Shown here piece after piece: positions 1 through 15,539 of a stretch of 15,539 bases of DNA. The notes beneath the pieces are model-generated. The model was not told the DNA's origin and made no database searches. It was given only the letters and a program-made list of their open reading frames with translations. The stretch is from an uncultured Nitrospirales bacterium (lineage in GTDB: Bacteria; UBA10199; JADGCS01). The translations under genes and the position numbers were made by a program. The stretch is from NCBI GenBank assembly GCA_964526915.1, contig CAZGMS010000082.1, positions 1-15,539 of the forward strand, in the 5' to 3' direction. Numbering within the stretch: the first letter of the stretch is position 1; the number at the start of each line of letters is the position of its first letter.

Positions 1-412
1 CCACCATGTTGCCCTTTGTGGTGCCGGTGAACATGATGGCGTGGTCCTGTTCGACACTGCGGATGATCTTGTTCGTGAGGATCTGGCATTGGGCCCGATC
101 GTATTCGGTAAGCCCTGTTTCGCGTAGCACCGCTTTGCCGGCCTCCATGACTTCGCCCTGATCCGCGTGGTGCACCTGCATCATGCCAAAGTGACGTTCG
201 GTCACAAGGGACCCCAACCTGACCTTTGTTCCTTTGAGTGCCATGTCTGTGAAACGGTGAATTTCCATGGCGGGCGCGATTTCAATAAAGAGCGCCGCGT
301 CATATTCAGACGGGTCGTACACGCGATTGTCTTTGGCAATAAACTGCGCCAGTTGTGGTTGCAGGCTATCGAGAAAGATGAGGGTTCTGAGTTCAAATTT
401 GGGACTGCTCAT
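1..412 (-). CDS. BMC shell protein, N-terminal part (gene continues past the window start); probably a permuted tandem-BMC (EutL/PduB-like BMC-T)
   Basis: Minus-strand ORF starting at ATG 412-410 (MSSPKFELRTLIFLDSL...), preceded by AAGGAG 7 nt upstream. It is absent from the ORF track because it runs off the window. It contains two BMC-type motifs about 50 aa apart (DMALKGTKVRLGSL and MEAGKAVLRETG). It lies inside a BMC operon. Confidence 0.5.
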   Translation of the reverse strand, partial: MSSPKFELRTLIFLDSLQPQLAQFIAKDNRVYDPSEYDAALFIEIAPAMEIHRFTDMALKGTKVRLGSLVTERHFGMMQVHHADQGEVMEAGKAVLRETGLTEYDRAQCQILTNKIIRSVEQDHAIMFTGTTKGNMV

Positions 413-474
413 AATATGCTCCTTGTTTTGTTATAGGCCATATATGACCTATAAAACTGATAAGACCTGTAAAA

Positions 475-1377
475 TTAATAATTTCCTTTTCCTGTCTTGC
501 CTGTCACAATCGCCACCGAAGCCGAAGCGCCAATCCGGTTCGCACCGGCCTTGATCATGGCCTCGGCGTCTTCCTTGGTGCGCACGCCACCGGAGGCCTT
601 GACCTCCATGTCTTTGCCGACCACCCTGCGCATGAGGGCGATATCTTCCACCGTGGCACCGCCACCGGCAAAGCCAGTGGAGGTCTTGACAAAAGCCGCG
701 TGAGCCGCCTTGGACAGCGCGCACGCGATGATTTTTTCTTCATCGGTCAGCGATGAGGTCTCGATGATCACCTTGACTTTTTTGGGACGCGAGGCCTCCA
801 CCACTTTCAGAATGTCTTCGTAAACAAGTTGGTAATCGCGATCCTTGATGGCCCCGATGGCGATCACCATGTCGATTTCTTCGGCGCCATTGCGGATGGC
901 CTCTTTGGCCTCAAAAACCTTGGCCTGTGTGGAGGCGGCTCCCAACGGGAACCCTACTACGGCTATGGGCTTGACGGTTGATCCCTTGAGGAGTCTCGCG
1001 CAGAACGGGATGTTGCTGGAGTTCACACAGACGGTGGCAAAACCGTATTGTTTGGCTTCAACGCAGAGTTTGGTCAGCTCGTCCTTGGTGGCGTCTGGTT
1101 TGAGCAGGGTGTGATCAATCATGCCCGCGATCTTTTGATCAACGCCCTGTTTGATGCCCGTTGAGGACCCTACGCGCGCGGCACCGGTATCGACCAGATT
1201 GTTGATCGCGCCCGGTTTGTTGACCACACATTGTCCGCAATTATTGCAGGCAGAAGGGTCGCTAGAGCAAATGGGGGCGTTGGGGTTTCCCGGAGACAGT
1301 GTTTGGTTCAGCCTCTCCGTAACCTTTTTGGTGATGAGTTCAACCAGTTGTTCGATGTTGGTATTGTTGATTTCCAT
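475..1377 (-). CDS. deoC: Deoxyribose-phosphate aldolase (class I DeoC) with a ~75-aa N-terminal extension carrying a predicted encapsulation peptide
   Basis: Residues ~80-300 align along their length with short DeoC (IDHTLLKPDATK, FATVCVN, GFPLG, KVIIET, FVKTSTGF, KASGGVRT, RIGAS). The N-terminus IEQLVELITKKVTERL is an amphipathic helix typical of BMC encapsulation peptides, followed by a Pro/Cys-rich linker. RBS GGAG 7 nt upstream. Confidence 0.9.
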   Translation of the reverse strand: MEINNTNIEQLVELITKKVTERLNQTLSPGNPNAPICSSDPSACNNCGQCVVNKPGAINNLVDTGAARVGSSTGIKQGVDQKIAGMIDHTLLKPDATKDELTKLCVEAKQYGFATVCVNSSNIPFCARLLKGSTVKPIAVVGFPLGAASTQAKVFEAKEAIRNGAEEIDMVIAIGAIKDRDYQLVYEDILKVVEASRPKKVKVIIETSSLTDEEKIIACALSKAAHAAFVKTSTGFAGGGATVEDIALMRRVVGKDMEVKASGGVRTKEDAEAMIKAGANRIGASASVAIVTGKTGKGNY

Positions 1378-1380
1378 ATT

Positions 1381-1650
1381 TTACTCCAAATTCACCTTAT
1401 CCACCACGCCGCAAATGACTGAGTGAAAAGGGTCTTCCCGTTTGCCCAGTATTTGTCTGGCGCAGTTACCTTCTTGCTCCACCAAAACCACATCGCCCAC
1501 ACCCGCTTGTACGGAATCAAATGACAAGAAGGATTTCCCCTTGTCGTTTCCGTGTTCATCAACCGGTTGCACAATCAGCATTTTGTGTCCTTGGTAGGCC
1601 GGTTGCTTGATGGTGGCGACCACATTGCCAATGACTCTGCAGAGGATCAT
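1381..1650 (-). CDS. BMC vertex protein BMC-P (EutN/PduN/CcmL family), paralog 1
   Basis: 89 aa, MILCRVIGNVVATIKQP...GVGDVVLV is the canonical EutN/CcmL fold signature. AAGGAG RBS. The start overlaps the stop of the upstream BMC-P (ATGA). Confidence 0.9.
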   Translation of the reverse strand: MILCRVIGNVVATIKQPAYQGHKMLIVQPVDEHGNDKGKSFLSFDSVQAGVGDVVLVEQEGNCARQILGKREDPFHSVICGVVDKVNLE

Positions 1651-1997
1651 TTGGTCTCCTTTGGTCCGTCGGAGCTCAAATGAGCGGAGGCGACCTCTTC
1701 AAAAATATTTTGTTTGTTCGCGATCCCTTTGTCCTCCACAGTCAATTCGTCCACAATCCCTGTGATGGCCGCATCTACCGGCGCGAACGGGTTGGGCAGG
1801 GCCAGTGTGGATTCTTTGGCCAGCGTGTAATAAACAATCTCCTGCGGGCCAGCTTGCACAGTGTCGATGGCGGCAATTGGTCCGCCGTCAGGACGATACT
1901 GTTCATCAAGCGGCTGGATCATCAGTATCTTCAGGTTCTGGATGCCGGGGTCTTTGACAGTGGCAACAACCGTGCCGATGACTTTAGCTAGTTTCAT
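1647..1997 (-). CDS. BMC vertex protein BMC-P (EutN/PduN family), paralog 2, with C-terminal extension
   Basis: MKLAKVIGTVVATVKDP...LKILMIQPLDE is the EutN/PduN signature. 116 aa with an extra C-terminal tail. Confidence 0.85.
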   Translation of the reverse strand: MKLAKVIGTVVATVKDPGIQNLKILMIQPLDEQYRPDGGPIAAIDTVQAGPQEIVYYTLAKESTLALPNPFAPVDAAITGIVDELTVEDKGIANKQNIFEEVASAHLSSDGPKETK

Positions 1998-2099
1998 AAA
2001 AAATAGTCTCTGATTGTTTTAATCTGGGCTTAAGGCTCAAGGCACAAGGTGTAAGGCGTCAAAATCGCCCTATGCCTTACGCCTTTAGCCATGCGCCCT

Positions 2100-2657
2100 T
2101 TACCAATACACTCCCCTTGCCAACATCTCTGGATGCGGTGCCTCGATGATTTCGCACCCAGCCAACATACCCGTGTTTTTGACAAATTCCTTTGCCCGTT
2201 CCATTGAGGCCTGAACATCGCACAATGCGCCCGTGATCATAAAATACCCTTTGCCCCCCAGGCCGTTGGCCAGTCTGACTTCCACGAGTTTGCTGTCGGT
2301 CGCCTTGGCCGCGATATCGGCGGCTTCAACACAGGTTGCGATCGAAAATGTTTCAACAATCCCGAGCGCACCAAAATGATCAATCACATTTGTTCCTGTG
2401 ATGGCAGGGATGAGGTCTGGGTGTGCGTGTGGCAGGAACATGTGGCTTACGATCATGTCATGTCCGATCTCGATCCCTTTTTTTAGGGATTCCTCCACAT
2501 CGGCCACCTCACCGCAAATGAGCACCATGTATTTGCCCGGGCAGATGGCATGGGTTTCGAGAACGCGCACAGGCGCCTTCTTGACCATCTCATCGGTGGT
2601 CTTGAACCCTTTGGCGACAGATTTGAATTCGATCATGGCGAGTGCTGGTTCAATCAT
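2100..2657 (-). CDS. PduT-like tandem-BMC-domain shell protein (BMC-T) with a conserved Fe-S-ligand cysteine
   Basis: 185 aa with two BMC domains. The first carries ICPGKY, matching the PduT Cys38 4Fe-4S ligand motif. The second is canonical (ALGIVETFSIATCVEAADIAAKAT...GKGYFMITG). The size matches PduT (184 aa). Confidence 0.85.
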   Translation of the reverse strand: MIEPALAMIEFKSVAKGFKTTDEMVKKAPVRVLETHAICPGKYMVLICGEVADVEESLKKGIEIGHDMIVSHMFLPHAHPDLIPAITGTNVIDHFGALGIVETFSIATCVEAADIAAKATDSKLVEVRLANGLGGKGYFMITGALCDVQASMERAKEFVKNTGMLAGCEIIEAPHPEMLARGVYW

Positions 2658-2672
2658 AAAGTGTAAAGGCTC

Positions 2673-4016
2673 CTAGCGCTGAGCCTGAATTTCAATGGTC
2701 GTTTCCGAAACGGATTTCACCACACCAGAAATCGAGGCGTGGTAGTTGGTCCCCAAGGCCCCTGCTGGGCAGGGCGCAATCAAATCTCCCAAGCTGACAG
2801 TCTGACCCTGTTTGACAACAGGCAGGGATTTGGCTCCCACATGCCGGTGCAAGGGGACAATCACATCAAAAACATTTTGATAACCCAGATAAGGGGTTTC
2901 TTTTTTGTATTTCAGTAAATCCAGTTTTTTAAGAAGCACATCAATCGCCACCTTGCGGTCTTCATAGGCACTGTTGCAGGTGGTGGGCTTGCTGTTGTGC
3001 GGGTTTTTCACGCCTTTGGCAACGAGTTCCCTGCGGTAAGCGGCATAGATTTTTTTGGGGGAGAGACGCATGACATCGCACGCGACCATCTCGCACATCC
3101 CGCACTGACTGCACAAAAAGGCCGATGTGATGTTTTGCGTGGGTTCAGATAAATTGTAATCGATGGTGCGCATGGTGGCATGCGGGAAAATCGCGTGCCC
3201 CAACAGGTTGCGAGGGCAGAGGTCGGTACAGCGGAAACACTGACAACATGCCGCCTTGGAGAGTTTGATCATTTGCCCTACGCTGAGGGTCTTGGCGCGC
3301 ACTACAAAATGATCGCGTGGCAACACAAGCACACCACTGCAGGTTTTGGCGATGCCGAGAGAAAGGTCATCAACGATATTGCCCATCATGGGACCGCCAT
3401 CAATCACGACAGGGTTATCGGTAGTGATTCTGCCTGCCAGGGCGAGGAGTGTTGTGTAGGGGGTGCCGATGGGGACCTTGACGACGCAGGGTTTTTCGAC
3501 TTCACCGGTAATGGTTACCATTCTCTCGGTGACAGGCTTGCCATTGACGGCGTCGGTCATTTGGTAGAGAGAAAGGACGTTGCTCACGACCACGCCCACG
3601 TTGAGTGGCAGGCCACCTTCGGGGATGATCCGTTTTGTCGCATCATAAACAGTCAAGAACTCATCACCTGCGGGATAATAATTTTGAAGTTTGTGAATAT
3701 GAATATTTTGTTTGGGATCGAGTGCCTTGGTGAGCGCGTTCACCACATCGGTATAGTGCCCTTTGACAGCGATGATTCCCTGTTTGGCGCCGGTGGTCTT
3801 CATGGCCAGGGCAACACCTGTAACCACCTGATCCGCGTGTCTGATCATGAGGGTCTTGTCGGTGTTGAGCAGGGGCTCACATTCGGAACCATTGGCGAGC
3901 ACGGTGTCCACGCTGGCTTTGAGTTTGATGTGCGGGGGGAACCCGCCGCCACCGGCACCCACGATGCCTGCATTAAAGACGGAGTTGATGATATCGTTTG
4001 CTGTCAAATGGTTCAT
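2673..4016 (-). CDS. PduS-like RnfC-family Fe-S flavoprotein (BMC-associated oxidoreductase)
   Basis: Collinear with PduS throughout: GIVGAGGGGFPPHIKL, YPAGDEFLT, GGPMMG, two Cys clusters (CCQCFRCTDLCPRNLLGH and CSQCGMCEMVAC), and a C-terminal GALGTNYHASISGVV. The likely start at 4016 overlaps the AldDH stop by 1 nt (TGATG); the ORF track extends it to 4049. Confidence 0.9.
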   Translation of the reverse strand: MNHLTANDIINSVFNAGIVGAGGGGFPPHIKLKASVDTVLANGSECEPLLNTDKTLMIRHADQVVTGVALAMKTTGAKQGIIAVKGHYTDVVNALTKALDPKQNIHIHKLQNYYPAGDEFLTVYDATKRIIPEGGLPLNVGVVVSNVLSLYQMTDAVNGKPVTERMVTITGEVEKPCVVKVPIGTPYTTLLALAGRITTDNPVVIDGGPMMGNIVDDLSLGIAKTCSGVLVLPRDHFVVRAKTLSVGQMIKLSKAACCQCFRCTDLCPRNLLGHAIFPHATMRTIDYNLSEPTQNITSAFLCSQCGMCEMVACDVMRLSPKKIYAAYRRELVAKGVKNPHNSKPTTCNSAYEDRKVAIDVLLKKLDLLKYKKETPYLGYQNVFDVIVPLHRHVGAKSLPVVKQGQTVSLGDLIAPCPAGALGTNYHASISGVVKSVSETTIEIQAQR

Positions 4017-5470
4017 CAAATAATCCTGAAATACCCCGAGACCACGCACCGCCTGATTTTGGTAAAGTGGCGAGCGGTGGTCACGCCCTCACCTGTGGGT
4101 GAGGCGATCGTAAAGGACGCGGGCCCTTCGCCGTCCATGCCCAATCCGGACAGAGCCATCCCGTTTTTCACAAAAATGGAGGTGCCCATCTTCACGGCCA
4201 TGTTGTGCAGGTTTTCGATATTCTTGGAATGCATGGCCGAGGTGTGGAAGCGTCCCCCCTCGAGCTCGTACGCGCAGTCGATGGCTTGATTCACATTGCC
4301 CACGCGGATGAAAGGCACCACGGGCAGGAGCATTTCGATTTGCGCGAACGGGTGTTTGTGATCGGTTTCGGTGATGGCAAGCCTGATGGCGGGGTCCACA
4401 TCAATCCCAATTTGTTTCAAGATGTGCTGAACGTCTTTGCCCACGAAATCCTTGTTGGGGTGGTCACCGTCCACAATCACTTTTTCGAGTCGTTTGGCGT
4501 GATATGGTGTGAGTTCAAACGCGCCGCTTTTCAGCAGGGCTTTTTTAAACGGATCGGCGGCTTTTTCTGTCACAATGATTTCTTTTTCGATGGCGCAAAT
4601 GATGTTGTTGTCGCAACTCGATGAGGTGATGATGTCGCGGGCGGCTTTGTCGAGATCGGCCGTTTCGTCCACCACAACAGGCGGGTTGCCGGGACCTGCC
4701 GCGACCACACGTTTGCCTGTGCCCATGGCGGCCTTGACCACAGCGGGTCCGCCGGTCACCACCAGAAGTTTAATGTCCTTGTGATTCATGAGCTGGTTGG
4801 CCGAGGCAATGGTGGGGGTCGCGATGGTGGTGAATAAATTGGGGGGGCCGCCTTCACTGATGACGGCCTGGTTCATGAGGTCAATCACAAAGACCGAGAT
4901 TTTTTTGGCTGTGGGGTGCGGGTTGAAAACCACCGTGTTGCCTGCGGCGATCATGCCGATCCCGTTGCAGATGATGGTTTCTGTGGGGTTGGTGCAGGGA
5001 GTGATGGACCCGATCACACCCCAAGGGGCCTTTTCCAAAAGGGTAAACCCGTGATCACCTGTGAAGGTTTGTGGCTCGATGTCTTCAACGCCCGGTGTTT
5101 TGTTGATGGCCAACAGATTTTTTTTGATCTTGTCTTCGACTCTGCCCAGACCGGTTTCTTCACGGGCCATCTTTGAGAGCAGTTCCACATTGGCTTTGCA
5201 GAGGTCCCTGATTTTTTGGATGATGCGTTTGCGTTGTTCGAGTGAGATTTGTTTGAAATCGTCCAGAGCCTTGACGCTGGCCGCGATGGCGTCGTCGATC
5301 GAACCAAAACAGCCACGGGAACCAGTGAACGCGGCGTCTTTTTTGGGTTCCTGTTTGGAGACGGTCGCTGTTGTGTTCGCAGGACGTCCAGCAGGCGGCG
5401 TGTCTTTGACCTGAATTTGAGACACCACCTTATCGACAATGGAACTGATTTGTTCGTCGGAGAATTTCAT
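4016..5470 (-). CDS. CoA-acylating aldehyde dehydrogenase (PduP/EutE family) with N-terminal encapsulation peptide
   Basis: 484 aa. The N-terminus MKFSDEQISSIVDKVVSQI is an encapsulation-peptide helix followed by a linker. ALDH fold with catalytic Cys region SSSCDNNIICAIEKE and the PduP-like GPGNPP motif. Confidence 0.9.
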   Translation of the reverse strand: MKFSDEQISSIVDKVVSQIQVKDTPPAGRPANTTATVSKQEPKKDAAFTGSRGCFGSIDDAIAASVKALDDFKQISLEQRKRIIQKIRDLCKANVELLSKMAREETGLGRVEDKIKKNLLAINKTPGVEDIEPQTFTGDHGFTLLEKAPWGVIGSITPCTNPTETIICNGIGMIAAGNTVVFNPHPTAKKISVFVIDLMNQAVISEGGPPNLFTTIATPTIASANQLMNHKDIKLLVVTGGPAVVKAAMGTGKRVVAAGPGNPPVVVDETADLDKAARDIITSSSCDNNIICAIEKEIIVTEKAADPFKKALLKSGAFELTPYHAKRLEKVIVDGDHPNKDFVGKDVQHILKQIGIDVDPAIRLAITETDHKHPFAQIEMLLPVVPFIRVGNVNQAIDCAYELEGGRFHTSAMHSKNIENLHNMAVKMGTSIFVKNGMALSGLGMDGEGPASFTIASPTGEGVTTARHFTKIRRCVVSGYFRII

Positions 5471-5477
5471 AGGTCAG

Positions 5478-5682
5478 CGTGAATCGTGAATCGTGGATTG
5501 TGGATCGTAAAATGGTTTGTCATCCCAGCGGAAGCTGGGATCCAGAACTGTTGACAGTAGGGATTTCTGCTTTGGTTCGACTTTGCTCACCACCCTGAGC
5601 GCCTGTCGAAGGGTCGCAGGAATGACATACCTACTCAACAATTCGCATTTCGATCCACGATCGACGACCCACAACCCACGAT
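5478..5682. repeat. MITE-like element copy A: heptad-repeat terminal inverted repeats flanking hairpin 1 plus an expanded hairpin 2
   Basis: Left end (CGTGAAT)2-CGTGGAT-TGTGGAT-CGT, then AAAATGG + GTCATCCCAGCGGAAGCTGGGATCCAGAACTGTTGACAG ... CGCAGGAATGAC...CAACAATTCGCATTTCGA. Right end TCCACGA-TCGACGA-CCCACAA-CCCACGA. It fills the whole gap between the BMC-P stop (5684) and the AldDH start (5470). Confidence 0.75.
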
Positions 5683-5683
5683 A

Positions 5684-5977
5684 TTACGGATTCTTCACAT
5701 ACCTTTTGTCGCCATCGATTTCCAAAATATCGACAATGGCCATGATGACGGCATCGACCGGTTTGTTTTCGGTTGCTTGTGTCATTCTGGCCGAGGAGCC
5801 GCTGGCGACCAAGACAACTTCGCCAACACCCGCACCGACAGAATCCGCGGCCACCACAAAACTGCCAGTGGGTTTGCCATCGGTGTCGACATATTTGACC
5901 AGTTGCAACCTGAGGCCCTCAAGTTTTTCGTCCTTGCGGGTGGCCACAACGGTTCCTACAATTTTGCCTAGTTGCAT
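5684..5977 (-). CDS. BMC vertex protein BMC-P (EutN/PduN family), paralog 3
   Basis: True start [27 protein letters not shown] at 5977. The track ORF is artificially extended into the repeat. Canonical EutN/CcmL signature. Confidence 0.85.
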
Positions 5978-5984
5978 AAAACAG

Positions 5985-6187
5985 CGTGGTTCGTGGATCG
6001 TGGGTCGTGGATCGTGGATCGAAAAATGGCTTGTCATCCCAGCGAAAGCTGGGATCCAGAACTGTTGACAATAGTCATTCCTGCTTTCGCAGGAATGACT
6101 ATCCGCTCAACAATTCGCATTTTGACCCACTATTCACGACCCACTATCCACGATTCACGACTCACGATCCACGATCCACGACCCACG
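5985..6187. repeat. MITE-like element copy B (most complete copy): 5 heptads, hairpin 1, hairpin 2, 9 heptads
   Basis: CGTGGTT-CGTGGAT-CGTGGGT-CGTGGAT-CGTGGAT, then AAAAATGGCTTGTCATCCCAGCGAAAGCTGGGATCCAGAACTGTTGACAATAGTCATTCCTGCTTTCGCAGGAATGACTATCCGCTCAACAATTCGCATTTTGA, then nine copies of NYCACGA. It sits between the BMC-H stop (6193) and the BMC-P start (5977). Confidence 0.8.
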
Positions 6188-6192
6188 AAAAA

Positions 6193-6489
6193 TTACTTTG
6201 CCACTTTTTTGACATTGCGACCCAAAGGCAAAGCCACATCGATATTCTCGTGTGGTCTGGGGATGACGTGAACGGAAACGAGTTCGCCAACCTTTTCGGC
6301 TGTTCTGGCGCCGGCTTCGGTCGCGGCTTTCACGGCGGCCACATCACCTCTGACAATCGCGGTCACAAAACCACCACCAATTTTTTCGTAACCAACAAGT
6401 TCAACCTTGGCGGCTTTCACCATGGCGTCACTGGCCTCGACCATTGCGACAAAACCTTTGGTTTCGATCATTCCTAATGCGTCTGCCAT
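6193..6489 (-). CDS. BMC hexamer shell protein BMC-H (PduA/EutM/CcmK family)
   Basis: True start [60 protein letters not shown] at 6489 with AAGGAG RBS. The track ORF is over-extended upstream. First gene of the operon. Confidence 0.95.
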
Positions 6490-6600
6490 ATCAATCTCCT
6501 TTATTAACGATTTAGAGGCCCCCTTATTACTATTACAATAGGGAACCAAGTTTGGTCGGCATAGACTTTTTTTTTGGGGACTGTCAATAGTTAATGATAT
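6490..6600 (-). promoter_or_regulatory. Candidate sigma70-type promoter and structured leader of the BMC operon
   Basis: On the minus strand: TTGACA (plus 6583-6588), an 18-nt spacer, TATGCC (plus 6558-6563), and a ~60-nt leader containing a CCCT...AGGG inverted repeat with a TATTAC direct repeat just before the RBS. It lies in an AT-rich, >400-bp non-coding region. Confidence 0.3.
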
Positions 6601-6717
6601 TATCGTTAAAGAAAACCACATTCAAAATCATTTTATAATAACACGAGATATTTAGTGATATATGATGCTATTTAATGGTTGATGATTAGTGCCAATTGTG
6701 ATAATCAGTTTCTAGAT

Positions 6718-6912
6718 TGCGGATTGTGGCTCGTCATTGAGAGGGTGAACTGCGTTGGAATTGCCAAAAGGCAATTTTAATACTGTGCCCCAAGGGATAC
6801 CGGGGTAATCCAGAAATGATACTGTGGATTGCTTCGATTCGCTTTGTGAATCTCGCAATGACCAGCTGTTTGTACTTTTAGACGATTCACGAACATCGAT
6901 CCACGATCCACT
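6718..6912. repeat. Degenerate copy (E) of the heptad-TIR element
   Basis: Left end GCGGATTGTGGCTCGT matches copy A CGTGGATTGTGGATCGT at about 14 of 17 positions. The internal CCCCAAGGGATACCGGGGTAATCCAGAAATGA is homologous to hairpin 1 + ATCCAGAACTGTTGA. Right end CGATTCACGAACATCGATCCACGATCCAC. Confidence 0.4.
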
Positions 6913-6918
6913 CTTCTC

Positions 6919-7104
6919 ATGCAATATTCCGAAGTCATGACAACCAACGAGGCCATGAAGTACCTCAAAATCACCCGCAAGACCCTGCTCAAATTGGTCA
7001 AAACGGGTGAGCTCAAGGGCGCCAAGGTGGGCAAGGATTATCGCTACCTCAAAAGCGAGATCGACAAGTTTCTCAAAGGGGAAAAAGAGGAACGGCTGTT
7101 TTGA
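6919..7104 (+). CDS. Excisionase-family helix-turn-helix DNA-binding protein (alternative start at 6937)
   Basis: MTTNEAMKYLKITRKTLLKLVKTGELKGAKVGKDYRYLKSEIDKFL is the excisionase/MerR-type HTH pattern. It begins right after a heptad TIR, and its stop TGA lies in a GAATCGT heptad remnant. No clear RBS. Confidence 0.6.
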   Translation: MQYSEVMTTNEAMKYLKITRKTLLKLVKTGELKGAKVGKDYRYLKSEIDKFLKGEKEERLF

Positions 7105-7113
7105 ATCGTATCT

Positions 7114-7179
7114 TGTCATCCCTGCGAAGGCAGGGATCCAGTTTCTGTCATCCCTGCGTGGTCCCTGCCTTCGCAGGGA
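7114..7179. repeat. Hairpin 1 (GTCATCCCTGCGAAGGCAGGGATCCAG) followed by a second fused hairpin (GTCATCCCTGCG-TGGT-CCCTGCCTTCGCAGGG)
   Basis: Same hairpin 1 as the MITE core but with compensatory changes in the stem (CAGC/GCTG becomes CTGC/GCAG). It sits immediately upstream of the GIY-YIG gene. Confidence 0.6.
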
Positions 7180-7199
7180 GGGAACCAGAGCATAGATTT

Positions 7200-7487
7200 A
7201 TGAAGACATACTATGTGTATATTCTTGCCAGCAAAAAAAATGGCACATTGTATGTCGGTGTTACGAGCAATTTGTCCAAAAGAATATTTGAGCACAAACA
7301 AGACCTGGTGGATGGGTTCACAAAAAAATATGGGGTTCATTCTTTGGTTTATATTGAACAAACAAATGATGTGAACGACGCATTGCTTAGAGAAAGAAGA
7401 TTGAAGGCTTGGAAGAGGCAATGGAAAATAGATCTGATTGAAAAATCGAACCCGAATTGGAACGATTTGTATGAAGATTTGTTTTAG
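7200..7487 (+). CDS. Small GIY-YIG nuclease family protein (~95 aa, COG2827-like)
   Basis: True start MKTYYVYILASKKNGTLYVGVTSNLSKRIFEHKQ (GIY...YVG motif with downstream R and E). The track ORF is over-extended upstream through the hairpins. Confidence 0.85.
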   Translation: MKTYYVYILASKKNGTLYVGVTSNLSKRIFEHKQDLVDGFTKKYGVHSLVYIEQTNDVNDALLRERRLKAWKRQWKIDLIEKSNPNWNDLYEDLF

Positions 7488-7494
7488 GAAACAT

Positions 7495-7520
7495 GGATTC
7501 CTGCTTTCGCAGGAATGACA
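7495..7520. repeat. Hairpin 2 (GGATTCCTGCTTTCGCAGGAATGACA), the MITE core second hairpin, immediately downstream of the GIY-YIG gene
   Basis: Near-identical to GTCATTCCTGCTTTCGCAGGAATGAC in copy B. The following GCTATAAATTCGG resembles the MITE GCTCAACAATTCGCA. Confidence 0.6.
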
Positions 7521-7537
7521 AAGCTTTGAGCTTTGAG

Positions 7538-7768
7538 CTATAAATTCGGACACGTCCCGCCACTACAACAACTCCCTGCCTCTGAACACGATTTGGCAGA
7601 GGGACAGGTGGCGTTTGATTTCGAGATCATCCTGCTTGGCACACTGATGAGTTTTTCCAAATCAAGGGACTCGCATTTTGGACAGGCGATGGTATTCTGA
7701 CGCGTCGTGGAGACAATCAATTCAAAAACAGCGTCACATTTTTTGCATTTGTATTCGAATAAGGGCAT
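7538..7768 (-). CDS. FmdB-family zinc-ribbon protein
   Basis: True start MPLFEYKCKKCDAVFELIV...IACPKCES (CxxC...CPxC FmdB pattern) with a Cys/Gly/Ser-rich tail. The track ORF is extended through the upstream tandem repeat. Confidence 0.75.
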   Translation of the reverse strand: MPLFEYKCKKCDAVFELIVSTTRQNTIACPKCESLDLEKLISVPSRMISKSNATCPSAKSCSEAGSCCSGGTCPNL

Positions 7769-7779
7769 GCGTCCCAATA

Positions 7780-7813
7780 CAATTGGCAATGGGCAATTGG
7801 CAATGGGCAATTG
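7780..7813. repeat. Tandem 14-mer CAATTGGCAATGGG x2.4, i.e. three palindromic CAATTG hexamers at 14-bp spacing
   Basis: Seen directly. It lies between the stop of the 889-aa gene (7837) and the start of the FmdB gene (7768). Confidence 0.7.
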
Positions 7814-7836
7814 TATGGAGCAACATCAGGGCGTTG

Positions 7837-10506
7837 TTATGCGGCTGTTCTGGGGAGCCTGTTCTCGTCCATGATTCTTTGATGGGCCAGTCTTTGCAGG
7901 TATGTTCGGATGATGGGATATTTCTCCATCATGTCCTTCAGATCGGCCTCGCTAAAACGAAGGACGGTGACATGGCCTTGCGCACTGACATTTGCCTTGC
8001 GTGCCTGATGGTTGATGGAGGCCATTTCGCCGACTACCGTTCCGGGACCAACTGTGATTCTACGGTCATGGGGCGCATATGACCAGATCTCCGCTAGGCC
8101 ATCCACAATCAGAAAGGCGTCTTTGTTGGTGTGATCGCCCTCGGCGATAAATCGATTGCCCGCGAACATGGTTTCTTCGCTGGCAATCATGAGCAAGGCG
8201 GTGAGGATGGCGTCCGAAATATCAGGCAGGGCCTGTTTGAGCAGGCGATAGTATTTTTTTCGGAGTTCTCTAACGTGTCGCAGCGTCTCAGTGTGCTGAC
8301 CAAGTACCTCGGTCAGCGTTTTGGCAGAAAAAGTCAAAACCTGTGAGGGCATGGAGGCCACAGCACTGGCGTTACGAGGTTCACCAAAGAGTGCTCCCTC
8401 ACCGATGATCCCAAAGGGCACATGGGTGAGTTCCGAACCGTCAGCGTAAAGTCTGAATCCGCCCGAGACAATCATTCTGACAGAGGTGTCTGTTGCGTCG
8501 CTTCCTGCTGTTGCCTCATCTTGAAGCATCAACACCGCTCCTATGTCAAACGTGGCGAGTGTGGTGGCCGCGGCCAAAGCCTGCTTTTGCTCGGTGGACA
8601 GGCCCGCCAAAAGGGGTGACCATTCAATGAAGCGCAAATTTCTCTCTTGTATGCTGTCTTCTGTTTCGGGCTGTTTGGGAAAATGATTGGCCAGCGAAAT
8701 AAATCCCTGATGACCCGCCAATAGTTTGGGGACACCCACCTGGGCCGCTCTGCCGTCACTCACGTGATAGAATTTGACCCGATTCAACACCTCATGCAGT
8801 TCGACTCCTTTTTTTTCTGCAAAAGTCTTGAGCCACGCCAGGGTGACTTCGGGATCGGTATGCAGACCCTTCATGCCAGCCTCAATCAAAATCATGGGAG
8901 GGTTGGGCTGATCCCAGGTGCTTTCCAAAAGATGTTGGTAACGCAGAATTTCGGCCTTGCGTGCCGGGTGCATATCAGGAAACAGCCGATCCAGTTCGGC
9001 AGAATCAGCCAAAGTATCTCCACTGATGTAGAGCGCGAGTTGGCCCCCTGTGTCCGCAGGCGCTGTCCAGACTTCAATGGCCTCGGCGGCCACAGAATGA
9101 CAGGTGTAGTGGGTTCTGAGCCACATGCCCCGGACCGCAACGAACTGTCGAGGTTTGAGTTCCACAAAATTCAATTGAGTCAAACCCTCGGGTTTGCCAT
9201 TAACGGCGATGCTTAGGGTGTATGCATCCTGACAAATATTGTACAAGGTTTTTGTTCCGTACCAATTGAGTTTTGGGCACAGGAACATGAGTTCTATACT
9301 GGCAGGAGTGAAATGATCGGTGTGATCATGTGTGATGGCGATGCCCTCCACCGCGTTCAAGGGAATCCCGTTTTGTATGAGATAAGCAACCGTCTGTGCC
9401 GGGGGGTCGATCAGCGTAACCTTGCCATCCTTCCAAAGCATGAACCCGCTGGTGCCCTCGCCCGAAAAATAATCCGCTGTGCTGATGGGCCAAAGACCTG
9501 CTTCGCCGTCTATCAAGACCCGTTTGCGGATTTCCTGAAACTTGGGATCGAACATGGTTCTGGGATCAACATCGAGATTTTCCACGGGCGGGGCGAATTC
9601 CGGTTTGCCCAGATCGATAGTGCGTAGCAAATGCCCGCGATCATAAATTTCGTACGCCATGGGTCCTTTTTCCTGAGCCTGTTTGACGACAACGCTACCA
9701 TCCCCGATCGTGATTTCGTCGTTCTCAAAATGGGTGACTCTGGAAAAGTCCTCGGATGCCTTGTTGGCGAAACGCTGTGTTTCAGTGCCCAAATCGGGAA
9801 TGCCCTCTTCATTGGAAGCATGTTCGTCTCGTACACTGTCGGTCAGTTTTTGTGGGTTGCGTCCCTGAAAGGCCTCTTTCAAAAAGGCACTGACTTTCCC
9901 TGCGTCACCCGGGGTTGGCAAATAAAAATTAAACCCAGCTTGTTGCAAGAGCGGCCAAAAGTAGGGATAACGGGTAAAGTCTACCGCGTGATAACCCGTT
10001 GTAAATGTCGTGTAACCTTTGACAGGCACATAGTGCAGGGGCATGTAATGACCGAGTTTATCAGAGGGTGTTTTGCCGGGTTGTCCGCCGTTTTTAAAGA
10101 ACATCTGAATGGCATCGAGGTGCGATCCCATGGGGAGCCCCAACTGTACCCAACCTTGAGACGTGTAAACGGCAACGCCACCGCGCCTCATTTTTTGCAC
10201 ATAACCGTATGGTTTGCCAATGGGGCCTGTGTTATCGGAACCGCCTGTTCCACCCGGGCGATCAGTGGATTGTGGGGCGTCCGAGCTTGGTGTTGCAGGT
10301 GCGGCAAGCCTTTGCGCTGCAGGTTTTCTTGTTTGCCTTCCCGTCAAATGTGCAGTTTGGGCCGTTGCACCAGCAAAGGCGGCATAACGACTCGCCAAGC
10401 TTTGTGTTGCCTTACCGCGAGTTGGATTGCCTGTGGAAAGGATGAAAACGTTTGGTGCGACGGGTTGTGCGAGTGGGGCTCTTAAGGCGGTGGTTGCTGT
10501 GTTCAT
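7837..10506 (-). CDS. Large multidomain protein: disordered Ala/Thr/Pro-rich N-terminus, an unknown domain, a metallo-beta-lactamase-fold hydrolase domain, and two C-terminal cyclic-nucleotide-binding (CAP-like) domains
   Basis: 889-aa ORF with GGAGG RBS 5 nt upstream of ATG 10506. MBL motifs ITHDHTDHF (HxHxDH), later THYTCHS, YISGDT and FYHVSDG. The cNMP-binding signatures FGIIGEGALFGEPRNASAVA and VGPGTVVGEMASINHQARKANVSA are each followed by coiled-coil-like helices. Confidence 0.8.
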   Translation of the reverse strand: MNTATTALRAPLAQPVAPNVFILSTGNPTRGKATQSLASRYAAFAGATAQTAHLTGRQTRKPAAQRLAAPATPSSDAPQSTDRPGGTGGSDNTGPIGKPYGYVQKMRRGGVAVYTSQGWVQLGLPMGSHLDAIQMFFKNGGQPGKTPSDKLGHYMPLHYVPVKGYTTFTTGYHAVDFTRYPYFWPLLQQAGFNFYLPTPGDAGKVSAFLKEAFQGRNPQKLTDSVRDEHASNEEGIPDLGTETQRFANKASEDFSRVTHFENDEITIGDGSVVVKQAQEKGPMAYEIYDRGHLLRTIDLGKPEFAPPVENLDVDPRTMFDPKFQEIRKRVLIDGEAGLWPISTADYFSGEGTSGFMLWKDGKVTLIDPPAQTVAYLIQNGIPLNAVEGIAITHDHTDHFTPASIELMFLCPKLNWYGTKTLYNICQDAYTLSIAVNGKPEGLTQLNFVELKPRQFVAVRGMWLRTHYTCHSVAAEAIEVWTAPADTGGQLALYISGDTLADSAELDRLFPDMHPARKAEILRYQHLLESTWDQPNPPMILIEAGMKGLHTDPEVTLAWLKTFAEKKGVELHEVLNRVKFYHVSDGRAAQVGVPKLLAGHQGFISLANHFPKQPETEDSIQERNLRFIEWSPLLAGLSTEQKQALAAATTLATFDIGAVLMLQDEATAGSDATDTSVRMIVSGGFRLYADGSELTHVPFGIIGEGALFGEPRNASAVASMPSQVLTFSAKTLTEVLGQHTETLRHVRELRKKYYRLLKQALPDISDAILTALLMIASEETMFAGNRFIAEGDHTNKDAFLIVDGLAEIWSYAPHDRRITVGPGTVVGEMASINHQARKANVSAQGHVTVLRFSEADLKDMMEKYPIIRTYLQRLAHQRIMDENRLPRTAA

Positions 10507-10790
10507 GCTGTCCTCCCCATTTTATGTGATGATACCAGCCGCATAGTGCTTTTGGTGTCTGGTGTCAAAATTTTCTTGTAGACAGGGGGCATGCGTCAGG
10601 AAATGGTGTCATGTCATCACGAGTAGGTCGCCGCAGGCGGACGACGTGGTGATCTCCATATTGTTTCTTGTGGATCGCCACGCTTCGCCATGAGCCTGTA
10701 AATGGCTCATGGCTCCGCTCGCGATGACGGTGACTTATCACTAATTCATTTTCATTGAACAAGGCCAGGTTTTCTGTTTTATGGCTGGGC

Positions 10791-12086
10791 ATGGATGTCC
10801 TTTTTTTGTCCCGCCTGCAATTTGCCGTGGCCACCCTGTTTCATTTTATCTTTGTCCCACTGACTTTGGGCCTCTCGATCATTGTGGCGATTTTCGAAAC
10901 ACGCTATGCCAGAACTGGTGACGAGCTTTATCTCAAGCTCACCAAATTCTGGGGCAAACTTTTTCTCATCAATTTTGCCTTGGGGGTGGTGACGGGAATC
11001 ACACTGGAGTTTCAGTTTGGGACCAACTGGTCCCGTTATTCGGCCTTTGTGGGCGATATCTTTGGATCACTGTTGGCCATCGAGGCCACGGTCGCGTTTT
11101 TTTTGGAATCCACACTCGTGGGGGTGTGGATTTTTGGCTGGCAAAAACTCTCGCCCAAAAAGCACGCGCTCATCATGTGGCTCATTGCTGTGGCGGGCAC
11201 GCTCTCGGCGGTGTGGATCATTCTGGCCAATGGGTGGATGCAGAATCCAGTGGGTTACGTGATCAAAAATGGACGGGCAGAGCTGGCAAGTTTTAGTGCC
11301 GTGTTTTTTAACAAGTACGCGTGGCTGGAGTTTTTTCACACCATGAGTGCGTCGTATTTATACAGCGCCTTTTTTGTGATGGGAGTGAGCGCGTATCATC
11401 TCATTAAAAAACAACATGTCGATTTTTTCACACGTTCTTTCAAATTGGCCCTCTGGTTTGGTCTGGTGTGTTCGGTTTTGGTGGCCTTTAGCGGTGACCT
11501 GAACGGCGTGAACGTGGCCAAAGTCCAACCTGCCAAACTCGCCGCCATGGAATCACACTGGCAAACGAGCGCCAACGCGCCCATGAAGCTTCTGGTTTGG
11601 CCCGATGAAGAGGCCGGTAAAAATGCATTTGAAGCCTTTTCGGTGCCGTCGGGATTGAGTTTGCTGGCGTTTCACGATCCTCATGCCACAGTGAAAGGGT
11701 TGCGCGATTTTGCCCAGGAGGATCGTCCACCTGTGCTCATCACCTTTGTGGCGTTCAGGGTCATGGTGGCCATTGGGGGCTTGCTGATTCTGCTTTGCGT
11801 GATCGGGGTTTTCAAACGCAACCGCCTGACCGGGTCCAAATGGTATTTGAGGGCCATGTTGTTTACCTTGCCTCTGCCTCTTGTGGCGATTGAACTCGGC
11901 TGGGTGGTGACTGAGGTGGGGCGGCAACCCTGGATTGTGTATGGGCTGATGCGCACGAGCGATGCGGTCTCGCCGGTCGTGACCTCGCAGGTGTTGACCT
12001 CGCTCATTTTCTTTTTTCTGGTTTATGGACTCTTGGGCGCTGTGGGGGTGTTGTTGATGGCAAGACACGTGAATCGTGGTTCGTGA
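10791..12086 (+). CDS. cydA: Cytochrome bd-type quinol oxidase subunit I (CydA), short Q-loop type
   Basis: MDVLFLSRLQFAVATLFHFIFVPLTLGLS...KFWGKLFLINFALGVVTGITLEFQFGTNWS...GRQPW aligns with E. coli CydA. At ~431 aa it lacks the long Q-loop insertion. The track ORF begins at an upstream in-frame TTG; ATG 10791 matches the family N-terminus. The last 5 codons and the stop lie inside the MITE. Confidence 0.93.
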   Translation: MDVLFLSRLQFAVATLFHFIFVPLTLGLSIIVAIFETRYARTGDELYLKLTKFWGKLFLINFALGVVTGITLEFQFGTNWSRYSAFVGDIFGSLLAIEATVAFFLESTLVGVWIFGWQKLSPKKHALIMWLIAVAGTLSAVWIILANGWMQNPVGYVIKNGRAELASFSAVFFNKYAWLEFFHTMSASYLYSAFFVMGVSAYHLIKKQHVDFFTRSFKLALWFGLVCSVLVAFSGDLNGVNVAKVQPAKLAAMESHWQTSANAPMKLLVWPDEEAGKNAFEAFSVPSGLSLLAFHDPHATVKGLRDFAQEDRPPVLITFVAFRVMVAIGGLLILLCVIGVFKRNRLTGSKWYLRAMLFTLPLPLVAIELGWVVTEVGRQPWIVYGLMRTSDAVSPVVTSQVLTSLIFFFLVYGLLGAVGVLLMARHVNRGS

Positions 12087-12217
12087 ATCGTTGTTCGTGG
12101 GGTGCTCTGTCATTCCAGCCTGTCAGCCATAGGACTGATCCCGCTCTGCGTGCGCTGGGATGACAAAACACATTTCGATTCACGATTCACGATCCACGAT
12201 CCACGATCTGCGAGAAT
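12068..12217. repeat. MITE-like element copy C between cydA and cydB (heptad TIRs plus a variant long hairpin)
   Basis: CGTGAAT-CGTGGTT-CGTGAAT-CGTTGTT-CGTGGGG, then GTCATTCCAGC-(34 nt)-GCTGGGATGAC, then AAAACACATTTCGA + TTCACGA-TTCACGA-TCCACGA-TCCACGA-TCTGCGA. Confidence 0.7.
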
Positions 12218-12219
12218 TT

Positions 12220-13248
12220 ATGTTTTTACAATCAATCTGGTTTTTTATTTGGGGGCTTTTATGGGCCATCTTTTTTGCGACCGATGGTTTTGATTTTGGC
12301 GTGGGCACGCTCTACCCTTTTTTGGGCAAGACAGAGCATGACAAGCGCGTGATGATCAATGCCATTGGGCCTTTGTGGGATGGCAATGAGGTGTGGCTCA
12401 TCACCGCAGGTGGGGTGACGTTTGCAGCCTTTCCTCAGGTTTACGCCGTGATGTTCTCAACGCTGTACACCCCTCTCATGATCATCTTGTTTGCGCTCAT
12501 CCTGCGCGGTGTGGCGTTTGAGTTCAGGGGCAAAGTGGATTGTCCCCGGTGGCTCAAAATTTGGGACGCAGCAATTTTTATTGGGAGTGTTTTGCCCGCT
12601 TTGTTATTTGGTGTGGCGTTTGGCAATATTTTTATGGGCATTCCGTTTGATGCTCAGGGCCTGAATCATGGCGGGTTACTCGATCTGATCAACCCGTATG
12701 GTTTACTCACGGGCTTGTTGTTTTTGCTGTTGTTCATCCAGCATGGGGCCTTGTGGCTGGCGGTGCGGTCAGGCTCTGCCCTGCATGACCGGGTCGTCAC
12801 TGTTGTGCGCACCAACTGGTTTGTTTTGCTGATAGTGGCGGTTTTGTTTTTTGTGGCCACGTATTTTGTTACGGATTTGTACGACAATTATATTGCACAG
12901 CCAGTTTTGTGGGTTATTCCTGGCCTGGTAGTTCTTTCGTTATTTGGTGTGCGTTTATTTTTGCGGCAAAAAAAATATTTATGGGCGTGGGTCGCTTCGG
13001 CGGTCACAATTGTGGGGGCCACATTTTTTGGCATCACGGGGCTTTTTCCCCGACTTTTTCCATCAAGCATAGACTCTCAATTTGATCTGACGGCGTTCAA
13101 TGCCTCGTCATCGCAGGACACACTTACCATTATGCTGGTGGTGGTGGCTGTCTTTATCCCCATAGTGATTGCATACCAAGTCTGGGCGTACCGGCTTTTT
13201 TCGCATAAAATTGACCACGACAATTTTGAGCGGGTTGTGGTGTATTGA
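12220..13248 (+). CDS. cydB: Cytochrome bd-type quinol oxidase subunit II (CydB)
   Basis: True start MFLQSIWFFIWGLLWAIFFATDGFDFGVG (DGFDxGVG CydB signature). Polytopic membrane protein. The track ORF is over-extended upstream through the repeat. Confidence 0.9.
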   Translation: MFLQSIWFFIWGLLWAIFFATDGFDFGVGTLYPFLGKTEHDKRVMINAIGPLWDGNEVWLITAGGVTFAAFPQVYAVMFSTLYTPLMIILFALILRGVAFEFRGKVDCPRWLKIWDAAIFIGSVLPALLFGVAFGNIFMGIPFDAQGLNHGGLLDLINPYGLLTGLLFLLLFIQHGALWLAVRSGSALHDRVVTVVRTNWFVLLIVAVLFFVATYFVTDLYDNYIAQPVLWVIPGLVVLSLFGVRLFLRQKKYLWAWVASAVTIVGATFFGITGLFPRLFPSSIDSQFDLTAFNASSSQDTLTIMLVVVAVFIPIVIAYQVWAYRLFSHKIDHDNFERVVVY

Positions 13249-13287
13249 AAAGGCGTAAGGCGCAGGCCTCAAGGTGCAAGGTTCATT

Positions 13288-14622
13288 TCAAATCAGCTTG
13301 TCCCAACAACCAATTGCGTAGAGAGGAATGTGGTAGAGGGTGTAACCGTTGCGTTGCACAATCGAATAGGGGGCCAATGAAACGATCACAGCCTTGGCAT
13401 TATTGAAACGGCTATGATAAATGTCCAGAGCCTTGTATTGGTGTGTGTTGGGCTTGAGGGCCGCTTTGCATTCTAGTGGAATGATTTCGAAGGGCGTTTT
13501 GACCACAAAATCGATTTCAAAATTTTTATCCTTAAACCCGCAAACGTTGGGATGGTCGTCTAGCAGTTCGCTACACAGCATTTGTTCAATCAATCCGCCC
13601 AAAGGCTCTCGCAAGTTGGCATCCAGCGTTTCCAATGCCGAAATTCTCGGCAAGCCGGTTTCTCGCAGATGTTTTGCCAGCCCCACATCAAACAAAAATC
13701 GTTTGGGATAAAAGCTGTGTGTGCTTTCTGGATGGTGTGTTTTTTGTTCAATCTTGTGAATGAGCCTCCAGCCTTCAAGGACAGATAAAATGTTATCGGC
13801 AAGGCGGTTGTTATTTTTGATCAGGGCTGTTTTTTTATAAGAGCCACCCAGTGTGTTGGCCACACTGTTGATGGCGCGGTAGAACAAATTGGCATATTCT
13901 TCAGAAAAGAATTTCAAAAAATCTTCTTTGATGGATTCGAGGTAAGCAGAAAAATCTTGTGTGAGATTGCTGTTGCCGGCTGTGGTCAGATAATTGGTGC
14001 AGATTTGCGGTAGGCCGCCGCAAAGAAGATATTGATCGAGCAAGATGAGGAGTGTGGTGTGGTCGTTGGCAGAAAGCCCGATGAGGTTATTTGGATTGTT
14101 TATGATTTCTTGTAATCCATATTTGGTGTGAGGATTTTTTATCTGTTCGTTTGCACGTATAAACTCTGCGTAGGAAAAGGGGTGCACGGTCATTTGAGTG
14201 TAGCGACCAACAGGAATGCGAATTTCCGGATTTCTGAAAAGGCGGTTCATCATGGATCCACTGAGAATGACTGTTTGATGTGGCCAGTCTTCCTTCATTT
14301 GCCGCACGTAGCGCCCCAATAGATATGATTCGTTGGCTTCATCTATGAAAAGAACGGTGTCTTGCGAAGCGACAAAGTTGGTTTCTCTTTTGAGGACCTG
14401 TTCAAATTCATTAAATGATGCCGTCTTGTCGATTTGAGCGCAAAGAATTTTGTTGGTCTCGAGGTTGATTTCTATGTATGTTTTTTTTGATCGTTCCAAT
14501 GCCAAACGAACAGCCGTTGTCTTGCCTACTTGTCGTACACCATTGATGATAAGAACATTTTTATTTAATTCATCCAATGATATATAATTATTGATGTTAT
14601 TTGACAGGTCTCTGAAAATCAT
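13288..14622 (-). CDS. AAA+ superfamily ATPase with C-terminal DUF4143-like domain (COG1373 family)
   Basis: Walker A GVRQVGKTT near the N-terminus, Walker B-like VLFIDEAN, and a C-terminal FEIDFVVKTPFEIIPLECKA nuclease-like (PD-ExK-type) segment. The gene is markedly AT-rich compared with its neighbours. Confidence 0.8.
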   Translation of the reverse strand: MIFRDLSNNINNYISLDELNKNVLIINGVRQVGKTTAVRLALERSKKTYIEINLETNKILCAQIDKTASFNEFEQVLKRETNFVASQDTVLFIDEANESYLLGRYVRQMKEDWPHQTVILSGSMMNRLFRNPEIRIPVGRYTQMTVHPFSYAEFIRANEQIKNPHTKYGLQEIINNPNNLIGLSANDHTTLLILLDQYLLCGGLPQICTNYLTTAGNSNLTQDFSAYLESIKEDFLKFFSEEYANLFYRAINSVANTLGGSYKKTALIKNNNRLADNILSVLEGWRLIHKIEQKTHHPESTHSFYPKRFLFDVGLAKHLRETGLPRISALETLDANLREPLGGLIEQMLCSELLDDHPNVCGFKDKNFEIDFVVKTPFEIIPLECKAALKPNTHQYKALDIYHSRFNNAKAVIVSLAPYSIVQRNGYTLYHIPLYAIGCWDKLI

Positions 14623-14629
14623 GGTTTAT

Positions 14630-14830
14630 GATACGTAATTATGACCATAATTGCAACAAAAATGTTCTAAGAATGACCATATTTAGAACACGAAGGTAAT
14701 TTTCTGATAATGCTGGGCAATGTGTTTCAGGGCGTCCAATAATTAGGACATTTGTCTCATAATTATGACACTTGTCTTAGTACTGGGACAGTCTCTGGGA
14801 CAGGTACTGGGACTGGTCCTTCAAAAACAT
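14630..14830. promoter_or_regulatory. Operator-like palindromes and direct repeats upstream of the ATPase gene
   Basis: Perfect IR AATTATG-AC-CATAATT (about 14635-14650). IR GTTCTAA-N12-TTAGAAC. Two direct repeats ATAATTAKGACAYTTGTCT each containing GACA-NN-TGTC. Three copies of TACTGGGAC. Confidence 0.3.
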
Positions 14831-15085
14831 CCTAACCCATTATAATCACACAAAATATTATTTTATGGTATTGGCACAGGGATTGCAGTCCGTAAGACGA
14901 GTACGTGCCCATTTTGTTACAGTACTGGCGTGTTTACGAGGGGAATAAAACAGGCATGAAAACTGGCGGGGCAACTCACAAAAAGAGCGTGGCTTGTGGC
15001 TTAGCGGTTATTGCACCGCGTCAACAAATATTATGCGAATGAACAAGCAGTCTTGTTTTCTATGATTTATGCGACTAGGGAGAAG

Positions 15086-15141
15086 CGTGGATCGTGAATC
15101 GTGAATCGCGGATCGTGAATCGTGGATCGTGGATCGTGGGG
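15086..15141. repeat. Heptad-repeat inverted repeat, left arm (8 x CGTGGAT/CGTGAAT) flanking the four-helix-bundle gene
   Basis: CGTGGAT-CGTGAAT-CGTGAAT-CGCGGAT-CGTGAAT-CGTGGAT-CGTGGAT-CGTGGGG, read directly. Confidence 0.75.
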
Positions 15142-15148
15142 AAGTGAG

Positions 15149-15511
15149 ATGAAAATTCAATCGTATAAAGATTTGGAAGTTTGGAAGACAGGGCTCGAGA
15201 TTGTAAAACTTGTTTACAGTGTGACCAAAAAATTCTCAAAGAGTGAGTCGTTTGGCCTGACGTCCCAAACGCAGAGAGCGGCAGTATCAATACCAACAAA
15301 TATTGCCGAAGGATTTGCGCGACGATACACAAAAGAGTTTACTCGATTTTGCTATATCGCGTTGGGTTCATGTTCAGAATTAGAAACTTTGGTGATCATT
15401 GCGAAGGAACAAACACATTTAACGGGAGATGATTTTAAGAAGTTGACAGAATTGTTGGATCACGAAAGTCGAATGTTAATGAGCCTAACCAAAAAACTGG
15501 TTAACCATTGA
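15149..15511 (+). CDS. Four-helix-bundle protein of the 23S rRNA intervening-sequence family (TIGR02436-like)
   Basis: MKIQSYKDLEVWKTGLEIVKLVY...QRAAVSIPTNIAEGFARRYTKEF...ALGSCSELETL matches the conserved pattern of IVS-encoded four-helix-bundle proteins. Confidence 0.8.
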   Translation: MKIQSYKDLEVWKTGLEIVKLVYSVTKKFSKSESFGLTSQTQRAAVSIPTNIAEGFARRYTKEFTRFCYIALGSCSELETLVIIAKEQTHLTGDDFKKLTELLDHESRMLMSLTKKLVNH

Positions 15512-15539
15512 CATCGATCCACGATCCACGATCCACGAT
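15512..15539. repeat. Heptad-repeat inverted repeat, right arm (CATCGAT-CCACGAT x3), truncated by the window end
   Basis: Reverse complement of the left-arm heptads. It begins 1 nt after the stop codon. Confidence 0.7.

What the first reader, a model, noticed from the sequence alone, without database searches (positions are those of the whole stretch)
1..6489. Aldolase (DeoC)-based metabolosome operon with an unusual accessory set
The gene content is BMC-H, three BMC-P, a PduT-like BMC-T, a second (probably EutL/PduB-type) BMC-T, an encapsulation-peptide-bearing acylating aldehyde dehydrogenase, encapsulation-peptide-bearing DeoC, and PduS. This is consistent with the sugar-phosphate-utilising (SPU) class of BMCs. 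In that class deoxyribose-5-phosphate is split to acetaldehyde and G3P, and the acetaldehyde is oxidised to acetyl-CoA inside the shell. These loci are poorly characterised experimentally. PduL/phosphotransacylase, an alcohol dehydrogenase and a sugar-phosphate isomerase are not seen in the window and probably lie beyond position 1.
Basis: partly seen in the sequence, partly recalled or inferred. Interest (0 to 1): 0.7.

Follow-up and report, generated by a model that had tools for sequence, protein, structure and literature searches.

The report
SPU5-type deoxyribose-phosphate bacterial microcompartment operon
This is an ordinary, well-preserved example of an already catalogued bacterial protein organelle (the "SPU5" sugar-phosphate microcompartment) that probably breaks down the deoxyribose of DNA, so it is a new member of a known kind, not a new kind of system.

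Summary
The listed genes are all present on the minus strand of 1-6489: BMC-H, three BMC-P, an acylating aldehyde dehydrogenase and a DeoC/DERA that each carry an N-terminal amphipathic extension, a PduS-like flavoprotein, a PduT-like BMC-T and a truncated second BMC-T. The SPU assignment is right, and it can be narrowed to subtype SPU5 of the published catalogue. Three details are wrong. (1) The second BMC-T is a CsoS1D/CcmP-class double-stacking BMC-T(dp), not EutL/PduB. (2) The accessory set is not unusual. PduS plus a Cys-pore PduT is the published MNdh/BMC-T(SE) NAD+-recycling module, and this explains why there is no alcohol dehydrogenase. (3) PduL, an alcohol dehydrogenase and RpiB are not expected beyond position 1. 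The window is a whole contig. In six syntenic relatives, one from a genome catalogued as SPU5, the operon continues with a FucA-like class II aldolase, with or without triose-phosphate isomerase, and then ends. SPU DERA has also been assayed in vitro (2024). Three side observations may be new. The DERA extension carries a conserved ferredoxin-like four-Cys motif. Hairpin MITE-like repeats sit inside the operon and replace the ribosome-binding sites of two genes. The same hairpins flank a GIY-YIG gene next door.

The parts
1..412 (-). BMC-T(dp) shell protein, N-terminal 137 residues only (the ORF runs off the contig end); CsoS1D/CcmP/HO-5816 class, with the gating Glu-Arg pair kept (E72-R73)
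   Evidence: PDB phmmer E 6e-34 (7dhq), 2e-30 (HO-5816), 4e-27 (CsoS1D), 1e-25 (CcmP), no EutL/PduB. 79% identical to the BMC-T(dp) of L091, a catalogued SPU5 genome. Full-length 217-aa orthologues in relatives carry PF27545 CsoS1D_N. ER position.
475..1377 (-). Deoxyribose-5-phosphate aldolase (DeoC/DERA), 300 aa. The catalytic TIM barrel is residues 81-300, with D169, K202 and K231 invariant. An 80-residue N-terminal extension precedes it.
   Evidence: TIGR00126 265 bits against cut-off 117. PDB DERA 6d33 E 2e-75 over residues 81-300. Invariant columns in 115 homologues. AF2 mean pLDDT 84.
1300..1365 (-). Encapsulation-peptide-like amphipathic helix of DERA (residues 5-26)
   Evidence: AF2 helix 5-26, block pLDDT 62-82. 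Hydrophobic moment 0.53, reached by 1.7% of shuffles. Matches the published description of the SPU DERA extension (PMC11585597).
1228..1269 (-). Four-Cys motif C37-x6-C44-x2-C47-G-x-C50 (then x4-P55) in the DERA extension; ferredoxin-like; metal not known
   Evidence: C44, C47, G48 and C50 are invariant, and C37 and P55 are at least 90% conserved, in 115 homologues. The strict motif is in 114 of 117 full-length hits. Sub-threshold Pfam Fer4_6/Fer4/Fer4_15 hits at residues 40-52, E 0.0025-0.02. AF2 confidence here is only 51-71.
1381..1650 (-). BMC-P (pentamer/vertex) paralogue 3, 89 aa
   Evidence: PF03319 E 2e-24
1647..1997 (-). BMC-P paralogue 2, 116 aa, with a C-terminal tail
   Evidence: PF03319 E 2e-23
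2100..2657 (-). BMC-T(s) of the PduT / BMC-T(SE) type, 185 aa, two BMC domains; pore motif C39-P-G-K at 2532-2543
   Evidence: PF00936 x2. PDB PduT 3pac E 8e-39, with ICPGKY aligned to PduT ICPGKF, the 4Fe-4S ligand C38. The CP(G/S)K rule is from PMC11626177.
2673..4016 (-). PduS homologue / MNdh (metabolosome NADH dehydrogenase), 447 aa from the ATG that overlaps the AldDH stop (TGATG). GAGGGGFP nucleotide/FMN loop and two Cys4 Fe-S motifs at residues 257 and 302.
   Evidence: PF01512, PF10531, PF13534, PF13375. Motifs and start junction. Only 15 bases (2658-2672) separate it from the BMC-T(s) gene.
4016..5470 (-). CoA-acylating aldehyde dehydrogenase (EutE/PduP type), 484 aa, catalytic Cys292; N-terminal encapsulation peptide about residues 5-22 (5405-5458), followed by a low-complexity linker to about residue 50
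   Evidence: NF011927 631 bits against 403. PDB 5jfl E 1e-127 with NNLPCVAEKE aligned to NNIICAIEKE. Hydrophobic moment 0.57, reached by 0.3% of shuffles.
5473..5685 (.). MITE-like repeat copy A between the BMC-P1 stop and the AldDH start; it abuts the AldDH ATG and leaves no Shine-Dalgarno sequence
   Evidence: Repeat families D1-D5 and inverted arms. RNA fold -90.7 kcal/mol, z -7.4. Upstream sequences, compared with SD-bearing relatives.
5684..5977 (-). BMC-P paralogue 1, 97 aa from MQLGKIVG (the longer ORF call to 6037 is translated repeat DNA)
   Evidence: PF03319 E 6e-31, domain starts at residue 21 of the long ORF. Orthologues start MQLGKI.
5980..6190 (.). MITE-like repeat copy B between the BMC-H stop and the BMC-P1 start; 89% identical to copy A over the 96-nt core
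   Evidence: D5, I8-I10. RNA fold -115 kcal/mol, z -12.
6193..6489 (-). BMC-H major hexamer shell protein, 98 aa
   Evidence: PF00936 E 8e-30. Best native PDB match is Haliangium ochraceum HO-5815, E 7e-45. AAGGAG Shine-Dalgarno sequence.
6540..6600 (-). Candidate promoter region. TATTGACAGT (a -35-like TTGACA at 6582-6587) is the only well-conserved block shared with the upstream region of L084. Low confidence.
   Evidence: Pairwise alignment. The consensus promoter scan is not above shuffles.
6919..7104 (+). Small HTH_17 protein (61 aa) transcribed divergently from the operon; possible regulator (inferred from conserved position only)
   Evidence: PF12728 E 4e-15. Same divergent position in the P0001 contig and in L084, where it is 88% identical.

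Best explanation
The window holds the first nine genes of an SPU5-subtype sugar-phosphate-utilising metabolosome operon. The ninth gene is cut by the contig end.

Shell: the shell is built from one BMC-H (facets), three BMC-P paralogues (vertices), a PduT-like BMC-T(SE) whose Cys39 pore should hold a 4Fe-4S cluster, and a gated double-stacking BMC-T(dp).

Cargo: DERA and the acylating aldehyde dehydrogenase are recruited by their N-terminal amphipathic peptides. The PduS homologue (MNdh) docks on the lumenal face of BMC-T(SE).

Chemistry: deoxyribose 5-phosphate enters the shell. It comes from deoxynucleosides through a nucleoside phosphorylase and phosphopentomutase. [quoted passage not shown] The AldDH traps the acetaldehyde as acetyl-CoA and makes NADH. 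MNdh re-oxidises the NADH and passes the electrons through its two Fe-S clusters and the BMC-T(SE) cluster to an acceptor outside. [quoted passage not shown] With no PTAC, acetyl-CoA/CoA and the sugar phosphates probably pass through the BMC-T(dp).

Shown here: the identity of every gene, the catalytic and cofactor motifs, the extensions, and synteny with catalogued SPU5 loci.

Taken from papers: in-vitro DERA activity of an SPU6 orthologue, and electron transfer by a Clostridium MNdh/BMC-T(SE) pair.

Inferred: the substrate, the flux direction, the routes across the shell, and that the missing 3' end of the operon carries a FucA-like class II aldolase with a C-terminal encapsulation peptide, plus triose-phosphate isomerase, as in the relatives.
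For: Gene identities.

DERA: passes the deoC equivalog and keeps D169/K202/K231. Residues 81-300 match solved DERAs at E 2e-75.

AldDH: passes NF011927, and Cys292 aligns with the catalytic Cys of 5jfl.

Encapsulation peptides.

MNdh module: four domains and Fe-S motifs, the gene next to a BMC-T(s) with CPGK. This meets the criteria in PMC11626177.

[quoted passage not shown] The window or its relatives match each point.

Synteny: the same gene order is seen in the P0001 contig (83% DERA identity), L084/L085, L001/L002, L092, and L091, which is Gammaproteobacteria bacterium RIFCSPHIGHO2_02_FULL_42_13, a genome listed as SPU5 in the catalogue trees.

Substrate context: in L091 the locus is flanked by phosphopentomutase, purine-nucleoside phosphorylase and thymidine kinase. 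All three pass NCBIfam equivalog cut-offs. This supports deoxyribose phosphate as the substrate.
Against: No experiment exists for any SPU5 locus. The substrate is inferred from family membership and from the context of one relative.

The window itself has no deoB, deoD or tdk, and it ends inside the operon. The aldolase and TPI genes, and the absence of RpiB and PTAC, are therefore extrapolated from relatives.

In the 2021 catalogue only 4 of 8 SPU5 loci had DeoC and 5 had the class II aldolase. DERA may therefore not be the only, or the main, signature enzyme.

MITE-like elements abut the start codons of BMC-P1 and AldDH and leave no Shine-Dalgarno sequence, unlike in the relatives. Expression of the core enzyme in this organism is uncertain.

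The external electron acceptor is unknown.
Confidence: 0.75

Rival explanations
1. The compartment is centred on the class II aldolase, as in HO or PVM types. In this reading the main substrate is a ketose 1-phosphate such as fuculose, rhamnulose, ribulose or 5-deoxyribulose 1-phosphate. The FucA-like aldolase encoded just beyond the contig end cleaves it to DHAP plus an aldehyde. TPI converts the DHAP, and the AldDH oxidises that aldehyde. DERA is then a second or auxiliary aldolase.
For: All six syntenic relatives encode a PF00596 aldolase directly after the BMC-T(dp). Where its C-terminus is on the contig it ends in an amphipathic tail, with moment 0.46 in L084. It resembles L-fuculose-phosphate aldolases (PDB 4c24, E 1e-25). 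It is not an FBP aldolase, and it passes no NCBIfam equivalog. The catalogue found this aldolase in 5 of 8 SPU5 loci and DeoC in only 4. The SPU5 AldDH is closest to the HO type, which has the aldolase but no DeoC in its locus. The window's BMC-H is most similar to HO-5815.
Against: The aldolase gene is not in the window. DERA carries its own encapsulation peptide, passes the deoC equivalog and is present in every syntenic relative examined here. The missing DeoC in catalogue loci is partly an artefact of annotation and fragmentation (PMC11585597; the start site in L091 is mis-called). L091 is flanked by deoxynucleoside-catabolism genes, not fucose or rhamnose genes. The two readings do not exclude each other.
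Confidence: 0.15
2. The locus is a classical complete metabolosome. PduL, an alcohol dehydrogenase and an RpiB-type isomerase lie just beyond position 1, and PduS is an odd extra.
For: Other SPU subtypes do carry PTAC (SPU1/4/7), AlcDH (some SPU2/4/6) and RpiB (most subtypes). The window is truncated, so this cannot be excluded directly.
Against: None of the syntenic relatives has PF06130, PF00465 or PF02502 within about 9-10 kb. In each the operon ends after the aldolase and TPI, where opposite-strand or unrelated genes begin. SPU5 is defined by lack of RpiB. The MNdh/BMC-T(SE) module replaces AlcDH for NAD+ recycling. BMC-T(dp) typically occurs in the subtypes that lack PTAC.
Confidence: 0.05
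3. The locus is a decaying or partly silenced copy. Two roughly 210-bp hairpin repeat elements have inserted inside the operon. They replaced the ribosome-binding sites of BMC-P1 and AldDH, so the compartment is no longer made efficiently in this organism.
For: The elements lie 4 nt from each ATG and no Shine-Dalgarno sequence remains. BMC-H, BMC-P3, DeoC and BMC-T(dp) have AAGGAG/GGAG, and the relatives have SD sequences before BMC-P1 and AldDH. The inserted spacers fold at -91 and -115 kcal/mol. That stability could block ribosomes or terminate transcription.
Against: All nine reading frames are intact, with catalytic residues conserved. Identical sequence was recovered from several samples. 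Relatives also have very stable hairpins of unrelated sequence after BMC-H, so structure at that site may be tolerated or even useful. The same element sits between cydA and cydB, an operon that is unlikely to be dispensable.
Confidence: 0.1
4. The compartment runs in the condensing direction. It would scavenge acetaldehyde by DERA-catalysed aldol addition to glyceraldehyde 3-phosphate, and possibly by class II aldolase addition to DHAP. This idea has been proposed for Atribacteria BMCs.
For: DERA and FucA-type aldolases are reversible. TPI in the relatives would supply either triose phosphate.
Against: An acylating AldDH with an NADH-oxidising module fits aldehyde oxidation, not aldehyde consumption by condensation. 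A relative's locus sits among deoxynucleoside-catabolism genes. The published scheme for SPU is catabolic.
Confidence: 0.05

Closest known systems
SPU5 subtype of the sugar-phosphate-utilising BMC (Sutter et al. 2021, PMC8217296; Dwyer et al. 2024, PMC11585597)
   Same: Same enzyme and shell inventory and the same gene order as a genome catalogued as SPU5 (L091). These are an AldDH with an N-terminal EP, a PduS-associated Cys-pore BMC-T(s), a BMC-P triplet, a single BMC-H, a CsoS1D-like BMC-T(dp) (79% identical) and a DERA with an N-terminal extension. There is no RpiB or PTAC in the relatives, and a PF00596 aldolase with a C-terminal EP follows in them.
   Different: The window stops inside the BMC-T(dp), so the aldolase and TPI genes are not seen. 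Two repeat elements are inserted in the operon. The catalogue had only 8 SPU5 loci, many of them incomplete. The relatives found here suggest a fuller consensus of 11 genes that includes both DERA and the aldolase.
HO BMC of Haliangium ochraceum and related Myxococcota
   Same: BMC-H and BMC-T(dp) are most similar to HO-5815 and HO-5816 among native solved structures. Also shared are the BMC-P triplet, an AldDH with an N-terminal EP, and the associated PF00596 aldolase. The catalogue places the SPU5 AldDH next to the HO AldDH.
   Different: HO main loci lack DeoC. The HO BMC-T(s) lacks the pore cysteine, and a PduS partner is found only as a satellite in a few HO genomes. HO function is unknown.
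SPU6 BMC of Chloroflexi (the only SPU type with purified enzymes)
   Same: DERA with an N-terminal extension and conserved catalytic Asp/Lys/Lys residues, paired with an AldDH.
   Different: SPU6 has an RpiB-like partner that complexes with DERA, a C-terminal EP on its AldDH, no PduS/MNdh and a different BMC-T(dp) clade.
MNdh / BMC-T(SE) (PduS/PduT) cofactor-recycling module (PMC11626177)
   Same: Same four-domain flavoprotein next to a tandem BMC-T with a CP(G/S)K pore motif.
   Different: The characterised pair is from Clostridium botulinum. Nothing is known about the acceptor in this organism.
PVM BMC (Planctomycetes/Verrucomicrobia) and type II SPU-like compartments of Myxococcota/Hodarchaeales (PMC12747264)
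   Same: A class II aldolase, and in type II compartments a TPI, encoded with an AldDH inside a BMC locus. The Hodarchaeales loci also have DERA.
   Different: PVM has no DERA (from my own knowledge of Erbilgin et al. 2014, not re-read here). Hodarchaeales DERA is fused to a flavoprotein domain and their loci carry PTAC and citrate synthase. The window's DERA carries a Cys4 motif instead.

Membership tests
SPU BMC (Dwyer 2024 definition) | Shell genes PF00936 and PF03319 clustered with enzymes | tested here: met
   One BMC-H, two BMC-T and three BMC-P within 6.5 kb on one strand
SPU BMC (Dwyer 2024 definition) | DERA (PF01791) in the locus with conserved catalytic Asp/Lys/Lys | tested here: met
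   TIGR00126 265 bits against 117. D169, K202 and K231 invariant. Aligned to solved DERAs.
SPU BMC (Dwyer 2024 definition) | DERA carries an N-terminal extension with an amphipathic helix that free-living DERAs lack | tested here: met
   80-residue extension; helix 5-26; moment 0.53; PDB DERAs start at residue 81
SPU BMC (Dwyer 2024 definition) | Acylating aldehyde dehydrogenase in the locus | tested here: met
   NF011927 631 bits against 403; Cys292 aligned to the catalytic Cys of 5jfl
SPU BMC (Dwyer 2024 definition) | DERA is catalytically active on dR5P and is encapsulated | not testable with these tools
   Only an SPU6 orthologue has been assayed
SPU5 subtype (Sutter 2021 supplement) | No RpiB (PF02502) in the locus | tested here: inconclusive
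   None in the window, but the contig ends inside the operon. None is listed in four relatives with Pfam-annotated genes.
SPU5 subtype (Sutter 2021 supplement) | PduS-homologue-associated BMC-T(s) with a cysteine pore motif | tested here: met
   Genes adjacent; ICPGKY aligned to PduT C38
SPU5 subtype (Sutter 2021 supplement) | BMC-P triplet (green/grey/orange clades) and a single BMC-H | tested here: inconclusive
   The count is met: three BMC-P and one BMC-H. Colour-clade typing needs the BMC Caller HMMs, which are not available here.
SPU5 subtype (Sutter 2021 supplement) | BMC-T(dp) of the CsoS1D-containing clade | tested here: met
   BMC-T(dp) class by PDB. 79% identical to the BMC-T(dp) encoded in L091, a contig of the genome whose BMC-T(dp) A3C55_04370 is listed as SPU5 next to S1D-like entries in the catalogue tree. 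Scores alone do not separate CsoS1D from CcmP (98 against 93.5 bits; the NCBIfam CcmP model gives 179 bits, below its cut-off).
SPU5 subtype (Sutter 2021 supplement) | AldDH with an N-terminal EP, related to catalogued SPU5/HO AldDHs | tested here: met
   EP. The AldDH of catalogued SPU5 genome RIFCSPHIGHO2_02_FULL_42_13 is among the top hits at 62% identity and full length, and it lies in the same gene order. No tree was built.
SPU5 subtype (Sutter 2021 supplement) | PF00596 class II aldolase with a C-terminal EP | not testable with these tools
   It would lie beyond position 1. It is present directly after the BMC-T(dp) in six relatives.
MNdh / BMC-T(SE) module | PF01512 + PF10531 + 4Fe-4S dicluster + PF13375 protein encoded next to a BMC-T(s) with CP(G/S)K | tested here: met
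   Criteria.
MNdh / BMC-T(SE) module | NADH-driven electron transfer across the shell | not testable with these tools
   Shown only for the C. botulinum pair
   The nine significant PDB matches are double-stacking BMC-T(dp) proteins, and the tenth (E 0.007) is a designed tandem BMC-T. No EutL/PduB chain appears at E<=1.
Canonical complete metabolosome core (AldDH + PTAC + AlcDH) | PduL-type PTAC (PF06130) and an alcohol dehydrogenase in the locus | tested here: not met
   Absent from the window and from the Pfam-annotated syntenic relatives

The most novel reading that the evidence does not exclude
The conserved C37/C44/C47/C50 motif in the DERA extension has ferredoxin-like spacing (CxxCGxC, with Pro at +5 and a remote fourth Cys). 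It may bind a single [4Fe-4S] cluster, or another redox-active metal centre. The signature aldolase would then be part of, or regulated by, the lumenal MNdh to BMC-T(SE) electron path, or would need the cluster for core assembly. There is a parallel in the Hodarchaeales compartments, whose DERA is fused to a flavoprotein domain. The motif is not mentioned in the SPU papers I could read.
Probability: 0.2. Interest if true: 0.6.

Novelty: new member of a known kind. Interest (0 to 1): 0.3.

Why it matters
The locus adds little that is new, because it fits the published SPU5 description point by point. It is useful in two ways.

First, it helps define SPU5. With its close relatives it shows an intact, conserved 11-gene SPU5 operon: H, P, AldDH, MNdh, T(SE), P, P, DERA, T(dp), class II aldolase and TPI. 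The catalogue had only eight SPU5 loci, mostly fragmentary, and half of them lacked DeoC. The relatives also show that the associated "class II aldolase" belongs to the FucA family. It is not an FBP aldolase. This argues against the suggested fructose-1,6-bisphosphate product and for a second aldehyde-releasing reaction.

Second, the side observations can be tested cheaply. These are a conserved Cys4 motif on the signature enzyme, and strongly structured repeat elements placed exactly between the major shell gene and the downstream genes. They bear on two open questions for metabolosomes: how redox cofactors are handled inside the shell, and how shell-to-cargo stoichiometry is set.

Tried and rejected
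**Extending the contig.** Exact-protein look-ups for DeoC and AldDH found nothing on record. A 40-nt exact scan of metagenome contigs found nothing. The cluster look-up shows that the window is the whole 15,539-bp record. Other samples give only shorter identical pieces.

**L086.** This contig is 100% identical to window 3115-901 and then diverges inside DeoC into a dockerin-containing ORF. I treated it as a probable assembly chimera or strain variant and did not use it.

**EutL/PduB typing.** Rejected for the truncated ORF.

**Riboswitch or known RNA.** No Rfam family reaches its gathering score anywhere in the window. Only chance-level hits appear in 5400-7200.

**Promoter and terminator scans.** Counts are not above shuffles.

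**DERA extension alone against 1.84 billion representatives.** Only 17 weak hits came back, mostly short fragments, so the search was uninformative.

**Cys-motif region in AlphaFold.** pLDDT is 51-71, and coordinates are not returned, so a metal site can be neither supported nor excluded.

**Cys4 motif against PduS presence across 85 loci.** There is no clean correlation. Other clades have different Cys patterns (2-6 Cys) or none. This lowers the odds of an essential Fe-S cluster.

**MITE core in metagenome contigs.** A scan for the exact 38-nt core gave no match. The heptamer array is absent from all 92 fetched loci.

**cydAB link.** Proximity of cydAB as a functional link to the MNdh electron outlet is seen in the window and in L084 only. 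I regard it as lineage synteny, not as evidence.

Full report
**1. Observation**

The minus strand of 1-6489 carries nine co-directional genes. Their identities are:

- BMC-H at 6193-6489 (PF00936, E 8e-30).
- BMC-P at 5684-5977, 1647-1997 and 1381-1650 (PF03319, E 6e-31 to 2e-23).
- An aldehyde dehydrogenase at 4016-5470.
- A PduS-like protein at 2673-4016, with Complex1_51K, SLBB, a 4Fe-4S dicluster domain and RnfC_N.
- A tandem-domain BMC-T at 2100-2657.
- DeoC at 475-1377.
- A truncated ORF at 2-412 that has no Pfam hit on its own.

NCBIfam places DeoC above the deoC equivalog cut-off (265 bits against 117). It places the dehydrogenase above NF011927, the EutE-type family (631 against 403). 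The inventory is therefore confirmed.

**2. The one wrong label**

In the PDB, the truncated ORF matches only double-stacking permuted BMC-T proteins. These are 7dhq (E 6e-34), Haliangium HO-5816 (2e-30), CsoS1D (4e-27), CcmP (1e-25) and the RMM proteins. No EutL or PduB chain appears even at E<=1. The ORF keeps the Glu-Arg gating pair. It is 79% identical over all 137 residues to the BMC-T(dp) of Gammaproteobacteria bacterium RIFCSPHIGHO2_02_FULL_42_13. That genome is listed as SPU5 in the catalogue trees. The second BMC-T is therefore BMC-T(dp), not BMC-T(sp).

**3. Enzymes and their extensions**

- *DERA.* Solved DERAs align to residues 81-300 at up to E 2e-75. D169, K202 and K231 correspond to E. 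coli D102, K167 and K201, which are named in PMC11585597. They are invariant in 115 homologues.
- *DERA extension.* The first 80 residues are an extension. AlphaFold on that alignment gives a helix at 5-26, a disordered linker at 27-34, and a low-confidence segment up to the barrel. The helix is amphipathic (moment 0.53).
- *AldDH.* It aligns with the BMC-associated acylating dehydrogenase 5jfl at E 1e-127, and Cys292 lies on the catalytic Cys. It has an amphipathic N-terminus (moment 0.57) followed by a Pro/Thr/Lys-rich linker.
- *PduS homologue.* It has the GAGGGGFP loop and two Cys4 motifs. Its ATG overlaps the AldDH stop codon.
- *BMC-T(s).* Its gene follows the PduS gene after 15 bases. 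Its ICPGKY aligns with PduT ICPGKF, which contains the 4Fe-4S ligand.

**4. What kind of locus it is**

The 2021 catalogue describes SPU5 as follows:

- always an AldDH with an N-terminal EP;
- no pfam02502 (RpiB);
- DeoC in four of eight loci;
- a pfam00596 aldolase with a C-terminal EP in five;
- a BMC-P triplet and one BMC-H;
- a PduS-associated BMC-T(s) with a cysteine pore;
- a CsoS1D-clade BMC-T(dp) in four.

The 2024 SPU paper adds further points. RpiB is completely absent from SPU5. PTAC is typical only of SPU1/4/7. PduS homologues occur in every subtype except SPU6. BMC-T(dp) tends to occur where PTAC is missing. All SPU DERAs have the N-terminal extension, which automated annotation often misses.

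The 2024 PNAS paper shows that PduS-like proteins (MNdh) next to CP(G/S)K BMC-T(s) proteins recycle NAD+ by exporting electrons. [quoted passage not shown] The window meets every one of these points that can be tested within it.

**5. What lies beyond position 1**

The window is a complete 15,539-bp record, so it cannot be extended. Six relatives share its gene order:

- the 146-kb contig that carries P0001, with 83% DERA identity;
- L084/L085;
- L001/L002, Gammaproteobacteria MAGs;
- L092, Dehalococcoidia;
- L091, the catalogued SPU5 genome.

In all of them the BMC-T(dp) is followed at once by a PF00596 aldolase. In most a triose-phosphate isomerase follows, either next to the aldolase or a few genes away. 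After that come unrelated or opposite-strand genes. No PTAC, iron alcohol dehydrogenase or RpiB is listed within about 9-10 kb.

The aldolase resembles L-fuculose-phosphate aldolases (E 1e-25) and passes no NCBIfam equivalog. It belongs to the DHAP-dependent FucA/RhaD family. It does not belong to the FBP aldolase family. For that reason I regard the published suggestion of a fructose-1,6-bisphosphate product as less likely than cleavage or formation of a ketose 1-phosphate. That is inference from family membership.

**6. Substrate**

In L091 the locus is flanked by phosphopentomutase, purine-nucleoside phosphorylase, thymidine kinase and TPI. All pass NCBIfam cut-offs. Two MFS transporters are also there. 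This is the classical route from deoxynucleoside to deoxyribose 1-phosphate to deoxyribose 5-phosphate. It supports the published hypothesis that SPU compartments process DNA-derived sugar. The window itself holds no such genes. Its neighbours are listed in section 8.

**7. Mechanism, and what is shown or inferred**

- *Shown here:* gene identities, motifs, extensions and synteny.
- *Shown in papers for orthologues:* DERA activity (SPU6) and MNdh/BMC-T(SE) electron transfer.
- *Inferred:* dR5P enters the shell. DERA yields G3P and acetaldehyde. The AldDH yields acetyl-CoA and NADH. MNdh returns NAD+ and sends the electrons out through the BMC-T(SE) cluster. Acetyl-CoA/CoA and larger sugar phosphates use the gated BMC-T(dp).

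The main rival reading is that the FucA-like aldolase is an equal or principal signature enzyme, as in HO and PVM types.

**8. Things noticed inside and around the locus**

(a) *Cys4 motif on DERA.* The DERA extension carries C37-x6-C44-x2-C47-G-x-C50, with P55 five residues after C50.
- The last three Cys and the Gly are invariant, and C37 and P55 are at least 90% conserved, in 115 homologues. The strict motif is present in 114 of 117 full-length hits.
- It also occurs in the mis-annotated upstream region of the L091 gene.
- The spacing is that of a ferredoxin CxxCxxCxxxCP motif in which the last Cys is replaced and a remote Cys is added.
- Pfam Fer4 models hit it only below threshold (E 0.0025-0.04).
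- More distant SPU DERAs have other Cys patterns or none.
- The readable SPU papers do not mention it.

(b) *Repeat elements inside the operon.* Two roughly 210-bp elements (5473-5685 and 5980-6190) lie inside the operon.
- Each has terminal inverted arrays of a 7-nt unit (CGTGRAT). These enclose two hairpins, GTCATCCCAGCGRAAGCTGGGATCCAG and GTCATTCCTGCTTTCGCAGGAATGAC.
- On the mRNA strand they fold at -91 and -115 kcal/mol, with z scores of -7 and -12.
- Each ends 4 nt before the ATG of AldDH or BMC-P1, and no Shine-Dalgarno sequence is left there. Relatives have one at both sites.
- The BMC-H to BMC-P1 spacer is also strongly structured in L084, with unrelated sequence (z -11), and in L001 (z -4.7). 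A stable stem after the major shell gene may therefore be tolerated, or may be used to set expression ratios.

(c) *Other copies of the repeats.* The same hairpins flank the GIY-YIG gene at about 7200-7487, with an exact 23-nt match between 6077-6099 and 7497-7519. A further element copy lies between cydA and cydB, and arrays flank the 23S-rRNA-IVP gene.

(d) *Neighbouring genes.* Beyond the operon the window encodes an HTH_17 protein, a GIY-YIG nuclease, a zinc-ribbon protein, an 889-aa protein with two cNMP-binding domains, cytochrome bd oxidase, an AAA_14/DUF4143 ATPase and a 23S-rRNA-IVP-family protein. The small HTH_17 gene is conserved in the divergent position upstream of the operon in two close relatives. 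cydAB and an AAA_14/DUF4143 ATPase also recur near the locus in relatives.

**9. Verdict**

The finding is real and the SPU reading is correct. The locus is a typical SPU5 member. It is not an unusual operon, and the predicted PduL/AlcDH/RpiB genes are not expected. Novelty: a new member of a known kind. Interest is low to moderate (0.3). It rests mainly on the untested Cys4 motif of the signature enzyme and on the repeat insertions.

Noticed in passing
window 1228-1269 (-), DeoC residues 37-50: Conserved ferredoxin-like four-Cys motif (C-x6-C-x2-C-G-x-C, Pro at +5) between the encapsulation helix and the DERA barrel. It is invariant or nearly so in 115 homologues. Pfam Fer4 hits are below threshold. 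More distant SPU DERAs show other Cys patterns or none. The SPU papers read here do not discuss it.
   Followed up: partly
window 5473-5685 and 5980-6190; also 12063-12222, 6882-6911, 15080-15145, 15507-15536: A MITE-like repeat family. Terminal inverted arrays of the heptamer CGTGRAT enclose two hairpins, one of which reads 'VIPAKAGIQ' if translated. Two copies lie inside the BMC operon, one lies between cydA and cydB, and arms flank the 23S-rRNA-IVP gene. The copies create spurious N-terminal extensions in ORF calls. No exact core match was found in metagenome contigs, and no heptamer array was found in the 92 fetched loci.
   Followed up: partly
window 7101-7530: The GIY-YIG nuclease gene (real start about 7200) is bracketed by the same two hairpins that form the core of the small repeat elements: 7112-7141 and 7150-7185 upstream, 7495-7519 downstream. 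There is an exact 23-nt match to 6077-6099. The small elements may be gene-less derivatives of a GIY-YIG cassette. A related hairpin pair also lies between the aldolase and TIM genes of L084/L085.
   Followed up: partly
window 5471-5474 and 5978-5981 (just upstream of the AldDH and BMC-P1 ATGs): The repeat elements end 4 nt before these start codons and leave no Shine-Dalgarno sequence. Other genes of the operon, and the same two genes in L084 and L001, have AAGGAG/GAGGAG-type sites. Translation of the core dehydrogenase may be affected.
   Followed up: partly
window 5978-6192; L084 5362-5575; L001 5510-5705: The roughly 200-nt spacer after the BMC-H gene folds into very stable structures in all three loci (z -12, -11, -4.7). 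The L084 sequence is unrelated to the window's. This may be a conserved way of setting the BMC-H to cargo expression ratio, or a hotspot for palindromic insertions.
   Followed up: partly
window 6919-7104 (+): A 61-aa HTH_17 protein is transcribed divergently from the operon. The same arrangement is seen in the P0001 contig and in L084 (88% identical). It could be a locus regulator. A TATTGACAGT block in the shared intergenic region is conserved with L084.
   Followed up: partly
window 10755-13248 (+); L084 58-2524: Cytochrome bd oxidase genes cydAB lie a few kb upstream of the BMC operon, both here and in L084. In L084 a 259-aa ferredoxin-domain protein lies between them. This could relate to disposal of MNdh electrons, or it could simply be lineage synteny.
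   Followed up: no
window 13288-14622 (-); L084 13331-14569; L091 16232-17548: An AAA_14/DUF4143 ATPase gene recurs close to the SPU5 locus in three genomes. Its significance is unknown.
   Followed up: no
window 7837-10506 (-): An 889-aa protein with a low-complexity Pro/Ala/Gly-rich N-terminus, a weak metallo-beta-lactamase-like match and two C-terminal cyclic-nucleotide-binding domains. NCBI names a fragment 'CAP family transcription factor'.
   Followed up: no
L086 2216-3425 against window 901: A JGI contig is 100% identical to window 3115-901 and then diverges inside the DeoC gene into ORFs, one of which has a dockerin repeat. It is either an assembly chimera or a strain in which DeoC is disrupted.
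   Followed up: partly
L091 10506-11553 and 8158-8259: In the catalogued SPU5 genome the PduS homologue is split over two frames, BMC-H is truncated, and the DeoC start is annotated about 80 codons too late. This illustrates why the catalogue under-counted DeoC and PduS in SPU5.
   Followed up: partly

Follow-up and report, generated by a model that had tools for sequence, protein, structure and literature searches.

The stretch of DNA analysed here (the window) comprises 15,539 nucleotides of contig CAZGMS010000082.1 (assembly GCA_964526915.1) from an uncultured Nitrospirales bacterium. It carries a minus-strand operon of microcompartment (BMC) genes in the order BMC-H, BMC-P, AldDH, PduS-like, PduT-like, BMC-P, BMC-P, DERA and BMC-T(dp) (Table 1). 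The BMC-H is EutM-like (132.8 bits, NCBIfam) and 80-92% identical to its counterparts in related loci; its start codon was chosen with AAGGAG ahead of it. In the first BMC-P, the PF03319 match leaves out the first 20 residues of the mechanical ORF, whose upstream part consists of heptamer-repeat DNA. The start of the third BMC-P gene overlaps the stop of the second by 4 nt. The window ends inside the BMC-T(dp) gene, leaving a 137-aa translation that begins MSSPKFELRT. The sole NCBIfam match of this fragment, to the CcmP model (114 bits), falls below the cutoff, so its clade assignment rests on relatives: it is 87% identical to a 217-aa full-length protein of a related locus (L003) that bears PF27545 (CsoS1D_N).

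Table 1 Features of the microcompartment operon in the window.
Feature	Positions	Strand	Basis
BMC-H hexamer shell protein, 98 aa, first operon gene	6193..6489	-	PF00936 7.8e-30
BMC-P pentamer protein 1, 97 aa	5684..5977	-	PF03319 6.3e-31
CoA-acylating aldehyde dehydrogenase (AldDH), 484 aa, N-terminal extension	4016..5470	-	PF00171 5.8e-37
TGATG stop/start overlap, AldDH/PduS-like	4014..4018	-	read from sequence
PduS-family flavo-Fe-S protein (MNdh), 447 aa	2673..4016	-	Pfam, Salmonella PduS alignment
Glycine-rich FMN/NADH loop GIVGAGGGGFPPHIK of MNdh	3924..3968	-	conservation and RnfC alignment
NGSECEP motif of MNdh	3873..3893	-	conservation and RnfC alignment
First 4Fe-4S motif of MNdh, C257-x2-C260-x2-C263-x3-C267 (CCQCFRCTDLC)	3216..3248	-	conservation and alignment
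Second 4Fe-4S motif of MNdh, C302-x2-C305-x2-C308-x4-C313 (CSQCGMCEMVAC)	3078..3113	-	conservation and alignment
PduT-family tandem-domain shell trimer protein, BMC-T(SE), 185 aa	2100..2657	-	two PF00936 stretches, 9.2e-37
CPGK pore motif of BMC-T(SE)	2532..2543	-	aligned with TICPGKF (Cys38) of PduT
BMC-P pentamer protein 2, 116 aa	1647..1997	-	PF03319 2.4e-23
BMC-P pentamer protein 3, 89 aa	1381..1650	-	PF03319 2e-24
DERA (DeoC), signature enzyme, 300 aa	475..1377	-	TIGR00126 265.5 bits, cutoff 117.3
Cys-rich motif C37-x6-C44-x2-C47-G-x-C50 of the DERA extension (CSSDPSACNNCGQC)	1228..1269	-	56 homologs
BMC-T(dp), double-stacking, CsoS1D/CcmP-like, 5' part, truncated at window edge	1..412	-	related full-length protein

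The locus is a sugar-phosphate-utilization (SPU) metabolosome of the aldolase type, with deoxyribose-phosphate aldolase (DERA) as its signature enzyme. SPU5 was the best-fitting subtype, assigned by gene content alone against the criteria of PMC11585597. The operon encodes a DERA (PF01791) with an N-terminal extension and an AldDH, three BMC-P (the subtype has three or more), one BMC-T(s), a CsoS1D-type BMC-T(dp) (the last judged through relatives) and a PduS homolog. Neither RPI (PF02502) nor PTAC (PF06130) had a Pfam match in the ORFs of the window or in six annotated relatives. The described SPU5 loci (Sutter 2021, PMC8217296; Commun Biol 2024, PMC11585597) likewise combine N-terminally extended DERA and AldDH with a PduS homolog, a BMC-T(s), a CsoS1D-like BMC-T(dp) and a BMC-P triplet, and lack RPI and PTAC. 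They also have TIM and class II aldolase genes, the aldolase with a C-terminal encapsulation peptide; the window ends before reaching these genes, which lie downstream in its relatives. DeoC and AldDH had been named as the pathway enzymes in an earlier note made from the sequence, and both are encoded. The AldDH scored 631 bits against NF011927 (cutoff 403), shares 43% identity with Salmonella PduP and would be the source of NADH within the shell.

Between the AldDH gene and the second BMC-P gene, positions 2100-4016 correspond exactly to two adjacent minus-strand genes encoding the PduS-like and PduT-like proteins, a pair that has been renamed MNdh/BMC-T(SE), MNdh standing for metabolosome NADH dehydrogenase (Sutter et al. 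PNAS 2024, PMC11626177). The TGATG overlap previously noted at the AldDH junction could be read directly, with the AldDH TGA at 4018-4016 and the MNdh ATG at 4016-4014 sharing 1 nt. A gap of 15 nt separates MNdh from the downstream tile gene, and an AGGAG overlaps the MNdh stop codon. MNdh thus has the neighbours expected of its family, a CPGK tile downstream and an AldDH directly upstream. The order AldDH, MNdh, T(SE) was kept in all six Pfam-annotated relatives. Among 33 clade loci, with heuristic start calls, the AldDH-MNdh junction was tight in 23 (overlapping in 10, with a gap of at most 30 nt in 13), and T(SE) lay within 40 nt of MNdh in 29.

The four domains that define the MNdh family (PF01512, PF10531, a 4Fe-4S dicluster and a C-terminal PF13375) are all present, with Pfam matches to Complex1_51K (3.8e-40), SLBB, Fer4_17 and a C-terminal RnfC_N. 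The protein aligned end to end with Salmonella PduS (40.6% identity over 441 aligned residues). Its best NCBIfam match was an rnfC subfamily model (235.9 bits, cutoff 245.95), with no PduS-specific model among the matches. Relative to RnfC it is circularly permuted, residues 370-441 aligning with RnfC 18-88 and residues 4-317 with RnfC 118-418. The FMN/NADH loop and the ECEP region align with GIVGMGGATFPTHVKL and NAAECEP of RnfC, and residues G17, G20, G22, G23, G25, F26, P27 and K31 as well as N42, E45, C46, E47 and P48 were invariant in 45-46 homologs. Both Cys clusters are intact, as had been claimed: CCQCFRCTDLC aligns with CEQCRLCTDLC of Salmonella PduS and CSQCGMCEMVAC with CSECNVCESVAC, with four of four cysteines invariant in each. 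The eight Fe-S cysteines and the FMN/NADH motifs were unchanged in 45 homologs of 57-70% identity, as well as in Salmonella PduS. In the AF2 model (pLDDT 87.1), whose alignment was built without Salmonella PduS, the predicted fold is RnfC/NuoF-like; the best PDB match was RnfC (9eri_C, TM 0.66, rmsd 2.6 A), followed by NuoF-type flavoprotein subunits.

RnfC of the Rnf NADH:ferredoxin oxidoreductase (7ZC6, 9ERI, 8AHX) is the closest solved protein in both sequence and fold (E 2.4e-56); the NADH/FMN site and the two 4Fe-4S clusters are common to it and MNdh. RnfC, however, carries its barrel-sandwich domain at the N terminus and docks on a membrane complex, whereas MNdh has the domain at its C terminus and is partnered with a shell tile. 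Further rnf genes are absent.

The PduT-like tile could be aligned end to end with the PduT structures 3PAC and 3N79, with ICPGK opposite TICPGK, and is 35.9% identical to Salmonella PduT. Like BMC-T(SE)/PduT tiles, it consists of tandem PF00936 domains in a single layer, is about 185 aa long and has a pore cysteine that aligns with PduT Cys38; it also carries the CP(G/S)K motif that defines BMC-T(SE) tiles (PMC11626177). C39, P40, G41 and K42 were invariant in eight aligned sequences, and Cys39 is the presumed ligand of a central 4Fe-4S cluster. The ICPGK motif is intact, as stated in the earlier note. The same note called the two proteins clear orthologs of PduS and PduT. Their family membership stands, but the term overstates the case, given the identities to the Salmonella proteins. 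The tile reached only 116.2 bits against the NCBIfam equivalog TIGR02526 (eut_PduT; cutoff 250.3) and is therefore a family member for which 'clear ortholog' is too strong.

Searches for B12-related genes by tblastn used the Salmonella proteins PduC/D/E/G/H/O and the E. coli proteins EutA/B/C/T and BtuR as queries. Neither a B12-dependent enzyme nor an adenosyltransferase was found in the 15.5-kb window (Pfam on ORFs and tblastn), in six relatives annotated with Pfam out to 10 kb on either side, or in 42 same-clade genome loci (631 kb, tblastn). The same tblastn search detected EutBC in two other loci (L055 and L088), which served as positive controls. The earlier description of the locus as a B12-independent, aldolase-type BMC holds within the scope of these searches. 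That note had pointed to a B12-dependent enzyme or adenosyltransferase just past the window as what would overturn it. In the relatives, the sequence past the left edge of the window continues with the remainder of BMC-T(dp), a class II aldolase, TIM and then unrelated genes, suggesting by inference that neither lies there. The relatives are the guide here because the 447-aa MNdh sequence matched no contig exactly and the PduT-like protein occurs on record solely on contigs of 3.3-3.4 kb. The class II aldolase and TIM genes follow directly downstream in six of six annotated relatives; among the 42 clade loci, the aldolase was found in 30 and TIM in 21. PTAC and alcohol dehydrogenase had zero matches in the window and the 42 clade loci. 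For PTAC, tblastn with PduL/EutD was positive in none of the 42, while 12 Atribacteria-type loci were positive as controls.

These searches bear on whether the PduS-like protein could be a genuine cobalamin reductase serving a B12 enzyme elsewhere in the genome, for example in a satellite EutBC/EutL module sharing the shell. Salmonella and Citrobacter PduS have cob(III)alamin/cob(II)alamin reductase activity, according to papers cited in PMC4207490, and MNdh is a full-length homolog of the Salmonella 'cobalamin reductase PduS'. The Salmonella enterica pair resembles the one described here in its end-to-end homology, aligned Cys clusters, corresponding Cys38 and Cys39, and adjacency in the same order. 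Satellite EUT modules have been reported for the HO, SPU3 and SPU6 types (PMC8217296). In one locus with a related chassis (L055), EutBC stands in place of DERA beside the same shell genes and the retained MNdh/T(SE).

Several observations argue against cobalamin reduction, which we consider very improbable. The Salmonella Pdu operon has the B12-dependent PduCDE, the reactivase PduGH, the adenosyltransferase PduO, the alcohol dehydrogenase PduQ and the PTAC PduL, none of which has a homolog in the window. Neither the window nor any of the 42 clade loci has a match to PduCDE, PduGH or PduO, which a Pdu cobalamin reductase locus in the strict sense would carry. Whereas pduS follows pduQ in the Pdu operon, MNdh here follows the AldDH gene with a stop/start overlap, and the pair stays in the operon beside AldDH whatever the signature enzyme. 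L055 itself had no adenosyltransferase match; its retention of MNdh/T(SE) despite the replacement of DERA by EutBC is consistent with a housekeeping task not tied to the signature enzyme. In addition, the RnfC/NuoF fold match spans the whole length of the modelled protein, and it has been argued that a corrin site would hardly fit and that cobalamin is not required for NADH oxidation (PMC11626177).

We conclude instead that the pair is probably (probability about 0.8) the NAD+-regenerating module of an SPU metabolosome, best fitting SPU5. [quoted passage not shown] Because the operon has no alcohol dehydrogenase, we propose that MNdh oxidizes this NADH at its FMN while docked on the lumenal face of the BMC-T(SE) trimer. 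Electrons would then pass through the two 4Fe-4S clusters of MNdh to a 4Fe-4S cluster held by three Cys39 residues in the tile pore, and finally to a cytoplasmic acceptor, for example ferredoxin, flavodoxin or O2. No candidate external electron acceptor is encoded in the operon.

From the literature on the homologous pair we infer that the two proteins form a complex, that electrons move in this direction and that NAD+ is regenerated. [quoted passage not shown] The earlier note had proposed electron or NADH redox balancing across the shell, which is the published MNdh/BMC-T(SE) model and is supported here; its remark that direct evidence is scarce is outdated in view of those experiments. The C. 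botulinum MNdh agrees with the present protein in its four Pfam domains, the C-terminal placement of the permuted RnfC_N, the two 4Fe-4S motifs and the FMN/NADH site, and its gene is directly followed by that of a CP(G/S)K tile. The pair also co-occurs with AldDH in a B12-free metabolosome without alcohol dehydrogenase. It differs in phylum and BMC type (a Clostridium locus versus SPU).

In the Hodarchaeales, SPU-type archaeal microcompartments similarly combine DERA and AldDH with MNdh and a CPGK tile, for which export of electrons from lumenal NADH has been proposed (preprint PMC12747264). Those operons differ in having PTAC and two BMC-H and no T(dp). Several points weigh against the NAD+-regenerating reading: the missing acceptor gene; the lack of an explanation for CoA recycling without PTAC; the placing of MNdh in this role with only about 40% sequence identity to a characterized PduS; and the chance that a B12-dependent satellite module, like the EUT satellites of some SPU/HO types (PMC8217296), lies elsewhere in the genome.

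A further possibility is that MNdh/T(SE) burns NADH on O2 at the shell to protect O2-sensitive contents, which would be compatible with NAD+ recycling. O2 was an in vitro acceptor for the C. botulinum complex (PMC11626177). Both the window and its closest relative also have a cytochrome bd oxidase operon a few kb away from the microcompartment genes. However, that relative is the only one of the 42 clade loci with the cytochrome bd neighbourhood, which points to lineage synteny and no conserved link. Next to glycyl-radical enzymes, DERA and AldDH show no marked sensitivity to oxygen, and without an alcohol dehydrogenase NAD+ recycling is the obvious need. Oxygen scavenging is accordingly a most improbable main function.

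Two neighbouring features were considered and set aside. A functional tie to the cytochrome bd oxidase was ruled out on the synteny just given. An upstream gene encoding an 889-aa MBL-fold/cNMP-binding protein was rejected as a dedicated regulator because the upstream genes differ in every relative.

The NAD+-regenerating arrangement is not a new finding. Axen 2014 already flagged PduS in B12-free SPU loci and thereby stated the puzzle (PMC4207490), and both the arrangement and the proposed NAD+-regenerating electron export were published between 2014 and 2024, which makes the present case an ordinary one. The general point is that a protein-bounded organelle may recycle NAD+ without cofactor exchange, its electrons wired through a shell tile. 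This point has been made, with experimental support, over 2,172 loci, in which MNdh and T(SE) were adjacent in 97% and SPU was among the B12-free types (PMC11626177), and it was extended to SPU microcompartments in 2024-2025 (PMC11585597, PMC12747264). The window contributes a further clean example of the SPU5 type, with MNdh/T(SE) as the sole NAD+-recycling device encoded in the operon, and leaves existing knowledge unchanged. Since the operon has neither alcohol dehydrogenase nor PTAC, the clade is well suited as a minimal system in which to test the model.

The DERA of this operon has a further feature. Its TIGR00126 match covers residues 83-291, leaving an 82-aa N-terminal extension composed of an encapsulation-peptide-like helix (residues 5-26 in the AF2 model) and a Cys4 motif. 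C44, C47, G48 and C50 were invariant and C37 at least 90% conserved in 56 homologs. The motif gave sub-threshold Fer4 matches (E 7e-4 to 3e-3, 18-20 bits against cutoffs of 21-25). An N-terminal extension occurs on all SPU DERAs and has been described only as a helix and two low-confidence strands (PMC11585597); a conserved, ferredoxin-like Cys4 motif within it is possibly new. It was absent from six clade loci (L022, L028, L043, L048, L052 and L056) that keep MNdh/T(SE), and from the Atribacteria-type loci, in which MNdh is also present.

The motif raises the question of whether the relay could run inward, from a cytoplasmic donor through the tile cluster to a target inside, either a metal or Fe-S site in the DERA extension or the repair of an oxidized cofactor. 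For GRM1 loci, Axen 2014 weighed both directions of electron flow through the pair (PMC4207490). The conservation of the ferredoxin-like motif would suit such a target, as would the fusion of hodarchaeal SPU DERAs to a flavoprotein domain (PMC12747264), by which redox modules on DERA recur. However, DERA chemistry needs no redox cofactor, and the loci with MNdh that lack the Cys motif show that the pair occurs without it. The AF2 model of DERA is uninformative here, since the barrel is confident but the Cys-rich extension has a pLDDT of about 50-60. The published EPR and voltammetry favour the outward path from NADH through FMN to the Fe-S clusters (PMC11626177). An inward relay is very improbable, and we retain outward, NAD+-regenerating transfer as the preferred reading.

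Tentatively, the DERA extension of the SPU5 clade might be Fe-S- or metal-binding and more than an encapsulation peptide, in which case DERA, with a redox centre or metal of its own, would partner the MNdh/BMC-T(SE) relay, though we regard this as unlikely. If it were so, such a DERA would parallel the flavoprotein-fused DERA of the Hodarchaeales microcompartments, with a short Cys4 motif in place of the flavoprotein domain.

A single compact BMC operon lies on the minus strand of the window, and in it the PduS-like and PduT-like genes span exactly 2100-4016, the interval that the earlier note had given to an electron-relay pair. The TGATG overlap it described between the AldDH and PduS-like genes is present (TGA 4018-4016, ATG 4016-4014). 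The PduS-like and PduT-like genes are spaced by 15 nt, where an AGGAG overlaps the PduS-like stop codon. The order AldDH, PduS-like protein (MNdh), PduT-like tile (BMC-T(SE)) is conserved among relatives. Among clade loci (MNdh identity to the window protein of at least 50%), the AldDH-MNdh junction was an overlap in 10 of 33 and a gap of at most 30 nt in 13 of 33, based on heuristic start calls. Many of the spacers between genes, among them the cydA-cydB spacer and those within the BMC operon, are filled with tandem heptanucleotide repeats (unit CGTGGAT/CGTGAAT or complement), which give rise to spurious N-terminal ORF extensions.

Features of the window
Feature	Position	Strand	Remark
BMC-H	6193-6489	minus	
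BMC-P	5684-5977	minus	
CoA-acylating AldDH	4016-5470	minus	
PduS-like protein	2673-4016	minus	
PduT-like tandem BMC protein	2100-2657	minus	
BMC-P	1647-1997	minus	
BMC-P	1381-1650	minus	
DeoC/DERA	475-1377	minus	
BMC-T(dp)	412 to left edge	minus	incomplete at window edge
GIY-YIG protein	7101-7487	+	
Zn-ribbon (FmdB-like) protein	7538-7810	minus	
889-aa protein	7837-10506	minus	two C-terminal cNMP-binding domains; weak sub-threshold beta-lactamase-fold match
Cytochrome bd oxidase subunits I and II	10755-12086 and 12160-13248	+	about 4 kb from BMC operon
AAA_14/DUF4143 ATPase	13288-14622	minus	
23S-rRNA-IVP four-helix-bundle protein	15122-15511	+	
Heptanucleotide repeats	5478-5508, 5985-6021, 6127-6188, 12068-12099, 12176-12208, 15082-15139, 15515-15539		

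The PduS-like protein contains Complex1_51K, SLBB, 4Fe-4S dicluster and C-terminal RnfC_N domains, and the tile two BMC domains (Pfam E-values 3.8e-40 and 9.2e-37, respectively). Salmonella PduS (40.6% identity across 441 residues) and PduT (35.9%) align with them end to end with cysteines in register, and the solved PduT structures 3PAC and 3N79 align with the tile. Given these matches, the shared features are not down to chance. Both PduS-like cysteine clusters (CCQCFRCTDLC, 3216-3248; CSQCGMCEMVAC, 3078-3113) and the ICPGK of the tile (CPGK codons 2532-2543) are intact, as the earlier note had read them. CPGK was invariant across tile relatives and Salmonella PduT. In an alignment of 45 PduS-like homologs (57-70% identity), the glycine-rich FMN/NADH loop (G17...K31), the NGSECEP motif and all eight Fe-S cysteines were invariant, with or without Salmonella PduS. 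The two proteins, at 36-41% identity, are members of the PduS and PduT families, but the term "clear orthologs" used for them needs toning down because the tile, at 116 bits, falls short of the 250.3-bit cutoff of the NCBI curated PduT equivalog model and is thus not a PduT equivalog.

The AlphaFold2 model of the PduS-like protein (pLDDT 87.1, pTM 0.89) had as its top solved-structure match RnfC of the A. woodii Rnf complex (TM 0.66, rmsd 2.6 A), followed by NuoF-type NADH-dehydrogenase flavoproteins. RnfC structures matched in two pieces (query 4-317 to RnfC 118-418, query 370-441 to RnfC 18-88), a circular permutation known for the PduS-like family (PMC11626177).

No B12 enzyme was found by Pfam in window ORFs of at least 85 aa not shadowed by a called gene. 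Because the left edge falls inside BMC-T(dp), relatives were used for the sequence beyond it. Six related contigs, with PduS-like proteins 58-70% identical to that of the window and Pfam-annotated flanks of +/-10 kb, all carried a common operon of eleven genes, the last of which are BMC-T(dp), class II aldolase and TIM; the genes on either side are unrelated and variable. A scan with one genome per species then yielded 80 loci, which were searched by tblastn with Salmonella PduC/D/E/G/H/O/L/Q and E. coli EutA/B/C/T/D/G and BtuR. The 42 clade loci (631 kb in total) gave no match to a B12-dependent enzyme, reactivase, adenosyltransferase, PTAC or alcohol dehydrogenase, while the positive controls were detected (EutBC in loci L055 and L088, PduL in twelve Atribacteria-type loci). 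The relatives thus indicate that no B12 enzyme or adenosyltransferase lies just past the window, in agreement with the B12-independent compartment proposed earlier. The PduS-like protein could instead be a cobalamin reductase serving a B12 enzyme elsewhere in the genome, a reading disfavoured by this survey, by the RnfC-like fold and by the literature.

Judged by gene content, the operon appears to be a sugar-phosphate-utilization (SPU) metabolosome, with SPU5 as the best subtype (PMC8217296; PMC11585597). DERA and AldDH each carry an N-terminal extension, a PduS homolog, BMC-T(s), CsoS1D-like BMC-T(dp) and a BMC-P triplet are present, and RPI and PTAC are absent from the operon; the class II aldolase and TIM genes that relatives have downstream also fit this type.

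The best-supported explanation for the pair is the published MNdh/BMC-T(SE) model. AldDH would produce NADH within a shell poorly crossed by large cofactors. The PduS-like protein would oxidize this NADH at its FMN, as the operon has no alcohol dehydrogenase, and electrons would pass through two 4Fe-4S clusters and a cluster in the tile pore to a cytoplasmic acceptor. The cofactor motifs, fold, domain architecture, AldDH-MNdh-T(SE) order, tight AldDH-MNdh junction and lack of an alternative for NAD+ recycling are all observed here. The purified C. botulinum complex contains FMN and Fe-S clusters, consumes NADH rapidly, and gives EPR and voltammetry data consistent with the electron path; its interface was mapped by X-ray footprinting (PMC11626177). 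The same study found the two genes adjacent in 97% of 2,172 loci, CP(G/S)K universal beside MNdh, and the pair without alcohol dehydrogenase in 361 loci, and counted SPU among the B12-free types. A rival reading has electrons flowing inward to a lumenal partner.

The redox role that the earlier note gave to the pair in a B12-free locus is supported and already known. The question why SPU loci with no need for cobalamin carry PduS was raised in 2014, when electron transfer across the shell by PduS/PduT was proposed for GRM1 (PMC4207490). The mechanism and new names appeared in 2024 (PMC11626177), a PduS homolog that may recycle NAD+ was reported in every SPU subtype except SPU6 (PMC11585597), and a 2025 preprint applied the model to archaeal SPU-type compartments (PMC12747264).

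Locus L055 (4821-12560, Bdellovibrionales MAG) shares the chassis of BMC-H, BMC-P, AldDH, MNdh, T(SE) and T(dp) with the window operon (identity 83% for BMC-H, 58% for AldDH and 77% for T(dp)). EutB, EutC and a further BMC-domain protein (240 aa) replace DERA, two BMC-P, aldolase and TIM; an amino-acid permease follows, and tblastn found no adenosyltransferase match in the locus. In L055 the signature enzyme of an SPU5-like shell has thus been exchanged. Since it keeps MNdh/T(SE) despite the exchange, this natural swap supports a housekeeping role for the pair. The more distant Atribacteria-type SPU loci (L065-L087; MNdh 41-44% identical) encode PduL (PTAC) and lack T(dp) and class II aldolase; their AldDH gene is located some 3.4 kb downstream of MNdh, not immediately upstream of it. 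With these loci counted, MNdh-T(SE) adjacency is the only universal arrangement. Myxococcales MAG loci (L059-L064) have MNdh (about 45% identity) and a T(SE) tile with no other BMC gene detected in the fetched flanks, resembling the satellite MNdh/T(SE) modules of PMC11626177.

The N-terminal extension of DERA contains a ferredoxin-like Cys4 motif, C37-x6-C44-x2-C47-G-x-C50 (CSSDPSACNNCGQC; 1228-1269, minus strand). Across 56 homologs, C44, C47, G48 and C50 were invariant and C37 was at least 90% conserved. Fer4 models matched weakly, below threshold, and the AlphaFold2 model had low confidence across this region. The 2024 SPU paper makes no mention of these cysteines (PMC11585597), which possibly form a metal site. 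The motif is dispensable for the relay, since MNdh is retained in the Atribacteria-type loci and in some loci of the clade where the motif is missing.

Outside the operon, the Pfam scan (unshadowed ORFs of at least 85 aa) identified cytochrome bd subunits and cNMP-binding, AAA_14/DUF4143 ATPase, GIY-YIG, zinc-ribbon and 23S-rRNA-IVP proteins. The nearby cytochrome bd operon might hint at oxygen scavenging by MNdh/T(SE), another rival to electron export. However, this neighbourhood recurred only in the closest, 70%-identity relative (L003/L004/L013), 1 of the 42 clade loci, and seems to reflect synteny within a lineage, not a functional link. The 889-aa gene lies upstream of the operon, with the zinc-ribbon and GIY-YIG genes in between; we rejected its product as a conserved regulator because each relative has different genes upstream (such as GGDEF/EAL and HTH_17). 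The AAA_14/DUF4143 and 23S_rRNA_IVP genes also adjoin the operon in several relatives.

Identical PduS-like, PduT-like and partial DERA genes (100%) are on record in a 3.3-kb contig from an uncultured bacterium, ACD_62C00094. A second short metagenomic contig (L001, 1739-3425) has identical PduT-like and BMC-P genes and diverges past BMC-P, with a 166-aa product at the expected DERA place followed by opposite-strand genes; it represents either a variant strain or a chimeric assembly.

Follow-up and report, generated by a model that had tools for sequence, protein, structure and literature searches.

In proteobacteria, REP/BIME and REPIN sequences are high-copy extragenic palindromes, often located within operons and co-transcribed, that form inverted doublets. 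A REP/BIME palindrome measures 20–40 bp, has a GTAG or CGTC head and goes with a RAYT gene; REP elements reportedly stabilise upstream mRNA segments, for example at malE-malF. Correia/NEMIS, ERIC and other MITEs are ORF-less elements of 100–250 bp, bounded by terminal inverted repeats, that reside between co-transcribed genes. Correia element hairpins in mRNA are cut by RNase III, and the stems of intervening sequences (IVSs) in 23S rRNA are excised by the same enzyme. The cyanobacterial STRR, reportedly described by Mazel (1990) and Elhai (2008), are heptamer arrays with nested small dispersed repeats. Finally, PMC11893778 (Nat Commun 2025) describes SRM/NTS hairpins, dispersed in intergenic DNA, as sites at which small GIY-YIG nucleases of the cd10448 clade (Ssn) cleave single-stranded DNA, and gives the SRM motif as HGTCWYN(0-2)YYVSBRHN(0-5)WNVSBRGN(0-2)RNCYNB.

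We analysed a DNA window (the whole stretch examined, 15,539 nucleotides) from an uncultured Nitrospirales bacterium, in which two neighbouring gaps of a BMC operon are each filled by a copy (A and B) of a non-coding hairpin repeat unit of ~205 bases. The initial annotation had likened these copies to REP/BIME-type elements, and they are indeed REP/BIME- and MITE-like palindromic repeats inside a transcription unit. They share the general properties of REP/BIME and REPIN sequences, but lack the GTAG/CGTC-headed consensus, have arms made of tandem 7-nt units and, at ~205 nt, are much longer; no RAYT-like ORF was found in the window. Copies A and B also have the terminal inverted repeats, the length (50–500 bp), the lack of an ORF and the multiple copies of a MITE. 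In contrast to Correia/NEMIS, ERIC and other MITEs, they show no sequence similarity to these elements and no clear fixed-length target duplication, and their inverted repeats are microsatellite-like and variable in length. Neither a transposase domain nor a transposase-coding autonomous parent IS with the same inverted repeats was found among the window ORFs scanned; the sole ORF-bearing relative, copy E, carries the non-transposase PF05635.

With cyanobacterial STRR the heptad elements have in common tandem heptanucleotide arrays of several families (enriched in the intergenic DNA of this lineage), their intergenic and intra-operon positions, and small hairpins nested inside. Unlike STRR, the window arrays mostly come in pairs, as inverted arms; the heptad sequences differ, and the host is not a cyanobacterium (the nearest relatives with a name carry the label Deltaproteobacteria or just bacterium). 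Copy E and its relatives L203–L210 resemble 23S rRNA IVSs of the Leptospira type, because in each a PF05635 gene is bracketed by inverted repeats that could form a long stem. This likeness does not extend to A and B, which contain no ORF, and all heptad cassettes lie between protein-coding genes; probing all fetched loci for rRNA genes, as a sign of IVS use of the arms, returned none. The interior hairpins of A and B match the SRM motif and are likewise dispersed in intergenic DNA, but they stand as a convergent doublet between long inverted heptad arrays, an arrangement absent from the accessible account of NTS/SRM in PMC11893778.

Copies A and B in the BMC operon

The three genes concerned lie on the minus strand: the BMC-H shell protein gene (6193..6489, PF00936, SD AAGGAG), the BMC-P (EutN/CcmL) gene BMC-P3 (5684..5977, PF03319) and the aldehyde dehydrogenase (AldDH) gene (4016..5470, PF00171). 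Copy B (5978..6192, minus strand) makes up the whole BMC-H/BMC-P gap of 215 nt and copy A (5471..5683, minus strand) the whole BMC-P/AldDH gap of 213 nt, with the edges that the initial annotation had claimed. Read off the sequence, the BMC-H stop TAA (6195–6193) is followed by five T and then by copy B heptads from 6187 on. The final CACG of these heptads reaches 5985, and 7 nt (ctgtttt) remain before the BMC-P ATG at 5977. Similarly, copy A heptads begin 1–3 nt beyond the BMC-P stop TAA (5686–5684), and the last CACG ends at 5478, from where 7 nt (ctgacct) lead to the AldDH ATG at 5470. The BMC-P start is conserved with orthologs, and the AldDH start (MKFSDEQI) is conserved as well. The AldDH stop overlaps the ATG of the next gene, which is RnfC-like (TGATG); stop/start overlaps (TGATG and ATGA) are already present as coupled junctions in the BMC operon.

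We quantified the strength of each Shine–Dalgarno sequence (SD) as the anti-SD duplex energy over the 20 nt upstream of the start. The values for AldDH (+0.3) and BMC-P3 (+0.1) confirm that neither start has an SD; elsewhere in the operon we obtained –8.7 for both BMC-H and BMC-P1, –5.9 for DeoC and –6.5 for BMC-T. The additional statement that every other gene of the operon has AAGGAG or GGAG was too broad, given the overlapping RnfC-like start and an energy of just –2.9 for BMC-P2, which likewise lies downstream of a heptad hairpin. Since a promoter and terminator scan of positions 5300–7000 revealed no site inside copy A or B, we can rule out an internal promoter, a leaderless transcript or a terminator in these elements. 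Neither an intrinsic terminator (GC-rich stem plus T run) nor –35/–10 hexamers were found in either copy.

An alignment of 171 columns gives 86% identity between the two copies, non-heptad junctions included; they have in common ~105 nt of complex non-repetitive interior and junctions. The heptad arms are located at 6127–6188 (5′ arm in the mRNA, ~9 units) and 5985–6021 (3′ arm, ~5 units) in copy B, and at 5651–5682 and 5478–5508 in copy A. A 41-nt insertion in the hairpin 2 loop of copy A (5573..5613, a small palindrome TTCGAC...GTCGAA) is absent from copy B. The possible target-site duplications, TTTT in the case of copy B and TAT in that of copy A, are short AT-rich repeats at elements with fuzzy ends. 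Tandem duplication as the source of A and B is excluded, because the genes following each copy differ.

It is hardly credible that a repeat-driven mis-join of the metagenome assembly put the copies in these gaps. Repeat-rich metagenome assemblies do break at such arrays, as in L206, a 548-nt contig that starts at a heptad array and ends ~70 nt past the other arm. However, with 14% of positions different and indels in addition, the two copies do not represent a collapsed repeat, the conserved stop and start codons at both flanking junctions are intact, and the H-P-AldDH order in the window is exactly the conserved synteny. Exact-sequence look-ups of the BMC-P and AldDH of the window returned no record, and since the nearest AldDH in a search of 5.8 billion proteins is only 84% identical, no near-isogenic empty site was obtained.

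In agreement with the long stems that the initial annotation had ascribed to the terminal inverted repeats, the mRNA strands of the full elements fold with –91.9 kcal/mol (copy A, z –6.4) and –115.7 kcal/mol (copy B, z –11.4), and 0 of 200 shuffles were as good in either case. In these predicted folds the copies are long rods, with stems that join the surroundings of the stop to those of the start. Comparison of sense and antisense energies for A, B, C and D gave similar values and inconsistent differences. Because the antisense strand folds about as well as the sense strand, we see no sign of selection at the RNA level.

SRM/NTS hairpins and the GIY-YIG gene

Hairpin 1 of copy B (6032..6059, plus strand; TGTCATCCCAGCGAAAGCTGGGATCCAG) matches the published degenerate SRM exactly. 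This is the single exact match in the window, compared with 0.07 expected per shuffled window; with one mismatch the pattern also finds hairpin 1 of copy A (5518..5545, plus strand) and the one SRM-like hairpin of copy D (12134–12165, minus strand). Hairpin 2 of copy B (6074..6102, minus strand; GTCATTCCTGCGAAAGCAGGAATGAC) is NTS-like, convergent with hairpin 1, and contains a 23-nt stretch identical to a hairpin at 7497–7519.

The latter hairpin adjoins a GIY-YIG gene (7200..7487) 1 kb from copies A and B, within a locus (7105..7525, plus strand) that has NTS/SRM-like hairpins at 7112–7190 and 7497–7519. The encoded single-domain protein of 95 aa matches PF01541 (4.8e-15), and the only hit of a structure search was a weak match to UPF0213 protein 1zg2 (E 0.005). 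The flanking hairpins gave no match to the degenerate SRM pattern, even allowing one mismatch; by eye, the hairpin at 7114–7141 agrees with the NTS consensus at 23 of 28 positions. Judged by sequence, the GIY-YIG gene between NTS-like hairpins appears to be the NTS-ssn-NTS layout presented in PMC11893778.

The heptad family in the window, in metagenomes and in orthologous operons

The initial annotation had confined the elements to two gaps, but at least five elements in the window (A–E) have CGTGRAT heptad arms, and two further gaps are filled by heptad arrays of other sequence. Copy C (6716..6911, plus strand) is a more diverged relative; 7 nt separate the end of its arm from the ATG, again without an SD, at which the divergent HTH_17 gene (6919..7104) starts. 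Copy D (12068..12208, plus strand) lies between cydA and cydB: the cydA frame closes at a TGA in the left arm (12084–12086), and the cydB ATG is at 12220. Copy E (15086..15539, plus strand) has arms at 15086–15139 and from 15515 to the window end around a gene for a PF05635 23S-rRNA-IVS-protein (15149..15511), and has only these arms in common with A and B. A heptad palindrome of different sequence (AAGGCNT/ANGCCTT; 2026..2099, minus strand) begins immediately behind the BMC-T stop and takes up the greater part of the BMC-T/BMC-P2 gap. In all, we distinguish at least four heptad sequence families. An Rfam E-value scan over the whole window found nothing relevant, and a literature search for the heptad strings gave no match.

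Scanning metagenomes for the heptad family recovered at least 120 loci. Over the 22 heptad loci inspected the GC content is 0.42–0.73, and arm–loop–arm palindromes are frequent. In 15.3% of cases the outer array end is within 15 nt of the ATG that opens an ORF of 100 or more codons, compared with 4.4% at random positions, and these ATGs mostly lack an SD. In eleven strand-views a stop falls at the left arm or within it, and a start follows 4–27 nt past the right arm. A fixed arm-to-ATG spacing as a structural rule was dismissed, since distances in the family span 0 to 27 nt. Members of the family also occupy gaps beside unrelated genes (cydAB, HTH, IVP), and such gap-filling recurs in many metagenome contigs; viral contigs gave 20 matches only, which rules out a phage-borne family.

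The PF05635 cassettes raise the question as to whether heptad stems could be mRNA intervening sequences, crossed by SD-less re-initiation or excised by RNase III with a PF05635 partner. We regard this as improbable. In a shunt-like variant, the ribosome may terminate at the 5′ base of the rod and re-initiate at the AUG on its 3′ base, a process that to our knowledge is undescribed in bacteria. In an excision variant, RNase III would remove the rod by analogy to 23S rRNA IVSs, and the PF05635 four-helix-bundle protein would be a putative arm factor. As a general partner of the arms PF05635 is weakened by an HMM scan, which detected such genes in 2 of the 120 heptad-selected loci listed (at least 120 exist) and in 0 of 80 BMC loci. 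Moreover, ispH lies between two heptad arms in L158, so that a gene in this position can be a coincidence.

The variability of the arrays could instead suggest that heptads expand by slippage in each gap, and that A and B became alike through gene conversion between gaps 514 nt apart. The unit number of the arms ranges from 4.4 to 9, solo arrays are common, some arrays have a 21-nt super-period, and heptads of differing sequence occupy orthologous positions (upstream of HTH_17 in the window and L001; around the IVP gene in L203 and L207). Nevertheless, an origin in situ is quite doubtful in light of the complex interior and junctions common to A and B, of copy D, which has the same sub-terminal junction 6 kb away, and of near-identical IVP cassettes with the same arms in different genomic contexts.

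In most of 62 orthologous operons the BMC-P/AldDH gap measures –15 to 35 nt and the BMC-H/BMC-P gap 5–7 or 50–100 nt. With ancestral gaps this tiny, any tolerated insertion must abut both genes, and the family fills gaps beside unrelated genes too; the precise placement of A and B therefore does not indicate the target preference or selection that had been proposed. Of the earlier view that the insertions replaced ribosome-binding regions to regulatory effect, the ortholog comparison upholds only a part: the closest orthologs, L001 and L002, have an SD at both the BMC-P and AldDH starts, and three of four close relatives have an unrelated stable hairpin in the BMC-H/BMC-P gap (L001, z –4.9; L002, z –11.3; L202, z –2.6), but the gaps are ancestrally small. 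The fourth relative, L201, shows no significant structure in this gap. Because L001 and L002 also have longer gaps, the pre-insertion state of the window's lineage is not certain.

Unrelated hairpins or heptad arrays are present in three close relatives, either at these junctions or at adjoining ones. The AldDH/RnfC junction, a 1-nt overlap in the window and L001, contains in L202 an inserted heptad palindrome of unrelated sequence, flanked by TATGAC, that starts 1 nt past the stop and reaches as far as an SD-less ATG. This palindrome is an independent replicate of gap insertion in the same operon. Period-7 arrays occur at 7.7 (window), 8.4 (L001) and 9.8 (L202) per 10 kb and at ~0.6 over all other orthologous loci together; such dense arrays are a clade trait, more than 10-fold above other loci.

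BMC-P is required in far smaller amounts than BMC-H, as follows from shell architecture. Copies A and B might accordingly be adapted post-transcriptional regulators, with stems retained for stalling of RNase III or exonucleases, which would stabilise the BMC-H segment, reduce BMC-P and enzyme output, and set shell stoichiometry. The low need for BMC-P, the very stable stems, the hairpins in L001, L002 and L202, and an SD loss limited to starts downstream of elements are consistent with this proposal. Even so, we consider it unlikely: the same family adjoins unrelated genes and gap-filling is general, folding shows no strand asymmetry, L201 has a gap without significant structure, and copy A, lying between BMC-P and AldDH, would lower the output of the core enzyme. 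In addition, the interior motifs correspond to single-strand DNA nuclease sites, not RNA sites (PMC11893778).

Proposed origin and consequences of the insertions

Copies A and B are probably a composite selfish or neutral DNA repeat in short ancestral spacers, read across by translational coupling. The repeat is non-coding and probably non-autonomous, with a core formed by a convergent pair of Ssn-related hairpin motifs nested between inverted CGTGRAT heptad arrays. It belongs to a family that appears to occupy almost all larger intergenic gaps in this genome. As to the mode of spread, we infer that A and B are secondary, primarily selfish or neutral insertions into two very short spacers of a BMC-H–BMC-P–AldDH cluster that was tight ancestrally. 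That they adjoin stop and start codons would follow from the near absence of other non-coding DNA. With repeats of this kind in almost every gene gap, the copies look like selfish DNA and not like a dedicated regulator.

In the polycistronic mRNA each copy would form a rod-like hairpin of ~200 nt, the base of which is predicted to hold the upstream stop and the SD-less AUG within ~10–12 unpaired nt. The insertions may have been tolerated because the stem brings the two codons this close. We infer that ribosomes terminate at the stem base, melt the stem and re-initiate, and that this coupling provides the main translation of BMC-P and AldDH. The stem could, in addition, hinder 3′ decay or be a target of double-strand RNases, to the benefit of the BMC-H segment; a putative role of A and B in regulating shell stoichiometry is plausible. 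Some observations speak against this explanation. Serial SD-less coupling would cap AldDH at the level of BMC-P, which is odd for a cargo enzyme. The target-site duplications are weak, the mobilising enzyme is still hypothetical, and we know of no transposition by Ssn proteins, which are nucleases.

The locus suggests that a compact coupled operon can take up 200-nt insertions between stop and start with its genes intact. With three such junctions in the window and one in L202, it offers a natural test bed for SD-less re-initiation over a long hairpin. For annotation it carries a warning: in this clade, repeats that fill gene gaps give rise to spurious ORFs and can alter C-termini, as in cydA. 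One composite joins heptanucleotide arrays outside cyanobacteria, Ssn-related hairpins and cassettes for the PF05635 "23S IVS protein". If the intervening-sequence reading were true, a widespread undescribed family of heptad palindromes would have a sequence-specific cellular partner.

Placement and folding of copies A and B

The two hairpin repeats occupy gaps between the minus-strand genes BMC-H (6193..6489), BMC-P (BMC-P3, 5684..5977) and AldDH (4016..5470), downstream of which the operon continues with an RnfC/Nuo51-like gene, BMC-T, two further BMC-P genes and a DeoC aldolase gene. Read on the minus strand, copy B (5978-6192) starts 5 nt past the BMC-H stop and its final CACG lies 7 nt ahead of the BMC-P ATG, while copy A (5471-5683) starts 1–3 nt past the BMC-P stop with its final CACG 7 nt ahead of the AldDH ATG. 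The gaps measure 215 nt (B) and 213 nt (A). Alignment of the copies over 171 columns gives 86% identity; copy B has surplus heptads, and only copy A carries a 41-nt nested insertion (5573-5613). This insertion is a small palindrome (TTCGAC...GCTCACCACCCTGAGC...GTCGAA) in the loop of hairpin 2, a third layer of repeat within repeat.

With the copies in place, no Shine-Dalgarno (SD) sequence remains in the 20 nt ahead of either conserved downstream start: calculated anti-SD pairing energies are +0.3 (AldDH) and +0.1 kcal/mol (BMC-P3), and –8.7 kcal/mol for both BMC-H and BMC-P1. The AldDH and BMC-P starts are genuine, as their N-termini align with orthologs at 81–84% identity. Gap coordinates read directly and these energies near zero confirmed the placement and missing SD described in the initial annotation. 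Its statement that every other operon gene has AAGGAG or GGAG was too broad: BMC-P2 likewise has only a poor SD (–2.9), and the ATG of the RnfC-like gene overlaps the AldDH stop (TGATG). The mRNA strands of copy A (–91.9 kcal/mol, z –6.4) and copy B (–115.7 kcal/mol, z –11.4) fold into long rods in which the surroundings of the stop pair with those of the start, as had been proposed for the heptads if transcribed; for neither copy did any of 200 shuffles reach the same stability.

Heptad repeats in the window, in relatives and in metagenomes

The arm type of A and B, a left (CGTGRAT)n array and a right (ATYCACG)n array, was seen three more times within 15.5 kb. Seven nucleotides separate the end of copy C (6716-6911) from the SD-less ATG of a small divergent HTH_17/excisionase-family gene upstream of BMC-H (6919-7104); this gene is conserved in the four closest relatives (L001, L002, L201, L202) and is likely a regulator of the microcompartment operon. 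Copy D (12068-12208) separates cydA from cydB: the reading frame of cydA enters the left arm and ends at a TGA within a CGTGAAT unit, and the cydB ATG follows 14 nt past the final CACG. The left arm here encodes the last six codons and stop of cydA (HVNRGS*; 12060-12222). The arms of copy E (15086-15539) bracket a PF05635 23S-rRNA-IVS-protein (IVP) gene. Other heptads form an AAGGCNT/ANGCCTT palindrome (2026-2099) filling the BMC-T/BMC-P2 gap and a CAATTGG/CAATGGG array (7780-7813) filling the gap upstream of a zinc-ribbon gene. With repeats in so many gaps, nearly every window gap longer than about 60 nt owes its length to one. Further direct repeats precede an AAA_14/DUF4143 ATPase gene (14636-14817): TAATTATGACCATA twice, a 20-nt unit twice and the 12-nt GTACTGGGACAG three times.

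In the collections searched, the nearest relative by AldDH shares 84% identity. We surveyed gaps at 62 loci where the upstream BMC-P could be placed; 59 show the complete BMC-H–BMC-P–AldDH order. Most BMC-P/AldDH gaps measure –15 to 35 nt and most BMC-H/BMC-P gaps 5–7 or 50–100 nt, and short ortholog gaps contain purine-rich SD-like runs across the stop codon. Among the closest relatives, L001 has BMC-H/BMC-P and BMC-P/AldDH gaps of 162 nt (perfect 14-bp hairpin, z –4.9) and 51 nt (TAAGGC heptads and GAGG); L002 of 214 nt (hairpin plus a different MITE-like element, z –11.3) and 26 nt (GAGGAG); L201 of 269 nt (not significantly structured) and 190 nt; and L202 of 103 nt and 3 nt (the latter without SD). 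Copies of the MITE-like element (inverted repeat GGKTCTGTTCAAAAATG) flank BMC-H on both sides in L002 (9010-9150 and 9545-9670), so a second repeat family colonised the same junctions.

The AldDH/RnfC junction, a 1-nt overlap in the window and L001, holds in L202 (5461-5588) a heptad palindrome (AAACYCT.../GTTTAGA...) unrelated in sequence to the window arms, which extends from 1 nt past the stop to an SD-less ATG. A direct repeat, TATGAC, lies on both sides and is possibly the duplicated ancestral ATGA stop/start overlap. Period-7 arrays number 7.7 per 10 kb in the window, 8.4 in L001, 9.8 in L202 and about 0.6 in all other loci together; these densities indicate that the spread of heptads into intercistronic spacers characterises the window/L001/L202 clade. 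The initial annotation had taken boundary-precise placement in two neighbouring gaps as a sign of target preference or selection. The very small ancestral spacers weaken this reading, and two neighbouring occupied gaps are unsurprising where nearly all longer gaps are repeat-filled.

Scanning metagenome contigs for three CGTGRAT units gave at least 120 loci. Among the matches listed, arm-loop-arm palindromes of 58–160 nt are common, some with cargo, and GC content spans 0.42–0.73 across 22 inspected loci. For 22 of 144 outer array ends (15.3%), versus 4.4% of random positions, the ATG of an ORF with 100 codons or more lies at most 15 nt away, and SD is absent from most such spacers. Eleven strand-views combine an upstream ORF stop –19 to +23 nt from the left arm with a start 4–27 nt past the right arm; across these, no fixed spacing between arms and stop or start is kept. 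Judged from sequence, this enrichment and the 11 strand-views indicate that stop-to-start gap filling is a trait of the heptad family.

Heptad arms are present at every close homolog found of the window PF05635 protein; starting from heptads, the association is weak (2 of 120 loci among the matches listed), and at one locus (L158) the arms flank ispH. The closest homolog (L206, 98% identity; groundwater metagenome contig, 1-548) completes the right arm of copy E, after which come an ordinary AAGGAG and the next gene. In L203–L205 (73–74%) the cassette follows a stop by 1 nt and precedes the next ATG by 8 nt, L207–L209 have arms of another heptad that are still mutually complementary, and L189 and L210 carry complete palindromes on both sides. 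L203 and L207, each with IVP upstream of a MopE-like gene, have different heptads at the same position, as do the arrays at window 6882-6918 and the orthologous L001 8846-8882. In both pairs the 7-nt periodicity is kept, plus arm complementarity where paired; position is conserved and sequence replaced.

Interior hairpins and the GIY-YIG gene

Inside A and B lie two convergent hairpins, GTCATCCCAGCGAAAGCTGGGATCCAG and GTCATTCCTGCGAAAGCAGGAATGAC. PMC11893778 defines the NTS of Neisseria (CGTCATTCCCGCGMAVGCGGGAATCYRG) together with a degenerate Ssn-related motif (SRM), and describes single-domain GIY-YIG proteins of ~94 aa, their genes typically hairpin-flanked, that cleave single-stranded DNA beside NTS/SRM hairpins and do not cut RNA or duplex DNA. 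The degenerate SRM as given there matches exactly at 6032-6059 (0.07 expected); 5518-5545 and 12134-12165 each deviate from it by one mismatch. NTS/SRM-like hairpins lie on both sides (7105-7525) of a 95-aa single-domain GIY-YIG gene (7200..7487), the NTS-ssn-NTS layout of Ssn single-strand DNA nucleases in that paper, and 23 consecutive nt of one flanking hairpin recur unchanged in hairpin 2 of copy B. L002 has a hairpin doublet without heptad arms in one gap, and L005, another orthologous operon, one such hairpin in its BMC-P/AldDH gap. Since SRM-type hairpins also occur without heptad arms, the sequences indicate that A and B are composite, with a doublet of Ssn-type hairpins set inside a heptad palindrome. 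We are confident that they are secondary insertions of this composite into very small spacers.

Possible effects on expression and relation to known repeats

How the operon tolerates them we can suggest only tentatively. Because the stem would begin 1–5 nt past the stop, a terminating ribosome would already have its base open; the stretch immediately ahead of the next AUG would then be free, coupling initiation there to upstream translation. The rod may also impede 3' exonucleases or be a target for a double-strand RNase, favouring the BMC-H segment. Such coupling agrees with other operon junctions (TGATG, ATGA) and would explain tolerated insertions at coupled junctions in the window, cydAB and L202. 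That A and B are an adapted regulator of the operon seems unlikely to us: unrelated hairpins do recur after BMC-H in three relatives and low BMC-P amounts are required, but the family shows no regard for the function of neighbouring genes, the sense strand folds no better than the antisense, the interior motifs work as DNA according to PMC11893778, and a signal scan found no promoter or terminator in either copy. The earlier interpretation as REP/BIME- or RNase III-type processing is thus supported in part: the palindromic repeats, stable stems and SD loss stand, whereas adaptive placement is not supported.

REP/BIME, Correia/NEMIS and ERIC are co-transcribed palindromic repeats, and cyanobacterial STRR arrays carry nested small hairpins; A and B resemble the former in working mode and the latter in build. 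They lack the GTAG/CGTC head and RAYT of REPs, and neither the transposase parent nor a clear target duplication of classical MITEs was seen for them. Their interior matches the Ssn-related motif published in PMC11893778, and copy E is built like a 23S IVS, but outside rRNA. The heptad strings had no match in the literature searched. Surprising features of the composite heptad/Ssn-hairpin repeat are microsatellite-like arms whose periodicity is conserved while their sequence changes, a CGTGAAT version that spans very different GC contents, and SD-less start codons directly at the stem base.

Follow-up and report, generated by a model that had tools for sequence, protein, structure and literature searches.

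The 15,539-nt stretch of DNA analysed here (the window) contains a hairpin element with heptamer arms in five copies, each with 4-9 CGTGRAT units as its 5' arm, a complementary 3' arm and an interior that varies between copies. TRF and a repeat search of the window located tandem CGTGGAT/CGTGAAT heptamers and their reverse complements where the earlier note had placed them, and repeat comparison resolved the (CGTGRAT)n and (ATYCACG)n arrays into five inverted pairs with complementarity of up to 91%. The six loci counted in that note are real as arrays but amount to five elements, since 15086-15141 and 15512-15539 are the two arms of one. One copy carries an IVP gene (element E) and four are ORF-less (elements A-D).

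Element A (5478..5682), with TRF arrays at 5478-5508 (CGTGRAT)n and 5651-5682 (ATYCACG)n, occupies the gap from the EutN stop to the AldDH start in a minus-strand microcompartment operon; the EutN stop lies 3 nt before its start and the AldDH ATG 7 nt beyond its end. Element B (5985..6188; arrays 5985-6021 and 6127-6188) occupies the gap from the BMC-H stop to the EutN start, with 5 nt to the former and 5 nt to the EutN ATG, and repeat alignment gave 89% identity between A and B over 96 nt. Element D (12068..12208; arrays 12068-12100 and 12176-12208) lies between cydA and cydB. The cydA stop (12084-12086) falls within its 5' arm, and cydB probably starts at the ATG at 12220, as the Pfam match of CydB begins at residue 23 of the long ORF. 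The predicted RNA folds of A, B and D were far stabler than those of shuffled sequences (-90.7, -115.7 and -71.3 kcal/mol; z = -6.4, -11.7 and -6.1, respectively). In element C (6712..6911), which is degenerate, the 3' arm is clear (TRF array 6882-6911) but the 5' arm (~6712-6735) and the fold (z = -3.4) are weak. The HTH_17 ATG (6919) follows 7 nt after its end, and the element sits between divergent genes, unlike 30 classifiable relatives elsewhere; in the related genome L198, another heptamer run, (ACGGAAA)-like, is found at the same site before HTH_17. No terminator-like sites were detected at elements A-C (5300-7700 scanned), and nothing in the window matched rRNA.

The earlier note had described one architecture with a full conserved core at every locus. 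The full core is present in A and B, but D has a single core-related hairpin and the interior of C differs from the other copies and contains a GTCATTGCGAG-type hairpin. Moreover, two core hairpins, at 7114-7141 and 7493-7520, stand free of heptamers on either side of a GIY-YIG ORF, so the core is a separate repeat family, made up of hairpins resembling the NTS/dRS3 of the Ssn GIY-YIG ssDNase system. The outer arms and inner hairpins are thus two nested families, both known and poorly understood. The window core hairpins match the Ssn NTS/SRM motif CGTCATTCCCGCGMAVGCGGGAATCYRG, which includes Neisseria dRS3 (PMC11893778), with 4-7 mismatches, several of them compensatory, and retain the GTCAT lead and the C-R-G tail; the likeness to dRS3 that the earlier note proposed to check is therefore found, limited to the interior hairpins and excluding the heptamer arms.

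Such hairpins have colonised the loops of three of the four ORF-less copies. Element A holds one on the plus strand (5518..5545; 6 mismatches to the Neisseria NTS consensus) and, by repeat alignment, a third, different small hairpin repeat of the CACCCTGAGCG...GTCGAAGGGT type (5577..5614; ~40 nt), which splits hairpin 2 of element A and is absent from element B. Element B holds a pair (6032..6100), comprising 6032-6059 and the palindromic 6073-6100, with 5 and 7 mismatches, in the arrangement of the NTS pair that flanks the GIY-YIG gene, though with no such gene between them; 6077-6099 and 7497-7519 are identical at 23/23 positions. In element D, repeats, folding and NTS comparison revealed a 34-nt loop closed by an NTS-like stem, GTCATTCCAGC ... 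GCTGGGATGAC (12109..12164). The heptamer-free hairpins lie upstream (7114..7141, plus strand; 5 mismatches, 4 of which form two compensatory pairs in a manual alignment) and, inverted, downstream (7493..7520, minus strand; 4 mismatches) of a 95-aa single-domain GIY-YIG nuclease ORF (7200..7487, plus strand; PF01541, E = 1.1e-14), probably an Ssn-family ssDNase. This layout is like the NTS-ssn-NTS arrangement described together with the NTS consensus (PMC11893778).

Element E (15086..15539, plus strand) is a complete cassette cut by the window end, with a 5' arm of 7.7 units (TRF array 15086-15139) and a 3' arm at 15515-15539 and beyond. Inside it lies an intact 120-codon ORF (15149..15511, plus strand) for a 23S-rRNA-intervening-sequence protein (IVP), matching PF05635 (E = 4.2e-36), TIGR02436 (E = 4.6e-33) and PDB 2gsc (XCC0516; E = 3.9e-22) and retaining all 25 invariant columns of alignment A1. 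The product (IVP/S23p) is a small four-helix-bundle protein rather than a transposase. The same layout and heptamer were also found in L081, L082, L090 and L110, which belong to four other phyla. These data suggest that cassettes with an IVP gene have the heptamer-repeat hairpins as their arms, a link that we did not find in the literature.

In a 596-Gb genome collection, a 25-mer pattern of the CGTGRAT heptamer identified at least 117 loci, distributed over more than 15 phyla; by our estimate, ~0.01 would be expected by chance. The unit recurs across many genomes that are unrelated, frequently at several far-apart sites within one genome (three on one Roseateles chromosome); the family is thus multi-copy and dispersed with inverted heptamer arms, beyond local duplication, as had been supposed. 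Most of these loci are ORF-less hairpins bridging the stop of one gene to the start or stop of its neighbour. About 60% of the 117 have no clear partner arm, and some of those may be unrelated simple repeats. Array polarity is fixed (39 vs 4), arm length ranges from 2 to 16 units and is unequal between the two arms, and the loops differ greatly in content and tolerate other selfish repeats. It is extremely unlikely that the heptamers are functionless SSRs, generated by polymerase slippage or kept for G-quadruplexes and intergenic by chance. Heptamers are indeed the most over-represented long SSR in prokaryotes, slippage has been proposed for them (PMC4679880, PMC4692102) and unit number differs among copies and strains. 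However, slippage would yield neither a complementary array opposite nor a fixed polarity, and it does not account for a 25-mer pattern recurring across phyla far above chance; CGTGRAT also behaves like GGGAATC despite having no G-run, so that no G-quadruplex is possible. Inverted pairing, polarity and the IVP association largely refute this origin.

The description of the elements as MITE-like is apt in that ORF-less copies coexist with an ORF-bearing copy. A classical MITE would be a DNA transposon that is non-autonomous, relying on a transposase gene at another place in the genome for recognition of its terminal inverted repeats. The small size, inverted termini and multiple copies, the near identity of the composite copies A and B, and the presence in many phyla, suggesting horizontal spread, would all fit. 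Target-site duplications were, however, found at none of at least 30 copies (those in the window and relatives elsewhere), and no transposase was present in the window or beside the related cassettes, IVP being the sole recurrent ORF; the elements are therefore not MITEs of the transposase type. Variable and unequal arms likewise speak against such an origin, and Rehm et al. detected no link with IS elements (PMC4692102), so we consider it very unlikely. A search for filled and empty versions of one site gave no pair, as even the nearest relative, with 84% AldDH identity, is too diverged; mobility and the derivation of the ORF-less copies by deletion are therefore putative.

The placement of the elements is tightly constrained. 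Among 30 ORF-less CGTGRAT hairpins elsewhere, 17 lie between co-directional and 13 between convergent ORFs, and none between divergent ones. The upstream stop lies 1-10 nt before the arm or within it, and the downstream ATG 3-12 nt past the arm, spacing shared by A, B and D in the window. In addition, a Shine-Dalgarno sequence is missing from each of the four window genes that immediately follow an element but is present in 7 of the 11 other genes. These features would be expected of a host-selected regulatory hairpin, REP/BIME-like or as proposed for STRR, whose stem stabilises upstream mRNA segments, sets relative expression within operons or couples translation by bringing the upstream stop beside the downstream start, with the IVP gene as an occasional passenger. 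Roles in transcript stability or translational coupling have been suggested in the literature, and positions are conserved across Xanthomonas species (PMC4692102) and at the orthologous sites L144/L147. Even so, we regard host selection as quite unlikely: the closest relative has intact operon junctions at orthologous positions without the element, the loops vary greatly and host other selfish repeats, Rehm et al. saw no regulatory effect (PMC4692102), and the near-constant placement of IVP genes inside arms would be left unexplained.

That placement was evident in 65 IVP genes from metagenomes for which both flanks were available. A period-7/8/14/16 array lay within 200 nt of 63 of the 65 genes, and on both sides of 38. 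Flank complementarity exceeded 95% of mismatched-locus controls in 53/65 loci (median paired length, 32 nt). The arrays had periods of 7 (85 arrays), 8 (28), 9 (one) and 6 (none), with medians of 4.4 and 4.2 units, and array pairs elsewhere in the surveyed loci rightly predicted 2 further IVP genes. In Xanthomonas, the homologue of the crystallised XCC0516 follows the accB stop and precedes the accC ATG, with the GGGAATC repeats published by Rehm et al. 2015 on both sides, and a Nostoc plasmid carries an IVP gene between nrd genes, with (GGGAGTA)8 on one side and (TCCCTAC)5 on the other; another plasmid IVP gene (L207) has no visible arrays.

Such near-universal flanking might also reflect a cognate protein-repeat system, in which an IVP pentamer binds its own heptamer arrays as ssDNA or RNA, one unit per subunit, and drives their spread, maintenance or regulation as in RAYT/REP or Ssn/NTS, the ORF-less hairpins being putative dispersed target sites. 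We see this as a possible but rather unlikely arrangement. An array is typically 4-5 units long, and the homologue of known structure is reported as a homopentamer (2gsc, five chains; Lin 2006, via PMC4990558); the near-exclusive period of 7-8 suggests a molecular ruler; the window IVP, weakly matching PF22296, is homologous to the nucleic-acid-binding DGR protein Avd; and two neighbouring cassettes in L131 differ in unit and encode proteins only 57% identical. On the other hand, unit similarity follows protein similarity weakly across IVP loci (rho = -0.116), proteins 53-55% identical to the window IVP are associated with other units while same-unit proteins are 39-49% identical, and the Coxiella protein is probably not made (PMC4990558).

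We consider it moderately probable that the window contains a five-copy heptamer-armed element with an IVP-bearing complete form and loops colonised by Ssn hairpins, and that it works through an RNA stem. The element would be transcribed within the host transcript, whereupon its two arms would pair into a 30-60 bp stem, closing off the insert and rejoining the flanks, so that an rRNA helix or an operon junction could tolerate it. By analogy with the Coxiella IVS, the stem would be a likely RNase III substrate, and the ORF-less copies would be reduced derivatives. We infer both the RNA-stem function and the cleavage by RNase III. Against an RNA-level role, wobble-compatible mismatches showed no bias towards the ORF-sense strand (63 vs 78, p = 0.24), and sense and antisense folds were equally stable (33 vs 32).

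The elements share the build of rRNA-gene intervening sequences. In Coxiella, the IVS contains an S23p ORF and a 28-bp terminal stem that RNase III cuts, together with 2-3 tandem heptamers (GACAGAT) in its 5' part, their number varying among strains (PMC4990558). As in the 23S IVS of Leptospira and Coxiella, an IVP-family ORF lies in the loop of a long terminal-inverted-repeat stem, co-oriented with the host transcript (IVP orientation was that of the upstream gene in 25 of 33 cassettes). Unlike the IVS, the window elements lie in mRNA operon junctions or intergenic DNA, RNase III cleavage having been shown for rRNA IVS only, and dispersed ORF-less derivatives with the same arms are not described for IVS. 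None of 80 metagenomic cassettes was apparently inside rRNA, so the rRNA analogy rests on the literature.

The elements also belong to a widespread class of intergenic heptamer repeats that includes cyanobacterial STRR and Xanthomonas GGGAATC. The earlier note did not recognise a described family, but the core corresponds to NTS/dRS3 and inverted heptamer pairs by ORF ends have been published for GGGAATC and STRR, and because of these matches its claim of novelty partly falls. Tandem 7-nt units are common to the window elements, Xanthomonas GGGNATC and Nostoc GGGGAYT (Rehm et al. 2015, PMC4692102) and STRR; written as GTGAATC, the window unit is one base from Xanthomonas GGGAATC. All are mostly intergenic, very near a neighbouring ORF end and rare between divergent genes, and they are found inside operons too (pecE/pecF, hupS/hupL). 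X. campestris has 70 convergent (inverted) heptamer pairs able to form stem-loops (PMC4692102), and STRR, with a 7-bp unit, form hairpins in the hupS-hupL interval (PMC2670836). The window unit differs in lacking a G-run, which makes the G-quadruplex property inapplicable, and the window copies in carrying nested Ssn-type hairpins. Rehm et al. (PMC4692102) do not mention IVP/S23p, whereas here the X. campestris S23p gene lies between GGGAATC arms.

REP/BIME with RAYT and MITEs such as Correia are likewise small, multi-copy, palindromic and extragenic, following gene ends or within operons, but the window elements have no RAYT or other transposase and no target-site duplication, and their arms are tandem units of variable number. 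TAACTGA direct repeats occur in Beggiatoaceae, cyanobacteria and Bacteroidetes (MacGregor 2015, PMC4679880), and their horizontal transfer has been suggested (PMC4679880). Also intergenic, they lie directly against start codons that have no ribosome-binding site, overlap the stops of upstream genes and give stops in all three frames, as does CGTGAAT. Unlike the window arrays, they are nearly all direct without an inverted partner (1 inverted in 170), and no IVP link has been reported for them. A further heptamer array in the window (7780..7813), with a different unit, (CAATKGG)n, immediately precedes the Zn-ribbon gene; TRF detected the array at periods 7 and 14, with 100% matches at period 14.

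Tandem Repeats Finder detected the unit CGTGGAT/CGTGAAT (CGTGRAT) in period-7 arrays at 5478-5508, 5985-6021, 12068-12100 and 15086-15139, and its complement (ATYCACG) in period-7 arrays at 5651-5682, 6127-6188, 6882-6911, 12176-12208 and 15515-15539, with 3.6-8.9 copies per array, which bears out the heptamer arms described in the earlier note. The arrays pair as inverted repeats with complementarity of up to 91% and a variable number of units per arm, and delimit five elements, A (5478-5682), B (5985-6188), C (6712-6911), D (12068-12208) and E (15086-15539). Six loci had been counted previously, but the last two are the two arms of a single element, E, which encloses an ORF at 15149-15511. 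The core ascribed to all loci is complete in A and B, which are 89% identical over 96 nt, but in none of the other copies. Folded as RNA, the clean ORF-less copies A, B and D form long predicted stems matched by no shuffled sequence, with energies of -115.7 kcal/mol for B (z = -11.7), -90.7 kcal/mol for A (z = -6.4) and -71.3 kcal/mol for D (z = -6.1). No RNA family in Rfam matched any of the window elements and no rRNA was matched in the window; the elements are flanked by protein-coding genes.

The window copies lie 3-12 nt from the adjoining stop and start codons. In a microcompartment operon on the minus strand (475-6492; DeoC aldolase, three EutN, BMC-T, RnfC-like, aldehyde dehydrogenase and BMC-H genes), copy B is separated by 5 nt from the BMC-H stop before it and by 5 nt from the EutN ATG after it; for copy A, the distances are 3 nt from the preceding EutN stop and 7 nt to the following aldehyde dehydrogenase ATG. 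In cydAB (10755-13248), the cydA stop codon falls within the third unit of copy D, and 12 nt separate the end of this copy from the probable ATG of cydB. The degenerate copy C occupies a divergent gap and ends 7 nt before the ATG of an HTH_17 gene. None of the four genes directly downstream of elements has a Shine-Dalgarno sequence, versus 7 of the 11 other genes in the window, and no intrinsic terminator was predicted at the elements within 5300-7700. The arrays also give rise to long spurious ORFs and false N-terminal extensions (12160-12219, 5972-6271, 5986-6477 and 5517-6068). The 'cydB' ORF of 362 aa begins at 12160 within element D and its Pfam match begins at residue 23, and peptides such as IHDPRSTIHD are translated repeats.

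The two nearest relatives of the microcompartment operon, L198 (84% identity in aldehyde dehydrogenase) and L199 (73%), have the same operon, with unalignable spacers that contain other heptamer runs; therefore, neither precise borders nor target-site duplications can be derived from an empty-site comparison. These runs (5952-5980 and 4850-4880 in L198, 5890-5915 in L199) are located at or near junctions that carry CGTGRAT in the window, and their units are AAGGCNN before the aldehyde dehydrogenase gene and GTTTYCC beside the HTH_17 gene. The other units at these junctions suggest rapid unit turnover or repeated colonization of the same junctions. The HTH_17/excisionase-family ORF (6919-7104, 61 aa), which has weak matches to the MamR and MADS1 models, is conserved beside the operon in the window, L198 and L199.

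We scanned one genome per species for the exact pattern CGTGRATCGTGRATCGTGRATCGTG, which returned at least 117 loci versus ~0.01 expected by chance according to our own estimate. Hosts among the matches listed include Acidobacteriota (many of them Pyrinomonadaceae), Planctomycetota, Bacteroidota, Gemmatimonadota, Verrucomicrobiota, Nitrospirota, several proteobacterial classes, Deinococcus, Chloroflexota, CPR, Omnitrophota, Synergistota and others. Several genomes contain two or three distant loci, and the CGTGRAT family is therefore dispersed. The observation is genuine and goes beyond a local oddity. Among the matches listed, 45-48 loci contain an inverted pair, with a loop of mostly 2-140 nt, and (CGTGRAT)n ... 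(ATYCACG)n is the prevailing polarity, by 39 to 4 over its opposite. About 60% of the at least 117 loci have no clear partner arm, and some of the long solitary CGTGRAT arrays may be unrelated. Loop content is very variable, and a uniform minimal form of ~70 nt is shared by Pyrinomonadaceae.

Gaps that run from a stop codon to a start codon or to another stop codon are filled by ORF-less hairpins built on the same unit. Among the matches listed, the 30 that could be classified lie between co-directional (17) or convergent (13) genes and never between divergent ones. The upstream stop codon is found 1-10 nt 5' of the arm or within its first units, and the downstream ATG 3-12 nt past the 3' arm, usually without a Shine-Dalgarno sequence. 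In two ORF-less copies, at 2280-2459 of L023 and 1-200 of L076 (Deinococcus), a 5' arm of 12-13 perfect CGTGGAT units faces a short, decayed 3' arm. The sequence GGAGATGTGAAATTA just inside their 5' arm resembles GGGGAAGTGAGATGAAAATT, the start region of the ORF in element E, and may be what is left of a deleted ORF.

That ORF (15149-15511) encodes a 23S-rRNA-intervening-sequence protein (IVP, also S23p; PF05635, E = 4e-36; TIGR02436, E = 5e-33), whose nearest solved structure is XCC0516 of Xanthomonas campestris (2gsc, E = 4e-22), and it is the sole IVP ORF among the window elements. The AT-rich gap 5' of this cassette (14739-14817) contains the direct repeats (ATAATTAGGACACTTGTCTC)x2 and (GTACTGGGACAG)x3, which may serve the divergent AAA_14/DUF4143 gene as operator-like sites. 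Four of the at least 117 loci, from Thermoanaerobaculia, Gemmatimonadaceae, Desulfosoma and Kiritimatiellota, contain inverted CGTGRAT arrays with an IVP homologue of 39-49% identity placed exactly between them. Among the matches listed, every wide-spaced CGTGRAT pair contains IVP except a doubtful 840-nt pair in L093 with one arm of 2 units, and no gene other than IVP was seen between the arms. The complete form of the element carries an IVP gene.

In addition, we surveyed 80 metagenomic loci picked by IVP homology alone, 65 of which had at least 150 nt on both sides of the gene. An array of period 7, 8, 14 or 16 was located within 200 nt of the IVP ORF in 63 of the 65 loci, and on both sides in 38. 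The periods were 7 (85 arrays), 8 (28) and 14 (16), with hardly any others, and array density was 4.5 per kb near the ORF versus 1.1 per kb elsewhere. Flank complementarity exceeded the 95th percentile of mismatched-locus controls in 53/65 loci, and the median length of pairing was 32 nt. Array pairs elsewhere in the surveyed loci predicted two more IVP genes, and both were found (L131 and L139). These data show that IVP genes generally sit between inverted 7-8-nt arrays. Such cassettes are 420-640 nt long, start 0-18 nt past the stop codon of the upstream gene and carry IVP in the orientation of that gene in 25 of 33 cases. Their arrays typically have 4-5 units, which vary by locus (TTAGGGA, TAGGCAT, TGGGTGA, GGGGACT, ATGGTTG, 8-mers such as AAGGCACA and others). 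C is always scarce in the 5' arm (9% C, 35% G), and the 3' arm has the opposite composition. Arms at orthologous sites are either similar (L144/L147 and L122/L123) or wholly different, even in period (L134/L137). On one metagenomic contig, L131, two IVP cassettes (174-685 and 1450-1876) lie 0.8 kb apart, with arm units GGGTCTG and TTAGGGA and proteins 57% identical.

A recognition code from IVP sequence to unit sequence was rejected, as protein identity and unit similarity are only weakly correlated (rho = -0.116; 8 of 999 permutations). Selection for stop codons in all frames, which CGTGAAT supplies, was rejected as well, since the enrichment in the cassettes is marginal (33/52 versus 27.4 expected, p ~0.03) and is present on the other arm too. 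Neither the fold-energy difference nor the counts of wobble-type mismatches gave a strand signal of RNA-level selection.

The arrangement also occurs in cultured organisms. We predicted that XCC0516-type genes would be found between the GGGAATC repeats of Rehm et al., and this came true: in X. campestris and X. citri, accB and accC enclose an XCC0516-type gene, with GGGAATCGGGAGTGGAGAATCGGGAATCGG as an array that begins 8 nt past the accB stop and a complementary C-rich one immediately before the ATG of accC. IVP was found on 35 plasmids, mostly of Nostocales, and in none of 50,697 phage records. A Nostoc edaphicum plasmid has its IVP gene between two ribonucleotide-reductase genes, with arms (GGGAGTA/GGGGAGT)8 and (TCCCTAC)5. 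The arrays at the IVP copy on a PCC 7120 plasmid are non-matching, and no arrays were found at the copy on a Calothrix plasmid. IVP genes have also been described, as uncharacterised, in rRNA insertions of CPR and inside cas operons, where one example separates cmr3 from cmr2. We found no paper in open-access text that links heptamer repeats to IVP/S23p, and the near-universal tie of heptamer-type arms to IVP genes seems to be new.

The arms, being terminal inverted repeats, agree with the earlier proposal of an undescribed MITE. That proposal fails on two other counts: no direct repeats marking a target-site duplication were found at the ends of copies A, B and D in the window or of 27 relatives, and no transposase was found between such arms, where IVP (PF05635) is the sole ORF found in the window and at least 10 other loci. 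Moreover, no window ORF contains a transposase domain. REP/BIME sequences differ as well, in that the RAYT (Y1 transposase) domain is absent from the window ORFs and the window sequence is unlike REP. With the STRR/GGGAATC class, the elements share tandem 7-nt units in several copies per array, intergenic positions near ORF ends, convergent pairs and rarity between divergent genes, copy C being divergent. The window elements belong to this class of heptamer-repeat hairpins. Read as GTGRATC, the window unit is one base away from GGGAATC; it is not identical to STRR1-3, GGGAATC or GGGGAYT, and the CGTGRAT strings themselves had no literature match. STRR heptamers form hairpins between hupS and hupL, for which transcript stabilization or translation coupling was suggested (PMC2670836), and the title of a cited paper places an STRR insertion in an RNase P RNA gene. 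TAACTGA arrays were reported by MacGregor to abut start codons lacking a ribosome-binding site and to overlap upstream stops (PMC4679880). Rehm et al. described 186 GGGAATC arrays in X. campestris, including 70 convergent pairs, of which arrays 89% were intergenic, on average 28 nt from the adjoining ORF and rarely between divergent genes; they detected neither a link to mobile elements nor a role in regulation, and stressed G-quadruplex formation (PMC4692102). G-quadruplexes cannot be a general explanation, because CGTGRAT has no G-run.

Element E further resembles rRNA intervening sequences (IVSs) in its internal S23p/IVP ORF and in terminal complementary sequences that would form a long stem. 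In Coxiella, the 23S IVS contains an S23p ORF together with tandem heptamers (GACAGAT, 2-3 units depending on the strain), and RNase III cuts its terminal stem of 28 bp; IVSs are excised from the transcript by this enzyme in Coxiella, Salmonella and Leptospira (PMC4990558). Whereas an rRNA IVS sits in a helix of an rRNA gene, the window elements, with no rRNA match, do not, and no rRNA-like flanks common to the 80 metagenomic cassettes were found.

Knowledge of heptamer repeats goes back to 1990 for cyanobacteria and to 2015 for Xanthomonas, and the IVP/S23p family is large, with a solved structure and members in rRNA intervening sequences and cas operons. To our knowledge, no function has been assigned to either, and these two old puzzles may be one. 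A tentative reading, quite possible though short of probable, is that inverted 7-/8-nt arrays are the defining arms of IVP cassettes, that the intergenic heptamer repeats of bacteria are ORF-less members or target sites of the same system, and that the pentameric IVP is the cognate nucleic-acid-binding partner, a protein-repeat pairing akin to RAYT-REP and Ssn-NTS. It would take in the cyanobacterial STRR, the Xanthomonas GGGAATC repeats, the window arrays and the heptamers of the Coxiella rRNA IVS. As to mechanism, the arms probably serve as an RNA stem, sealing the insert away and restoring the neighbourhood of its flanks, which would explain tolerance both in rRNA helices and at tight operon junctions. 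By analogy with Coxiella, the stem may be a substrate of RNase III, and the ORF-less copies may derive from cassettes, as short similarities at the inner junctions of D and E suggest for the window. At operon level, long stems set precisely between one gene's stop and the start codon that follows may be tolerated or put to use. The association of arrays with IVP opens both repeats and protein to experiment and, should the arrays prove to be cassette arms of IVP, this could be done in cultured organisms, at accB-XCC0516-accC of X. campestris or in Nostoc. For annotation, the arrays yield spurious ORF extensions, as in cydB and several window ORFs, and can mimic CRISPR-like repeats beside IVP genes.

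The hairpins inside the arms have another affiliation. In Neisseria, the small single-domain GIY-YIG nuclease SsnA targets the NTS repeat (consensus CGTCATTCCCGCGMAVGCGGGAATCYRG), within which dRS3 (ATTCCC-N8-GGGAAT) is found, and cleaves this repeat exclusively in single-stranded form; ssn genes across bacteria typically lie between such hairpins (PMC11893778). The earlier note asked whether the hairpins resemble dRS3, and they are of that type: NTS-like hairpins at 5518-5545 (+), 6032-6059 (+), 7114-7141 (+) and 7493-7520 (-) have 4-6 mismatches in 28 to the NTS consensus, several of them compensatory in our own alignment. The latter two lack heptamers and flank, in inverted orientation, a small single-domain GIY-YIG ORF of 95 aa (7200-7487; PF01541, E = 1e-14), the published NTS-ssn-NTS layout; a protein of the Ssn system would belong to cd10448 and cut the motif only as ssDNA. 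The interior of copy B resembles this hairpin pair without the gene, and copy A has a further small hairpin inserted in its second core hairpin. The interior hairpins thus belong to the Ssn/NTS system, and what had been seen as one architecture is really a nest of two or three repeat families. The idea of a family not yet described holds for the unit, which is identical to none of STRR1-3, GGGAATC and GGGGAYT, but not for its class, which is known, nor for the hairpins, which are of the Ssn/NTS type. What the window carries is a novel unit within an established but unexplained repeat class, nested with Ssn-system hairpins. Near the GIY-YIG ORF, a second, partly overlapping hairpin is present at 7147-7185, and a heptamer run (AGCTTTG)x2.6 at 7522-7539 directly follows the downstream NTS-like hairpin. 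Another heptamer array, (CAATKGG)n, perfect at period 14, is located at 7780-7813 directly 5' of a Zn-ribbon gene, and L198 has a (GCAATNN)n hairpin just 3' of its Zn-ribbon gene (~4588-4625).

Follow-up and report, generated by a model that had tools for sequence, protein, structure and literature searches.

Neisseria genomes carry intergenic mosaic elements, the dRS3-bounded RS units, in which short segments lie between inverted copies of the same hairpin family; dRS3 is the core of the NTS, and these Neisseria elements lack heptad arms, unlike the MITEs described below. Ssn proteins nick single-stranded DNA beside NTS/SRM hairpins, the hairpin-gene-hairpin (NTS-ssnA-NTS) layout has been noted as insertion-sequence-like, and an analogy with REP/BIME and IS200/IS605 has been drawn for Ssn together with NTS/SRM (Chenal et al. 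2025, PMC11893778). The intervening sequences (IVS) of Coxiella combine heptamer repeats with inverted termini and undergo RNase III cleavage (PMC4990558). Features of both kinds occur in the DNA analysed here, a stretch of 15,539 nucleotides that we refer to as the window. A sequence-only reading had derived the hairpin-bearing MITEs of the window from a selfish element carrying a GIY-YIG nuclease gene; its observation is confirmed, its interpretation is partly supported, and its wider model mostly fails.

The GIY-YIG gene and its flanking hairpins

As that reading had stated, two hairpins bracket a 95-aa GIY-YIG ORF, and the region is laid out as follows:

7114-7141, + strand: upstream SRM hairpin (hairpin 1), TGTCATCCCTGCGAAGGCAGGGATCCAG, its GTCAT end pointing away from the gene
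7146-7188, + strand: second, compound SRM copy, consisting of the 5′ half TGTCATCCCTGCG, a nested inverted core CCCTGCCTTCGCAGGG and then GGGAACCAG
7200-7487, + strand: predicted ssn gene; its 95-aa product is a GIY-YIG nuclease (Ssn family) with a single domain (PF01541, E=4.8e-15)
7492-7520, - strand: downstream SRM hairpin (hairpin 2), CATGGATTCCTGCTTTCGCAGGAATGACA, reading TGTCATTCCTGCGAAAGCAGGAATCCATG on the minus strand, GTCAT end outward

The PF01541 match covers residues 4-77 of the 95-aa product, and a Pfam profile search found no second domain, which is the size and organisation (~94 aa, a single GIY-YIG domain) of Ssn proteins. The protein is identical to the chromosomal SsnA ortholog of N. 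gonorrhoeae at 44/90 residues (49%), gapless, with E=3e-34 and 95% query coverage; scored against this ortholog, which was used in place of the Nm SsnA sequence CAX49033.1 itself, it falls within the published bounds for Ssn membership (blastp E<1e-10, coverage at least 75%; PMC11893778). The positions mutated in the study of Nm SsnA are occupied by Y6, Y17 and E64 in the gonococcal ortholog, which is 94 codons long. Aligned with it, the 95-aa protein has Y7, Y18 and E65 as the equivalents of these catalytic residues, and Y5, Y7, Y18, G20, R28, H32, E65 and N84 are invariant across 16 homologs. NCBIfam holds no specific model for the protein, returning only a weak match to TIGR01453 under the cut-off, and the sole match in a PDB search was a weak one to the UPF0213 protein 1ZG2 (E=0.005). 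Judged by homology, the small gene between the hairpins belongs, as a new member, to the Ssn single-strand DNA nuclease family. Proteins 60-63% identical to it are flanked by exact NTS matches (loci L048, L051, L055 and L068), and Ssn proteins of 60-74% identity are found in lineages as far apart as Patescibacteria (CPR) and Proteobacteria, a spread that indicates frequent horizontal transfer.

Hairpins lie on both sides of the gene within 500 bp. Hairpin 1 has an 8-bp stem and a 4-nt loop (ssDNA fold dG -8.5 kcal/mol, z=-3.8); two compensatory stem changes are the chief difference between it and the NTS consensus published for Neisseria, CGTCATTCCCGCGMAVGCGGGAATCYRG. The compound copy (dG -10.7 kcal/mol, z=-2.9) ends 12 nt upstream of the ATG, and a nested form resembling it is also found in the left SRM of locus L028. 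Hairpin 2 (dG -7.8 kcal/mol, z=-4.4) begins 4 nt past the ssn stop codon; since its reverse complement is a copy of hairpin 1, the two constitute a terminal inverted repeat. The window has 4 copies of the core CCTGCNNNNGCAGG, where shuffled sequences give an expectation of 0.03, and individual hairpins folded as ssDNA have z-scores of -3.8 to -11. Both flanking hairpins miss the published degenerate SRM pattern at one position (T at V), and only hairpin 1 of MITE B, described below, matches it strictly. The published regular expression is too strict for CCTGCG-stem variants, and we replaced it by a structural criterion, GTCWY and, after it, a stem of 6 bp or more. No intrinsic terminators were found at the hairpins, where terminator-like T tracts are absent, and an Rfam search of the repeats returned no family for any of them.

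Hairpins at other ssn loci and in metagenomes

The hairpins are not equally frequent next to unrelated genes. Among 78 homolog loci from many phyla, an SRM(+) lies at most 200 nt upstream in 54 and an SRM(-) downstream in 52, with both present in 41, whereas among control windows the count is 2/71 upstream and likewise 2/71 downstream. This amounts to a roughly 25-fold enrichment beside ssn homologs from different phyla, and the orientation is fixed: outward hairpins number 54 upstream and 52 downstream, against 13 and 18 in reverse. Stem sequences covary between loci. The link between hairpin and GIY-YIG gene is real, specific and general. At most of the 78 loci the hairpins face outward, so that the predicted nicks would fall immediately beyond the ends of the unit, one on each strand.

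Some genomes contain several near-identical ssn copies. Where ssn paralogs occur as pairs or sets within single genomes, their similarity stops at or near the outer ends of the SRMs; in one genome, four paralogs have ~57 nt in common past the right SRM, which shows that the unit does not stop at the SRM ends in every case. Hairpins without the gene are also widespread. Among the 84 exact matches to hairpin 1 listed from metagenome contigs, all from organisms other than the source of the window, the ssn gene adjoins only ~5, and ~45 are paired with a second, convergent SRM, its outer end lying 34-67 nt past the first hairpin. Convergent doublets without a gene are thus the dominant form of the SRM repeat in metagenomes, among the matches listed.

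Heptad-armed MITEs and the four-helix-bundle cassette

Elsewhere in the window, hairpins of this kind are enclosed by inverted heptad arrays, which also flank a gene at its right end:

5478-5682, + strand: MITE A, between the genes for aldehyde dehydrogenase and EutN (left arm of heptads 5478-5509; SRM(+) 5518-5545; SRM(-) 5560-5627; right heptad arm ~5652-5682)
5985-6190, + strand: MITE B, between EutN and BMC shell genes (left arm 5985-6021; SRM(+) 6032-6059; fully palindromic hairpin 2 6074-6100; right arm 6124-6190)
6714-6911, + strand: putative MITE D, a decayed fourth MITE (left arm 6714-6733; decayed SRM/spacer ~6789-6830; right arm 6882-6911)
12068-12213, + strand: MITE C, where cydA meets cydB (one long hairpin, 12108-12165, enclosed by heptad arms at 12068-12099 and 12176-12213)
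15086-15539, + strand: four-helix-bundle (PF05635, 23S-rRNA-IVS protein) cassette (left heptad arm 15086-15140; ORF 15149-15511)
from 15515, past the window end, + strand: right heptad arm of the four-helix-bundle cassette, seen complete in locus L084

The cores of MITEs A and B are doublets of the ssn-flanking hairpins without a gene. The sequence-only reading had correctly noted the close spacing of the two hairpins in MITE B, where only AGAACTGTTGACAATA, 14-16 nt, separates them; hairpin 2 at ssn is identical to its MITE B counterpart at 23/23 positions, and hairpin 1 differs from its own by one compensatory pair. In MITE A, the loop of the SRM(-) is interrupted by an insert of ~45 nt. Because MITEs A and B are ~89% alike through arms, core and tail, the copied unit appears to be the heptad-bounded composite, not the hairpin pair. 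As RNA from the transcribed strand, MITE B has a predicted fold of -115 kcal/mol (z=-10.6) in which the heptad arms pair as a long outer stem. In the hairpin of MITE C, one SRM 5′ half and a second, inverted SRM half enclose a 34-nt loop. The cydA stop codon falls within the left arm of MITE C, which overwrote the end of cydA, and the true start of cydB is likely at 12221, since the TIGR00203 match begins at residue 20 of the called ORF. A C after the palindrome is needed for binding by Nm SsnA (PMC11893778); the MITE copies of hairpin 2 have G in place of this C and, by analogy, may not be Ssn substrates.

MITEs A-C sit at operon junctions, and their arms finish ~7-18 nt from the start codon of a neighbouring gene. 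Neither MITEs A-C nor the four-helix-bundle cassettes show target-site duplications, and neither an empty site nor a presence/absence polymorphism was found for any of these elements. The neighbouring 889-aa gene gave no insertion boundary, its nearest relatives being just 53% identical and without synteny, and no entry was found for the deoC product. Public contigs of the source organism with these genes are all <4 kb, evidently broken at repeats.

The ORF of the four-helix-bundle cassette matches PF05635 (E=4e-36) and TIGR02436 (E=5e-33) and lies within inverted termini formed of tandem heptamers, 8 on the left and 5 on the right; gaps of 9 nt and 5 nt separate it from the two arms. A second, paralogous cassette in the same MAG carries the same heptad arms, and the gene recurs with the same architecture on unrelated contigs, in one case between nuoC and nuoD. 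Many homologs bear heptad-encoded peptide extensions; a scan of viral contigs for the protein gave no match. The MITE termini match those of the cassette, and the sub-terminal sequence ACAT(TT)CGATYCACG is common to the cassette, MITE A and MITE C. On these sequence similarities, the cassette is probably the gene-carrying counterpart of the MITE arms and stands outside the Ssn unit. No heptads, four-helix-bundle gene or HTH gene were found at other ssn loci (HTH gene: 0/80), and no SRMs at four-helix-bundle loci; elsewhere, the Ssn/hairpin and four-helix-bundle/heptad systems are independent of each other.

Origin of the elements and comparison with known systems

The sequence-only reading amounted to a heptad-TIR transposon with HTH and GIY-YIG genes, the GIY-YIG protein serving as transposase and the MITEs arising from this autonomous parent by internal deletion. 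The hairpins that flank ssn and those in the MITE cores are indeed near-identical, and both a heptad array and an HTH gene do lie upstream of ssn. The heptads at 6882-6911 (ACGATTCACGAACATCGATCCACGATCCAC), taken in that reading for a remnant of the element's own TIR, are however of the right-arm type ATCCACG, where the MITEs have CGTGGAT to the left of hairpin 1, and this orientation excludes them as the left TIR of any element containing the GIY-YIG gene. From their sequence, they are better read as the right arm that closes the decayed MITE D: their partner is a degenerate left arm (6714-6733) with a match that 0.3% of shuffles equal; for the core, matched in correct order, the share of shuffles is 1.9%. 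The HTH gene that the same reading assigned to the element is present as an ORF of the HTH_17 / excisionase family (6919-7104) and is absent from 80/80 other ssn loci, which likewise lack CGTGRAT-type heptad arrays. No heptad array follows hairpin 2, leaving the GIY-YIG unit without correctly oriented arms on either side, as a classical autonomous parent of MITEs would have. The supposed homology between the sequence after hairpin 2 (GCTATAAATTCGG) and the MITE tail is at chance level, the best local alignment being a 6-mer equalled by >50% of shuffles and by 49% of the window's other 50-nt segments. The gene that the heptad arms bracket tightly, twice in the source genome, is that for PF05635 and not the GIY-YIG gene. 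Descent of the MITEs by deletion from a GIY-YIG element is thus very improbable.

We rejected the reading of the hairpins as generic REP-like palindromes that neighbour the GIY-YIG gene by coincidence. That ~79/84 of the exact hairpin-1 matches listed from metagenomes are not beside ssn would fit it, but the enrichment and orientation bias at the 78 ssn loci, together with published binding and cleavage data for four enzyme-hairpin pairs (PMC11893778), leave it next to no probability. A domesticated host function has more in its favour. Ssn might restrict or process ssDNA at SRM sites, much as SsnA limits transformation in N. meningitidis, where it cuts the integration of NTS-bearing transforming DNA ~5-fold (PMC11893778); and SRMs and heptad stems would be kept because they serve the host, for instance in processing or stability of BMC and cyd mRNAs or in recombination control, given the precise placement of the MITEs in operon junctions, with arms close to start codons, and the very stable RNA stems predicted for them. 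Set against this proposal are the frequent horizontal transfer indicated by similar Ssn proteins in distant phyla, the several near-identical copies per genome, the decay of MITE D, the overwritten end of cydA and the lack of terminator-like T tracts at the hairpins. We regard it as possible, though doubtful; a host function is in any case compatible with a selfish origin and does not exclude one.

Our preferred reading, to which we give a probability of about three in four, is that 7114-7520 is an Ssn-type cassette and that the MITEs are ORF-less derivatives of the four-helix-bundle cassette with an SRM doublet as interior, copied as a composite. The ssn gene would lie between two inverted copies of its own predicted recognition hairpin (SRM/NTS), GTCAT ends outward. 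By homology to the enzymes of Neisseria, N. elongata, N. wadsworthii and Wolbachia, its product would bind the hairpin in single-stranded DNA only and, like those characterised enzymes, nick the hairpin strand a few nt 5′ of GTCAT. The hairpin pairs in MITEs A and B would be SRM doublets without the gene, a repeat form common in many bacteria, and would be open to Ssn action in trans only. The MITEs as a whole would belong to the second system, their inverted CGTGRAT arrays being the arms of an S23p / 23S-IVS-type cassette; it is the shared termini and sub-terminal sequence that lead us to read them as derivatives of that cassette which lost the ORF and now have an SRM doublet inside. The composite would later have been copied whole, giving the 3-4 copies known here, and in transcripts its arms would pair into a long stem comparable to the one that RNase III cleaves in rRNA intervening sequences.

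A further step, which we consider unlikely, is that the non-coding parts of two unrelated small-gene cassettes fused into a composite MITE that spreads through operon junctions. The SRM doublets could then hitch-hike on the heptad-arm mechanism, or Ssn could nick the embedded hairpins in ssDNA and so start the copying of the whole composite. We know of no strand-transfer activity for Ssn. Were Ssn nicking to start composite copying, this would be the first evidence of an Ssn nuclease driving the spread of a repeat. Alone, the hairpin-flanked GIY-YIG unit is one more environmental member of a family published in 2025 and changes little, and the novelty claimed for the relationship in the sequence-only reading falls away, the layout of Ssn with NTS/SRM having already been described (Chenal et al. 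2025, PMC11893778). What the source genome adds is SRM doublets that ride inside heptad-armed, IVS-like elements at operon junctions. Holding the Ssn system, the four-helix-bundle system and a chimera of both, it is a convenient place for mobilisation tests.

Compared with the Ssn/NTS system (SsnA, NMV_0044/NMB0047, cd10448), the locus has the same ~94-aa single-domain GIY-YIG protein, at 49% identity to the gonococcal ortholog, the same 28-nt hairpin with GTCAT on its 5′ side and ATCCAG on its 3′ side, and, likewise, hairpins to either side of the gene plus additional intergenic copies. The stems differ by compensatory changes, being CCCTGC / TCCTGC here and TCCCGC in Neisseria, and the flanking hairpins of N. 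gonorrhoeae point inward, whereas those here share the outward direction that prevails among environmental homologs. The DNA comes from an uncultured bacterium of groundwater, and heptad-armed MITEs with embedded hairpins were not described by Chenal et al. 2025 (PMC11893778). With REP/REPIN/BIME sequences and their RAYT (IS200/IS605-like Y1) proteins, the locus shares short inverted palindromes around a small nuclease gene, many dispersed intergenic inverted doublets without the gene, and hairpins in ssDNA as the substrate; the GIY-YIG fold differs from HUH/Y1, and the chemistry is unrelated. The four-helix-bundle cassette resembles the 23S rRNA IVS (S23p, e.g. Coxiella burnetii, PMC4990558) in its ~120-aa PF05635 ORF preceded by tandem heptamers and in inverted termini able to form a long RNA stem, in elements regarded as selfish. 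Unlike an IVS in helix 25 or 45 of 23S rRNA, the cassettes and ORF-less derivatives lie between protein-coding genes (BMC operon, cydAB and other junctions), their arms are long heptad arrays, (CGTGRAT)n, and the derivatives carry SRM doublets. By analogy, the cassette would work like an rRNA intervening sequence, though we do not call it one.

The GIY-YIG gene and its hairpins

The window is chromosomal DNA of an uncultured bacterium, and its locus also occurs on short contigs of the MAG GCA_035290385.1, the Rifle groundwater assembly AMFJ01 and the JGI sample 3300025152. Its genes and hairpins are as follows.

Minus strand: bacterial microcompartment operon (deoC, two EutN genes, a PduT-like gene, an RnfC-like gene, aldehyde dehydrogenase, a further EutN gene and a BMC shell gene)
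6919–7104: HTH_17/excisionase-family gene, 61 aa
7114–7141: hairpin 1, TGTCATCCCTGCGAAGGCAGGGATCCAG
7146–7188: compound second hairpin copy
7200–7487: GIY-YIG gene, 95 aa
7492–7520: hairpin 2, minus strand reads TGTCATTCCTGCGAAAGCAGGAATCCATG
15149–15511: four-helix-bundle gene (PF05635), 120 aa
Also in the window: FmdB zinc-ribbon gene; cNMP-binding protein gene, 889 aa; cydA and cydB; AAA_14/DUF4143 gene

Hairpins 1 and 2 were recovered where the sequence-only reading had placed them. Given the minus-strand sequence of hairpin 2, a terminal inverted repeat therefore brackets the GIY-YIG gene; each arm of this repeat is a palindrome, and the GTCAT ends face outward. The hairpin core pattern occurs four times in the window against 0.03 expected, and the hairpins fold as single-stranded DNA far better than shuffled sequences. 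Immediately 3′ of hairpin 2, at 7522–7542, lies a short tandem repeat, (AGCTTTG)x2 then AGCTATA, without sequence kinship to the CGTGRAT heptads found elsewhere in the window.

The hairpin–GIY-YIG unit at 7114–7520 belongs to the published Ssn/SRM system. Ssn proteins are single-domain GIY-YIG proteins of about 94 aa (cd10448) that bind a 28-nt hairpin repeat solely as single-stranded DNA and cut a few nucleotides 5′ of it (Chenal et al. 2025, PMC11893778). In Neisseria the bound repeat is called NTS (CGTCATTCCCGCGMAVGCGGGAATCYRG), its general form SRM; an SRM lies near 71% of Ssn homolog genes and on both sides of 42%; the authors called the NTS-ssnA-NTS architecture identical to insertion sequences and likened it to IS200/IS605, REP and BIME elements (PMC11893778). 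The window hairpins resemble the NTS, save for compensatory stem changes. By tblastn of a plasmid collection that included two gonococcal chromosomes, we found the ssnA ortholog of N. gonorrhoeae, to which the window protein is 49% identical without gaps (E=3e-34). Residues Y6, Y17 and E64, mutated in PMC11893778, align with Y7, Y18 and E65 of the window protein, and these three together with R28, H32 and N84 are invariant among 16 homologs. In the gonococcal locus (NZ_CP119142.1, 690–975; a 2.17-Mb chromosome filed as a plasmid), the ATG preceding the ortholog and the conserved coding sequence are in different frames, which may mean a frameshifted gene. The flanking NTS face inward there, whereas most environmental ssn loci show the opposite arrangement.

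Hairpins with and without ssn

We collected 80 loci, 78 of them usable, with relatives 52–74% identical to the window protein, from GTDB genomes of Patescibacteria (CPR) lineages, Chloroflexi, Bacteroidota, Nitrospirae, Planctomycetota and several proteobacterial classes. A hairpin was scored where GTCWY preceded a perfectly paired stem of 6 bp or more, and control windows were taken 1.2 kb away from the ssn loci (n=71). A forward hairpin lay within 200 nt upstream in 54/78 loci (controls 2/71) and a reverse hairpin within 200 nt downstream in 52/78 (controls 2/71); both occurred together in 41/78. Hairpins of opposite orientation were found upstream in 13 and downstream in 18 of the 78. Stem sequence varies between loci with pairing preserved, and exact NTS matches flank several relatives 60–63% identical to the window protein. 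Among ssn paralogs of one genome, similarity ends at or near the outer hairpin ends, clearly so in a Caldilineaceae pair; in a MAG with four copies, about 57 nt past the right hairpin are likewise shared. The sequence-only reading would have been refuted by other GIY-YIG copies lacking the hairpins; across the 78 loci, hairpins are present at most, so this test does not refute it. The association is real, yet it is the published one, and the proposal of a new mechanism gives way to a nuclease link and gene-less derivatives already described for Ssn/SRM. Proteins 60–74% identical to that of the window come from Zixibacteria, Dadabacteria, KSB1, Patescibacteria (CPR) lineages, Chloroflexi, Bacteroidota and several proteobacterial classes, a spread that points to frequent horizontal transfer of ssn.

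A metagenome scan for hairpin 1 returned at least 84 exact instances in at least 80 loci. Among the matches listed, only about 5 of 84 adjoin an ssn gene, none has CGTGRAT heptads beside it, and outer flanks are conserved within lineages only. About 45 of the 84 listed are accompanied by a second, convergent hairpin, the outer end of which is reached 34–67 nt past the first, which makes them gene-less doublets like the MITE cores. With few instances next to ssn and many such doublets, the hairpins are dispersed REP-like repeats that are also strongly enriched around ssn. In the doublets an ATCCC…GGGAT hairpin is usually partnered by an ATTCC…GGAAT hairpin, an asymmetry shared by the window's MITEs and ssn flanks that may be partly ascertainment, since the first hairpin was set by the search pattern. 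In several unrelated metagenome contigs (L090, L112, L118, L163), tandem copies of the 5′ half alone (GTCATCCC plus about 10–15 nt) are stacked just upstream of complete SRMs, here the matched hairpin, and one such half lies in the window at 7146–7158. These half-hairpins may have been left by successive rounds of nicking and repair at the Ssn cut site.

Heptad arms and the parentage of the MITEs

In all clear heptad arrays of the window, the left arm is (CGTGRAT)n and the right arm (ATYCACG)n, an arrangement that encloses MITEs A (5478–5682), B (5985–6190) and C (12068–12213) as well as the four-helix-bundle gene. On the left of this gene, eight heptads end 9 nt ahead of the ATG; on the right, five begin 5 nt past the stop. 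A paralog in the same MAG, 74% identical, has the same arms and junction sequences, and homologs on unrelated contigs share the arm design; one such insertion separates nuoC from nuoD. In many homologs from databases, the ORF is extended at its N- or C-terminal end by translated heptads, such as VDRGSW, NRES and IHDPRST. Such cassettes, with inverted CGTGRAT-type arrays, sit tightly between unrelated genes (window 15086–15539; comparison loci L084, 1050–1530, L214, 400–850, and L207, L208 and L210/L211), and at least two occur in this genome.

The sequence-only reading derived the MITEs from the GIY-YIG element. Its hairpin–nuclease link holds, MITE B has the same two hairpins (spacing 14–16 nt), and gene-less derivatives are real; the heptad terminal repeat, HTH gene and tail were wrongly assigned. 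The heptads at 6882–6911, taken as a terminal remnant of the unit (6880–6912), are of right-arm type and lie left of hairpin 1, where the MITEs carry the opposite type. They pair with a degenerate left arm at 6714–6733 (equalled by 0.3% of shuffles), with a decayed hairpin-plus-spacer in the right order between (1.9% of shuffles), and therefore close a fourth, decaying MITE. No CGTGRAT-family heptads follow hairpin 2, and the supposed homology of the sequence after it to the MITE tail reduces to a 6-mer, a best local alignment equalled by more than half of shuffles. The ssn loci searched held no CGTGRAT heptads, four-helix-bundle gene or HTH gene, which removes the HTH gene from the unit, and the four-helix-bundle loci searched held no SRMs. 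The two systems are independent outside this genome.

Identity between MITEs A and B is about 89% across arms, core and tail, and MITE C has the same arms with a different core; thus the arms define the family, and the composite was copied. A right sub-terminal ACAT(TT)CGATYCACG is common to the four-helix-bundle cassettes and MITEs A and C. Judged by termini, the four-helix-bundle cassette is the better-supported parent, and the hairpin doublet would be cargo of an element of that type.

The loop of MITE A hairpin 2 contains an insert of about 45 nt (5570–5612) with its own inverted repeat, TTCGAC…GTCGAA, around GCTCACCACCCTGAGCGCC, apparently a small palindromic element of a third, nested type. 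MITE C coincides with the cydA/cydB junction (12060–12225): the cydA frame stops inside the left heptad arm (…ARHVNRGS*), and the longest cydB ORF starts within the MITE at 12160, the likely real start being 12221. Heptad arrays mostly stop 6–8 nt from the adjacent start codon, the gap at cydB being about 18 nt when measured from the last clean heptad (window 5470–5478, 5977–5985, 6911–6919 and 12213–12221; L084 ~1045–1063; L214 840–849), with no Shine-Dalgarno-like sequence between at these sites. This suggests either that insertion favours gene starts or that the arrays influence translation initiation. A different array, (GGCAATT/GGCAATG)x5 at 7780–7813, lies just past the end of the 889-aa gene and 12 nt upstream of the FmdB gene start. 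Other ssn loci have further kinds, such as the two inverted arrays of L067 (1755–1778, 2860–2883), which are separated by about 1.1 kb.

Predicted activity and known systems

As shown for other Ssn proteins, the 95-aa protein would bind its hairpin in single-stranded DNA and nick 5′ of GTCAT. With both hairpins facing outward, each nick would lie immediately beyond the unit, one on each strand. By the mutational rules of Nm SsnA, the MITE hairpin 1 copies, which keep GTC and the C after the palindrome, should be substrates. MITE A hairpin 2 retains that C, although its loop bears the insert of about 45 nt; MITE B hairpin 2 and the MITE C hairpin have G and may not be substrates. No empty site for the window elements was found in comparison with relatives' loci. 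As RNA, MITE B folds at −115 kcal/mol (z=−10.6), and heptad arms in transcripts would pair into a long stem comparable to the one on which RNase III acts in rRNA intervening sequences. Since the MITEs occupy operon junctions, this stem could process polycistronic mRNAs.

A protein of the four-helix-bundle family is encoded by the 23S rRNA intervening sequence of Coxiella, in which tandem heptamers precede the ORF and the inverted termini pair into a stem that RNase III cuts (PMC4990558). The PF05635 heptad cassettes look alike but sit outside rRNA, a setting for which we found no published description. The composite MITE, with heptad arms around an SRM doublet, is a modest new variant. The hairpins relate to ssn as REP sequences do to RAYT genes: dispersed repeats enriched near a gene.

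Follow-up and report, generated by a model that had tools for sequence, protein, structure and literature searches.

What does a bacterial protein do that joins a metallo-beta-lactamase (MBL)-type hydrolase to two cNMP-binding domains? The question is raised by a minus-strand gene in a 15,539-nucleotide stretch of DNA from an uncultured Nitrospirales bacterium (referred to here, at its full length, as the window). An initial annotation, made from the sequence alone, regarded the gene as a novel domain fusion in which a cyclic nucleotide controls the hydrolase, and hinted at a role in signaling-based defense.

Gene structure and N-terminal region

The gene (positions 7837 to 10506, minus strand) encodes 889 amino acids plus a stop codon. 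On the basis of the open reading frame (ORF), its translation, its homologs, and an AlphaFold2 model, its product was predicted to be a cyclic-nucleotide-regulated phosphodiesterase with an N-terminal domain (N-domain), an MBL domain, and two cNMP-binding domains. The start codon (ATG at 10506) is shared with an independently annotated partial protein (P0005), and a Shine-Dalgarno sequence, GGAGG, can be read 5 nt upstream of it (10512 to 10516, minus strand). Full-length homologs showed 53% and 33% identity. Pfam detected cNMP_binding in two stretches (E value, 1.5e-22), while all MBL matches were below the threshold (16.8, 16.2, and 13.5 bits). No HTH was found with Pfam or NCBIfam, and the protein ends 6 residues past the second cNMP-binding domain (residue 889). 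An identical protein (P0001) is named by NCBI as a transcription factor of the CRP/FNR ("CAP family") type. We ruled out this assignment because there is no C-terminal HTH; the CRP model scored 13.2 bits (versus 266) and matched the cNMP-binding part only. Given that the DNA-binding domain is absent, the existing annotation "CAP family transcription factor" is wrong.

The AlphaFold2 model, which was based on a 68-sequence alignment, had a pLDDT of 86.8 and a pTM of 0.87 (an earlier 4-sequence model with a pLDDT of 61 was set aside); this pTM indicates a confidently packed multidomain assembly in the predicted structure. Together, the ORF, Pfam, AlphaFold2, and conservation confirmed the described combination of a disordered head, an N-domain, a complete MBL domain, and two cNMP-binding domains without an HTH.

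The first ~340 residues had been described as lacking recognizable features. This region consists of ~95 disordered residues followed by a conserved domain of ~235 residues. The Ala/Pro/Thr/Gln-rich extension (residues 1 to ~95; 10222 to 10506, minus strand) is predicted to be disordered on the basis of its poor conservation and a pLDDT of <50 at residues 1 to 83 and 85 to 88. A core form of the family (~725 aa) lacks this head, and its members begin at the N-domain; the head would be a lineage-specific appendage.

The N-domain (residues 100 to 335; 9502 to 10209, minus strand) was defined by conservation and family analysis and is family specific. It carries an RGG motif (residues 108 to 110), in which G109 is invariant, as is E242 (68/68 sequences); D131, F177, Y180, G215, and P237 are nearly invariant in the same alignment. 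Searches with residues ~100 to 335 yielded no Pfam match and no PDB sequence match, and a search for a relationship between the N-domain and the MBL domain found none. The N-domain directly precedes the MBL domain in 167 of the 186 sequences analyzed. It is a constant component of the catalytic module in this family and precedes the MBL domain even in relatives without sensor domains. Its role, we infer, is probably to cap or shape the active site or else to mediate oligomerization.

Catalytic and cNMP-binding domains

The MBL-fold catalytic domain (residues 336 to 612; 8671 to 9501, minus strand), identified by conservation, contains all five motifs (D367; H393-x-H395-x-D397-H398; H470; D497; and H549), plus H581. 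Its HxHxDH metal-binding motif (HDHTDH, residues 393 to 398; 9313 to 9330, minus strand) lies within the sequence ITHDHTDHF (residues 391 to 399) and, in the alignment, is the window clade's variant of the family's HCHADHD. Since D367, H393, H395, D397, H398, H470, D497, and H549 were invariant across 68/68 relatives, the MBL assignment is secure despite the weak Pfam score. The hydrolase with an HxHxDH motif and downstream His/Asp ligands, as first called, has a complete binuclear-metal site.

We searched solved structures (PDB) with the family MBL profile. The best matches were Apyc1 (7t28, 1.1e-12), BA1088 (1zkp, 2.7e-10), Bacillus subtilis YhfI (6kns, 5e-10), and a second Apyc1 (7u2s, 5.5e-9), and RNA-processing MBLs ranked far lower (~4e-6 or weaker). 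By fold and by sequence, the closest solved relatives were cyclic-mononucleotide phosphodiesterases (Apyc1, YhfI, and yeast class II PDE1), and the two best fold matches were 3',5'-cNMP phosphodiesterases. Apyc1 and YhfI have been shown biochemically to have cNMP phosphodiesterase activity, and YhfI favors cAMP/cGMP (PMC9117128). Of the two activities originally offered, a class II-type cyclic-nucleotide phosphodiesterase or a nuclease, the first is much the more probable, given that cNMP phosphodiesterases come before nucleases among the closest fold and sequence neighbors.

These relatives differ from the window protein in several respects. Apyc1, a phage counterdefense (anti-Pycsar) protein, and YhfI are stand-alone, single-domain homodimers of ~250 aa without an N-domain or sensor domains, and the Pfam Apyc1 model (PF23023) scored only 11.7 bits against a cutoff of 50, placing the window protein outside the Apyc1 family. 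Yeast PDE1 (class II, or IIa) has no cNMP-binding domains and carries the signature HSHLDH (PMC3188802); its sequence showed no detectable similarity in the family MBL profile search.

Two cNMP-binding domains follow the MBL domain. Domain A (residues 625 to 748; 8263 to 8634, minus strand) was delimited by Pfam cNMP_binding, family domain limits, cassette alignment, and fold matches, and its phosphate-binding cassette is GEGALFGEPRNASAVA (E703 and R711). Domain B (residues 760 to 883; 7858 to 8229, minus strand), supported by the best Pfam stretch (residues 783 to 863), family domain limits, and cassette alignment, has the cassette GEMASINHQARKANVSA (E827 and R836). The Gly-Glu and Arg of the cassette are intact in both domains, and in the fold comparison the two domains together superpose on the regulatory domains (tandem CNB) of PKA/PKG.

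The complete MBL site, the cNMP phosphodiesterase neighbors, and the two intact cassettes make cyclic-nucleotide control of a phosphodiesterase the best reading, in line with the control first proposed for the hydrolase. We consider the gene product to be, probably, a cytoplasmic MBL-type 3',5'-cyclic-nucleotide phosphodiesterase ("class IIb," PdeD/PdeE type) that is activated by its substrate; the substrate, the nucleotide specificity, and activation rather than inhibition are the parts of this assignment that we infer. The MBL domain would hold two metal ions through H393/H395/D397/H398, H470, D497, and H549 and hydrolyze cAMP and/or cGMP at the cyclic phosphate, yielding the 5'-NMP. Both C-terminal domains would sense the same kind of nucleotide, with binding leading to higher catalysis. 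Activity would then rise with rising substrate, and cyclic-nucleotide pulses would be sharpened and ended.

The same enzyme might operate without substrate activation if its C-terminal domains bound a ligand other than cAMP/cGMP or were constitutive or inhibitory. Three observations are consistent with such a sensor: the cassette Arg is followed by an unusual residue (N in domain A, K in domain B), much of the family has a degenerate cassette in domain B (Arg in 22/61 nongap sequences at that column), and trypanosome PKA regulatory subunits of the same fold bind nucleosides, not cAMP (PDB titles). Both cassettes of the window protein have nevertheless kept Gly-Glu and Arg, which are invariant in its four closest homologs, and we regard this alternative as quite improbable.

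Family architecture and comparison with known phosphodiesterases

Word-indexed searches returned just 4 to 11 proteins, and it was an exhaustive HMMER search with an N-domain plus MBL profile that exposed the wider family (493 matching cluster representatives among 1.84 billion proteins). The order N-domain, MBL, and two binding domains was found in 119 of 186 sequences analyzed; the window protein thus has the architecture that is commonest in this family, which comprises hundreds of clusters. A Pfam scan of 54 members detected cNMP_binding in 44 and Lactamase_B in 51. The four-part architecture occurs in bacteria and in many protists, and main-branch MBL domains of bacteria and protists are up to 50% identical, a level that suggests common ancestry or gene transfer. 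Fusion partners in the family include a guanylate/adenylate cyclase (in one relative, the Chloropicon "guanylate cyclase" cluster, P0036) and a class I PDE domain (in another); these fusions tie the family to cyclic-nucleotide metabolism.

The fusion is therefore not novel, since it is common to these 119 relatives and an MBL domain with two cNMP-binding domains is also the architecture of the characterized Dictyostelium discoideum enzymes PdeD/GbpA and PdeE/GbpB (PMC11988041, PMC3188802). This is the outcome that the initial annotation had said would refute its claim. PdeD (GbpA, PDE5) and PdeE (GbpB, PDE6) are "class IIb" MBL-type phosphodiesterases that are stimulated by cGMP or cAMP; activation occurs via cNMP binding to two domains located C-terminal of the MBL catalytic domain (PMC11988041). 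The window protein shares with them an MBL domain that precedes two cNMP-binding domains at the C terminus, without an HTH (PMC11988041), as well as the HxHxDH metal motif. Their published signature is HCHADHDS (PMC3188802). The main branch of the family, which includes many protists, carries HCHADHD(S): HCHADHD was present in 111/186 relatives and HCHADHDS in 20/186. In the window protein, HDHTDHFT replaces HCHADHDS, leaving only the HxHxDH core of the signature. It further differs from PdeD/PdeE in being bacterial, in belonging to a divergent clade, and in having the ~95-residue disordered head. No dictyostelid was recognized among the family matches by length, composition, or cluster names, although other protists were present. 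A link between the window protein and PdeD/PdeE is probable and runs through the architecture, the 8-residue signature in relatives, and the eukaryotic family members.

The sequence places the window protein in a rare, divergent bacterial branch. Its MBL domain is 21 to 28% identical to those of the main branch, its metal motif is HDHTDHF rather than HCHADHD, and its N-domain has PMGSHLD where the family shows PPETIKD. Given these three differences, the substrate or regulation of the protein could differ from that of the main branch. Some relatives within the clade have hydrophobic or coiled-coil extensions in place of the sensor domains.

The altered metal motif and N-domain of the window clade would also be compatible with an MBL domain that, under cAMP/cGMP control, hydrolyzes another small molecule (e.g., a phosphodiester, either linear or 2',3'-cyclic, a PhnP-like phosphonate-pathway intermediate, a thioester, or a lactone). 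This appears unlikely considering that the two best folds are 3',5'-cNMP phosphodiesterases and that relatives are fused to a cyclase and to a class I PDE; moreover, for a protein pairing a sensor for a compound with a hydrolase of that type of compound, the simplest reading is self-regulated turnover, as in PdeD/PdeE (PMC11988041). The motif HDHTDHF, the altered N-domain, the disordered head, and the sensor-swapped relatives would also fit a functionally shifted bacterial branch, to which we assign a similarly low likelihood. Such a branch might be tuned to noncanonical cyclic nucleotides (cCMP/cUMP or 2',3'-cNMP) and regulate cyclic-nucleotide immunity from the host side, or the invariant Glu and the Asp of its N-domain might add a new substrate-recognition or catalytic element. 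If either version were true, the N-domain would be a new domain, widespread in bacteria and protists, that contributes to the mechanism of a second-messenger phosphodiesterase.

Genomic neighborhood and significance

The initial annotation placed an FmdB-type zinc-ribbon gene downstream on the same strand, and this was borne out by Zn_ribbon_8 (PF09723; 1.8e-13, 50.7 bits; cutoff, 34.4) and TIGR02605 (53.1 bits; cutoff, 31.3), with the CxxC...CxxC pattern of zinc ribbons. The gene (7538 to 7768, minus strand; 76 aa, MPLFEYKCKKC...) most likely starts at the ATG at 7768; the TTG at 7810, with which the ORF of 7538 to 7810 begins, falls within a repeat array. This array, the "CAATTG array" noted previously, is present at 7780 to 7813 (14-nt unit, 2.4 copies, 7-nt subperiod), within the 68-nt gap that separates the two genes. 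We rejected a regulatory role peculiar to these two genes: the array has no stable RNA structure (z score, +0.87) and is one of ~10 heptamer arrays of this kind that lie between genes in the window. The gap contains no terminator-like structure, and cotranscription of the phosphodiesterase gene with the FmdB gene is possible. Just 3' of the FmdB gene lies a stable hairpin with an 8-bp stem and a GAAA loop (7497 to 7516, minus strand; -19.4 kcal/mol; z score, -4.26), where the transcription unit probably ends. Beyond it are convergent genes matching GIY-YIG (7101 to 7487, plus strand) and HTH_17 (6919 to 7104, plus strand). Two minus-strand ORFs (7116 to 7553 and 6712 to 7119) were discarded as downstream operon members; they have no family matches and overlap these plus-strand genes. 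An AAA_14/DUF4143 ATPase gene is also located in the window. In the divergent promoter shared with cydA, matches to a CRP-type operator were not above chance frequency.

A Pfam scan of 17 ORFs detected no nucleotide cyclase in the 15.5-kb window, as the initial annotation had observed. When genomic neighborhoods were compared across ten related loci, no shared neighbor emerged, and none of the ten had FmdB, cyclase, or defense genes nearby; their surroundings, unrelated and for the most part housekeeping, featured ribosomal-protein, chorismate-synthase, and two-component genes, among others. Because the pairing with a zinc-ribbon gene is absent from all related loci examined, a functional link is not indicated, and FmdB is an incidental neighbor outside the system.

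The same comparison bears on the hint of signaling-based defense, according to which the protein would be a Pycsar-like anti-phage effector, a nuclease or toxic hydrolase whose killing domain is gated by the cNMP-binding domain. PADLOC models for PycTIR and TIR effectors do match the C-terminal region (2.9e-19), there is a fold match to 8jsk, a built-in cNMP-binding sensor is common to both, and the window holds the GIY-YIG and AAA_14/DUF4143 ATPase genes. The PADLOC matches are, however, restricted to the generic cNMP-binding domain; no cyclase adjoins the window gene or any of the ten mostly housekeeping related loci; the architecture is kept in many eukaryotes; and cNMP phosphodiesterases outrank nucleases as fold and sequence neighbors. 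Pycsar effectors (e.g., PycTIR) have a single, N-terminal sensor and a TIR or transmembrane output domain, and their genes always have a cyclase partner; the window protein shows none of these features, and the adjacent cyclase and conserved gene pair of Pycsar/CBASS-like effectors were found neither in the window nor at the related loci. We therefore consider a defense effector very unlikely, the least probable of the alternatives weighed here.

A substrate-activated phosphodiesterase would follow a control logic known from mammals, in which the GAF-regulated PDE2 and PDE5 are allosterically activated by the cyclic nucleotide that they degrade; those enzymes have a catalytic fold (HD-type class I) and a sensor fold (GAF) that are both unrelated to those of the window protein. 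The combination of domains, although real, was known before, and the window gene is one divergent example of it rather than a new principle; it is of use to annotation and offers a target for enzymology. No enzymology of any bacterial family member was found in the literature searched, the N-domain currently has no Pfam model, and the family has no NCBIfam model. Bacterial cAMP/cGMP turnover is commonly credited to CpdA-type (class III) enzymes. The family described here is a large, unnamed bacterial one with the architecture of the substrate-activated PdeD/PdeE of Dictyostelium, and a self-accelerating phosphodiesterase of this kind, if confirmed, would give bacterial cyclic-nucleotide signals the shape of pulses.

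Domain structure of the 889-aa protein

The minus-strand ORF at 7837-10506 encodes an 889-aa protein; a Shine-Dalgarno sequence (GGAGG) lies 5 nt 5' of its ATG, and the start is that of an independently annotated partial protein (P0005). Pfam detected two cNMP_binding stretches (E = 1.5e-22), only sub-threshold matches to several metallo-beta-lactamase (MBL) models (including Anti-Pycsar_Apyc1), and no HTH; no NCBIfam model matched. The identical NCBI protein (P0001) is named "CAP family transcription factor." Given that it has no DNA-binding domain, this name is erroneous, an annotation carried over from its cNMP-binding domains.

The AlphaFold2 model (68-sequence alignment) had a mean pLDDT of 86.8 and a pTM of 0.87, with pLDDT values of <50 at residues 1-83 and 85-88. 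Because a domain of ~235 aa (the N-domain) precedes the MBL domain across the family, the N-terminal region left unrecognized in the initial annotation resolves into a disordered head and this domain. The N-domain is an obligate companion of the MBL domain in this family. Two of its residues (G109 and E242) are invariant in the 68-sequence alignment and five (D131, F177, Y180, G215, and P237) are nearly so. Neither Pfam nor the PDB sequences gave a match to it, and no relation to the MBL domain of the same protein was detected.

Residues D367, H393, H395, D397, H398, H470, D497, and H549 are invariant (68/68 sequences), as are R516 and H581 in 67 of 68. The best sequence matches of the family MBL profile were Apyc1 (7t28, 1.1e-12), 1zkp (2.7e-10), YhfI (6kns, 5e-10), and Apyc1 again (7u2s, 5.5e-9); CPSF73 (3.9e-6) and Integrator-11, RNase J, and RNase Z (1e-5 or weaker) followed further back, and fold comparison gave the same order. 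Apyc1 (structures 7T28, 7U2R, and 7U2S) and YhfI are cyclic-mononucleotide phosphodiesterases by experiment (PMC9117128). A hydrolase of another substrate under cNMP control is less well supported. The C-terminal pair matched the tandem CNB domains of PKA and PKG regulatory subunits (Foldseek). Its phosphate-binding cassettes, GEGALFGEPRNA and GEMASINHQARKA, both contain the Gly-Glu and Arg residues, which are invariant among close homologues; across the family, the cassette of domain A is the better conserved.

Size and architecture of the family

An exhaustive HMMER search of 1.84 billion cluster representatives with a profile of residues 1-622 (i.e., leaving out the cNMP-binding domains) yielded 493 matches at E ≤ 1e-3, 255 at ≤ 1e-10, and 30 at ≤ 1e-30. 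Word-indexed searches returned only four to six close relatives (identities, 53% and 33%). Among 54 HMMER matches scanned with Pfam, 51 contained Lactamase_B and 44 contained cNMP_binding; one (P0036) carried an adenylate/guanylate cyclase domain as a fusion partner and another a class I PDE domain. When 186 sequences were read with HMMs for the four segments, 119 showed the order N-domain, MBL, cNB, cNB, and a further 26 showed N-domain, MBL. The constant module of the family is the N-domain plus MBL.

Bacterial members include proteins from "Deltaproteobacteria bacterium" metagenome-assembled genomes, one UBA10199 genome, and contigs whose gene content is typically bacterial; protist members include those of Phytophthora, Chlorokybus, Rhodelphis, Aplanochytrium, Chrysoparadoxa, and Chloropicon. 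MBL-domain identities defined three groups: the window clade (35 to 70% mutual identity), a small second group (P0025 versus P0030, 36%), and a main group (bacterial P0050 versus protist P0061, 50%), to which the window protein is only 21 to 28% identical.

Variants of this layout were also observed. Some window-clade members lack cNMP-binding domains entirely (ORF 8708-11506 of locus L007, from a UBA10199 MAG; P0014; and P0017 to P0020). In the L007 protein, the N-terminal region differs: it spans about 420 to 430 residues and is partly hydrophobic. P0014, a cluster representative, is similarly laid out (~420 aa). P0004 and P0007 have ~400 residues added after the second sensor domain. P0036, a green-algal protein of ~1950 aa whose cluster includes the Chloropicon roscoffensis "guanylate cyclase" WZN66566.1, combines two cyclase catalytic domains with the N-domain/MBL/two-cNB module, which predicts cyclic-nucleotide synthesis and regulated breakdown on one polypeptide.

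Genomic neighborhood

The FmdB zinc-ribbon gene (7538-7768, minus strand; Zn_ribbon_8, 1.8e-13; TIGR02605 above cut-off) lies 68 nt downstream of the 889-aa gene on the same strand. This gene most likely begins with the ATG at 7768 rather than with a TTG at 7810 inside a repeat (14-nt unit, 2.4 copies, 7780-7813). The gap contains no terminator-like site and no stable structure, and its sequence is compatible with a possible single transcript for both genes. The initial annotation was accurate in all its descriptive points (domains, following FmdB gene, and repeat array in the gap). The FmdB stop codon is followed by an 8-bp hairpin of very high stability with a GAAA tetraloop (7497-7516, minus strand; z, -4.26); as it has no U-tract behind it, this hairpin may represent a variant terminator or a repeat element. 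Before it lies a second, short hairpin made by an AGCTTTG repeat.

Convergent with FmdB are overlapping plus-strand genes for an excisionase-like HTH_17 protein (6919-7104) and a GIY-YIG nuclease (7101-7487). This low-GC stretch (6919-7487; 0.41 to 0.45), located between FmdB and a microcompartment locus, is possibly a small mobile insertion. Two ORFs on the minus strand (7116-7553 and 6712-7119), which had no family matches and overlap these genes, were taken as spurious. On the other side, cydAB (10755-13248, plus strand) is upstream and divergent. This flanking layout limits the unit of interest to two genes at most.

The microcompartment locus (475-6621, minus strand) looks complete, with BMC-H (6193-6621), three EutN/BMC-P genes (5684-6037, 1647-1997, and 1381-1650), a tandem-BMC protein (BMC-T, 2100-2657), aldehyde dehydrogenase (4016-5470), an RnfC/PduS-like flavoprotein (2673-4049), and a DeoC-family aldolase (475-1377); it resembles the Planctomycetes/Verrucomicrobia-like type. 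The AT-rich right end (GC, about 0.40 to 0.43) carries genes for an AAA_14/DUF4143 ATPase (13288-14622, minus strand) and a "23S rRNA-intervening sequence protein" family member (15122-15511, plus strand).

Short tandem arrays with a 7-nt period (3 to 9 copies; CGTGAAT, CGATCCA, CGTGGAT, CCACGAT, CAATGGG, and other units) occur at many places, several of them intergenic: 5478-5508, 5651-5682, 5985-6021, 6127-6188, 6882-6911, 7522-7539, 7780-7813, 12068-12100, 12176-12208, 15082-15139, and 15515-15539. They are reminiscent of cyanobacterial STRR heptamer repeats. Similar arrays (7 to 8 nt) are present in the genome of a 53%-identical homologue (locus L006, 4960-5434, 8928-8967, and 16296-16328).

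We read ten related loci (L001, L002, L004, L006, L007, and L021 to L025). FmdB, cyclase, and defence genes were absent from all ten, and no neighbor was shared with the window or among them, except for local synteny among the closest three. Across these loci, the gene has the character of a signalling enzyme that works alone. A defence-type nuclease effector, in line with PADLOC matches to PycTIR and TIR effector models, is less well supported, because those matches are confined to the cNMP-binding region (753-886) and the related loci lack cyclase and defence genes.

Relation to PdeD/PdeE and predicted activity

GbpA/PdeD and GbpB/PdeE of Dictyostelium are described as intracellular "class IIb" phosphodiesterases, in which cGMP or cAMP bound to two domains downstream of MBL activates its own hydrolysis (PMC11988041; PMC8684759). 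The signature published for these enzymes is HCHADHDS (PMC3188802); among the 186 gathered sequences, 111 have the shorter HCHADHD and 20 the full HCHADHDS. Together with this signature, an identical domain architecture and members in protists place the family with PdeD/PdeE, as far as published signature and description allow comparison. The initial annotation had proposed a novel fusion unless homologues formed a named family of the same architecture; with that architecture found in 119 of 186 sequences and in PdeD/PdeE, the claim falls. In contrast to PdeD/PdeE, the window protein has HDHTDHFT as its metal motif, retaining only the HxHxDH core, and it represents a divergent bacterial branch.

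We consider it probable that the window protein degrades cyclic nucleotides as a phosphodiesterase and that its own substrate activates it. The substrate nucleotide would bind the two C-terminal sensor domains and thereby raise phosphodiesterase activity, with the N-domain forming part of the catalytic module. Less well supported than such activation are sensor domains that bind a different ligand and regulation of the opposite sign. Of remaining interest are the divergent window clade, whose specificity may differ, the conserved, uncharacterized N-domain, and a bacterial family that is unnamed and partly mis-annotated.

Follow-up and report, generated by a model that had tools for sequence, protein, structure and literature searches.

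ORF-less rRNA IVSs are known. The Coxiella/Leptospira-type 23S rRNA IVS lies in helix 25 or 45 of the 23S rRNA and consists of a long terminal inverted-repeat stem around nothing or around a four-helix-bundle ORF (S23p, PF05635). In Coxiella, variable-number tandem heptamers (GACAGAT) are found in the stem just before the S23p start, and the terminal stem is cut by RNase III in its middle (PMC4990558). MITEs (Neisseria Correia/NEMIS, Coxiella QMITE1/2, ERIC and RPE) measure 100-200 bp, carry TIRs and are co-transcribed with their neighbours, giving long stem-loop transcripts. They are proposed or shown targets of RNase III, as for the stems of NEMIS, and they can fuse to ORFs (PMC2229807) or reach 1-50 bp into the 3' ends of functional genes, as Coxiella QMITEs do (PMC5896051). 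REP/BIME/REPIN sequences are extragenic palindromes, often hairpin pairs and mosaics of small modules, which show no target duplication, lie within operons directly 3' of stop codons and may influence mRNA stability; REPs are marked by a tetranucleotide, GTAG or CGTC, at an end of the palindrome (PMC3733652). STRR (cyanobacterial) and TAACTGA (Beggiatoaceae) arrays are intergenic repeats of a 7-nt unit with forward stops in all three frames, patchily distributed across phyla and located directly upstream of start codons, often without a ribosome-binding site. TAACTGA repeats overlap the upstream stops of 13 Beggiatoaceae genes (PMC4679880).

We analyzed a palindromic element located in a cydAB operon, in which a PF01654 gene is followed by a PF02322 gene on the same strand. 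The window, that is the whole stretch of DNA analyzed, has a length of 15,539 nt. The features of the cydA-cydB junction are as follows.

Positions 10791..12086, + strand: cydA (cytochrome bd subunit I, 431 aa; PF01654, E 1.6e-176).
Positions 12068..12102, + strand: left arm of the element, five heptads (CGTGAAT CGTGGTT CGTGAAT CGTTGTT CGTGGGG), from sequence and repeat analysis.
Positions 12069..12086, + strand: heptad-derived codons GTG AAT CGT GGT TCG (VNRGS) and the cydA TGA, from sequence, ortholog alignment and pair map.
Positions 12103..12175, + strand: core, with an inner stem between TGTCATTCCAGC (12108-12119) and GCTGGGATGACA (12154-12165) around a 34-nt loop, from sequence and fold.
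Positions 12176..12212, + strand: right arm of inverted heptads (CGATTCA CGATTCA CGATCCA CGATCCA CGATCTG CG), the last unit degenerate.
Positions 12213..12219, + strand: 7-nt spacer AGAATTT between the right arm and the cydB ATG.
Positions 12220..13248, + strand: cydB (342 aa, subunit II; PF02322, E 8e-105), its N-terminus being native.

The element between the two genes (copy C) is a 145-bp palindrome at 12068-12212, made of five CGTGRAT heptads, a core and five inverted heptads; the earlier note had recognized it with a length of 150 bp. As also proposed there and read directly in the sequence, this member of a repeated family supplies the last five cydA codons and the stop. The cydA gene starts at 10791 and its native portion ends at about 12067, the 3' end reading ...ATG GCA AGA CAC GTG AAT CGT GGT TCG TGA with the stop at 12084-12086. 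On the other side, the distance to the cydB ATG (12220-12222) is 14 nt from the last intact ...CCACG (12205) and 7 nt from the degenerate ATCTGCG (12206-12212), instead of the 3 nt from the right TIR given previously. The spacer 12213..12219 lacks a canonical Shine-Dalgarno sequence, with only a GAG at 12212-12214. As judged from the sequence, the start of cydB at 12220 is native and its ORF is intact: the PF02322 match begins at residue 3, the protein aligns from residue 1 with the CydB of a syntenic relative (L001), and the gene-caller output gives the identical start for loci L203 and L204.

The identical 431-aa CydA is present in two independent assemblies, ENA ERZ27254852 and Logan SRR446575, and these agree with the window at 100% identity over 201 nt that span both junctions. 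The element is thus real DNA. Repeats often break or mis-join metagenome assemblies and the public contigs from this organism are short, but in view of this three-way agreement and of the intact cydA and cydB ORFs, the probability of an assembly or chimera artefact at the repeat is negligible.

We compared the CydA C-terminus with 119 orthologs. The positions aligned to VNRGS carry A (116) or V (3), K (83) or R (25), K (96), G (118) and P (118), and in every ortholog this conserved tail, A-[KR]-K-G-P, is followed by 1-21 further residues. In place of the A-[KR]-x-G-P motif, the CydA of the window ends with V-N-R-G-S and a stop; the proline found in 118/119 orthologs is missing and no ortholog is this short. 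Since N, R and S never occur at their respective positions among the 119 orthologs, we conclude that the VNRGS tail is heptad-derived and shortened. The ortholog alignment, which the earlier note had put forward as a check, establishes that the conserved tail was replaced and that none of the orthologs ends at this residue. The near-invariant glycine of the tail is retained as a GGT belonging to the G-variant heptad. This retention may reflect either chance or selection, which leaves some doubt on the exact boundary between native and element sequence.

The CydA is about 70% identical to the Desulfobacterales-type short CydA. A close relative with an empty site was not found, neither in the CydA metagenome scan (at most 70% identity) nor in a protein search with the C-terminal 100 aa (at most 68%), and a 99%-identical partial protein (P0001) ends 80 residues short of the junction; the insertion is therefore deduced from orthologs that are 60-72% identical. 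We also considered that remnants of the native cydA tail could persist within or after the element, and rejected this, since there is no KGP-like reading and just 7-14 nt precede the cydB start. The native cydB spacer and Shine-Dalgarno sequence are no longer present at this locus. Among 77 ortholog loci the median gap between cydA and cydB is 47 nt (10 nt or less in 10 loci, 133 nt or more in 8), which does not agree, for this clade, with the previous description of the two genes as normally adjacent or overlapping. Some of the long gaps contain unrelated palindromic inserts.

The heptad word CGTGAATCGTG, with up to one mismatch, was found 23 times in the window versus 0.34 expected, and 0/200 shuffles reached 23. 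The arms of copy C (52 nt) are 77% complementary, and its core holds the 12-bp inner stem and a 14-15-nt module common to copies A and B, described below. The fold has a predicted energy of -72.5 kcal/mol (z -5.4), and 0/200 shuffles were equally good. In the predicted stem, 12060-12091 pairs with 12182-12211, so that it contains the cydA stop codon (paired with 12187-12189) and stops 8 nt short of the cydB AUG. A scan with terminator and promoter consensus sequences revealed no terminator-like or promoter-like site in 12060-12220, and Rfam gave nothing relevant at gathering thresholds in the whole window or at permissive thresholds in 5400-7600 and 12000-12300. The sense and antisense strands showed no consistent G-U asymmetry upon folding, and nothing therefore indicates selection at the RNA level. 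As for the built-in stop codons announced for the element, three tandem CGTGAAT units do present TGA in all three frames, whereas CGTGGAT and the reverse arm ATYCACG present none in any frame. The stop property is consequently confined to the outward-facing A-variant arm.

Besides copy C, the window contains at least 4 further heptad-armed elements, all located in gene-to-gene spacers. These elements and a related word are as follows.

Positions 5478..5680, - strand: copy A, in the spacer that separates EutN (stop 5684-5686) from the aldehyde dehydrogenase gene, whose ATG (5470) is 7 nt away from the arm.
Positions 5985..6187, - strand: copy B, between BMC-H (stop 6193-6195) and EutN (ATG 5977, 7 nt from the arm).
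Positions 6716..6912, + strand: copy E, whose degenerate heptad arms enclose a different core; 6-7 nt separate its end from the HTH gene ATG (6919).
Positions 7102..7108, + strand: TGAATCG, in which the HTH_17 gene stops; an ortholog ends at the same protein position (sequence and ortholog alignment).
Positions 15086..15539, + strand: copy D, with eight forward heptads, a 23S_rRNA_IVP gene (intervening-sequence protein, a four-helix bundle) at 15149-15511 (PF05635, E 4e-36) and inverted heptads running off the window.

Copies A and B fold like copy C (z -6.3 and -9.9), and all three have subterminal and core sequence in common, in register and outside the heptads, the right arm of copy C staying in register with the two others as far as the ATG. 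The cores of copies A and B match hairpin modules flanking a GIY-YIG gene, and no similarity between the element cores and the IVP cassettes was detected (blastn for both). Arm length ranges from 4.5 to 9 heptads and the arm edges are decayed, which would also fit slippage in place. Around copies A, B, C and D we observed no direct repeat that would suggest a target-site duplication, although four copies make this weak evidence. The window likewise contains neither a transposase nor a RAYT gene, so that mobility of the element is putative. The insertion had been described as reshaping ORF ends. This holds for 1 of about 5 elements in the window: the genes upstream of copies A and B terminate at TAA codons of their own, 3-5 nt beyond the arms, and the HTH gene, with its ...EERLF end, stops as its 88%-identical ortholog does. 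Its stop indeed lies within TGAATCG, which is a single heptad-like word adjoining a hairpin module and not an array.

We scanned 596 Gb of genomes for (CGTGRAT)3, for which about 140 chance matches are expected, so that only inverted pairs and longer arrays are meaningful. The heptad was found in many phyla, and among 118 genome loci the arrays formed 56 convergent versus 5 divergent pairs. Hairpins with the same heptad lie elsewhere between co-directional genes with the upstream stop within the first heptads, as observed for rpsS, an ABC transporter, a methyltransferase and LPG synthase. The IVP, GIY-YIG and HTH proteins had no tblastn match in the 118 heptad loci, and most simple heptad hairpins elsewhere are thus without such cargo. 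Inverted heptad arms surround IVP genes in copy D, in a 74% paralog from the same sample (L205), in a Deltaproteobacteria MAG (L208) and in an Omnitrophica MAG (L212). In addition, 29 of 120 IVP homologs have a called N-terminus extending upstream of the conserved start, and about 20 of these 29 carry, by our reading, heptad-coded peptides such as VNRES, VDRGS or IVNRGS. The overlap of an element with a gene 3' end is a known kind of event. Less expected are the same inverted heptad arms around IVP genes, here and in other phyla, and the presence of heptad hairpins within operons across phyla with a strong polarity. The heptad strings gave no match in a literature search, and the family looks undescribed.

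Compared with the 23S rRNA IVS, copy C has the long TIR stem without an S23p/IVP ORF in the loop, whereas copy D has such an ORF; the IVP cassettes have tandem heptamers before the ORF, and copy D, L205, L208 and L212 share the IVS layout. In contrast to the IVS, these elements occupy protein-coding operon spacers and use the heptad CGTGRAT; the Rfam search detected no rRNA in the window. Like MITEs, the elements are small, end in inverted repeats and occur in several copies (at least five heptad-armed elements in 15.5 kb); they differ from MITEs by the absence of target-site duplication or TA ends, by variable-length tandem heptad arms in place of a fixed TIR and by having no known cognate transposase. 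They resemble REP/BIME/REPIN as extragenic, modular palindromes in operons, but with no RAYT gene seen in the window and with arms that are heptad arrays starting CGTG(A/G)AT, and thus without the GTAG/CGTC tag of REPs. Like STRR and TAACTGA, the repeat has a 7-nt unit, for which stops in all frames hold for CGTGAAT and not for CGTGGAT. However, STRR/TAACTGA arrays are nearly all direct (1/170 inverted) and run towards the downstream start, whereas we observed convergent inverted pairs, hairpins and possible cargo, with the stop-free strand adjoining the start.

Given an architecture like that of the IVP-gene cassettes and of the Coxiella 23S rRNA IVS, we consider it probable that 12068-12212 is an ORF-less member of a heptad-armed palindromic family, an IVS-like or REP/MITE-like selfish hairpin, whose left arm overwrote the cydA 3' end. 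Another explanation is a classic cut-and-paste MITE inserted into the cydA 3' end, its heptad TIRs being recognized by a transposase encoded elsewhere. The terminal inverted repeats, the size of 145-205 bp, the several copies in 15.5 kb, the core modules common to copies A, B and C and the documented overlap of MITEs with gene 3' ends would all suit it. It is nevertheless unlikely: the flanks (CAG|..|ATA, CAG|..|AAA, ACA|..|ATC) show no target-site duplication, the arms are variable and unequal (5.5 versus 9 heptads in copy B), the window has no transposase, and a simple insertion should leave the native tail, stop and Shine-Dalgarno sequence 3' of the right arm, where only 7-14 nt are found. 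Quite unlikely as well is that the arms are STRR/TAACTGA-type tandem heptamer arrays, grown in place by replication slippage without any mobile unit, one of which overran the cydA end. Slippage would explain the variable copy number, the degenerate edge heptads (ATCTGCG, CGTTGTT), the downstream start codons in heptad phase and the same heptad in many phyla; heptamer number also differs among Coxiella strains, and TAACTGA repeats overlap upstream stops. However, slippage by itself does not give rise to matched inverted arrays, with 56 convergent versus 5 divergent pairs, nor would it account for the shared in-register sequence outside the heptads in copies A, B and C or for whole IVP-gene cassettes sharing both junctions.

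The structure is strong and located between two subunits required 1:1, and unrelated structured inserts recur in the cydA-cydB spacer of other lineages, as would be expected from a dedicated cis-regulatory RNA of the cydAB operon, such as an attenuator or sensor setting the CydA:CydB ratio. This appears very unlikely, as elements of the same family are found in unrelated operons (BMC shell/enzyme genes, upstream of the HTH gene), Rfam gives no match, there is no terminator, and the spacer of the syntenic relative L001 is wholly different. It is highly improbable that ...HVNRGS is a native C-terminus matching the heptad by coincidence, with the element starting after the stop. The glycine does align to the near-invariant one, V occurs there in 3/119 orthologs and some more distant orthologs read RHVKQGP, but the substitutions and shortening described above argue against it, the 18 nt match the heptads of the element itself and pair with the right arm, and the five left heptads mirror the five right ones.

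In members of the family, small hairpin modules form a core between an outward-facing arm, (CGTGRAT)n, and an inverted one, (ATYCACG)n, and the elements inhabit gene-to-gene spacers within operons. In cydA, A-[KR]-K-G-P and its 1-21 following residues have been exchanged for heptad-coded VNRGS and a heptad TGA. The element would be co-transcribed with cydAB, and ribosomes completing cydA would melt the stem and expose the cydB start, coupling the translation of cydA and cydB. Untranslated transcripts would instead present a dsRNA of about 22-30 bp that RNase III may cut. We infer that RNase III processes the transcript and that the cydB start is unmasked in a translation-dependent way; a point against the former is that a cut 5' of the stop would yield a non-stop cydA mRNA. 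Tentatively, and with considerable reserve, the CGTGRAT hairpins and IVP cassettes might form one widespread, undescribed IVS-like selfish class in operon spacers across Desulfobacterota-like organisms, Omnitrophota, Acidobacteriota, Planctomycetota and Bacteroidota, among them spacers of essential operons such as rpsS-rplV. Such elements would close incoming ORFs within seven codons and leave the outgoing strand open, the 23S rRNA IVS would be the special case residing in rRNA, and RNase III would cut polycistronic mRNAs at defined points, the heptad stems.

Overall, heptad-coded tails (VNRGS or VNRES before a stop) and N-terminal extensions (IHDSR..., VDRGS...) are artefact-prone ORF ends, and gene boundaries are called better when these are spotted. 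In cytochrome bd, the ...KGP tail that follows the last transmembrane helix, although near-universal, can be both replaced and shortened in a gene found intact in several samples. If the link with the rRNA IVSs is true, it would provide a testable origin both for IVSs, a long-standing puzzle, and for the four-helix-bundle genes, which are very abundant and whose function is unknown. Expression ratios inside operons could be shaped by a simple portable module that combines an all-frame stop, an RNase III stem and a start which upstream translation unmasks.

Between cydA and cydB, we observed a palindromic element (element C) armed with tandem copies of a 7-nt unit, CGTGRAT, hereafter the heptad, and with its inverted form, ATYCACG. 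The genes and the heptad-armed elements of the window were as follows.

Genes and heptad-armed elements of the window
Minus strand: bacterial-microcompartment operon
Plus strand: HTH_17 gene
7200-7487, plus strand: small GIY-YIG nuclease gene
10791-12086, plus strand: cydA
12220-13248, plus strand: cydB
15149-15511, plus strand: 23S_rRNA_IVP gene (four-helix bundle, PF05635)
5478-5680: element A, in a spacer of the microcompartment operon
5985-6187: element B, in another spacer of this operon
About 6716-6912: element E, ahead of the HTH gene
15086 to the window end (15539): element D, arms enclosing the IVP gene
12068-12212: element C, palindromic, 145 bp, between cydA and cydB
Element C, left arm: five heptads, CGTGAAT CGTGGTT CGTGAAT CGTTGTT CGTGGGG
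Element C, core: 73 nt, with a 12-bp inner stem, TGTCATTCCAGC paired with GCTGGGATGACA
Element C, right arm: inverted heptads, CGATTCA CGATTCA CGATCCA CGATCCA CGATCTG CG

The heptad word occurred 23 times in the window versus 0.34 expected. Two independent public assemblies have the same CydA sequence and match the cydA-element-cydB junction at 100% identity; the junction is therefore not an assembly artefact.

The cydA gene ends in ...CAC GTG AAT CGT GGT TCG TGA (stop at 12084-12086), and VNRGS and the stop are therefore heptad sequence, confirming the element-derived C-terminus proposed in the earlier note. The ortholog alignment suggested there, carried out on 119 full-length sequences (66-72% identical), gave mostly A-[KR]-K-G-P at these positions.

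CydA tail residues in the window and in the orthologs (n=119)
V: A 116, V 3
N: K 83, R 25, N 0
R: K 96, R 0
G: G 118
S: P 118, S 0

All 119 orthologs carried 1-21 further residues, and another 77 ortholog loci likewise showed the ...KGP tail. By this comparison, the window CydA is shorter than all orthologs and lacks the near-invariant Pro; the Gly alone is kept: the second heptad is a G-variant and encodes it, where the A-variant would give Glu. These alignments indicate that the cydA end was remodelled, modestly. After a plain insertion, the native tail would lie beyond the element, together with its stop, the native spacer and the ribosome-binding site. As only 7-14 nt are left between element C and cydB, whose N-terminus is native, we infer that these native parts were replaced and not pushed aside. 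Searches with CydA found no closer relative in which the site is empty, so this replacement is deduced from distant orthologs. In a related MAG (GCA_035290385.1, 2772-bp contig), a partial CydA, 99% identical, diverged in its last 13 residues (GFFRRKRLVDSKW vs GVFKRNRLTGSKW), over the last ~40 nt before the contig end, which could be explained by differences between strains or by a chimera at the contig end. Two details of the earlier note needed correction: cydA and cydB, described as normally adjacent, showed a median gap of 47 nt in the clade (≤10 nt in 10/77 loci, ≥133 nt in 8/77), and the cydB ATG, placed 3 nt after the right repeat, is separated by 14 nt from the last intact heptad and by 7 nt from the degenerate one.

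Element C belongs to a heptad-armed family. When elements were oriented by their downstream gene before alignment, the right half of C was in register with A and B (module GCTGGGATGACAA, subterminal CATTT, heptads) as far as the start codon. The A and B cores were 90% alike; C had only a 14-15-nt module in common with both. All of these elements gave long hairpins whose folding far exceeded that of shuffled controls (z -5.4 for C, -9.9 for B and -6.3 for A). The gene start lies exactly 7 nt past the last heptad in A, B and C, counting the degenerate unit of C, and start codons after the arms are in heptad phase (spacers 5471-5477, 5978-5984, 12213-12219, 6913-6918). No canonical Shine-Dalgarno was seen for the aldehyde dehydrogenase, EutN, HTH and cydB genes, all downstream of arms; one was present for BMC-H, one EutN gene, the cNMP-binding protein gene and other window genes. 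A ~28-nt hairpin module, GTCATYCCNGC-N4-GCNGGRAT (6 occurrences versus 0 expected), flanks the GIY-YIG gene in inverted orientation (7112-7141, 7497-7519) and also lies within A and B (5519-5541, 6033-6055, 6074-6099), which are thus mosaics. A copy was present in a Nitrospirota MAG as well (L087, 2915-2937), and the module resembles Neisseria dRS3-type repeats.

A scan of one genome per species gave 118 hit loci from Acidobacteriota (mostly Pyrinomonadaceae), Gemmataceae, Bacteroidota, Verrucomicrobiota and others, 41 of them with inverted (CGTGRAT)n ... (ATYCACG)n hairpins. Array pairs were convergent in 56 cases versus divergent in 5, so that the strand carrying the stops points outward at both ends. 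Such hairpins sit between co-directional genes, and about half of the upstream ORFs stop within the first heptads (e.g., rpsS, ABC transporter, methyltransferase, LPG synthase). Simple hairpins, (CGTGAAT/CGTAAAT)n-loop-(ATTCACG)n, filled spacers between co-directional genes of Pyrinomonadaceae and other phyla, one after ribosomal protein S19; the first heptad often supplied the upstream stop, as TAA or TGA.

Loci with simple hairpins
L122: 3846-3915
L161: 2740-2807, 5263-5333, 6491-6567
L157: 7596-7686
Further loci: L102, L111, L114, L115, L119

In other lineages, several long cydA-cydB gaps held unrelated, strongly structured palindromic inserts (z -6 to -7): 4309-4468 in the syntenic relative L001, 1347-1644 in locus L032 and 2184-2454 in locus L058, where the cydA stop codon marks the beginning of the left inverted repeat. 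The cydA-cydB spacer thus seems to be a recurrent landing site.

The IVP gene of element D occupies the loop of a hairpin formed by heptads: eight CGTGRAT units, the last 9 nt before the ATG, precede it and inverted units directly follow its TGA. This arrangement was seen again for a 74% paralog from the same sample (L205, 400-850), wedged between the TAA of the upstream ORF and the ATG of a MopE-like gene. IVP genes were also enclosed by CGARGRT arms in a Deltaproteobacteria MAG (L208, 1465-1900) and by CCGTGAA (CCGTGRW) arms in an Omnitrophica MAG (L212, 360-800), between a LexA-operon ORF and dinB. Two other loci had arrays on the upstream side only (L211, 1435-1500; L213, 248-320). The called N-terminus extended upstream of the conserved start in 29/120 IVP homologs, with heptad-coded peptides, read by eye, in ~20 of these 29 (e.g., VNRES, VDRGS, IVNRGS). 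Several IVP C-termini read ...NRGS, like the window CydA tail.

The Coxiella 23S rRNA intervening sequence encodes the same protein family, has a terminal stem cut mid-way by RNase III, and carries tandem heptamers in variable number just before its ORF (PMC4990558). Element C shares the structural features of such intervening sequences, a long terminal stem with tandem heptamers, but not the rRNA location; no target duplication, as for a MITE, was seen at the window elements, and the heptad arms lack the end tag of a REP. As small palindromic repeats over gene 3' ends are well documented (Coxiella QMITEs, PMC5896051; MITE-ORF fusions, PMC2229807; TAACTGA repeats, PMC4679880), the cydA overlap is a new case of a known kind. 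A limited literature search found neither a paper containing the heptad strings nor one that describes IVP cassettes within operon spacers.

Element C would be co-transcribed with cydAB. In the predicted outer stem, 12060-12091 pairs with 12182-12211, the cydA stop falls within an 11-bp perfect helix and the base lies 8 nt from the cydB AUG. A ribosome at this stop would have to melt the whole left arm, which would free the right arm along with the start of cydB and couple cydB translation to that of cydA. In untranslated RNA, a double-stranded stem of 22-30 bp could be cut by RNase III, by analogy with rRNA intervening sequences and Neisseria NEMIS; a cut 5' of the cydA stop would give a non-stop mRNA, a concern raised likewise for a Coxiella MITE (PMC5896051). 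A scan of element C found no terminator-like or promoter-like site, and an Rfam search matched no known RNA family. Sense versus antisense folding gave no consistent strand asymmetry favouring RNA-level selection; therefore, a neutral, tolerated selfish element stays the default reading.

Built-in stops in several frames, previously attributed to the element as a whole, were found in tandem CGTGAAT only (all three frames), whereas neither CGTGGAT nor the reverse strand ATYCACG contains a stop in any frame. TAACTGA repeats also carry stops in all frames (PMC4679880). The reshaping of ORF ends held for cydA but not for the genes upstream of A and B, whose own TAA is retained, 3-5 nt beyond the arms. 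The HTH gene does stop on a TGA followed by ATCG, but its end (...EERLF*) is exactly that of an 88%-identical ortholog and has not been reshaped. BMC-H stops two residues short of its 92%-identical L001 ortholog (TAA 6193-6195, 5 nt from element B), which may be a second, smaller effect. In L087, (ATTCACG)4 on the reverse strand (6929-6956) lies in frame in a 597-aa RecJ-like ORF (6194-7987; ...ALSTIHDSRFTIHDFMDL...), showing that coding sequence tolerates the strand that lacks stops. Because this strand has no stops, the mechanical ORF list spuriously moved the cydB start up to an in-frame ATG within element C, at 12160 (MTKHISIHDSRSTIHDLREF...; 12160-12219). Such extensions are a likely source of mis-annotated starts.
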